A stretch of 50,708 nt of DNA, filler included, from Jimgerdemannia flammicorona (GCA_003990765.1; 2 parts of 2 records of this genome joined end to end with filler, not necessarily neighbours in it), one strand, 5' to 3'. Shown: positions 1-50,708, numbered from the whole stretch's first letter. Numbers and translations: made by a program. Notes: generated by a model not told the origin, from the sequence alone.

Positions 1-376
1 TATGGCCCTCCAGAGAGGTACCTCCAAGAGGTTGCTGCCTGGTAGCCTTCACCAGTACCTTCCCCCCTCACAGCTAGCTCTCCAGTCCAGCCCCTTGCCA
101 ACCCCCCTTCACCTTCTCTACAAAGCTCACCCTGCCAGACCCTTGACCTCCAGCTCCACCCCCTCCTCCACTGCGGCCTCCCACCAGCAGGCCCCTCATA
201 CTTCTCCCCAAGCCAGGGCCTCTCCCCACTTGCTGCCATTCAAATGCTCCAGGGCCACCCTGCCCAGTACGTACCTCCGGATGCTCATTGGTCACCATAA
301 TACTAGTAGGTTTTCTCCAGAAACTGTATCGAAAGTATTGCCAAAGATTGTATAACCTGAATGTTACTGGAGAAAG
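1..376 (-). mobile_element. LINE family A (L1/Tx1-like) 5' end and start of ORF1, running off the window edge
   Basis: The reverse complement (ctttctccagtaacattcaggttatacaatctttggcaatac...gtggccctggagcatttgaatggcag...ggccctggcttgggg) aligns by eye with the 5' end of the copy starting at ~37389. It shares the terminal motif with the copies ending at 15425 and 37043. Confidence 0.85.
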
Positions 377-589
377 ATATCACATGCTGGCCAATGGACC
401 TCTTGGTTGAGAACAATTAGCTCTGATTTGAATGTAGACCCCAAAGCCTTAATGATAATACTGGTACTGCTTATACTGAATATCTTACTCTCAAATTTCT
501 CTATTTGATCAGATACTGGACATAGTTGAACTTGGATAACTTTGATCTCTCCTTTTCAATAGAACTGAGTCCTGATCTGAGGGGCTAAG

Positions 590-845
590 ATAAGTATGTA
601 GATGGGTTATATGTGGGTGGGTTTCATATGGATGGATTGCATGCAGATGGATTGTATATGGACAGATTGTGTGCTGACAGATTGCATGCAGATATATTGT
701 ATGTAGACAGGTTGCATGCAGACAGATTGCATGTAGACAGATTGCATGTAGATGGGTTGTGTGTAGATAGATTATATGCAGATAAGTTGCATATGGATGA
801 GTTGTATATAGATAGATTATATACAGATAGGTTGTATATAAGTAT
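590..845. repeat. 15-bp minisatellite (consensus ~GATAGATTGYATGYA), about 17 degenerate units
   Basis: Directly visible period-15 repeat; it gives the DRLHA/DRLHV pseudo-peptide in the ORF track. Confidence 0.9.
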
Positions 846-859
846 CATGTGAGTGTTTT

Positions 860-1858
860 TAAGAGAGACTATATAAAATTAAAGTTAAATAAAACATAAA
901 GATGGGTATTTCAGAAAAAGAGTGTGAGTGAGTGAGTTGCATATCACAAAGTTGCATAAGTTGCACAAGATTGCTCATAAAGGCTTGCTTCTGTTCTTTT
1001 TGAGATCTCCACCACATAATACATTGACTTAATAGCTCAGCCATCAAAGGCATGCCCTGCAATATCTGTCAGCCTTTCTTCATCTTGATCAGATATTGCG
1101 AATAAAGTTGGCAGATCTCACCATAGAGCTGTAGACCCTAAGAAAAGCATAAGGTGAATTGGATTGTACTGGGGGAAATTAAAAAAGTAAATATAAGTAA
1201 ACAAGTGACAGCAGAATGAGTAATCTATATTTACTATCAGCTGCTCCAAAAAGACTACTGCATACATAGCTGTGAGGTCTGTAAATTCGAGATCTGAAGG
1301 GCAGCTATGAGTTTTTACTAGAATTCTCCCTTATCTCTGCCATTGCCACCACCATTACCATCACCACCACCATTGCTACCACTGTCACTCCTTTGGCTCT
1401 TGATGAGTAGCTTGTATACTATCCATATGAGAAATAATCTAATATTATTAGTAGAGAGTATGTTTCTATCTTGAATACTCCCTCATTTGATAATTATTGT
1501 AGGGTAAAAAAAATGAGTAGACTGGACTAATATATAATTAAGGGCTGCTGTTTTATTTGCTCATAATGTGGTAGAAAAAAAAAAGAATAAAGAAAAAGAG
1601 CAAAGAAAGAACAAAAAAAGAAAGAAAATAAAAGAAAGGGTGATATATATTACCAAAGTATGGCAGAAAAAAAAACAGAGTGAAAAATGAATAAAAGAAA
1701 GAGTGATGTCATCAAAGATTTCATGTGATCAATCTAGATAGATCAATCTGAATCAATCTGAATCAGATCACAAAACTAATCTGAGTTAATTCAAATCTAT
1801 TATATAATAAATCTGAATCAAATCTCATCCAGATCAATTCCATCCATTCAGAGTACTA
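860..1858 (-). mobile_element. Probable decayed hAT transposon end with a transposase relic
   Basis: Ends in ...gagtacta (1851-1858), like the TIRs at 2722, 23015, 23398 and 50507, with subterminal GAATC/GATTC repeats at ~1725-1850. The minus-strand peptide LLSQCIMWWRS reverts under CpG decay (ATG TGG TGG from ACG CGG TGG) to a TRWxS motif typical of hAT transposases. The left boundary is uncertain. Confidence 0.4.
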
Positions 1859-2020
1859 GCCCTAGTCCTAGTTATTGCCCCAGTCACCCCTCCAGCCCTG
1901 GTCATCACCCTAGCCCTGGTCATCACTCCGGTCACCCCTTTAGCTCCAGTTATTGCTCTGGCTCTAGTTATTGCCCCAGCCACCACAGCTCCAGCCCCTT
2001 TAGCCCTAGTTGTTCCAGCC
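1856..2020. repeat. ~18-bp degenerate minisatellite (CCAGCCCTRGTYATYACC-like)
   Basis: Visible tandem periodicity. Confidence 0.7.
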
Positions 2021-2339
2021 ACTCCAAAGCCAAGAGACCATCCTTAGATCAGTTGTAATAATTGTAGATAATATGAGAAGACTTGCTGTACTCTCTCTAA
2101 AATTTGTCAGAAGTTGAACCCATTGACTCTTAATCTATTTATGAGAAAAAGGCCTTGTGATAATTCCTATTAGTTAGCTATTGCTACAGCCAGGAATACT
2201 ACTAGATACTGAGTATCAGGTAAGTAGAATGTATCAAGTAAGTGAAATATATTGAGTGAGTGGAATGTATCAGACAAGTATCATATGTACTGAATGTATT
2301 GTATGGAATAATAAATAAAAGATTAATATAAGCTATGTA

Positions 2340-2722
2340 TCAACTTTAAATTTCAACAATAAAATTTTTGAAATTCAATAACTTAACAAAATCATATTCA
2401 GATTTAATAACCTTTGTTGTACTGGATTCACCTTATCAAGACAAATCCAAAATACTAATATTTATTAAATTTGAATATATTTTTATTGAGTTATTATATT
2501 TCAAATTTCAAATTAAATCAGATCTCAATTTGATTCAAACATTTTGAATCAGACTTCAATTAAATTCAAACTCAATTTAATTCAAACTCAATTTGAATTA
2601 AAAAAATCCTCAATTTGATTCAATTCAATTTGATTCAAATTACCTGCAATTTGATTTAATTCTATTTGATTCGAATCACTCTCAATTCAATTTAAATTGA
2701 TTTGATTTATTTGAGAGTACTA
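2340..2722. mobile_element. hAT-like fold-back MITE, one terminus missing
   Basis: Right TIR ttgatttgatttatttgagagtacta and an internal palindrome (~2366-2505) both match the element at 23015-23398. Confidence 0.7.
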
Positions 2723-3779
2723 TATATAATGATTGTATACATGAGATCTAGAAGATAGAGCAGAATTATATAGTAAGTACTAATACTTATAAAAGGAGAG
2801 TTATGGAGATTATAAAGATAAGGAGTATATATTGTAATAGTGATCTCAAAATAATGATATCAGTATAAGAGACAGTCTTTTCTTATAAGCCACCAGATCA
2901 GAACATAAAAAGATCATATGGCATGACTCATCTGGGCTACAAGATGAGTAATTATGACCAATCATGAGTCATTGTGACCACAAGACAGATATCTTGAGAA
3001 ATATAAAAAAAGGATCAAGAAACTACAGTAGTAGCAATCCAAACAAAGCTCACAGAAATAGTTCTAAAGACTTATCACAAACAAAATGCCTGCCATTTGT
3101 CAAACCTCAAGGTCTAGGAACCATCAAGGTCCCTCAGTCTAGGAAAGGATATTCTAAGATATCAGAAGAGCCATGAGAACCTATATAAGAAGGACTTCTA
3201 GCCTCAATCTGGACACTAGTGACCCTTATCATTATATTCTCTACTGCTATGAAATAGAAATAAGAATCACCATCACCACTGAGTACCTCTGGATATGGTA
3301 GAAGTATAAAATAGGAAACCTTCTCTGCCAGGAATTCCCTCAGACTAGTCTCCAGGAGATTTAAGATACTACCCCTATAGATATATATATATAAAATAAG
3401 GACAGTAAAGAAGATTCATCAGGTCTTCAAGCATGCACCATAGTCAACCCCCAACTTAGAGTATACTAGGATCTCAGACTTCAAGAAACTGTCAGCTCAC
3501 CCACCAATGTACTAGAGACCATGGTGGCCACAGAGACTCAGTCTACTATCACTCTCAATAGTAATAAAGTAGAGGACTTCTGGTATCCCATCCTCCAGAA
3601 AATCTCAGATCAATTCATATAAGAATTGATCTCAGCATTTCAAGACCCCAGCATCCAGATTAGACCTCCCCAAGACCCAACATTTATTTCTTATTTTGTA
3701 GAAGAGAATGTCATAGATTGGAGAGCCCCCACTACTACTAAACAAAATGATGTCACCTGCAATGATATCATCAGCTACA

Positions 3780-4467
3780 TATGACATTATCTCACTAATT
3801 GGTAATATGTACAAATATGCAAAACATATGATATATATGATGAGACAGATGAAACATTCATAGACCTCATCTCTTTCAAAGACATCCTGTCTCTGATCTC
3901 TGACCTTGATGATAGTAACAAAGATGAAGCCTTTATGATCCTGAATATTCTGCTTTAAGTTCTTGGTAACACTGAATTCTATCAGTATCCTTTTTCTGTA
4001 TAACTGTTATTCTTCTGGCATTCTGATCTTGCATAACTCAGAAATTCTTCTGGTATTCTTTTCTTATACTACTGAAACTCTACTGACATTCTGAACTTGA
4101 ATAAATGTTTGTACAGATACTTGAACTTGTACTTACAACTGTAGTTTTCTGTGTTCTAGTATTTTATTTAGTTATTGAAATTTATATTTAGCTTTATAAC
4201 TTGGCAACCATTGAATTATATTTTATATAAATACCCCACTTATTTCCTTTAAAATAAAGTCAGTTAAGTTCACTTATCCTCAATTCCATGCAAGCAATCT
4301 AAGAGATAACAAGACAGTTTAAAGATAAGAAGTTCAAGGACTATAAGACCTTAGGAAGGTACTCCAATGAGAGCTTGCTTATAACAAACTTGAGGTTAGT
4401 CTAAGAGATATATATATCTTAGAGAAAATCTGATGTATTTGAAGGACTCAGTGACCACTACATAACA
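3780..4467 (+). mobile_element. Probable solo LTR related to the Gypsy-1 LTR (left boundary uncertain)
   Basis: The 3' end ccactacataaca resembles the Gypsy-1 LTR ends ccactatgttaca/ctgctacattaca. It has an internal tatataaata...aataaa arrangement like that LTR and is followed by ATAT. Confidence 0.45.
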
Positions 4468-5516
4468 ATATATAGTTTAGTTTGAGATATTAGATATAAT
4501 AGAGAGAGAGCAGATAGTTAGAATAGAGGAGTATGAGCTTTATATATGATATTCCTAAGAAGAAGTAGAATAAGCCTACTAATATTAATACTAATACTAT
4601 ATTACTGATTATCTTTAGCTTCGCAACTACTCTATTATCTTACAATACTCTTGCCCAGTACTTCTTACTGAAAATGTACAAGTCCACTAATCCTAGCTTC
4701 TCTAAAGCCAACTTATTTATTATTATACTCATTTATTATATATTACTAATATGTCTCCATCTAGAGTTACAGACCTCTTCTCTTACTCAATATATTTTGA
4801 AAAATGTTTTTATACTATATTGCTAATTAGGCCATAGAATAGAGTAATAATCATTTCAGTAGTAGTGACTTAGAGATAGGAAATAAAGATACTATACTCA
4901 TAAAGAGTTCTTAGTTTTTATATATAATGAGCTTCTAATATTGAGATATTTTAATAATATCTATATTATAGTAGTGATTAATTATATCTTCAAAAAGGTG
5001 GTCAATTTGATAGTAGCTTGAGATTTGTCTGATTCGGTAGACTTCACTAAGTATATTTAGAATATTCTATAACATTTCTATAAAATAAAAGAGTGTTAAG
5101 ATATAAATATTTATGAGAGATAGAGGTGGTGAAATATAGTTGATAATAATATTTTAAATATTAGTATAGATATAGTTATAAACTTTAGTAGTCATAGCTG
5201 AGTATATATTTGAGAATTATATTTATTATTTATAGTTCTCTATTTTAACATACTATATATCTAATATATATCTCTTTAATCTTGATTAATAAGATTCTAT
5301 TTTCATAAGTCTTATATTCTATGACTTCAAGTTAACTCAAATTTGTAATCTATAACTTTAGTTTGACTCAGCTTTATAATTTTATATATGATTTCTAGAT
5401 TTGTTCAAAGAGTAATATATGATTTTAGTTGCTTAGAGATTATATACTTATAAATATAAGAACTTTATATTTATAATAGATTAGTTAATAAAGAGGTCTA
5501 GTACTTTTATATATAT

Positions 5517-5987
5517 TATGATGATTGATCCAAATTAGGAATAAGGATCAGGAGAATTAGACATTTGATCATAGTATCTGAACCCAATTCTTAATATAGT
5601 ATAGCCTTACAAATAGAAGTCATTTCACAAATGTTAAGTTTTCACAAATATTAAGAATTCACAGATGTTAAAGTCTTAACAATCATCAAACATTTAACAG
5701 ATGTCAAGGATTAATACTTGTGAAAAGTAACTCATAACTTAGTCATAACTTAGCTACCTTATAGCTAGCAAACTTATATAAATAACCCAGTATCTTAGAG
5801 TAAATAAACCTCAGATTGAAATAGTTCAAAGCAAAGAGAAAGCAAAGGAACTAGTAAGTCTGCAGGCAGATACACTTTGAACTCATCCACCCCTGCATCC
5901 CAAGGACTCTGCAGAGTCAAATAAGATCAAGTTTTCAAGATAATTAAATCTGATATATTACCAAGGTTAAGTATCTGCTACATTACA
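5517..5987 (+). repeat. Gypsy-1 5' LTR
   Basis: tatgatgattgatc...cattaca, colinear with 17385-17854; the differences are mostly transitions. Confidence 0.93.
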
Positions 5988-6019
5988 ACTTGATGCCTAT
6001 TGGCTAGTAATTCAAGATG

Positions 6020-6900
6020 AATCTCTTACTTTCAAGCTAAATAATGAATAACTACCACTATCTAAATAACTATACAACTGAGACATCTAGACAAGATGGA
6101 TATAAGACTATCAGTATTTTACAGTTATACTTCAGATGAGTCAATCATTACCTTTATTGATGTTTTTGAACAATATGCTGCTATAAGGGGCCTAACAGCA
6201 AGACAGCAAGTAACTCTTATATTCTTCAGTCTCTGAGGACTAGTGAGAGCAGCATTCACAGCTATAACCCATATAGGAAATGATGATAATACTATACTAG
6301 CAGTACAGAAGACCAGGATCTGAGCCACATACTATATAGATAAGATCAAGCAGATACTGAAGGATCAACTCAATATAATATGCCAAGGAATGAGCAAGGA
6401 TCCAAACATATTCTACACCAGAATCTGATATCAGATAATCCTTGTAGATTATGCTGCTGCTATCAGAGACCAAGTAGCCAAAATAATCTTTATGAAAGGA
6501 ATATACCAAGAGATAGTCCTGACCATCCACTAATTGCCAATAGTCTTGAATCTGATACAGAAGATCACCTATGCTCAGCAATACTGGATAGCCAGACACC
6601 CACAAAGAGAGAGTCACTGGAGTCAGAATTGAAGACAACTAGTGTGATCCCTACTATAGTGATCAATCGAAACCCACCTCAACCAAGAGCTACTGAGCAA
6701 TAGAAGATTAGTAACCCTATAGAGGAACTTGCCAAGAGGTTTACCAAAATGACAGCCTACTAGGAGATGTGGTAAAGAAAATTAAAGGAAGAGACTGCTG
6801 CCCAGTTCAGAAATTTGACACTATCTTAGACAGAAAGAGAGATACTTGCTATATCTGTAGAGAGGAGGACTACTACTCATATGAATATATAAGTGAAACC
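6020..6900 (+). pseudogene. gag: Gypsy-1 gag with a decayed CCHC zinc knuckle
   Basis: Lies just after the 5' LTR; CYICREEDYYSYEY at ~6847-6890 is a decayed Cx2Cx4Hx4C; many stops. Confidence 0.7.
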
Positions 6901-7439
6901 AAGCACAAGGCACAGCCAAGCAATGTAACTTGAAATAAGGAATAAGTCAACATCATCACCTTTGAGGAGATTGGAGAATCAGATGAAGAAGAATGAGAGA
7001 CCTATCCTATACAGACCACTAAGAAGAATATCTGCAAAGAACTATATAAGAGACCACCAGAGAGATTCAAGAAGAACCCTGTAGAAAAGTAGATGGAGAC
7101 TGCTACAGAAAGTCAAGGTGAAGAAACAGATTAAAATATGGAGCTAGAACAGACTGTTCAAGATATCATCTGAGAAACTACTCTAGCCAGTGAAGGAGAA
7201 AAGAAGAAGAAGCTTTCCAAAACCAAAACCTTCAAGTATTATATCTTCAAGAATCTCAGTCAACAAAAGGTCAATGCAACCTTTGGCCAGCTGGTAGAGA
7301 TGCCTACATTCAGACAGCAAATGAGATATGGACTTGCTGAAATAACCAAGGACTAAGGATGGAAGATAACTGAGGCCAATAATATTCAAGAAAACTCAGG
7401 AGAAGAAAGTGAAGACAACCATAAAACCTCTGCCTATGC

Positions 7440-7800
7440 AACTTATCAAATTGAGGATAGAGTCTTCAAAACTATCATTAATATAAGAGCAGAAGGATGT
7501 CTCCTTAGTAAGAAAACAGCAGATCATCTAGGTTGGGAAGTTGAAGAAGCAACCAAATTAGTATTCATTACAGCAGATAGGATAAGAGCCACACCTCTGG
7601 GAAAGATCTGAGATGTCCTCATCAAGTTTGGAGAAGTAACAATCCCAGTGAATATAATTGTGACCCATATAACAAACTATGACATACTCATCAGCAATCA
7701 ATGGCTTCACAAAGCCAAGGCAATAATTGATCTGAATGTCCAGAAGATGCAAATTATCTCTCATGAATAGAAGATGCAAATTTCCATCAATGTCAACAAA
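7440..7800 (+). pseudogene. Gypsy-1 aspartic protease
   Basis: KTIINIRAEGCL (decayed IIDTGA motif) and downstream YDILISNQWL (decayed DxLxGxxWL motif). Confidence 0.75.
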
Positions 7801-8159
7801 AGAGTCCTGCCTGAGATGGAGGAAGAAGAGAGTGAACAATAGGAAGTCTACATGATGACAACCCAGAAAAAGAAGAAGAAAATTAAATAGATGAGTGAAG
7901 AAGACTGGTGTAAGAAGATTATGGAAGAATATGTACCACAAGGAGTCTCCCCCCATAGGATCTGAATGTACTGCATAGAGCATATCAATGAGTATTACCA
8001 GTATACTAGCAAAATCAAGGAGATCTACCACCAAAGAAGAGAGAAGGTACTTGAGAAACAGATAAGGGAAAAAAAGAAAATGAAAGAAGAAGAGGATGAT
8101 GAACCACTGGCCCTCCTTGAAGATAGTGACAATGAAGAGGAAATCAAGATCAAGACTTA

Positions 8160-8565
8160 GAAGATCTATCCAGATGCAGTCTTATCTGAATATAAGTCAG
8201 AAAATACAGCTGGAATAGATATTATATACTACAGTAAAGCAAACTGTACTCAAACCTCAGACAACCACCCTACTTGCAACTGGTCTGGAGATGACTATTC
8301 TAAAGGACCATATTGGAATCCTCAAGACAAGAAGCAGCCTGGCTAGAAGTGAAATTACAATTGAAGGAGGAGTCATTAATTCAGATTATATTGGAGAAAT
8401 ACTACTTATTACCAGAAACCACAACCTTATAATTTCATTTCTAATTAAGAAGAAGGACCAACTGGTACAGATATTGATCTTCTCAGGTCTTCAGCTAAGA
8501 ATCATAGAAGTCAAGAAGTTAGAGGAAATAGAAAGAGAAAGGAAAGGATTTGGATCAATAGGAAG
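8160..8565 (+). pseudogene. dut: Trimeric dUTPase domain within pol, between protease and RT
   Basis: All five motifs are recognisable: AGIDI; KTRSSLA; GGVINSDYIGEI; DQLVQI; RERKGFGSIG. Confidence 0.9.
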
Positions 8566-8689
8566 AGGAGTATTTATCAGTATCAAGATCACTAAGCTGG
8601 AGCACAAGAAGGAGGAAACTATGAACAAGCATAGCTACACTATTGGAAATAAATTCCCACTCAAGATAGAGCTCAAGAAAATACTCTAT

Positions 8690-9814
8690 AAATTCAAGAA
8701 TGTCTTCACCACAGACTTCAAGGATATTAAAGGAAAGACTCTACACTACTATTATGATGTAGATACTAGAGATACTAAACCAATTTACCAGAAGACAAGA
8801 CCTGTCCCACCAGTCTACTGAGAATGGCTCAAAGAAGAGATCAAGCAGATGGAAGAAGCTGGTATCATCAAGGAGGCCAGCAGTCCCTGGTCTTCACTAG
8901 TTATACTAGTTCCTAAGATAGGAAACAAGTTTGGAGAATTTTCTCCAAGACTCTGCATTGATTATAGAAAGCTCAATGTAGATATCAAGAAGGATTGGCA
9001 ACTACTGCCCCTTATCAATAACATCCTTATAACTCTGGGAGATGAAGCACAGTACTATAGCACCTTGGATCTATACTCAGAATTCCACCAAATTGGACTC
9101 ATAGAAATAGCAAGAAATCAGCCTTCATCACCCCAGATGGAACCTATATCTATCTGTAAATACCATTTAGAATATGCAATATCTCTATAAGCTTCTAGCA
9201 AATGATGAACAAAATCTTTCACTATAACATGGGAAGATGGATGATGGTTTATGTAGATGATGTTATCATCTATAGCAAGACAGCCAAAGGACATCTGCAG
9301 CACATCCAGCAGATAATAGAAAAGCTGAGACAGTATGGTCTTTATATCAAGCCCAAGAAGTGCAAATTCATGGAAATTGAGATTATCTATCTCAGCCATA
9401 TTATTAATCAAGATAGAATGCACACAGATCCCTTCAAGATTCAAGTAGTAGTAGTATACCCAAGGCCCACCACAGTTACCAAAGCCCAAGCCTTCATGGG
9501 ACTTATCTCATACTACTGCCAATTTATCAGAGGATTCTCTAACATCACAGGCCCAATCTATGAACTCAATAAGAAGGATACTAAGTTCCAATAGACTGGC
9601 AGGCAACAAAAAGTATTCAAAGAACTTAAGGTCAGACTGACCCAGATACCTATCCTCAGAAGACCCAATTAGACTTAAGAATTCATCCTGCAGATAGATG
9701 TAAGCACCCAAGGACTAGGAGCAGTCCTAGCCCAAAAGAAAGACAAAGTGGAGTATGTCATTGAATACCTAAGTTAAGGAACCTGAGGAGCTGAAATAGA
9801 ATATAAATCCTATA
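8690..9814 (+). pseudogene. pol: Gypsy-1 reverse transcriptase and N-terminal RNase H
   Basis: SSPWSSLVILVPK, RLCIDYRKLN, STLDLYSEFHQI, VYVDDVII, KPKKCKF, FMGLISYYCQFI, FILQIDVSTQGLGAVL; frameshifts and stops present. Confidence 0.93.
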
Positions 9815-12800
9815 TTATTATTATTATTTTTTTTTTATAGTCACTCAGACTTCTATTTATTACCACTTAATCTATAAATAATACTACATATATATCCACA
9901 ACCCCTCAGCCAATGCCCCTCAGATCCTCCTCCCCACTCTCCATCTCTCTCCACCAAAGAACAACCCAACTATCTATCATCTGAACTCTCCCTCTACTCT
10001 TCTTGTAAATACAATTCACCAGATTCTGATGGCCCCCTCTATCTGGTCCCTACTCTCTCTACCAACCATTCAAAATGTCAAGTATTAATCATTCTCAATG
10101 TACTACTTTATCTCCAAATGCAACCTGCTGGTCCTTCTCAAAGACATAAAGCCAATGACCAGCCATCTCTACCCAAATTGCCAGGGCCCATCCCAAGGTC
10201 AACCATTCATCTCCCACTCCACCCACTAACCTTTGCCAAAGGCCCCCCCATCTCCCTCCTTCTCTCCCCACCAGGGGCCTCAAATCCAATCTACTAGAAA
10301 TACTATGCCAAAACTCTCCCAAAACTTCACACTCTCTTAGCCAATATTCAGGTGTTTGTACTACTCCCCCCTCCTGACCAATGTCTATACATTCCTCATA
10401 CTCAAATATACTGTCTGCCACCAAATACCCAGACTGATAGTTCAGCATCACATTCTGCCTTAAGAATCTCCACCATACTATCCAAAACTTGGGGGGAAGC
10501 CATTGCATCACCACTAATGTATATAGCTAGTCTCATCTCCACATCTGTGGTCCCCAGTCCTTTACTCTCTCATCACTCCTCCACTGAAGTCTAATTCTCT
10601 TTGCACTATTTACCACTCCCTACTAAAAATCTTTATAATATATCTTCTTGCTCCCATCCATGGCCACCATTGCAAGCAGGTCACCAGTCACTCTATGAGG
10701 GGAATACTGGACTTCCTATACCCTCTGCATAAGTGGTACCCACTCTCAGCCTCTCAACTCACTCACTCTCTTCAGCCACCATGCTCTCAGGCAGTATAGG
10801 TACTTGGTAAAGTCTACTAAGCCCAGCCTGCCTCTGTCAACAGGCAGAGTCAGAACCTTCCAGTCTATCTGACTTTGCTGCCCAGCCTAAATCTATGATC
10901 TTGTCATCTTCAGAAGTCACCTGACCACCCATGCTGGGAAGTCCAGATGATACTCTACATACTATAGCTTTGGCAGCCAATATACATTCAGTACCATCAC
11001 TCTTCCTACCAAGGATATATGTCAACTACTCTATCTTAAAAGAACATTCTTCCATACTAGTAGCTACTGTTCTCACTATATATGGGGCAAAAGGGACCCA
11101 TATATCAAAAAGTATATCTCCAAGTACTAGACCAGTTCTCTAGCTAAGACCACTGTTCCAATCACATCACTACCAACTATTCCACTGCCTAGTACCAGAG
11201 TCTCACATTTGTACCAGTTGAGTCAAGCATCTGAGTCCCTCTCATACCATTCCACTGTCCTTCTTAATTCCTTTACATCTATTAACAAATCCAGTCTAAC
11301 CACTATATCATCTACAAAAGCCCCAACCTTCCAGTTAATTTCCAAAATATTCAAACCCCCAATTTGATGCTGAATTCTATTCAATAGGGGCTCCAAGAAA
11401 AGAGTATATAGGATGGGTGACAAAGGATCCCCTTGTAGTACCCCACAATCTAGTGGAAAAGTCACACCCCTATACCCATTTACTGCTAATACTGCTTGAC
11501 TGTTCTCCAATAAACTGATTAATGACCTTCTGAATACTGGGGAAACTCCTATATGTTTCAGCACTCCCTTCAGCCAGACTCTCCTCAATCTGTCATATGT
11601 CTTCTTCTGATTCAGAAACACTAACTCCAGCTGCCAAAGCCCCTTCAATTATCTCATGAACCTAGGCAGTTCTATCTTGAATCAATTGACCATTAACAAA
11701 TCCCCTCTGCTCAACTCCTAGCACCTGCTGAGTGATCCTCTGTAGCCTAGTCACCAAGATCTTTGTCACCAGCTTACAGTCCATATCAAGGAGCATAATT
11801 GGTCACTAGTTCTTCCAATCTTCTCTTCTTTCCTAATCCTTATAGAGTAAGGAGACCAGCCCTAGGCACTGATCCCCAATCCAAGTTCCAGACTGAAGGA
11901 CCTCACTACTCATCTCCATCATCTCCTCCAATACCACCTATACCCCAGCCATCTTCTTCCAAAAATCCCAGGGAAGCCCATTCTCTTCTAGAGCTATCCT
12001 CTTACTTATCAAAGCCAAGACCTTATATACTTCCTCTCCCTACACTGGATCTCTCAGAATCCCTAGGCCCAGAGCTGGGTCTGGATACTAATCCTCCAAC
12101 TGCTGTTCAATGTTTAGAGCATCCTTACTCTCTTCTTTCTCACTCTATAAATTTTCCTAGCATGTTCTCAGCAATCCCAGAATCTTAGGATTCCCTATCA
12201 CCATCTTTCTATCCTCATCCAAAATACCCTCTCACCACTGTCTGGTCCTCTAAGCTTGTAGCAACCATGAAAGAAATCTAGTGGTCCTCTCTCCCTCCTC
12301 TAACCCCTGCTACTGCAACCTCACCAATATCTCCTTCAGCTGAATCTCTTTCTCTATTTGTAGCACTTCCTTTAACTTATCTACTTGCTTTTGAATCTGC
12401 AGAATTCACCAATCAACCCCCCAATCCTCCAGCAACTCTACCCATCTCCCCAAAAGTACTGCCAATCTCTGTGAAGCCCATTGCACTCACCACTATCACT
12501 GAGCACTCCTTCCTTTCCCTACCTCTCTCCAGTACCTCTGAGTACTTGATTTCAGCCACCACTAGCAATCCCCAATCACTAATCCCTGCTCCTGCCACCT
12601 ATCAATCTTCTCACTAACTTCCACCTCTCAGTTTGTTCATAAGGAACCATTCTCCAGCAAGAAAAATTCAGTTGCTAATGTCCAGGCCCATCCCCACTTC
12701 CCCCAAATCTCCCACTCCCTATCAGACCCCAGTGATCTGACTATAGGTACTAAACCACCTCCAGCATATCCCAGACATCCACTCCCCAGCACTCTGTCAT

Positions 12801-15425
12801 TAATATCCAGTCAATCCTAGAGCCCAGCCCAGCCCAGCCATCCAGTGGGTATAAATTCAGCAATCCACCCAAAACTATTGCCCTGAGTCAACCAAGGAGC
12901 TCAATCTCTCAATCTCTATCCAATCATCCAATCCACCACTTCTGCCTCTCATTCCTCTCTCACTATTAGTTCTGTCTATCCCATTATGTTATACTATGTT
13001 GAAATCACCCCCCAGACAATTAATCCCTACCTCACCCATAACACCAGCCTCTCTCAGGTCTCTGATCCAATCTATATATTCCCCCCTCTCAGCTAGACAA
13101 TAACATGACCCAATAGTTAAAGGGTTTCACCCAGGTCTCTTCTATACTCTCCATATCAACCTATTCCCACAATGTTCAATGTCTCCAATATCCCCCATCC
13201 CTTTTCAAACCAGAATGCCCACCTGCCTAGTTCATATAGCTGCCCCACTCCATTCTCTAGTCTAGTCCTATAAGTCTATGTCTATCTCATACTGTTCATT
13301 CTGCAGTAAGATGAGATCTGCATTCAGTCTCCTCAGCCAGCCAAAGATATTTCTTCACCATACTACTCCTCTCAACCCATTCACATTCAAAGAAGATTCT
13401 AGTTATCCTATTCATATTGAAAAATGTTAGATATTGAGAGTACAGTCTAGAATTCTATACTCATTCCATCACTAGTCAGATCCATATACTGCTCTATCTC
13501 CAACTTGTCCTCTGCTAACACCTGAGCATCCAGTACTTCCAAGATTTCCTGACACTCCACCCCATCCACAACCTCTATTTCCATCCAATAATCCATACAT
13601 ACTACTCTCTACTTCTCCAACCCCTTTCTCAAACCCCATAAGTATACTGCCTAGTTATTCACAATCCCCGAAGGGTCTCATTCCTCTGATCATCAACTTG
13701 ATATTCCTCCAACTCCAAGAGTACTACCAGAATCTCATTTCTAATTTACCTCAGTACCTCCTCCCTATGAAGAATTTCCTCCTAATGCCTATCACTTAGT
13801 ATCCAGAAGTCCTCTCCCCCCAACTCCTCAGCTACCACCTCCTCCAGAGTCTTCCACAGCCACTTCTCTTCATTTACTATCTCAGCAACACTCTGGGCAA
13901 CTCTCTCAATCCCCACCACAGGGTCCACCAAAGTACTTCTCCTCCCCAACTCATCTCACTTCTCATCCAGTATGTCTAGTAGATCCTCCTCCCCTCCTGC
14001 CCTGCTTGGGACACCATACTGAGGGTGTACTCTCTCCCTCATTTCTGCATCCTCCACTATGCTGCTCAGTTTCTCCTCATTTAATCCACCCTGGGCTGTA
14101 TTCTGACCCATCCTACACTCTCTAGCCCAGGTGCTCTCCCTCAGTCTAGCACTACCTTCTTCTGTCCTGCTATCTGCTATATCTTCTCTCAGCTTCTCCA
14201 ATAACTCCTTCTGGATTCGCCTCCTCTGTATCTTCTCCCAGGTCCCCTTGTCCATCCTGATCCTCTTTCCATCTATGATCTTCACTACTGTCTTGGCCTC
14301 ATACTTCTTTCAAGCCAGTCTTCTTCTCTCAACTACTCCAGCCAGATCCTCAAGAGTCTCCAGCAAGTCCTCCTCTTCCTCTGGCATTCCTTTCATCCAC
14401 AAGACCTTGCACTCAACTTGTCTTCACTTAAGAGTAGCATGCCAGTCCCCCCCATATTCTCCCTTCTAGTCAGTCTCACTCTGATGCCAACATCTCCTAT
14501 CTGGAGTTCAGTACTCTTCCAAACTCTGAACCTGATGTCCACAATCTCCCCATACTCCTTGACCACCTCTATAATCAGCTCTCTGGCCCTCTCCTGTAAC
14601 ACCATAGGAAGATCCAATACTGTCAACTACACCACTCAGAGATCTCAGCATATACACCTGGCCATAGGAACCATTACTCTACCCAATACTCCCCTCTTCT
14701 CCATGGCCTCTAACAATGATACCTCTTCCTCAAACCCAACCTCAATCTCTTCTTTCCCCTTCAAGAACTTCACTGCAGCTGTCCCCTTTACCTTCTATAC
14801 TACCAACCCCAGAATCATCCTTGTAGTTACTGCTAAATCTTAGAAGTATAATGTGATGGTAAATTCTGACCATGACTTTTTGAGTAATAGTGCTGATACC
14901 ATACCAGTTATGCCATCTGCCAGGTCTCTGGACCTCATGCCCTCTCCCTATTCTGATCCACCAACAACCATCACATCTGGATTTTTTTCCAGATCTCCAG
15001 TTACAGCTCCATCAGCAGTCTCCAGTCCCTACTCTCCCCTACTGCCTGACCCTCCCATGGGGGCCCCTCTCTGATTCCCAACTGCAGCTGTTGATGCTTT
15101 CCCCAGTCCCAACCAACTATTCAGACCAGATGTCATTATCTCCATCTTGACCTTGTCAGCAAAGATCATCCTCCTCCCTCTTTGTTATCTCAATCCACCC
15201 CTCTCTCTATTATCAATACTGCGACCAACCATAGAAGGCTCCAGCATCTCCAAACCATCTCCCTGTCTCCTCCTGATATATTGCCAGTCAAATGCACTAC
15301 TGTCTCTCTGGCTGACATACTCATCAGTACATTTGTTGCTGTCTATATTTATAGTCTCCTTTTATTAAAAATGTTTTGAAAAGTATTGTCTGAGTCTTGT
15401 GTCATCTGAATGTTACCAGTAAAAG
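9815..15425 (-). mobile_element. Full-length LINE family A (ORF1 + APE-RT-zinc-finger ORF2) nested in Gypsy-1 RNase H
   Basis: A-rich tail at the left end; ORF2 starts ~13415 (MNRITRI..LNVNGLR); RT motifs FLNQKKTYDR, GVLQGDPLSPILY, AFVDD; C-terminal QTPEYWLREC; 19-bp TSD atagaatataaatcctata (9796-9814) / atagaatacaaattctaca (15426-15444). Confidence 0.92.
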
Positions 15426-16891
15426 ATAGAATACAAATTCTACAAGTTGGAATATCTTGCAGTCATCTGGGCTGTAGAAAAGTTCCACTACTATCTTATA
15501 AGAAGATACTTCACCATTCAGACAGACCACTCAGCCCTTACCTAGCTACTAACCACTGGGCAACCCAAAGGAATCTATGCCAGATAGATCATGAAGTTGC
15601 AAGCATATGACATAATCATTGTGTACTACCCAGGAAGAACTAATGTTAATGCAGATACTCTCTCATGAATACCCCAAAGGACCCCCAACCAATAAATCAA
15701 CAATGAATAAGAAGCTCTACTATTGAATGATCATCTATCTGAGACAGCAAAAGATGTCCCAATATCTGAAAAAATAAATACAAATGATTATCAACAGAAC
15801 ATGGAAACAATTCAAAACAGATAGAGAAATATTGAAGAAAGGAAAGCTACTAGTCATACTAGAATATAAGAAGGAGTAAGTAATGAAATCAGTATATGAA
15901 CTTAGTTACTAAGAGAAACAAATATATATGATAAAGCAAAAAGAATGATATAGTGGTCAGAAATAGAGGAAGATATCAGATGATTTGTCAAGACCTGTGA
16001 TAAATACCAGAAATAGAAACAGATCAACAAAATCAAGCCCCAGGATCAGTATATATAGAATAAGTACTATTTGCCCACATTGCAATAAATGTGATTGGCC
16101 CTCTACCCTTGACTTTGACTGGCAACCAATACATCATTGTTATTGTAAACCTTTTTACAAAATGGATAAAAGTAAGATCTCTCAAGGAAGTCAATACATT
16201 GTCAATTACTGATTTCTTTCAGAAAGTAATTACCTGCCAGTTCAAGACCCCAACACAAGTAACCACAGACAGAGGAACAGAATTCATAAATCAGTTCTTT
16301 GAGGTTCTCTATAAGAAGTACAAGATCTAGCACATTTGGATCACAGCATACTATCCTCAAGGAAATAGACAGGCAGAAAGAACTAATGAGACTCTCAAAA
16401 ATGTTATTGCCAAGATCTATGATAACTATGAAAACTGAGATCACTATCTGCTAATAGCATTATCTACTCTCTGGGATATTTGATCACAAAGCACCCATTT
16501 CACCTTTTAGGAAATGCTATTCAGAGAAGAAGATTCTCAAGAAACCCTATCATCCAATAAAGATGCTATATGGAAATACATTGATTGAGAGATATAAAGA
16601 CTACACCAAATCAGAAAGAAGGCTGAAGATTATATAACTAAGGTACAGACACTATAACAGAATAATATAGAAAAGATTCACAAGCCTTTGAAGATTATTA
16701 AGATAGGAGACAAAGTCCTGATATATCAGAATATAGTAGAAGCTTTATGATCATAAAAACTAGAGCCTAAGTGGGAAGGATCTTACTTTGTGCAAAATAT
16801 AAAAAAGACTACCTTTTGGCTATAAAAACTCTCAGACACAATCATCTCCACCACCATTCACCAAAACTGACTCAAGAAGTATTATGGCTAG
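15426..16891 (+). pseudogene. pol: Gypsy-1 C-terminal RNase H and integrase
   Basis: LEYLAVIWAVEKFHYYL, PGRTNVNADTLS; integrase FVKTCDKYQK, GPLPLT..GNQYIIVIVNLFTKW, TDRGTEF, YPQGNRQAERTN, KLEPKWEGSY (GPY/F module). Confidence 0.92.
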
Positions 16892-17384
16892 TCAACAAAG
16901 TATGGTCACAGCTCTCAAGATCACCAGTACTATATAAAAAGCCATAAAGACAATGGTGTACTACTAAGCTTCCCACAATGGAGAAATCCTTTGATAGTAT
17001 CCAAAGTATAGTACAGATATATCTGTTATGAATTTCACACTTCAAGGCCTACCAAAATTGGACAGAGCTTCAAAAATACTTCAAGTTGAGATAGCTACTG
17101 AATTCACAGCTAAAAATGGGAAAAGAAAACTGAATCAGAGAGTGCCAGCTCTCTCACTCTCAGATCACAATTACCAAATGAGTTAATAAGCTTTTTAAAG
17201 ATGATGAGACAGCCTTAGCCTATTTCTGAGGAGTAGTTCTAGGAGATTTCAGACATATTAAGATATACTACTGGAAGAATATAATGATACAAATTGTATA
17301 GTATAAGGAGATATAAATTATAAAAGCTTGGGAGTTCAAGTGAATAGAATATTTTAGAGATGAATCACCTATTTAGAAGGAAGT

Positions 17385-17854
17385 TGTGATGGTTGATCTG
17401 AATTAAGAACAAAGATCAGAGAAATTAGATTTTTGATCATAGTATCTGAACCTAATTCTCAATATAATATAGCCTTATAAATAGCAGTCATTTTACAAAT
17501 ATAAGTTTTCACAAATATCAAGAATTCACAGATGTTAAAGTCTTAATGATTATCAAAGATTTAACAAATGTTAAGAATTAATACTTGTGAAAAGTAACTC
17601 ATAACTTAGTTATAATTTAGCCACCTTATAGCTAACAAACTTATATAAATAATCCAGTATCTTAGAGTGAATAAACCTCAGATCAAAATAGTTCAAAGCA
17701 AAGAGAAAGCAAAGGAACTAGTAAGTCTGTAGGTAGATATACTTCAAACTTACCTACTTCTATATTCTAAGAACTTTATAAAGTCAAAAAAGATCAAGTT
17801 TTCAAAATATAGAAATCTGATATACTACCAAGGTTAAGTATCCACTATGTTACA
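17385..17854 (+). repeat. Gypsy-1 3' LTR
   Basis: tgtgatgg...tgttaca with TG..CA termini, preceded by the PPT. Confidence 0.93.
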
Positions 17855-18352
17855 ATATATATTTATATATAAGAGATAGTATGCTACTGATGTAGTATGA
17901 GAACATTTTACTATATATAGAATTAAATAAAAAAATAATAATAAAAGAATAAAAAAAAAAAAAAATTAAATATATACTATTTTTAAAAATTATTTTAATT
18001 TAAATATAATAATTTTTTATAATTAACTTTATATATTATATAAATTTTTCTATATTATAAATTAAAGTTATATTAATATGATATATATTTATAATTATGA
18101 ATCTAATATTATATTTTATTTCAATATTTAGATATTATATATAAATTGCATATAATATAAGATATTAATTACTAGATATAGAGATCAGTTTAATGGGAAA
18201 TCAGTGGAAAGATTTAGTTAGGAATTTTGAGAGTGGAATTATTGTTTGGATCAAAAAGATTGGACGGAGATACCGCCTAAACCATTTACCTGCGATTTCG
18301 AGAATGGTGACGTGATAATGTTGTGACATCATTTTTTTTTTCTCCAAAAGGT

Positions 18353-19205
18353 TCAAACCAAAGAATTTTTCAGTAATAGCCAACTTCTTTGGTTCGATTC
18401 TGTGGAGTACATTATGGATCTTATCTGACCCAGCAGTTTGTGCAGCTCATGTATACCTCTTGCTGCATTGAGGCCATGGCTGTATGGAAGGTAAGGTTCA
18501 TACTGCCATCTGTGTGTATCGAAATCAAACGGTAGCATGAACGTGTCAGGGGTTTCGCCTGGGGGTGACCACCTTACACCAAGCTTTTATGTTTGTTAAA
18601 TATCACTATCCAGATAAGTATTTCATATCAACCTGGTGAATCTTGTATAATCTTCGAAAACCAAAACACCTACTAACTTTACTTTTGACCAGTTCCTTAT
18701 GCTGGTCTTGGTTGCTTGAAACCAACTGATGAGTCCCTTAAGCAAGGGCGAAACCGGTATCATAGAAACACCTAGCTTTCTGTCATCTTCCATTGTCATG
18801 GACAAATGTACAGATTCTTGCTTTCCATCAATGACTGGGTGTGTGGTCTCGAGGTGTGAATGTGCCATGTAACGTTGAGCGCGTTTGAGACAGCTCGAGT
18901 TTTCGACAAAGCCATATGGTGATCTGAGCAAGGATATGCGTGTCCACCTTGCGGACGATAGGACGTGGGAGTCACTCTTCAAAATATGACACCACTTGAT
19001 GCTCGCCTTTGTCTGCGCACACCCTTTGAAGTTTATGATGGATGTCATTGATACACCAACATACACGGCGCTGCATTTACGAATACATGCTCAGTGTCCA
19101 GCTGTCATTGGAAGGACTGCCGCTGGCATCACCACCACCCCCTGCATCACCACTGCTGGCTTACGTTAAATTGCAGCTCGAGGCGTTAAACCATCTCACG
19201 ATATA
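18353..19205 (-). CDS. Putative spliced gene of unknown function (last three exons ~19205-19165, 19070-18683, 18583-18353; 5' exons unresolved)
   Basis: CpG-retaining island. GT-AG introns 18682-18584 (phase 0, TTTAAC branch) and 19164-19071 (GTAAGC donor, CTGAG branch, phase 2) join open frames: YIVRWFNASSCNLT|AVYVGVS...RNWSK|LGVRWSPPGETPDTFMLPF...NSLV*. No family recognised. Confidence 0.5.
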
Positions 19206-20339
19206 CTATCATGTGTTTGGATTCCGTGCCAATGTCACATACCAAAAGAAATACCTGCTTTTGTTCATCAGTAGAATCGAGTCATAGCGAGTCTTCTTTG
19301 TGTGATTCCAGTATCATGCTTTGTTCCCTTCCTTGGTGTACTTTCGGTTATTGACCTCACACCTTCTCTCATCTTCCAACATGATCACATAATCGAAAGC
19401 AAACAAATGACACTAAATCTGATCCATAATATGGGTTTTGTTACTGGTGGCATGCGAAGAGTGAATGCGGCAATGAGGGTTAGGGGACCCGATCCGTAGT
19501 TTGCTTGTGGGGTTAACTTCAGGTGGTCCATGCCGGGTGTCATGGGCATCAAGAGGTTGAGGTAGGTTTAATAAATGGTTCGGGGGAGGAGGACCTCTTT
19601 TTACCATTAATCCTAATTTATTGGGTTCTGGTGTATTTACCTCTCCCGTAATGGCACAGCATATCTATCTTTTGTCTATAGGATTTAGAGAACTCATAGG
19701 TAAAGGTCAAAAGTGCATTCGGCCACCACCCTGTTCCTTCCATTTATGTATTCCAATAGATCCCATTATCTAAATATGTTAATTGACAAATTTTCCTCTT
19801 CTGATACCATAGAACTCAAACCAACATAGACTGCAGCTGTCGGTAAGGCTGTTTGTGTGATGTAGGACTATCGTGTGGTGGGGATATATATTTGGGAGTG
19901 TATGTTGTGGGCAGACAATCTTTGTGTTTTTGTACATTTCATCATTTGCATGTTTGCTCATTAGTACTATTCAATATCTGTTGTTGCAGAGTTCGCATAT
20001 ACATATTATACTCCCTTTCATTAATGTTTTTTATTTCCAGTATTTGATATGGCCTTTTCTCGTTCACTCATGTTTGTCATTTAGCAGAATATAGATTCAA
20101 GGTTCTCCAATCTTTTGTCCATTGATACTGCTAATTGCTTGCTTGGAGGGTATGATGTAATATTGTTTGTGGTATATGGTGACTCGAAAATACATACAAA
20201 TTGTGACAAGCAAATACTATAGTATAGCTAGATGATACATAGAGAATACTTTGCATAGTTACCTCACATAGTCGTCACATGTCACCAATTTGTAAAAATA
20301 CCAGATGTACTAAATCAGGATATACTGATCTCTGAAGAA

Positions 20340-20700
20340 ACACTCATTCTATGTAGAATATAGGAACACCTGTCTACCAAGAGAACAAGTGATCATATCT
20401 TCTCTGAATTAGCATTATTGTGCATTCTATAATTAATCTGATATATAGTGGTTATACTTATATATATAAATACTCTAAAGATTCAAGTAACTAAACTTCA
20501 GTTGGAAATATTAAAGAAATTATAAAGACAAGTCTACTTATAATATACTTCAAGAGATACTAAGAGTCATTGAGCTAAGAAAAGAATTATAATACTTAGG
20601 GAAAATATCTACTTTAAAGTTACTATTAAGAAGATTATAAGCTTTATTTCCTTTTTTACTCTAGTTTATTTTTTGATATATATAAAGAACTCTACTAATT
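20340..20700 (+). pseudogene. Possible Gypsy integrase zinc-finger relic
   Basis: HLSTKRTSDHIF resembles the GHxGxxxTxxRI part of the HHCC domain; very decayed. Confidence 0.3.
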
Positions 20701-20859
20701 TTTAATCTAGTTATCAGATTAAGCTAAAAGAGAAGTCTATCATCTTTTGTTCTACTTGTCAGATGAAGCCTGAAGAACTTTAAAAAATCTGCCAAATTGC
20801 AATATTATACAGAAATGATACCTATTAAGAAATCTGCCAAAATTATTTATATTATATAT

Positions 20860-23560
20860 TATAATATACTCAGCTCAATAAAGGCAAATTATAAGGTTGG
20901 AAGTTGATATAGTTTGGCTTAAGCCCCTAGTTACTTTGTTAAAAAGTAATAAAATATTCTATAATTTCTGAGATCCTTAGTATTTAGTAGTATAATAGTC
21001 AAATCTGAATATAGTGGCTAATTTGTATATCAATTTCCTTATTGGGACAGTTCTTAGATATAGTAGTAATTTGTATATAATAGATAATAGTGGACAATTT
21101 TATATAGTATGAGTGGGTTTCAAAAGGATATAATTTCTGTATAACAATCTCTATATGGTATAGTAGTTTCCTTATATAGAGTAATCTGATAATTTGATAG
21201 TTTTCTTCTTAATCAACAGCAATCTCCAAAAGTATACAATTTCTGTAAATAACTCAATTTGGTAGATAACTCAAATAACTTAAGTAATATGAATTCTTCT
21301 TGAATCAGTAGACTCTTCTGAGAAATAACTCAGATAGTATAGATAATTCAGATAATGCAGATTCTTTCTAAATTGACAGACTTCTTGAAAATAATAGTTA
21401 TTTTAAGTAATGTTTTATTAAAGACTAGCTTCATTTGTATTGAGTTATATTGTTAGACTGGCTCCACTATAAAGTTGTATCAGAAGACTAACTTGTAGTA
21501 AGATTTCTATAAGCTCTTTGGAAATAGCAGATCTTCTATTGGCAAAGTTGCATCAGAGACTAGCTTTATTTGTATAAAGTTATATCAAGAGACTAACTTT
21601 ACTGCAAAGTTATATCAGATAGACTAGCTTTATAACATGAGGTAGGTTCTTAGATTTTGCAGACTTATCTAGCAAATGAATCAAAATATAACAGATTTCT
21701 CTTAAAAATGATAGTGAAGTTCTTTCTCAAACTTAGATAATAAATACTTTTGAACTTATTCTTTATATCAGAAAGTAGACTAGAGTAGAAAAAAGAGAAT
21801 CAATGCTTACAATCTTTAGAATGAACTCTGAAGATACTATATTCTAAAGATACTATATTCTGAGAGTATAGAAGAAGTTACAGACCATATTTAGCTATAC
21901 TATATATTCTATTATTACTTAGATAATAACTGAGATAGTAACTATAATATGTATATAAAATACTCTAGAAATAAAAGTAAATAATATCTCAGTCTAAAAA
22001 GTTAAAACACAAACTAAGTAGAAGCCAAGTCTTAATCAAGATATCTAATACTATTTATATAGTTTCTATAGCAACTAGATAACTATGAGAATAAATATAA
22101 TATATAGAGATTATATCATTCAGTTAAACATATATTACTCATCACACCAGCCCCCACTAAAGAATGAACTGTTCTTAAACTATTCTTTAGTCATTATTCC
22201 AGTAGGTATAGGTATCTTCTGCATCAATACCAGTACTATTATCTATGTTGAAATCAGGATCACTCTATTTAAGATCTGAGTCTTACTATTCTAGCTTTAA
22301 GAATTGGAACTCTACTTATTATAAAACACTCTAAAAGATAGTTTCATTCATCTTTTGTATATCATTGAGATGAAACTATGTCTGAGGTGCTTCTACATTG
22401 TGTCTATAAAGTATATAGATCTTTTTAGTAGCTATGTCATTTTGGCAGTTTAAATATATAGATCTTCTTATATATATGAGATTTTAGAGAACTTGTTCAA
22501 TAGAGTAATAGGCTTATAACTAATAGATTTGAACTAATTTCTGGGCTATAGTAAGGTTCTCAAAGTACTCTTGAATTTGTCTGTTTAGAGTTTCTTAAGA
22601 ATAGTAAAATGTGGGTATAGGAATAGATAAGAATTGTAGAGAACTGAGGATGAGAGTCTAAAGATACTGGTCAATTCTTTGATTTATGGTATAGTAGAAG
22701 ATATATGTATCTTAAAATAATTAATATATACTGGTATCTTCAAGATATATCATTCTATAATTCTTAAATAGATACTAGTTTCTCTAATATTATATATAAG
22801 ATAAAGTCCTTCCCATTTGGGCTCCAGTTTGGTGACAAAGTTCTTTTAATTATACTTCTCCAAACTAGTACTTGATCTCCAATCTTGATCTTCTGATTCT
22901 TCTACTTCTGATCATAGTACTTCTTTTATCTTTCTTGGGTCTTAATTTTCTGAACCTGGGCTTAATTATATAAGTATTCTGCCTTCTTGAGGAGGTCTCT
23001 GAGATTGTTATAATTAGTACTTCCAACAAATCAAATCAAAGGTTCAATTCAATTCAATTCAAATAAAATCAAAGGCTCATTTTAATTCAAGGTTCAATTT
23101 AAATTCTATTTTTCAAAATATAATAACTTGACAAATATATATCTAAATTTAATAATTCTTAGCTTATTAGATTTCTCTTATATAGAGAAATCTAACAAGC
23201 TAAATATTATTAAATTTGGATATATATTCATCAAGTTATTATATTTTGAAAAATAGAATTTGAATTAGACCCTCTACAATTTGAATGTGATTCAATTTAA
23301 ACTTAATTTAAATTAAAAAAAAATCCCCAATTTGATTCGATTCAAATGACTCTTAATTCAATTTAATATAAATTGATTTGATTCATTTGGAAGCACTGCT
23401 TATGATTAGCTATTCTGGTTTTCTTAGTAAATATTATCTCAAATGGCTTTTGTTTAGTAGAGATAACAGGGGTATTCTAAATTTCTCATTGGATCTCAGA
23501 TAAGTTGAGGTCCTATATTAGGAAAAAAAGCTTCAGTTTATATTTACTAGTTCATATTTA
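20860..23560 (-). mobile_element. 3' portion of a second Ty3/Gypsy element (Gypsy-2): integrase end, post-IN region, PPT and ~1.29-kb 3' LTR (22146-20860)
   Basis: Minus-strand KIKIGDQVLV and VTKLEPKWEG at ~22810-22895; PPT tttagtgggggctgg followed by TGTGA at 22146; LTR homologous to 47496-48480; ATAT flank at 20856-20859. Confidence 0.8.
23015..23398. mobile_element. hAT-type fold-back MITE inserted in the Gypsy-2 integrase
   Basis: TIRs tagtacttccaacaaatcaaatcaa / ttgatttgattcatttggaagcactg; 8-bp TSD gttataat (23007-23014) / cttatgat (23399-23406); long internal palindrome centred near 23180. Confidence 0.85.
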
Positions 23561-25163
23561 TAGTTATTCAGATTTGTATTATTTAATATAGTTCAAATTT
23601 ATATTATGAAATTATAGTTCATACATATATTGTACTTTCTGTCCATATTCTTAGTAATTTAGTTTATAAAATATGCAGAAATTTGAGACTTAGTTTGGAA
23701 CTGATAAGCATAGCTACCCAGATAAGAAAAATAATAAACAAATAGTATTTATAATCAGGATAGATCTATGACTCTATCATTCCAATTTCCCAAATAATAT
23801 TCTTAATACTATTAATAAAATTTAGGTATTTATTGCTATATAGATAAGATGGAAAGAAATATAAATTAAAGCAAAGAATTGTTTTATTTAAGCAAAACAG
23901 GAATAATATCATCACTATCTTTAGCCAGAAATAAAGAGTCCTCTGATAATAGAGAATGAATCTTAATGAAACAAATATCGGCAGTTAGTATTAAATAAAA
24001 TACTAAGTATCAAAAGTGATAGCAAAGAAAGCCAAGTGGACTAACAAAGTCAATAAAACACTTCAACAAATTGATACCACCCTTAGATAAGCTCAAGATG
24101 CAGTTTCTGAACAAAACTCAGAGCTAATGAAATCAACCAGAATATATTCTAAATTGTATAAATATGCCACTAATACTATCTTCAAGAATATAATTGTAGA
24201 AAATTATCTATTTGGTAAAAAATTATAATATAATGAATAAATTCAGTACAATAAGACTGAGAAAGAACAAGAAATAGTGATTATCTATCTGGTCAAAAAA
24301 ATACTACCTTATCTTACTAGAAGAGAAGAAGACCAAAAGTAAAACAATATAGTCAAAGAAGTATATCAGATTTATAACATAACTTCTCATCTAATACTGA
24401 ATTATATCTACTATCTACAAGAAGTAAGTAAATGGAATGTAATATAAATATAAAAAGATGAAATATATTTACTATATGAAATATATTTGTAATGAATCTA
24501 TGAACTATATTATAAATATATCTATACTATAAATACTATAAACAATAAATACTACAAATACTATGTATATACAAAAATCTCAATTTAGATCAATAAAGAT
24601 TTAGATTTAATAATTTATAGACTCTTGTATATATTACACATAATTCATTATAGAATATATACTTCTAATACTACCACACACTCCTCAAATAAAAACTGGT
24701 CATAATTATAAGTAATGCCAACTTTGTATAACTATATTTTCAGTCTGTATACTTGACTATTTAGTCCAACTATGTATTTATAAATAAAATATATATTTAA
24801 AAAAGTTTCTTCTATAATATATAATCTGCATATTTATTTACTAAATATGAATGAAAAGAATATGCATTCAATCTACCCACTAAGTACTTTCTTACTAAAT
24901 CATATTCCTTGAACAAGAGTTGCATGTATACTATATAAATAATTGTATTGCAGATATAATATTGAACTATCTAGTCTATATAGTGATAGTTATTTCTGTT
25001 TCACAATTATGAGAGACTATGTTTTTAGTACTAGGATTCTCAATATCTACTATATTGTACTACTCTAAGTATATAAGTCAATAGACTTAGTAATCTTACT
25101 TAATTTTGAAGAGAAGATGAACTTGGGCAAAAAGATATTTATTTATATCTTATTTTATCTCTA

Positions 25164-25304
25164 TTTTTTTTTTTTTTTTTTTTTTTTATAGTCTCTTGGA
25201 CTCCTTCCTTTATTAATACAGCTATTTATCTTATATATAATACCCTAAGCCCACCCCTATCTGATCCCTCTTGTTCCCCCCTCTCCCTCTTTCTCTATTA
25301 TTGA
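25164..25304 (-). mobile_element. LINE family A 3' end with poly(A), cut by the contig end
   Basis: T-run followed by atagtctcttggac, matching the 3' ends at 9827-9850 and 43100-43154. Confidence 0.7.
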
Positions 25305-25404
25305 NNNNNNNNNNNNNNNNNNNNNNNNNNNNNNNNNNNNNNNNNNNNTTAATTAATTAANNNNNNNNNNNNNNNNNNNNNNNNNNNNNNNNNNNNNNNN
25401 NNNN
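25305..25404. other. Artificial contig-joining spacer
   Basis: Exactly 44 N + TTAATTAATTAA (stops in all six frames) + 44 N. Confidence 0.95.
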
Positions 25405-25623
25405 CATGAGTGTGTCCGCAGGACATGAGTGTGTCCGCAGGACATGAGTGTGTCCGCAGGACACAGGTAAACAATCCTGATCTGGTGTCTTGGCTAATTA
25501 TAAGTGTGGCGGGCATGAGTAACTATGATACACTAGAAGTCACATCATGCTGAGTAAGTATGCTAATTGTTCGTGTCATCCGGCTAAGTTATAATTCAGG
25601 TGGTACGTTTTTGGTCTGTTACA
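25405..25623 (-). mobile_element. Young LTR terminus with three perfect 19-bp repeats (CATGAGTGTGTCCGCAGGA)
   Basis: Ends in ctgttaca followed by GTAC; the segment caggtaaacaatcctgatctggtgtcttggctaattata resembles 48749-48787 of the solo LTR; CpGs retained. Confidence 0.65.
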
Positions 25624-25629
25624 GTACAT

Positions 25630-26458
25630 ATATATATTTCTATTATATATGATAGATATTACCAAAAAGAAAGATATATTACCCATATTTGTTATCTTTA
25701 ACTCTATTAAGTCTATTGTTACTGGTAATAATAATTATATCATTAACCCAAATACTAATAAAGACTATACTGCTATCATTATAATATTGGATATATATAT
25801 AATTATCTGCTTTACAGTAGATGAATCTATCATCAAGAAGATATTTATTAATCTTTTTATTCTACAATTGTGCTACTTGCTTAATATTATATATTTATAT
25901 AGTTTATATATAAGTTCACCTTTTTAATATTCTTACAGTTGATAGATATATAGTTTAGTATCTATGTTACTATTTAGAAATACTGTCTTAATATCTATTT
26001 GATGGATTTTTAGATTATATATATATGTAGTATACTAATTATAAGAAGTATTCTAAGAGAAGTAATCTTGAATATTAGTAAAAATGTCTTGTCATAATCT
26101 ATATCATAATTCTGCAAATTACTCTAAGTAACAAAATGAGCTTTATATCAGTCTATATTTTAGTCACTCTTGTGCTTAATTCTATTAACCTACTTGAATT
26201 CAATTATTAGGCAATTTTATAGAAGAGGTATGAGATTTCACATACTATTCTCAATAAGTAAATTATATTTCTCATTTATCATACATTCTTATTTTTTGTT
26301 ATCTTAGAATTATATGACTTTCTTATATTTATTTATCTCATCAGATTTTGCAATATATATCTATTTATATACTTCAGCATAGCTTATCTGATCTTGATAT
26401 TGCTATTATCTAGGGCTAACTAGTATATCTCAATAACTTCCTAATTTGGAATCAAACA
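25630..26458 (-). pseudogene. Ty1/Copia reverse transcriptase relic
   Basis: Minus-strand YKAHFVT*SNLQNYDIDYDKTF (YKARLVAxGF..GIDYxETF), HQIDIKTVFLNSNI, IYNIKQVAQL*NKKI (LYGLKQA), IWVNDII (YVDD). Confidence 0.85.
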
Positions 26459-29168
26459 TAGGGTTAGGCTTTAAGTAAGGATTTATTCATTATAGAGAAG
26501 ATAAGGAGTTATAAATAGCAAAGACTTCTAAGATGAGAAAAATAAAAAGAGAGCAGTGAAGTAATCAACTAGCTAAAAAGAACAAACCAAAGACCAGAGA
26601 GGTAACCACCTTATGGATAAACTGGAGAAACCTTTTAGTCATATCTATAAGGATAAAAAAATACAAAAATCAAAAAGAGAGAAGCTAAAATAAAATATAC
26701 AAAAGCTCAGCATCAACTGGAGACAATATTGACCCCAAACACTAAGTAACTAATATGAGATATATAACTCAATATACTCTCAACAATAAAGAAATATATG
26801 AAGGCAAATGAGGGGAAAGATTAAAATAAAAAAAATATGCAATTGCTCAATTACTTAAGTATCTTCATAATTTTGGTCAGATAGGATCTAACTGTAACAT
26901 GGTTACTTGAATTATACATAGCATCTATAGCATAATAGGTTATCTTATAAAGAGCATGAAGAGAGTAGATACAAAGTTCCTTTAACCATTCATCACTGGT
27001 GAACCAATTGAGTTGTTCATGACCAAGATTACCTTAGAAGACAGAATACAAACTGTTGAGAAGACTGCATCCATAGAGATAACTATGATGAAACTTATCT
27101 CCACAGAAGTAGAGGCAGGGTTGTCTAAAGTAGTTATAATACTAGACAAGAGCAGAGAGCATAAGTTGGGAGGAAAAGAAAAGGATATGATCAGTCCTCC
27201 ATGATTGTAAGCTACTATAGAGTGTGATGTACCAAATGACAGCCTGAGAAGAGAGGGCTCATTCCTATAGTAGCTGATCTCAAATGAAGGACTGGGGGAA
27301 GGATTAGAGTAAGTGAGTCTTACAGACCATCTCAGTACTAGTTGAGCCAAGAGGTTCAATATAAGAACTTATCAATGATAGAACCTAGGAGATGTATAAC
27401 AAAGCACTCTCTAAGAGGACCAATGGGGTTATTACCAGACTTACCACACTAATCCAAATAAGCTTAGAATATATAGCAGAGGTCTGATATATGATAAAGA
27501 AAAGAAGAGAGGCCAAGAATTAAACTGCAAAGTAAGGATTGGCTGGAAAATCCAACTGCCCAAGCAACATTATCATCGAAGACCTATTTGAGATATTTCA
27601 GCAACTGAAGCCCCATAGTAGTAGCTAGATAGGAAGCTTATAGAAGTAAAAGGTCATACTCTAGCTAAGGTCTAATGAAGATATATATAATAGCTAGCTT
27701 GACCATTAGCGACCAGAGGGGACTATAGATATAGTAGAACTCAAGAGTTCATTCTGCCTAAACTCTATTCTATAATATTAGACTGATAAAGTCAAATTTG
27801 TTATTAATGTATGGTATGCTCAGGTACACATAGAAAGAGGGTTGCAGATATGGCTTACCCACAATCAGAATAGTATAGTTGGCCAGGCCAACACAACTAT
27901 ACTTCTTGGGGTTAAGCTCTATATTATTTACTATAAGCCAATTCTCACAAACATTAATCATCCTCTGGTTCTCTGTAGTAGTACAGGAGATAAGAGTGAT
28001 ATTGTCAGTAAAGAAGAGCCTAAAGAGGAAGTTATACTTCTTAAACTACATATTAAAGAAGATGGTGAGAGGGTTAAGAATATATCAAAGAGCTAAGGAG
28101 AGAGAAGAGAGCCCTGAAAAAGACTATGCTCAGTGGGAACCAATGGAGTAACTAGGCCATTGATAACTAATTGATAGGAATAGTGGTTGAACAGACTTCT
28201 GATAATGCTAAGGAGGGCTGCATTGGCTCCTTGTACCTCAAGTTAGGAGAGAATAAGCTTGAGAGAGACTTGATCATATGTCTGCTGGAGATCAACAAAG
28301 GTATAGCAGTCTCATCTCTTAGCCATATCTTATGTGAGAGTAAGGTATAATAGAGAGATGAGAAGTGAATTCAGAAGCTACAATGGCAATATAACATTTC
28401 TGTCAAATAACTTTGGCTCTTGATATAGTCTTTCAAATACTACTCAAAGTATTTACAAAATATCTTGATAAAAGTGATAGTGTGAAAACTATCAATTATC
28501 TGAGACTCCTCTTTCTTGGAGACTGGGGAGATAATGGCAGAATTTCAGCAGCAGAGAGTAAGCCTCTAAACTATATATAGCTAGAAGAAGAAGAATAAGA
28601 TTTTCAACAAGCTGTAGAGGATATGCTTCTTACCTACTATTATCCAAAGGATCCAGATATGTAAGGAGTTAATACTACAGATCTTTGTGAGGTAATAGTA
28701 GTAAATGGCCCTCTAAACCATAGGTTGGTCAAATCAGGATAGTAGCCCAAGAGCCTTCACACTAAGAGAGAAAATGTCCTTAGAGTCATTGAGATGTAGA
28801 ATGGTATTCAGTTAGTTGAAGATAATCATAAAATAGGAAACTATATCATTAAACACCTAAGAACAGAGGAGTGAGATTAAAGAGAGGCAGGAGGAATAGA
28901 GTGATATGTTTGCTTAAAATTATAAATAGTATCAGAGACTGAGAATATATTATGAAAAAGGTTCTTTTATAAAAGTAGAACCACTCTAATTTCTCTAGCA
29001 TCATATGTGTCCTAAATGTTCTTTTAGATGGATAGTAGATTAGAGTAGAGGTCAAGAGAGAGTTAAGAGAATCCACTAATAGCTAGTAATTTTCTACAGA
29101 GTGAAAGCTGGAATATGATTATAAATAGAGTAGATAGACTTAATAATGATATTACAAATGATATCAAA
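26459..29168 (-). mobile_element. LINE family B copy 1, 5'-truncated just downstream of the APE domain, with a telomeric 3' tail
   Basis: RT motifs SLFQGSLLS and LFFTDNIT; colinear with 29184-31783; 3' end aataaatccttacttaaag followed by CCTAACCCTA. Confidence 0.88.
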
Positions 29169-32100
29169 AGGGTTAGGGTTAGGCTTCAAGTAAGGATTTA
29201 TTCATTATAGAGAAGAAAAGATATATCTGAGCAATAAATGGCAAAGACTCCTAAGATGAGAAAAGCAGAAAGAGGCCAGCGAAGTAAACAACTAGCTAAG
29301 AAGAATAAAACAAAGGCCAGAGAGGTAACCACCCCATGGATGGGCTAAATAAAACCATTTTGTCATAGCTATAAAGATAATAAATACAAAAAGCAAGAAA
29401 GAGAAAGGCTAAGATAAAATACACAAATACCTGGTGCCAACTACAGGAATAATATTGACACTTAAATACCAAATGACTGATATGAGATATATAACTCAAT
29501 GTACTCTCAACAATAAGAGAACCAACTGAGGTAAATGAGGGGAAAGAAAGAAGTGAAGAAAATGTGTAATTGCTTGATTACCCAAGCATCTTCATAATCT
29601 TGATTAGGCAGAACCCAACCATGAAGTGGCCACCAGAATTATATATAGCATCAATAGCATGATAGGCTGTCTAATGAAGAGTGTGTCGAGGATAGGTATA
29701 AAGTTCTTCCTGCCATTCATCATTAGTAAGCTAATTGAGCTGTTTATTACAATCAGAATTACATTGGAAAGCAGAATATAAACTAGCAGAAAGACTGCAC
29801 CTGAAGAGATAGCCATGATGAAACTTATCTCTACAGAGGCAGGGGTGGGGTTGGCCAAAATAGCTATAATACCAGGCAAGGGCAGAATGCATAAGCCAGA
29901 GAGAAAAGGAAAGGATACAGTCAGCTCTTCTGAACTGCAAGCAGCCTCTGGGGGTGATGTACTAAATGAGGGCCTGGAAGGAGGAGGCTCATTCCTGGAG
30001 CAGCTGATCCTAGAGGAATGACAGAAGGAAGAAACAGAGTAGATAAGTCTTGCAGAACTGAGAACAGAGATCCCAGTACTAGTTAAGAAGTTAAGCTAAG
30101 AGGTCTAATACTATAACTTATCAATAATAGAACCTGGGGGATGTGTGACAAAGTACTCACTGAGAGAGCTGATGGGGTTGTTGTCAGACTTGCTACACCA
30201 ATCCAGATAGGTTTGGAATATATAACAGAGGTCTGACATATGATAAAGAAAGGAGAGAAGGCTAAGAATTGAACTGCCAAGTAAGGGTCACCCAGAAAAC
30301 CTGATTGCCCAAGTGACAGCATTATTAAAAACCTGTTTGAGATACTTCAATACCTAAAGTCTTATGGTAGTTACTGGGCAGAAGGCTCATAGAAGAGGAA
30401 GGCCATACTCCAGCTGAGACCTAATGAAGATATGTATGATAGCCAACTTGACTATTAGTGACCAGAGGGGGCCCTAGGTATAGCAGAACCCAAGAGTTCA
30501 TTCTGCCTTCACCATATTCTACAATGCAAGACTGATAAAGTCAAACCCTTTATTAGTGTATGATATGCCTCGGTATATATAAGAGGGGGGTTGCAGGCAG
30601 GGCTCACCCCCAATCAGTCAGTAGAGCTAATATAACTATACTTCTTAGGGTTGAGTTCCATATCATTCACCAAGAGCCAATCCTTATAAAAGTCAATTAT
30701 CTTTTGCCCCTCCACAGTGGTGCAGGGGAGTGAGGGCAAAATCATTAGCAAAGAAAAGTCAATGAATACATCAAAAAGCTAAGAGGAGAGGAGAGAGTCC
30801 TAGAAGAGGCTGTACTCAGTAAGGACTGAAGAGGTGAAGAGGCCAGTGACAATAACCTGATAGGAACAGTGATTGAACAGACTTTTAATAATACTAAGGA
30901 GGGCTGCATTAGCTCCTCATTCCTCAAGTCAGGAAAGAAAGACCCATGTCTTATATAAGAGCAAGACATGGGAAAGAGATGAGAAGCAGGTGTAGAAGCT
31001 ACCTTGGCAGCATGACATTTCTCTCAGACCACTTCAGCTCTTGACATAGCCTTTCAAGCACTGCTTAAAGAGTCAGCAAAATATCTTGGTGAGAGCAATA
31101 GGGTGAAATCTATTAATTATCTGAGATTTCTCCTTGGGAACTTGAGTGATAATGATAGTATTCTAGTAGCAGAGAGTGAGCCCCCAAACTATACACATCT
31201 AGAAGAAGAAAGACAAGGCTTTAAAAAGACTACAGAGAGTATCCTTCTCACTCACTATTATCTAAAGGATCTGGATGTGCAGGGAGTCAGCCCCACAGGC
31301 CTTCATGAGGGAGTAGCTGCAGATGGCTCTCCAAACAGCAGATTGGTCAAACCAAGACTGTAGTCTAAGGGCTCCTATACTGAGGAAAAAGATGTCCTCA
31401 GAGTCATCAAGACATAAGGAGGTATCCAGCTAGCTGAAGATAGTAGTAAAATAGATAACTACATCATTATACACTGAGATAGCAGGGGAGTAAGATTTCA
31501 GAAGAGTGGGGGGGGGTAGAGTGATACACTTACTTGAAATCTCAAATAGCATTAGAGATCAAAGATATACTGCAAAGAAGGTCCTGCTAGGGAAGCAGTG
31601 CTGTCCTAATCTCTCTTACATCATATGAGCCCAGAATGTCCTCACAAATAGACTGCAGACCAGAAGTCAAAAGAGAGTCAAGAGAATCCACAAATTTTTT
31701 GTGATCTTTCAAAGAGCAAAAGCCAGTGATATAGTCCTGGACAGAGTAAATGGATCTGACAAATAGTATTACAAACAATATCTACTGATTCCCAGAGATA
31801 AGCTTGAATGACTGAATTATATTTCATAAAGTAGCAGCAGATACCAGCCAAGATAGGAACTAGTAAGAAAGAGAAGGAAAAAGAAACAGTGAGAAGGGAG
31901 GGGTAGTCAGTAGCAACAGGAGGGATAGAGCAGATGAGGGATACATAGAGAGATGTAGTGGCAAATACATGATCAATATATGTGGATCTAGCAACTGAGA
32001 TTAAGTAGTTCAATGATCATATTATCAAAGAGGTATCAATAATGTCCATCTAATCCTGAGGACCAGAGTTGATATTACCAAGATGGGCACCAAAGTGTAT

Positions 32101-32999
32101 ATTAATGTCACCAATCATAAGAGTCTTGTCTGAAAAGAGACCAGATATAAAATCATAAAAGCAACTAATGAGAAGAGAGAGAGAGACATAGAAACTGACT
32201 AATGCCAGCCCCTGGAATATGAGTTAGATATGGAAGAGGTTGGTGGAGAACTTAGAAATAAAAGAGACAAAATGGTTTAACATAAGGACCATGAGACCAC
32301 CATTCTGGTGATCCACAATCCTATACAATGCTAGAGAAGAGGACATATGAATAAGTAGAGAGAGATATAGTAGAATATATATGCTATATTTCACATATGA
32401 AAAGAATGTTAAGGGTAGGACCATTCAACTGACTGAGTATATCAAACTTGTTCTGAGTTAGTCCATGGACATTCAGAAACCTGACTCTCATTGTGGGCTA
32501 GGTGCATTAGTGCTAATACATGGAAAGTACTTGAGGAGGAAGCTTTGACTTCTAAATTCATTGCCATCTCCTCAGTCATAGCTACAGTATCATCTACCTT
32601 CAAAGTAGGGCTAGCCAATAGAGGGGCAAGGAAGGAGAGAGTGAGGCCAAGTTCCATGACTTATACCTTATAGAAGATCTGTATCTTGGGCCTCTTCATA
32701 GTAGTATTGACAAGCAACTACCAGATCTGGGTATAGAAGGATTGGAGGATCTATGTCTTTATGACCTCTATGGCATTCTTATTATGGGGAAGCACAGGAT
32801 CCCAGACTGAAAGCACTGAGAACCTAAGTACCTTTATCTTCTTTTAGAATACCATAATATAATTAGAGTATAAGAGAAATTCAATAATTGATATCAAAAT
32901 ATATGACATATTGAGGATATTGGACAATATTACATAGACATCATATAAGTTCTTCTGGATCTGCCTGATCTTGAGATGGGCAAATGTGTTGACATAAAT
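29169..32999 (-). mobile_element. LINE family B copy 2 (partial ORF1 + complete decayed APE-RT ORF2) with a telomeric 3' tail
   Basis: ORF2 ATG at 32491: MRVRFLNVHGL..NILFICEI*H, NGGLMVL, MIGDINIH, YIDHVF, ATDY (APE); FHPIALT, FFANDFAL (RT); ORF1 remnant 32999-32500; tail agggttagggttagg at 29169-29183. Confidence 0.9.
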
Positions 33000-33071
33000 G
33001 GTTAGGGGCAGGGCTAGGGGTAGGCTAGGGTTAGGGTAAGGGTTAGGGGTAGGGGTAGGGGTAGGGGTAGG
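33000..33071 (+). repeat. Interstitial telomere-like array (~12 TTAGGG/variant units)
   Basis: Visible TTAGGG, CTAGGG, GTAGGG, TAAGGG and GCAGGG units. Confidence 0.9.
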
Positions 33072-33135
33072 CTTCAAGTAAGGATTTATTCATTGTAGAG
33101 AAGACAAGATACATTGGAGCAACAAAAGACAAAGA
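33072..33135 (-). mobile_element. LINE family B copy 3, 3'-terminal ~64 bp only
   Basis: cttcaagtaaggatttattcattgtagagaag...caaaga matches 29184-29247. Confidence 0.88.
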
Positions 33136-33139
33136 TGTT

Positions 33140-36100
33140 GAATCAATGATCTTTGGAAATCTTTTGGGAGTCCTATTCTCTTCAATATTTCCTCCAGTCA
33201 TATATACTGAACTCTGTCATATCCCTTCTCTTGATCTAGAAAGACAAGTTAGCCATTTACCATAGTTGCATGAGTACTCTCAATGATACTATGAACCCAT
33301 GCCATCTTATCTCAAATCAACTACCCACTAACAAATCTCCTTTGCTCAGTCCCTAGTACCTACTGAGACACCTCTTATAGCCTAGCCACCAAAATATTCA
33401 TCACCAATTTACAATCCATATCTAGAGGTATGATCAGTCTCCAGTTCTTGCAATCCTCTCTCCTCACCTTATGCTTATACAACAGAGTGATAAGCCCTAG
33501 GCACTATCTCCCAATCCAGGACCCTGAGCTAATAACCTTATTATACATCTATATTATCTCCTCTAATACAACTGAAATGTTAGCCATCTTCTTCCAAAAA
33601 TCTCAAGACAGCCCATCCTCCCCAAGGGCCATCCCCATACTTGTCATTGCCAAGACTCAACATACTTTCTCTCTACTCACCATGCCTCTAAGTCTACTCA
33701 GGCCCATAACTGGGACCAGTTACCAATCCTCCAACTGACATCCAATGTCAAGGGCATCTTCTCCCCCCTTCTTCTCACTCTACAGCTATCCCTAGCAAGA
33801 CTACAATATGCCCAGGATCCTAGGTGTCTCAGTCATCATCTCTTCTGCCTCATCCAGCACTCCCTCCTACTACTGCTTTTCTTCCTTGTCTGTAGCAGTC
33901 TTGATAGGAATCTGGAGTAGGCCATTCTCTCTTCTCTACTCTCTACAATCTCAGCCAAGCTACCAACCCTTATATCTGTAATTTCTCCTCCTATCTCAGC
34001 AGGCTTTTCAGTTCATCAGTCTCCTGTTGAATTCTCTGAATCCTCCAATCCCCTACTCTGCCATCTTCTAATGATCCCACTCATCTCTCCAGTAAATATG
34101 CCAGCCTTTATGAGGCCCACTGAATACACCACCTCTGCTGTGCCCTCCCTCTCTCTCCCTGCCTCACCCCAGTACTTCTGAGCATCTGATTTCAACTATT
34201 ACTAATGATCTCCTTTCTCCAACCCCTGTGCCCTCCAGCCAACCACCTTAGTGCTAATCTCTACTACCCATTTTCTCTACAGAGCACTATTCCCCAGCAA
34301 TATAGTGTTCAGATGTCAGTATTAAGGCCCAACTCTACTACCCCCAAATTTTTCTCTGCCCAGCAACCCCCAGTGGTCAGACTAAGAGGACCAGACTGTC
34401 TCAATCTCACTCCAGACATCTGCACCCCAGCACTCAGCCATCAACACCCAGTCTATCTAGGATCTCTGTCCTACCACCCAGTGAGTATAAACCCTATGAT
34501 CAGCCCACCCAAGTCTCCTGGTATCCACCAAAGAACTCAGTCTCTCAATCTCCTCTCAGTCCTCCATCTCTCTACTTCTGCTTATCATACCCCTCCTTCC
34601 ATCTGTCCTATCCAATCTGCAATCATGTATTATATTAAAGTTACCCCACAGACTGTCAATCCCTGCCTCCACCAGAACACTGACCTCTCATAGACCCCAG
34701 ACTCAATCTACTTGTTCCCCCCTTTCCACCAAGCAATAGCATAAATCCACAGTCAGAAGACTCCAACCTAACCTCCTCTATACTCTCTACACCAATTAGC
34801 TCTCTGAATGTCCAATGTCCCCAATGTCCCCTGCCCCCTATCTGACAAGAATGCTCACTCAACCCTACCACACATTCCTTCATCCAGTCTAGTAAATTCA
34901 AGTCTGCATCATAATCCATGTCCTGCAGTAAGAAAAGATCTGCATCCAGCCCTTTCAATCAGCTAAAGAGATTCTGTCATCTTGTCATAACCCTCAGTCT
35001 ATTGATATTCAAAGAGAAGATTTTACTTATACTGTTCATAGTTAGCAAAGTTTTTCAAGAGAGAGTACCCATTCTACAATCCATGCTCATCCTATCACCT
35101 GCAAAATCTAAGTTTCTTTCTACTTCAACCTCATCTGCCTCTCCTTGCTGAGCCTCCAATACCACCAGGATCTCCTGATAGTCCACCCAATCTATAACCT
35201 CCATCTCTGACCAGTATTTCTTGCAATCCACTCTCCACTTTTCCTGCTCATTCCTCAGTCCCCATAGTAGGCCATATGATTATTCATAATTACTCAAAGT
35301 ACAGACTCCCTGGTATCATCCACTTGATAGGTTTCAGCCTCCAGTAGTACTACTATAATTTCATTATGGATTTTCCTTGGCACCTCCTCACCCTATAGAA
35401 TTTTATCCCAGTGCCTCTCACTTAGCACCTGAAAGTCCTCTCCCCCAACTCTTCTGCCACCACATTCTCCAGTATCTTCTACAGCCACTTCCCTTCATCC
35501 ACAGCTTCCTCAACTCCCTCAGCTACTGTCTCTGCCCCCTCTGCCTGCCCTTCCTTGGTGTTCCTCCTTTCCAACTTATCCCATTCCTCCACCAGCACAT
35601 CCTGCAATTCCTCCTCACCAGCAATCCCTCTAGACACTCTATACAGAGAGTACTCTCCCTCAACCATCTCCTCATCCTCTACAACTATATATACCCTGGA
35701 ATCTCCTCCCACTCTCTGGAACATCTCCAGGGTCACCTCTTTCTCCCTTATCCAGGTACTCACTAGCAAACCAGTCTCTCTAGTGGCAAACCCCTCTACC
35801 ATCCCCCTTCTTAACTTCACCAATAGCTTCTTTGGAATCTGCCTCACCTGTGTGTTTTCCCAGAGAACCTGGTCCATCCACACCTTCTTGTCATTGACTA
35901 CCTCAACCATCATTCTAGCCTTATACTCTTTCTAAGTCTTCTGCCTCCTCTTGACTGCCTCCATTATATCCTCCAGTATCTCTAGCAAGTCTGCCTCCTT
36001 CTTCTGAGTCTCCACCACTCTTGACACCATATATTCCATAGAACTCCACCTCAGCACTGCAGGCCAGTCCCTCTCTTTTTCAGTATTCTCCTTCTCTACC

Positions 36101-37043
36101 AGTCTTACTTGGATATCCCTATTACCAGTTCTGAGTTCTGTCCCCTCTCAGACTCAAAATCCAATATCCACAACATCCTCATACTCCTTGACTACATTGA
36201 CAACCAGCTGCCTAGCCTTCTCCTTCTTGACAGTCAGCAAGTCAGTTACCACCAGTTGCACCACCTTGGGGTCCCAGTGCATACACCTTATTATTGGAAC
36301 TGCCATTCCCCCAAAAACCAGCCCTTTCTCCAATATTACCAACAATATGTCCTCTTTCTCAAAACCTACCTCCATTGACTCAAACTTCTTCAGAAAATTC
36401 ATAGAGGGTGTACCTTTTACCTTCTTTGCCAGGAGTCTCAGCACTATCTTCAATATCACTGCCAGGCCTCAGGAGCACATTGTGACTCTGAATTCAAATC
36501 TCAACTTCTTGAGTAATGGTACTGCCACCAAACCTGATACACTATCTGCAAGATCTCCAGGCCTCATGCCCATCTCATAGCTTGGTGCACTATCAGCAGT
36601 CCCATCCTGATTTTTTTTTAGATTATCTGTCACACTCCCATCAGCTGTCACCCCTACAGCCACTACACTGCCAGCCCCTCTACCCTGGCCCCCCAGAGAG
36701 CTCTCATCTTCTCTCTAGCAGCTGTCATCCCTTTCTTTGACTCCAGCCATCCCTTCAGTTCCTTTGCCTGAGCTCCCATTTTGACCTTATCAGTAAATAG
36801 ACCATCTCATCCCCTGCTGCCTCAAACCACCTCTTTCACCACCACTAGCCCCACAGCTTCTCAGAGTGGTACTTGGCATCCCCAAACTTACCTCCCCACA
36901 TACTGCCAGTCAAAGGCACTAGGGCTGCCCTGCCCTGTATACTTCCCAGATTACTTATTTCTCATCACATTATTATTACCTTTTTAAAATATTGATTGAA
37001 GTATTGTCTGAAGTTTATATAATCTGAATATTACTGAAGAAAG
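33140..37043 (-). mobile_element. LINE family A copy lacking its 3' half (breaks inside RT)
   Basis: 5' motif at 37043; ORF2 start 35039 MNSISKIFSLNINRLR; RT LDQEKGYDRV at ~33240-33210, then an abrupt end. Confidence 0.88.
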
Positions 37044-37388
37044 GTTTTTAGATCTGGTCTTAACCATCTGCAGAACTGAATATTTGATTGAAGATTTTGT
37101 CAAGCTAAATCCAAGTTGTAATATATTAAGATAATATACAAAAAGTTCTTCTTCTTCATTAGTCAGAATAGTTTTAGGATCTGAATGATCAGATAATCTG
37201 GTTTTTAGAGCTTAATATAAAGTTTTTTCATTAATTCCAAATTGTCTAGTAATACTATAAATACTATGAGAAACTATTACACAATATTTTTGATGGCCTC
37301 TAATTGATCTGAACCATCTAATTGATTCAATTGAGCTCTATTTCAATTTGATTACATAGTAATAGAGTAGAGGTCAAAGCTGTACAAA

Positions 37389-40300
37389 ACATTTTTCTCT
37401 AGTAACATTCAGATTACACAACCTTCTGGCAATACTTATAACACAGTTTTTATAGAAAAGATACTAGTATTCTGGTAACTGATGAGCATTCTGAGGTGTG
37501 TACTAGACAGAGTGGCCCTGGTACATTTGACTGACAGTATGTAGAGAGGGGCCCTGGCTTGGGGTGAAGCATGAGGGGCCTGCTTGCAGGAGGACATAGT
37601 AGGAGAGAGTGCAGTGCTGGAGGTCAGGGGACAGAGAGGGCAAGCTTTGCAGATAAGGTGAAGGGAGGTCAGCAGAGAGCTGGACTGGAGGGTTGGCTAA
37701 GGAGGGACAAGGAGATGGCAATAACTATAGGGCAGTGGCTTTAAGAGAGAGTCTCCCTGGGGGGTCAGAGTAGTGGAGCTATTGGTATAGCAGCTGAGGG
37801 GGTGACTACTGATAGGAGTGTAATAGACAATCTGGAAAAAAATCTAGATGGGACTGCTGATGGTAGACTGAGTGGTAGAAAAGATATAAGGTCTAGTGAC
37901 TTGACTGATAGTGTAATGGAACTGGTAGTGATACTGTTACTCAAGAAGTTAATCTCAGAGTTTATAGTTACTATACTTCTAGGACTTGATAGTAATAGCA
38001 AAAATAGTCTTAGGGCTGATTGTGAAGCAGATGGATAGAGTGGCATAAGTGAAGTTTCTGAACAGTTTGGAAGGTTTGAAGGTGGGCTTTGAGAAGGCCA
38101 AGCCATTGGAAGCTATGCTGAATAGAGTTGACTATTGGGAAGATATGTGTTCTGATAGCATGATGCTTGAGGTGGGACTCCAGGATGGTACAACTTCTAG
38201 TGAAAGACATGCCTATAGTGACTGCTATAGAGATAAGGAGAAGAGTGGAGGAGGTCATGACTGAGTATAGAGAGGTGATTGATGTTGGCTTCTGGGTCTG
38301 GGAAGGGACCTTATTCAGGATAGGAGATATTAATGTTTGGCTTCAGCTGGCAGAGAGAGAGGCTACCAGGAAGACTCATGATTGGCAATCAGTGATAATG
38401 TGGGGGGCCTTTATGTGCAAGGTAATGAGGGTGAAGGGGAATGAGGAAGAGGAGGAGGATTTGTTAGAGATATAGTAGAGTGGTAGAGCAGAGAGTGAAG
38501 GCTTGGAAGGTATATATGGAGTCAATGCATTTGAAGATCATGGATGGAAAATGGGTCCACATTAACAAGAGGCTGTGAGAGAGATCTCAAGAGCACAAGA
38601 GGTAGATGGAGTTGTTGGTAAGCCTGGAGGAAAGGATACAGAAGGATGCTGATAGTATTGAGGAGTCTGGGGGCACAAAGGTGAGTGTCTGGGCCAGTAA
38701 AGAAGGAGGGGATGTGGAGAAGGGTCTGGATGGGGTCAGGAAGATGCCAAGCAATGATCTATATGCCAATGGTATTTTTGAAGTCTGGAAGGATACCCCT
38801 CCTCTTGTTAGGCAGGGTCCAGCTGTGAGGGGCTAGGTGGCAGAGGATGTACCAATGTGTGGTGCCCAGTGAGTGCACTTTGGAGTTTCTGAGGTAGCAA
38901 GAGGGGGTCAGATGGCAAGGATGAACTAGTGGATGTCCCAGAGGAGGAGTAGGATGAGATAGTAAGTATGGGGGCAGATATCTTGATATTGGGTACAGGA
39001 AGGCCAGCAAATCTAGGAGAGAAGGAAGTGGGAAACCTTCTATAGATATGCTGGATGATAAATAACTTTGTAGCTGAAGATTTGAAAGAAGTAGACCTGA
39101 GAGTGATGAGTGATGAGCATTGGGTATGGATGCTACATAGTGATAGAGTGATGGAGGTGCTGACGGCAGAGATACTTGCAATTTATCTGGAGAAGGAAGG
39201 ATATGAGGTTGATAAGGAGAGAGAGGCCAAGCTGGTGGTTGCTGCTGGTGAGAGGGCTGCCTTCTGTTGGGCAGAGCATCATGGATTGCAGCTCTGGCAG
39301 AAGGCCTATCTGGAGTATCATGAGAACTTTAAGGAAATGAAGAATAGTGAGATAGCTGAACTTCTGGTTAGATTGGAGATTAAGATGGCTGAAGAGAAGG
39401 AAATGGCTGTGGAATATAACTTAGACTTGGAACAGAAGGGGATGAATGTGGATTTATAGAGGAAGAAAATGACACTTAACATTATCTCTTATGAATAATA
39501 TACTCTATGAATATGGAATATTTTTATATAGATGAAGGGATTGGAGGCTGATATTTTTCTATTGCAGGATATCAGATGTGAGGATGACTTAGATAGAATG
39601 GAGTGGATGAGGGAATAGGGAGATGTGATAGTGTGGAAGGGTAAGGTTGAGATCTCAGTTTGTAGAGGCAAAGGGGAGATATAGGATGTGGAGGGCTGGG
39701 GGGAGTGGCTAGTGTGGAGAGAGTGGTGTCAACCAGGTTGAGAGCTAGTTACCATGGGTTCATGCTACTGCTCTGCTATATAGGGTGAGAAAGTGGAGTG
39801 GGTGGAGGGTCTTAGAGAGAGTGGGGTCCTCATGGAGACAGAGTGGATATTCTAGGAGGGAACTTTAATATGGTCTGGGACATAATAGTGGATAGGACTG
39901 ATGGAGAGAGGGGTGCTGAGGGTAGGAGTGGGGGCCTGGTAGTATGGGAGAATGTGGAAAGGCTGGGCTCTCTGGTAGATACTGAAAGGGAATTCTGGGG
40001 AGATAGAAGAGTATATATACACTGGATGAATGGCCTGGAGTTAAGGATTGACTGAGTGCTGACAGCAGATTGCTGAGGGCTGAATGTTTGGAAGTCACTA
40101 GAGGCTGAGTAGAGTTCATAGTCTGATCATTGGGGGCTATTAGAATAGGGACATTTTGGGGGGAGTAAGGATGGGCCTGGATATTGGTGTCTTAATTCCT
40201 CTTTGTTGGCTAAGAAGACATTATGAGACAAGTGGGCAGAGGATATTCAGCAGAGGGTATAGAGTTGGGTACAAGAGGTTGTCACAATTGGTATTCAGTA

Positions 40301-43112
40301 GATAAGGTTGAAGGTGGTCACTAGGATTTATTGGAGAGAGGCAGGAGAAGTGGCAGGCAGACAGCAGAAAAGGAGGGTAAACTGGGCTTCTGTTGGACTA
40401 GCTTGACTTTTGGAGAATTGGGCTGATCTTTTGGCCCTAGAAGGGGTGGAGGACTGGTTGTTGAGCCAGGCTAAGATAAAGATCAATGAGCTATAACAGG
40501 TGTTAAGAGAAGAAGAGAAGACACAGGTGCAGGGTTTGGCTGTCTGATTATGCTGGCAGGGGCTTGAGGAGGGGAAGAGGCCATCTAAACACCTCTCAAG
40601 GATCCTGTGAGCAAGGAGGGTAAGGCAGAGGTGGGAGGGGGTACTGAATTCTGATGGACTATTGGTATATGGTTCACAGAACATTCTCGGCTTGCTCAAG
40701 GAGAGGTGGAGCAGTTTGTGAAGTAAGGAGGAGGGTGGGGCAATGGCTGCTACTATTGCACATGCTTTGGAGGATAGGCACTCACCACTAGTAGTGTTAC
40801 TGGTTCAGGAGGAGGAGATTTGTTAGGTTCTTGCTATAACTATGTTGAGCACAGCACCTGGAGAGGATGGGCTGCCCTGGGACTTTAGAAAGAGGATGCT
40901 GGGAGTATCTGGGGTACTGGGAGAGATAATAGTGATATGTGATTTGGTACTACAGTCAGGAAGATGGGTGAGAGAGCAAGATCTGGGGCTGGTGATACTG
41001 CTTTATAAGGACAAGAGTAAAAGAGAGAACTGGAAGAATTTGCAGCCCATCATGCTTCTGGACATGAATAGGATGTTGGTCACTAAGATAGTAGGAGCAA
41101 GGCTGAAGAAGGTGGCCCAGCAAATTTTAGGTGAGGAGCAGCAAGGTTTGTGGGGGGCTGGCTCATTAGAGATGGTACAGTCTGGGTGCATGGTGTTATT
41201 GAAGAGACTAGAGCCTGTGGACTGGATGAGAGGCTGGTCTTCTTGGATTAGAAGAAAACTTATGACTGTGTACAGCAAGTCTGGCTAGCAAAGGTTCTGG
41301 ATATAATTGGTATCTCTCAGCAGTTTCAGATAGCAATGATCAGCCTACTGAAAAGGAGTTGAGTGGTACTTATGTGTAATGGACATAGAGGAGTAGCATT
41401 CCCTCTGGAGAGAGGTATACCCCAGGGAGACCCTCTGTTCTTGATTTTGTATACTCTGTCCTTAGAGCTATGAATGGATAGAATTTGGTAGAAGATAGTG
41501 CGACTCTCTATATTCCAAATTGTTTGGAAGGTTGGAGCCTTTGCTGATGATATGGTAGTCAGTCTGGGGTCATTTGCTGATGTTGAGGAACTCTGGGAAA
41601 TGGTGGAGTGATATGAGACACACTCTGGTGCTAGACTTAACTGGTACAAGTTAGAAACAATAGTGATTAGTAATAGTCTGGTGGGAGGGGATGTCATTGT
41701 TCCAATTGTCTCTGCTGGAGAGACTGTGAGATACTTGAGCATTTATCTCTCCATGTATGGGTCAGTCCTGATATATACTTGGTGAGAGTAATGAGTGGCC
41801 ATCAGGGGAGAGGTTCTGAGAGATTGGGGAGGCTACCACCTGTCTTTGGCAGTGTGCATTGCAATTTTGAATGTTTACTGACTACTGAAGAAATTGTGAT
41901 ATTTGGCATATCATCTGGACTTTTCAGCCTAGGTGGTGGAAGAGACTATTGAAGCTGGCAAAAGATTGGATCTGGGCTGAGCAGAGAAGTAAGATTAGCT
42001 GGGAAATCTTGTCATTGCCAGTGGCTAGAGAGGGACTTGGGTTGGTTGACTTCCTGAAGAGACTACATTGTCTGTGAGCATGGTGGCTGAAGAGAGCAGT
42101 GGAACTGAGGAAGAAGTTCTGGAAGATGAGATGCTTACCAAGAGAAGTGACTGGAGATTTACTGTCCTTGGTTGGGCTCCCTAATAGGGAGTGAATGAGA
42201 TATAAGTGCTTCTAGTAGAAGTAGTTGATGGGGCTCACTGCATAGGAATTTGCTGGTAGAGAAATGAAGGAGAGGTGCCTTGGGGCCCAGTGATGTAGAG
42301 ATAGGATTGAGTGCTACTGAGGGGCACCCCCCTTATAGATTTTGATATTGGGGATGGGGTAGAGTGCCAGAGGAGGATGGGACAGGATGCATGGCCTAGT
42401 AGCTAGTAGATGGTAGGTTGGAGAGGAGTGAGATTGGAATAGAGTCTGGGCCTAGAGTGTAGCAGTAAGGCAATAGTTGAAATCCAAGTACAGTGAGGTT
42501 TGATGGTACATGCTATAGAGGAATGTTATGCTCAACTTTCACTCAGACCACCTAGTGGAGGGAGGGGACTTTGATGGTGAGGAGTGCTATAATATAGAAC
42601 AGGAAGGGGGGTTTGTACAGATGTCAGAATATTGGCTGGGAGAGTATGAGGTACTTAGAGACTTTTGGTTAGTGGTTGGGAATAAGTTAGATATAGTATA
42701 TAGGGGGGATGGAGAGTAGAGATGATGGGAGGATCTGAGAGATAGATTGGTGGTTGGGGTGGGAGGGAGTGGCTGACTTTGGGTTGAATATTAGTAGTGT
42801 GGGTAGGACTAGCAGATTACTGACTGTTTGTGTTTGAGGAAGGAAAGCATTTGAGTTTGAGGGAGCAGTTGGTGAGGTGGGAAGGGTTGATGGAGGACGT
42901 TTTGATGGGCTGGTTGTTGGGATGGGGCCTGCAGGGGAGTCAGAGGTACCATTTGGTAGAGAAAATCTATAGACAGAGTGAGGGGAGAGTTGGAGTAGTG
43001 GGTAACAGAGTAGTTTTCAAGTATGAGAGTATGGGGGGGGGCTCCCTAGGAGTATTGGGAAGTGTGAAGGAAATATGTGATAGATTGGTAATAAATGGCA
43101 AAGTCTGAGTGA

Positions 43113-43154
<42 letters not shown>
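37389..43154 (+). mobile_element. Full-length decayed LINE family A
   Basis: 5' motif tttctctagtaacattcag; ORF2 from ~39469 (ILGGNFN, APGEDGLP, GIPQGDPL, AFADD, QMSEYWLGEY); poly(A) 43114-43154; TSD core tcaaagctgta at 37374-37384 and 43157-43167. Confidence 0.92.
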
Positions 43155-43157
<3 letters not shown>

Positions 43158-43480
43158 CAAAGCTGTAAGAGAAAGTATTTGGGATTATTACCTAGATTAA
43201 TGATGAACCTGTCTATATATGTAGCAGGATGTAGCTGTATATGACAAAATTTCTCACTTACTAAAATATACTTTAGAATTAAGAGGAGAGATCAAAATTG
43301 TAAGTTAAGAGAATACATAGGTAGATGTTGAAGCTATGTACTTTCTGTTAATCTGAAACTAAAATAAAAGTTTGAGGTGTTTATCATGCTGAAATCTCTC
43401 ACATATTTAGAATTAGAGAGGGTTCTGAAATCTCTATAATATAGAACCATTCACTACTGATCACAATGGTTTGGTAGGCT

Positions 43481-44760
43481 ATGGGCAACACAGGTAATAT
43501 GGGTAATACAGGTAACATGGGCAAGATGGGCAAGATGGGCAAGATGGGCAAGATGGACAAGATGGCAAGATGGCAAAACGGGTGATATGGGCAAGATGGG
43601 CAGATGGCTAGACAAGTGATATGGGCAAAACAGGCAAAATGGGTTATACATGTAACATGGGCAATATGGGCAACATGGGCAATACAGGCAACATGGGCAA
43701 TATGGGCAATACTGGTGGGCAAGATGGGCAACACAGGCAAGATGGGTAAGATGGCAAGACAACAAGATGGGCAACATGGGCAAGATGGGTAAGATGGACA
43801 AGACAGGTAAGACAGGTAAGATAGATAAGATGGGTAAGACAGGCAAGATAGCAAGATGGCAAGATGGCAAGATGGCAAAACGGGCGATATGGGCAAGATG
43901 GGCAGATGGCAAGATAAGTGATATGGGCAAAACAGGCAAAATGGGTAATACATGTAACATGGGCAATATGGGCAATATGGGCAACACAGGCAAGATGGGT
44001 AAGATGGCAAGACAACAAGATGGGCAACATGGGCAAGATGGGTAAGATGGACAAGACAGGTAAGACAGGCAAGATGGATAAGATGGGTAAGACAGGCAAG
44101 ATAGCAAGATGGCAAGATGGGCAAGATGGGCAAGATGGGCAGATGGCAAGATAGGTGACATGGGCAAAATGGGCAAAACAGGCAAAACAGGCAAAACAGG
44201 CAAAATGGGCAAAATGGGGAAAACAGGTAACACAGGCAACACAGGCAACACGGGCAGGAAACACAGACAACATAGGCAACATGGGCAACATGAGCAGGCA
44301 ACACAGGCAACATGGGCAACACAGGTGGGCAACATGGGCAATATGGGTAACATGGGTGGGCAACATGGGCAATACAGGCAATATGGGCAATATGGGCAAT
44401 ATAGGTGGGCAAGATGGGTAAGACAGGCAAGACAGCAAGATGGGTGACATGGGCAAGATGGGTAGATGGCAAGACAGGCAACATGGGCAAGATGGGGAAA
44501 ATAGACAAAACAGGTAAAATGGACAATATAGGCAATACAGGCAACATGGACAACATGGGCAACATAGGCAATATGGGTGGGCAAGATGGGCAAGATGGGC
44601 AAGATGGGCAAGATAGACAACATGGGCAAGGCAGGCAAGATGGGCAATATGGGCAACATAGGTAACAAGGGCAACATGGGCAGGCAAGACAGGCAAGATG
44701 GACAAGATAGCAAGATAGCAACATGGGCAATAAGGGTAGACAAGATGGGCTAGATAGACA
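43481..44760. repeat. 9-bp minisatellite (GGCAAGATG/GGCAACATG family) with a ~300-bp higher-order duplication
   Basis: Directly visible; the block starting ~43564 recurs at ~43866. Confidence 0.95.
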
Positions 44761-44769
44761 AAACTGAAG

Positions 44770-45032
44770 GCACTAATAGGGGTAGATCAGGTGCACTAGA
44801 TACCAAGTACTTGAGGTGGTTGGGGCTCACAACCCATACCCACTGAGTGGAGCAGGAGGATCTAGTTACTCAGGCAGTGAGATTGCAACTCACACCCTAA
44901 AGGTGCAAGGCTGGGATTGGGTTGAGATTGGGGTAGAATGGGACTACTGATGTTGTATGAGGATATGTGGCATGTTATAGATGGTTAATAAATGAGAAAA
45001 AAAGAAAAAAAAAAAAAAAAAAAAAAAAAAAA
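44770..45032 (+). mobile_element. Polyadenylated retroposed fragment (probable LINE 3' end)
   Basis: G-rich segment, AATAAA at ~44986, then a ~35-nt A tail. Confidence 0.5.
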
Positions 45033-47495
45033 CTATTTACTGAGCAGATATCAATACTGTAAGGTATAAAAATATAGAGAATTCCTGTCAATCTAAGGCC
45101 AATCAAGAGGCAGATGTCAAAGCTGTATACTTTTTGTTAATCTGAAATCCAAAAAAGTGTTAGAAGTACTTTTTTATGCTGAAATATCTCATATACTTGA
45201 AATTAAAGAGGTTAGTTTTCTTAAAACTCTAAAATAAAGAACCATTTACCAGACAGAGATCAAAACTGTAGTAGTGGAATTTGTGGCATAGTTTGCTATT
45301 CATAAAAGAGGAACATTGTACAATTGAAACCCAATCATTCTTATTGGAATCATCATTGTAACTATTTTAATACAATTAAGAAAATAAAATTAAAATAAAA
45401 TAATCAAGATGCCAGATAGCTTGAAAGAGCTTAAATTGAGACCTTAAGTCGAGAGCAAATAGTTTTATATTGAGAGCAGCCTTAAATTGTGAGATCAGGT
45501 GACCTCTCAATTTAAGGCTAACAATTTAAGTCTGCTAGCTCTCACAACTTAAGGCTGCTCATTATCTTGAACACTAAATTTCAGATTGACCATTAGTGGC
45601 TTCAATTTGGCATAGATTTAAGACTAAAATTGTCAATAACTACATTAGTTACCAAATTGTAGCTTTTGAGGTCAGATATTTAAATTAGTAGATTTAGTAA
45701 TTCAGTGACTAGTGTAGCAGAATACCCCTTTTTATCTTATATTCGCAAATAAAACCCTATCTGATATGATTATCTGAATCTTGAACATCTATCTAAATAG
45801 TTTACTGTCTATCTTCCAGATTGTGGGACCATGTCATTTTTATTAAAATAGGTGAGCAAAAGTCTGATTTGATATATTAGATATTTATGTCTATAGTATT
45901 GTATCAAAAGTGAACATTACTTTACTAAGATATATTAATGGAAATGGTCTACAGAAATAGTGAGCAATGGTGACCAATAATAGTGAGTAGTGAATAGCAA
46001 ATGATGGAGATGAATAAACATAGATCTATGACAAAAATCTCAATTTCTATATAAATATTCATCCAAATTCAACCAAACTAAGTATACTAATTAAAGGCCT
46101 TCTGATAATATAATTGTTTAGAATAACTTTTAATAGTATAAAACTTGAACTAAAAATTATATAATATTAGTAATAACTGATATCACAAAGAGTAGAACAA
46201 ATATATCAGATAACAGGAATAAATATATTAGATAGTATGGACAAATATGTGGGATTATTTAATAATAATAGATATATATACTTCTTTCTCCACTATCTTA
46301 CCAGTTACAAGATTTGATAAGCAACCTTCTGAGTTTCCTTTCTCCTATTATTATCTCTTCTACCTCAGGTTTGTTTGCTATACCTGCAAGGGCATAGTGA
46401 GAGGGAGGCAATAGTGGTAAGTTATTGTCACATCAGTATCTTCTCTATCTTTTTGCAATTTCTGGTTTTTTGGACTGCATCTAGTGTGTACCAGTTTTGG
46501 TACAGTTCTTTCTTCCTTTTATCATCATAAACAAGGTGACATCTGATATGTCTTAGACTGCATATAGAGTTGGCCAACCTTGGGTATCAAGTGCCAATAT
46601 AGGTTACCTGCAGGTCTCTAGTACCTATTGTGCGGCCCTCTGGACTTTAGTGAGCTTTCTGGTGAGTGCAGTTTTGATATAGATAACTGTGATTTGAATG
46701 GAGAGAGAAGATGACTATTATGATATAAGAAAGGGTGATTATAGTGGACCTGTAGAGTACTAGGCTAGAGATAGTTATTGGGACTGGAGTGAGTGCTGCA
46801 TCAGTGGGGCCTTCTGATTAGTATAGGGTAATGAGGTGGTAGGTATCACTCTTGGCTACTTTTGGCAATTTGTTGGGTTAGGTCCTGGTTATTGAAAATT
46901 AAATGGTGGGCCCAAGGCCACTCAGATCAGATGTCTTGGCTGTACTTAACTAGAATCAGGAGCTGACATAGTAATATAATCAAGACCTACAGACTTGAGT
47001 AGTGGGGTATTGGGGGTCTCCTTCTGCCTCATGTGTAAGTTATCTACTTACCTTATCAGGGAGAACTAGGTCTTATCTACTGTTCTATACTTTGAGGAGA
47101 GTTTTTCTTTTACCTATCACTCTCTTTGGGACAACAAGGGCTATGAAAATTGTCTCAGATATGGCCTTATATATATATTAGAGTTTCTGGTATATACCCA
47201 AAGTATATATCTATTACTCTCTAGTAATAGGAAGAGTATGGTGTTCAGAATGAGGTGCAGGCAACTTTGTTTTACTGAACCTAGTATAGTTGAGCTACTG
47301 GACAATTGTTTGTTTAGATTTAATGAGAGTATAGTGTTTGGGGAGTGGTGGGGGAGGGTTTTGGCCTATATAGTATAGGTTTTCTTCTAATAAAATCTAT
47401 AGGACTTTAGATCTATTTATAAAAAAAAAAAAGAAATTAATAAATATATATATTAGTGTGAGATATAGGGCTGATGTAAAAGGTATAATTGATAT

Positions 47496-48836
47496 TATAA
47501 CGTGCCAGCTCAATGGAGGCAAATTACAAGGTTGGGGGTTGATGTAGTTTGGCTTGAGCTCCCAGTTACTTTGTCAAAAAGCAACAAAATGTTCTAAGAT
47601 TCCTGAGGTCCTTGGTGTTTAGTGGTATGATAGTCAAAGCTGGATATCTACAAGCGATTTCCTTATTGGGACAGTTCTCTGTGTGTAGCGGCGATTTGTG
47701 TCTTTCCCTTCTTGGGTCACCTGGGAATTGTGTATAGTATGACAATCTTCCTTATGTGTGATGGTCTGGTAATTTAACGGTTTCCTTCTTGAGTGATGGC
47801 GATCTCTCGTGTGATGACCTCTGTGTAGCATGACATTTACCAAAAGTATGCGATTTCTGGGTGACGATCTCTTGTATAGTGTGGTAGATCCCTTATACAA
47901 TTTGGGCAGACAACTCAATTTGGCATGGATAATTCAAATAACTGGAAATAATGCTGGCGGTGGATTCTTCTGTATTGGGCTCACTCGGAAAAAACAACTC
48001 GGATGTTGTGGAAACTCGGATGGCATGAATTGGGTTCTTCTGGGAATACGGATAACTCAAAAATAGCGGATGATGCTGTCTCTTCCTAAATCGGCGGCTT
48101 TCTAAGAAATAACTCGGATGGCGTGGATTCAGCTTCAACTGGGAATACTACTCAGATGGTGTGAGTTCTTCTGAATTGGGCTCTTCTGGGAATACGAACA
48201 AGTGGCGGCTTAGAATAGAAAAGGGGTCTCTTGGCAAAGACTGGCTTCGTTTGCATGACAAATCACTGCGAAGTTGCATCAACAGACTGGCTTTGTAGCA
48301 AAAGACAGACTTTCTGGAAATGGTGGCGAATATCTCAAAAGGCGGTGAAGTTCTCCTTGAATTTGGCAGCAAACTTCAGGCTTATCTGGCAAGTGAACCA
48401 AAAACAGACTCATTCTTTGTATCGGAAAGTGGACCAGAGTGGAGAAATAAGCTCACAATCTCCTAGCAGTAGCTGTAGAGTTCCTCTCAAAGTGTGGTAG
48501 GCAGATTTGTCTTTTGCTTCAATTTCAGACTGAGGTTTATTCACTCTTGCCTCTGGGTTATTTTATACAAGTTGGTTGCTATCTGGTTACTATGTTGCTA
48601 ACTATAGATCACTACTTATGGCAGGTGTACAGAGTCTGTATGGTGTACAGGACCTGTATAGTGTACAGAGTCTGTAAAGTGTACAGAGTCTGTATGGTGT
48701 ATAGGACCTGTATAGTGTACAGAGTCTATAAAGTGTACAGAGTCTGTACAGATAAACAGGCCCTATCTGGTATGTCTGGCTAATTATACAAATTGGTGCA
48801 ATAAAGCAGTCTTGGTTGCCTAGTACACCTGTTATG
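47496..48836 (-). mobile_element. Solo LTR related to the Gypsy-2 LTR, weakly mutated, with an internal 18-bp tandem repeat (48624-48750)
   Basis: 47496-~48480 is colinear with 20860-~21830; ATAT on both flanks (47492-47495, 48837-48840); termini tataac / ctgttatg (decayed TGTAAC / CTGTTACA). Confidence 0.78.
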
Positions 48837-49019
48837 ATATGTATATGACTATTTTGTAATCTGGTGGTTCAATTCTGCTACTCATCTAATATAAAGAATT
48901 AATACTGAGGTTATCTTTGTAGCTATACTTTTATACTCAAGTATATCTTTTTGAGCTTTTCTAATTAACCTCTATTCTCTTTACTCTTCTTTTAAAACTC
49001 CTACAAATAAAATATATAA

Positions 49020-49469
49020 TTCCTGGATAGATGAGGTGCCATAAGTGCTGAAGTCTGTCTCAGACTTTATGAGCTTTGGGAGGATAGTGAAGAGTTGGTT
49101 TCTACCATTCTGAAAGTGTTGGCATGATTTATTTTATCTTAAACATGAGTTTGTACAAGTGAATTTCCTTTTGTCTAACATATATATGTATGAGACATTT
49201 TATATAAACATGGTAATAAAAGAATGTCCCAACTCCCATAGAGTCTCTTAGCCTAGAAAGTATGGCATGTGAGCCAGGAATATCCAAAGGGAAATATAGG
49301 AAAAAAACTGGCTGGCAAAGTGCAGCTGAAAAATAGGAAAATGAAATATACCCAAAGAAAATGAAAAAAGGTTTGGGAATAGATAGGAAACCAACTCTTT
49401 ACAGTCCTTCCAAAGCTTGTAAAGTCTGGGACAGACTTTGGCACCTATAGCACCTTATCTATCTAGGAC
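49020..49469. mobile_element. PIF/Harbinger (Tourist-like) MITE with ~90-bp TIRs
   Basis: 49021-49110 is the inverted complement of 49377-49468; TAA on both flanks (49017-49019, 49470-49472). Confidence 0.7.
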
Positions 49470-49599
49470 TAAGCATTGCTTTGGTCCAGATCATTTCAGA
49501 GTTGGTTGTTTGTAGATCTGATATAAGTAGAGTGTCTGGCTGGGGGTACACCAATGGCCATAACTTTACTCTTGTGTTTTGGGACTGTGTAAATGAGGA

Positions 49600-50506
49600 A
49601 AGTGGCCCAAGCAGATTGTGAAATAATTAGCATCCAGTATAGTAGATAATAGTGGTGTTCAAACATAGTTTTGGAACTCTAATTACTACTCTCAAGGACT
49701 TCATTGATAGGTGTACCTCCTTTCAGAGCTTTGGTGGAGGATTTGGCCTAAATAGAGTGAGGGTGATGAACTGGATTGATGCCCATGGCTGCCATACATT
49801 CAGAAAACCAATTTCAAAGGCAGTCAGATATAAGGTTGTGATGGGGAGAGCACATACTGATGAACAGGCAGTCACCATCTGTCCATGAGCAGAGGGGATC
49901 TATCTCACATACTCAGTGGAAAACTCAGTATATAGGGCATATATTCTTGTACTCCAAGAGGGCTGGAATGGGACAGGAGATCTTGGTGGCAACATCAGGG
50001 ATATATTCCTTTGTCATATTAGCAGTCAGGACCATTTTGGTGAGCCAATCACCAATGCCACTATAAAAACTAACAGTCTCCTGGCATTTTGCAAAATTGC
50101 TTGCCACCCGCCAGGAGGTACATAGGGTGAGAAGAGTATGTGTTTTCTTACTGTGGAGTACATGTTGCTAGATAGAGTTGTAGGGGCCCAGGGAAGCTAG
50201 CCACTGAATAAGGGTGGTGACATCCCATCAGATGGCCTTATCTTTTGAGAGAGAGGGTCAAAGATTTGCAGATCAGATAGAAAATAGGGTTAGGGGGTTG
50301 AAGAAATGAACACTGTTTATCATGGAGATCCACTAGTCAATAGTGGTATAGATGCTCCAAAGCTGATACATGCTCATCCCTTCCTTGAAAAGCTGAGCTA
50401 AGCAGTTAGTACATTGCTTGGTAGAAGCTTATAAGGGATTGATACATTGTTGATGGTACCAACAGACAAAGTGTAGATATGCTGACTTGTAGTTCTTGCA
50501 TAAGGA
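49600..50506 (-). pseudogene. DIRS-type tyrosine recombinase relic
   Basis: N-terminal NYKSAYLHFVCWY..INP; WDVTTLIQWLASLGP; LLTLCTSWRVASNFAK (first catalytic R); NICPI; LFIS...PH; HPHSI*AKSSTKAL..G.PINEVLESSN*SSKTMFEHHYY (HxxR...W...Y). Confidence 0.82.
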
Positions 50507-50708
50507 TAGTGCTCCTAATGAGTCAATTTAATCCGGATTGGATTCGGATTGATTCGGATTGAATCCCATCCGGATCAACTCGGATGGGATTCGAATCCCA
50601 TCCGGATGGATTCGAATCGGATTCGAATCAACCATTGTTTTGATTTCCAAATTAGACAATTAAATGTTTACATCAATAATTTGATGAATAATCATCCAAA
50701 TTTGATGA
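50507..50708. mobile_element. Left end of a younger hAT-type fold-back MITE, truncating the recombinase
   Basis: TIR tagtgctcc; CpG-intact GGATTCGGATT/GAATCC repeats; tcaataatttgatgaataatcatccaaatttgatga matches the palindrome arm at ~2375-2410. Confidence 0.7.

Follow-up and report, generated by a model that had tools for sequence, protein, structure and literature searches.

Telomere-repeat 3′ tails on a decayed array of an APE-type LINE in Jimgerdemannia flammicorona and on its relatives

Within a stretch of 50,708 nucleotides of Jimgerdemannia flammicorona DNA (the window), copies of one LINE follow each other head to tail with telomere-like repeats at their 3′ ends, which raises the question of how a retrotransposon came to carry such a tail and whether it has anything to do with chromosome ends. 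The minus strand of the window contains three co-oriented, 5′-truncated copies (A, B and C) of one non-LTR retrotransposon, composed of the following features.

26459..26468, minus strand: telomere-like tail of copy A, reading TAGGGTTAGG on the plus strand and CCTAACCCTA on the sense strand, with unrelated AT-rich DNA on its left
26469..29165, minus strand: copy A, 5′-truncated and decayed, with the RT and C-terminal part of ORF2 and a 3′ UTR with AATAAA
28305-27455, minus strand: part of ORF2 in copy A that aligns with residues 524-806 of relatives (tblastn)
29166..29168, minus strand: three extra A (T in the sense direction) between the truncated 5′ end of A and the tail of B, read directly
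29169..29183, minus strand: telomere-like tail of copy B, reading AGGGTTAGGGTTAGG on the plus strand
29184..32999, minus strand: copy B, the longest, 5′-truncated inside ORF1, with 3′ UTR, ORF2 and the ORF1 C-terminal domain
~32491 down to ~29500, minus strand: ORF2 in copy B, its end estimated from the family ORF2 of ~1000 aa
32491-31768, minus strand: APE region in copy B (tblastn with residues 3-255 of relatives)
32491-30309, minus strand: ORF2 homology in copy B (residues 3 to ~806 of relatives, tblastn)
31153-30732, minus strand: RT motifs in copy B, read by eye
32999-32475, minus strand: ORF1 C-terminal domain in copy B, from homology to relatives' ORF1s
33000..33071, minus strand: degenerate telomere-repeat block (TTAGGG, TAGGGG and CAGGG units; period 6, 11.7 copies) that caps the 5′ end of B and is the tail of copy C
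33072..33135, minus strand: copy C, reduced to the final 64 nt of the 3′ UTR with its AATAAA (match with B including the repeat part: 33057-33135, 79 bp, 87%)

As the initial annotation had proposed, the copies share one orientation and one 3′ end and lack poly(A). A 25-nt 3′-end motif is present at 26467 (one mismatch), 29182 and 33070 and nowhere else in the window, always on the plus strand with the element on the minus strand, and each occurrence is directly preceded on the plus strand by G-strand telomere-like sequence. In the sense direction, each 3′ end reads AATAAA, 13 nt and then C-strand telomere units, and the telomere-like runs adjoining A, B and C are 10, 15 and ~72 nt long. The truncated 5′ end of A is followed by AAA(A) and the tail of B, while the 5′ end of B, inside ORF1, is capped by the 33000-33071 block and then the 3′ end of C, so that copy B is flanked by telomere-like runs, as is copy A by way of the tail of B. 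The joining of truncated copies to the next one through telomere repeats, also claimed earlier, is thus seen for A and B but not for C, the 5′ end of which joins an internal point of an unrelated 3′-truncated LINE of the same orientation, starting at ~33136-33142. Sensitive blastn or tblastx revealed no further pieces of the family in the rest of the window. Telomere-like 12-mers with at most one mismatch are found at the three junctions and otherwise only at 19474 and 50284 (our own estimate of the chance expectation in the window is ~1.3). The array is not at the window edge; other decayed repeats extend for 26 kb on one side of it and 17 kb on the other. No convincing TSD was found around the array copies in the window, in line with the initial annotation; the whole array is flanked by an imperfect 10-of-14 direct repeat (p ~0.005 against random pairs), the meaning of which is doubtful. 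The host telomere repeat is presumably TTAGGG.

All three copies are dead. Copy A with its tail (26459-29165) aligns to positions 6-2614 of copy B at 70-72% identity; in the count of differences A and B are 73.4% identical, and 559 of the 682 differences (82%) are transitions. Copies A and B contain 2 and 3 CpG dinucleotides against 79 and 105 expected (CpG observed/expected for the window, 0.07), and one frame of copy B has 67 stops. C-to-T-type transitions wrecked the copies after insertion and, since they are long dead, the array has no function today.

The identity of the element was deduced from its own sequence and from its relatives. The RVT_1 match in copy A is weak (E 4.6e-5, 23.7 bits, under the Pfam cut-off of 29.6), and APE was not detected in a Pfam scan of the decayed copy. 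However, relatives' residues 3-255 align to the APE region of copy B, in agreement with the APE-type LINE of the initial annotation though Pfam sees no APE there, and in tblastn the relatives' RT aligns to both A and B. The motifs FLNVHGL, GDINIHFG, YIDHVF and TDYPSLL of copy B match YLNVxGL, LGDINxRxG, VDHVF and TDHPLL of the family. A phmmer search with a frame of copy B against 1.84 billion representatives returned 164 matches at E <= 1e-3, the best at 7.5e-37 and 1e-29, with full-length relatives of ~1000 aa. Among seven relatives scanned with Pfam, RVT_1 was found in five (all five full-length; E down to 9e-31) and Exo_endo_phos above cut-off, from residue 9-12, in two (P0152 and P0004). 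In an alignment of 15 relatives, N10, E36, Y106, D131, N133 and H207 show no variation and D206 almost none; we take these seven to be the APE catalytic positions. The relatives also have a C-x2-C-x7-H-x3-C motif ~65 residues before the protein end, and an RHD or KPD block is absent from the consensus of the same alignment. Just upstream of ORF2 they carry an ORF1 of ~230-670 aa, in which no Pfam family was found (eight ORF1s scanned); for 10 of 18 relatives' ORF1s, homology to copy B begins exactly at 32999. Rfam families, hammerhead included, gave no match in the window or in six relatives' loci.

Compared with solved structures, the family profile matched human L1 ORF2p best, with APE and RT in a single collinear alignment (E 8.8e-46), whereas R2 was matched in the RT part only (E 1e-31) and TRAS1 or R1 endonuclease chains were not matched at E <= 0.01. 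The L1-clade trait of poly(A) is missing: there is no A-run at the three 3′ ends of the window or at 35 tail-bearing loci of relatives. The initial annotation had suggested a phylogenetic placement of the RT, and FastTree puts copy B inside a starred 21-row clade with Tilletia and Calcarisporiella proteins; the named relatives are fungal. The element is a two-ORF non-LTR retrotransposon with ORF1 and an ORF2 composed of N-terminal APE, RT and C-terminal CCHC, without RNase H and without poly(A), and belongs to a deep clade with fungal named members.

The tail was then sought in 80 metagenome loci of relatives (412 kb), 51 of which were eligible for a test of the region after ORF2. Perfect (CCCTAA)n runs of at least 11 nt occur 56 times on the sense strand, in 41 of the 80 loci, versus seven G-strand runs of at least 11 nt in three loci, five of the seven being the inverted terminal array of one locus (L073); by our own estimate, chance alone would give ~0.6 per strand over the 412 kb. 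A sense run of 11-28 nt lies within 1.2 kb after ORF2 at 35 of the 51 eligible loci and a G-strand run at none of them, which upholds the earlier claim that the C-rich telomere strand is also the coding strand. AATAAA is located 2-17 nt upstream of the tail at 16 of these 35 loci. Tails are present in all three main subclades of the FastTree phylogeny, the tail-bearing lineages having ORF2 proteins only ~30-40% identical to each other, and independent copies from probably one organism have the same UTR/tail boundary with different flanks. The last 10-15 nt of the relatives' UTR resemble degenerate telomere units. The other 16 eligible loci have no tail; one subclade is mostly without it, and L004 and L016 have A-runs in its place. 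One group of samples contributed about 17 of the 35 positives, which are therefore not independent. Taken together, these counts show that the telomere-repeat tail is conserved across a deep clade and is not peculiar to the window locus. Coincidental telomere-like runs or mis-assembled repeats are almost certainly not the explanation: the general risk of collapsed repeats is all that speaks for them, while the three copies differ by 13-28% and so are not assembly duplicates, and the same junction recurs at those 35 of the 51 eligible loci, which are unrelated and derive from many samples.

The tail could be functionally unconnected to telomeres. The element would then be an ordinary dispersed LINE, with CCCTAA as the family's 3′ microsatellite kept by RT slippage and with arrays formed by tail-pairing TPRT into earlier tails or by template jumping in a single event. 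Several features of the relatives fit this explanation. Most tails are short (11-21 nt, up to 28 nt) and are followed by differing non-telomeric DNA, many copies are dispersed with non-telomeric 5′ flanks, and most are in assembled, non-terminal contexts. No telomere run precedes the 5′ ends of the full-length copies in L007, L012, L013, L038 and L043; most insertions therefore lie outside telomere arrays, and the conserved APE residues imply that insertion needs no chromosome end. Arrays are found in L032, L058, L060, L064, L065, L070 and L012, and the tiny tandem 3′ fragments among them (30 nt with a tail in L012, ~140 nt in L070) and in the window (79 nt) fit abortive synthesis or template jumps. 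The initial annotation had named solitary interstitial copies with ordinary TSDs as evidence against a telomeric role; dispersed copies are indeed numerous, but in the few relatives' copies where both ends could be judged no TSDs were seen. Against slippage alone, the unit matches the canonical telomere repeat exactly and is C-strand in every case across the divergent ORF2 lineages, whereas in other LINE clades tail units drift between families; the telomere-like but degenerate end of the UTR also argues against it, as do two loci with contig-end telomere arrays. We therefore regard an ordinary LINE as possible but on the whole unlikely.

In these two of the 80 loci, L073 and L035, long contig-end telomere arrays are joined directly, in the predicted orientation, to family or tail-bearing copies. 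The contig end of L073 is (TTAGGG)18, beneath which are two tail-bearing units with their tails proximal; a broken LINE copy comes first, then 9-12 nt of telomere repeat, the two units and the terminal telomere. At the start of L035, a 5′-truncated copy is capped by 98 nt of CCCTAA repeats. The association with chromosome ends anticipated in the initial annotation was thus seen at these contig-end telomeres and not at the many dispersed copies. The two loci would be expected if copies attached endonuclease-free to eroded or broken ends and telomerase recapped their 5′ ends in a repeating cycle, in which case the window array would be an internalised former end; this is the boldest suggestion of the initial annotation. 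Decay is further advanced in the proximal copy A than in B, with T/A in A where B has C/G at 351 sites and the converse at 208, as the predicted age order requires; only 10 nt of repeat joins the tail of A to unrelated DNA, and the 5′ end of C joins a 3′-truncated LINE of the same orientation, a junction of a kind that endonuclease-independent L1 insertions can show. However, the difference in decay carries little weight, since mutation pressure varies locally (GC from 0.32 to 0.41 along the array), and the two units of the L073 terminal array belong to a different element, not the LINE of the window. APE conservation and the non-terminal contexts of most relatives' copies also count against end addition, and for dispersed relatives with 11-21 nt tails APE-driven insertion with an RNA-borne tail would fit at least as well. 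End addition as the general explanation is accordingly improbable.

Telomere-associated retrotransposons with related features are known from several groups. MoTeR1/2 of Pyricularia oryzae, FoTeRs of Fusarium oxysporum and Cnl1 of Cryptococcus are described in PMC12857005 as fungal non-LTR elements with the 5′ end towards the tip, a few TAACCC units directly after the 3′ end (3-8 in FoTeRs) and arrays with truncated copies; they encode RT and a C-terminal restriction-like endonuclease (REL; CCHC ... RHD ... E ... K/RPD) and are members of the CRE/SLACS clade, and FoTeRs were found only at telomeres. On that description, the window family is similar in its TAACCC units and orientation, but it differs in having an N-terminal APE, an ORF1 and L1 ORF2p as best solved match, and, unlike FoTeRs, in its many dispersed copies; its N-terminal APE and the lack of an RHD/KPD block in the relatives' consensus set it apart from the MoTeR/FoTeR/Cnl1 type. 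The statement in the initial annotation that known fungal telomere LINEs (MoTeR, FoTeR and Cnl1) are REL-type agrees with that paper. The closest match to the 3′-end design is provided by Athena and Coprina, endonuclease-deficient Penelope-like elements whose 3′ ends carry short telomeric repeats in reverse complement (PMC8557442). These combine a PLE-type RT with hammerhead ribozyme motifs and lack an endonuclease, whereas the window family has a LINE-type RT and an APE. Its APE, an RT closest to L1 ORF2p and R2, and the lack of a hammerhead match in the window and six loci set it apart from the Penelope-like elements.

TRAS1 and SART1 of Bombyx mori and Tx1-1_ACar of the green anole are among the telomeric-repeat APE LINEs listed in PMC10088271 (the last cited there to Repbase Reports 2013), and the window family resembles them, as listed, in being an APE-type LINE with one fixed orientation to the telomere repeat (56 C-strand versus seven G-strand runs). 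All three are animal elements, TRAS1 and SART1 being of the R1 clade. TRAS and SART end in poly(A) and are embedded in long repeat arrays, whereas the window family has no poly(A) and tails of 11-28 nt; in the TRAS-type orientation the sense strand is collinear with the C-strand. HeT-A/TART/TAHRE of Drosophila and GilM/GilT of Giardia, like the window family, form head-to-tail 5′-truncated arrays, theirs at chromosome ends with 3′ ends proximal, but they are not known to use a telomere-complementary tail; they belong to other clades and have poly(A) junctions, and Drosophila is without telomerase. A short tandem unit after the 3′ UTR, without poly(A), is also a feature of the Drosophila I factor, (TAA)n, and eel UnaL2, (TGTAA)n, probably kept by RT slippage, but these units, unlike that of the window family, are unrelated to the host telomere repeat.

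The explanation that we favour, and consider fairly likely, is that a telomere-complementary RNA 3′ end anneals to the 3′ ends of G-strand DNA, at APE nicks or chromosome ends, and primes cDNA synthesis. To the observed anatomy, family membership, tail conservation and strand, arrays and two telomere-associated cases it adds three elements that we infer, namely pairing as the priming step, the cut site of the APE and the RNA 3′ end. The transcript would carry at its end, 9-17 nt past AAUAAA, two to four CCCUAA units of the telomere C-strand, and this tail would base-pair with a G-strand DNA 3′ end. Mostly the paired end would arise when the element's APE nicks TTAGGG-like sequence, whether in telomeres, in short interstitial tracts or, most of all, in tails left by earlier copies; sometimes it might be a natural or freshly healed chromosome end. 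Extension of the paired G-strand end by the RT would produce the fixed orientation, with the sense strand collinear with the C-strand and the 5′ end towards the tip, as well as 5′-truncated copies and same-direction arrays separated by short telomere tracts. As counterpoints, AAUAAA predicts cleavage and poly(A), which internal priming would be needed to explain away, and most insertions could be ordinary dispersed TPRT needing few bases of homology. The tail-less loci, the shared origin of about 17 positive loci, the lack of TSDs in the few copies judged at both ends, and the right end of the window array, which meets another LINE and not telomere repeats, also count against it.

A broader, more tentative proposal, which we think rather unlikely to hold in full, is that this APE-LINE clade, here taken to be widespread and ancient, converged on the trick of endonuclease-less Penelope-like and MoTeR-type elements, a telomerase-template-like RNA 3′ end primed by any G-strand 3′ end. 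Its members would combine internal APE insertion with attachment to eroded or broken ends, taking turns with telomerase in building terminal arrays and healing breaks. If this clade-wide dual mode were true, the window array would be a fossil chromosome end, and recognition of the tail only would let unrelated short elements, such as the ~800-bp units with the same tail in L073, L076 and L060, move in trans.

Each of the three minus-strand copies of the APE-type LINE that make up the array (A, 26469–29165; B, 29184–32999; C, 33072–33135) ends in telomere repeats. A 25-nt 3′-end motif occurs three times in the window, always in one orientation, and a motif search of the window returned no other occurrence. 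On the sense strand (the coding strand of the element is the minus strand), the copies end in ...AATGAATAAATCCTTACTT(G/A)AAGCC, followed directly by C-strand telomere units, hereafter the tail, and poly(A) is absent from all three 3′ ends. Motif search and junction reading thus confirmed the description in the initial annotation of three co-oriented copies with telomere-repeat 3′ ends in place of poly(A).

Tails of the three copies in the window
26459–26468, minus strand: tail of copy A, CCTAACCCTA (sense), read directly
29169–29183, minus strand: tail of copy B, CCTAACCCTAACCCT (sense), read directly
33000–33071, minus strand: tail of copy C, a degenerate block of ∼72 nt with period 6 and 11.7 copies, from tandem-repeat analysis

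The 5′ ends were also said to be telomere-capped, which applies to two copies of the three. The alignment of copy A stops at B position 2614, so copy A is 5′-truncated, and its truncated end is capped by the tail of copy B after three extra bases. For 10 of 18 relatives, the minus-strand alignment of the ORF1 protein begins exactly at 32999 and covers the protein from about residue 270–500 onward, which places the break of copy B inside ORF1 and identifies the ∼72-nt telomere-like block as its cap. Copy C, only 79 bp with the tail overlap counted in, has no such cap: its 5′ end joins an internal point of a different LINE family in the same orientation, recognisable from ∼33142 (z 111). No further pieces of the tail-bearing family were found elsewhere in the window. 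An arrangement in which the array is lodged within the neighbouring LINE, with both halves kept, was rejected, as the right flank matches that LINE (z 111) and the left does not (z 1.0 and 2.6). Immediately outside the array ends, the stretches at 26445–26458 and 33136–33150 form an imperfect direct repeat, matching in 10 of 14 positions (p ∼0.005 versus random window pairs), which may be either the target-site duplication (TSD) of the founding insertion or a chance match. We lean towards chance, because all four mismatches are transversions despite transition-driven decay, and because the LINE of the right flank does not match the left flank.

The APE assignment in the initial annotation was borne out by tblastn, which placed APE residues 3–255 of relatives at 32491–31768 and their RT on both A and B, and by family motifs that agree with those read in copy B. 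In the window itself, Pfam detected RVT_1 in copy A, and only weakly. A phmmer search with the read-through frame of copy B against 1.84 billion representatives returned 164 proteins at E ≤ 1e-3 (best 7.5e-37), with full-length matches of ∼1000 aa. The relatives carry RVT_1; among seven scanned with Pfam, two gave Exo_endo_phos from residue 9–12 and none gave RNase H, and their protein atlas clusters are generic RVT_1 + Exo_endo_phos. An alignment of 15 relatives shows invariance or near-invariance at the residues presumed to be the APE catalytic ones. ORF1 of the relatives measures ∼230–670 aa, and no Pfam family was found in it. When the family profile was compared with solved structures, the best match was human L1 ORF2p (E 8.8e-46), which aligned collinearly across both APE and RT, and the TRAS1 and R1 endonuclease chains gave no match. 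A word-based search with the longest ORF of copy B (29607–30095) against longer proteins only found no relatives, and no RNA families were found in the window or in six loci of relatives. The closest full-length protein has named relatives in Calcarisporiella thermophila, Tilletia indica, Tilletia laevis and Sporobolomyces ruberrimus, on which basis we call the family fungal; the next named matches, from a flatworm and a fish, are far weaker. In a FastTree phylogeny of 77 rows, copy B occupies a long branch within a starred clade that also contains the Tilletia and Calcarisporiella proteins.

The copies in the window are heavily decayed. Copy B has 67 stops in one frame, and its read-through frames gave no Pfam match at E ≤ 0.1. 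The ciliate code was considered for the copies and rejected, as the reading frames stay closed, and no alternative code opens copy B. Copies A and B align at 70–72% identity; over 2560 aligned bases they are 73.4% identical, with 682 differences, 559 of them transitions, and they retain 2 and 3 CpGs against 79 and 105 expected. Judged by this identity, transition excess and CpG depletion, the copies are old and were destroyed by C-to-T-type decay, copy A being the more decayed (351 decay sites versus 208 in B). The locus is a fossil without present function, and its value lies in the family. Decayed repeats make up the whole window, in which CpG is extremely depleted (observed/expected 0.071) and repeat copies differ mostly by transitions, a pattern that points to methylation-linked or RIP-like C-to-T decay.

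Other repeats in the window
∼10000–16000, minus strand: second, unrelated LINE family
33136–∼37700, minus strand: second LINE family, 3′-truncated exactly at the junction with copy C, ∼1.75 kb missing (estimated from the copy with poly(A))
∼38000–43154, plus strand: second LINE family, with a 40-nt poly(A) at 43115–43154
8219–9591, plus strand: dUTPase ORF (Pfam E 5e-16), then an RT fragment (E 1.5e-12)
25405–25463: perfect tandem repeat, 19-bp × 3.1, adjoining two 44-base N runs (25305–25348 and 25361–25404)
43517–44730: minisatellite of 1.2 kb, 9-bp unit ATGGGCAAG, ∼137 copies, 70% matches, just past the poly(A) of the second LINE

Strand composition of the second LINE family is strongly skewed between G and C, with GC skew values reaching −0.55 and +0.54. 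The stretch at 8219–9591 is probably a decayed LTR-type retroelement with a dUTPase, judging from its domains; a word-based search with the dUTPase ORF (8219–8818) against longer proteins only found no relatives.

The tail is a trait of the family. A metagenome scan with the family alignment yielded 80 retained loci (numbered L001 onward), selected by protein patterns only. On the sense strand, perfect (CCCTAA)n runs of 11 nt or more are present in 41 of these 80 loci, 56 runs in total, compared with 7 runs of the same length on the opposite strand, in 3 of the 80 (5 of the 7 in L073); the estimated chance expectation is ∼0.6 per strand in 412 kb. After removal of five near-identical duplicates, 51 loci were eligible, each retaining the C-terminus of ORF2 and a minimum of 150 nt past it. 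A sense-strand run lies within 1.2 kb past ORF2 in 35 of them (∼17 of these from one sample group and two subfamilies, so that independent lineages number perhaps 18–20), and a G-strand run in none of the 51. These post-ORF2 runs are 11–28 nt long, with AATAAA 2–17 nt upstream in 16 of the 35 tail-positive loci, and the junction is much like that of the window copies: AATAAA, then roughly ten bases, often with CTTAA..CC at their end, and then the units. Tail-bearing loci occur in all three main subclades; one subclade mostly lacks the tail. The short tails and dispersed copies would fit a mere microsatellite, but such a reading leaves unexplained why exactly this unit on this strand persists among proteins of only 30–40% identity. 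The LINE family may also hold lineages with other tails: L028 ends at 4986, near the contig end, in CCTAACCTAA, with five-base (CCTAA) units, L004 has A-runs of 24 and 22 past ORF2 (2895–2945), and L016 has shorter A-runs of 8 and 9 (1794–1851). Variable tandem repeats within long 3′ UTRs, detected as self-matches in L031, L033, L034, L035, L042, L053 and L055, recall the VNTRs that PMC12857005 reports for MoTeR and FoTeR elements.

Arrays recur among the relatives. Copies of two subfamilies have one common UTR/tail boundary and different downstream flanks, which indicates separate insertions, each with its own short tail. In many cases, what flanks a copy is another tail-bearing piece running in the same direction, and by our own count at least two runs are present in 11 of the 41 run-bearing loci.

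Pieces in the flanks of relatives
L032: tail, then a truncated 2.7-kb copy
L058: two families, arranged as a tandem
L060 and L070: 3′ fragments, 200 nt in L060 and 140 nt in L070
L012: fragment of 30 nt
L064 and L065: same-direction tail-bearing flank pieces

Two loci, L035 and L073, touch real telomeres. At the start of L035, 98 nt of CCCTAA repeats directly cap a 5′-truncated copy, and a copy in L037 that is 99.3% identical to it extends further upstream. L073 ends in (TTAGGG)18, and the terminal array beneath this contig-end telomere comprises two tail-bearing units of ∼800 bp, each with its body on the distal side and its tail on the proximal side; the innermost tail abuts a LINE copy that breaks off at ∼residue 840. 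The ∼800-bp unit, as yet uncharacterised (L073 3627–5374; L076 3921–4733; L060 5632–6466; L065 ∼4500–4996), has a CCTAACCC-type tail and a 3′ end unrelated to the LINE and lies head-to-tail with LINE copies. It could be a non-autonomous partner or a separate tail-bearing family. In L001 (5478–5804), a full-length LINE copy is followed downstream by tandem repeats of a ∼280-bp unit ending CCTAACCCTAA. No telomere run precedes the 5′ ends of the full-length copies in L007, L012, L013, L038 and L043. The lack of evident TSDs reported in the initial annotation also held: the window flanks offer only the imperfect 10/14 repeat, and none was seen by eye in L065, L066, L058 and L038, the loci where both ends could be judged. 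Full-length copies without upstream telomere runs speak against a purely telomeric habit.

Telomere-associated retrotransposons are a study system for how parasites become builders of chromosome ends and for the possible relation between telomerase and retroelements. Three designs are described in the literature consulted: poly(A)-bearing APE LINEs that cleave telomere repeats (insects, anole), REL-type LINEs (fungi, Giardia, trypanosomes) and endonuclease-less Penelope-like elements (PLEs) with telomere-complementary tails. Telomere-specific APE LINEs include TRAS and SART in insects and one in anole, Tx1-1_ACar, from a Repbase report (PMC10088271). MoTeR1, FoTeRs and Cnl1 are RT + REL elements of the CRE clade with the same geometry as the window family, TAACCC units following their 3′ ends (PMC12857005). 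Athena and Coprina, which are endonuclease-less, have 3′ ends with short telomeric repeats in reverse complement, and these elements attach to G-overhangs (PMC8557442). The window family has a PLE-like telomere-complementary tail of the Athena/Coprina kind on an APE LINE. No description of an APE-type fungal LINE with CCCTAA tails was found in the literature searched; Repbase Reports, the 2007 PLE paper (Gladyshev and Arkhipova) and the 2009 fungal non-LTR survey lay outside the search, and priority of the family description is uncertain. The family-level pattern is a variant that we did not find described and is worth specialist follow-up.

The tail is conserved, strand-fixed, telomere-identical and located in the place of poly(A), which argues that the RNA 3′ end would pair with the 3′ end of G-strand DNA and prime cDNA synthesis. 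Conservation of the APE argues in turn that the priming end would usually be a nick made by the element's own endonuclease. Genome-wide, the best pairing partners would be telomeres, short interstitial tracts and tails left by earlier copies, which would explain both the same-direction arrays and the very short 3′ fragments found in tandem. As suggested by L073, natural or healed ends might also be used as primers. The observation behind the initial proposal of a telomere-extending or telomere-targeting element is upheld, and its mechanism is partly supported by tail conservation and the two telomere-touching loci. The array itself could have formed by successive end additions with telomerase recapping, by nested insertion into tails or by template jumps within a single event; the greater decay of copy A fits, weakly, the age order of end addition.

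The family is present in many environmental-DNA lineages, and its named members belong to Basidiomycota and an early-diverging fungus. Should it be the tail that primes, the family would represent an independent origin of telomere-repeat-primed reverse transcription and a natural system for studying whether endonuclease-dependent and end-primed integration can coexist in one element. Such priming would also account for the short interstitial telomere tracts and the same-direction TE arrays of genomes that, like the present one, are rich in repeats.
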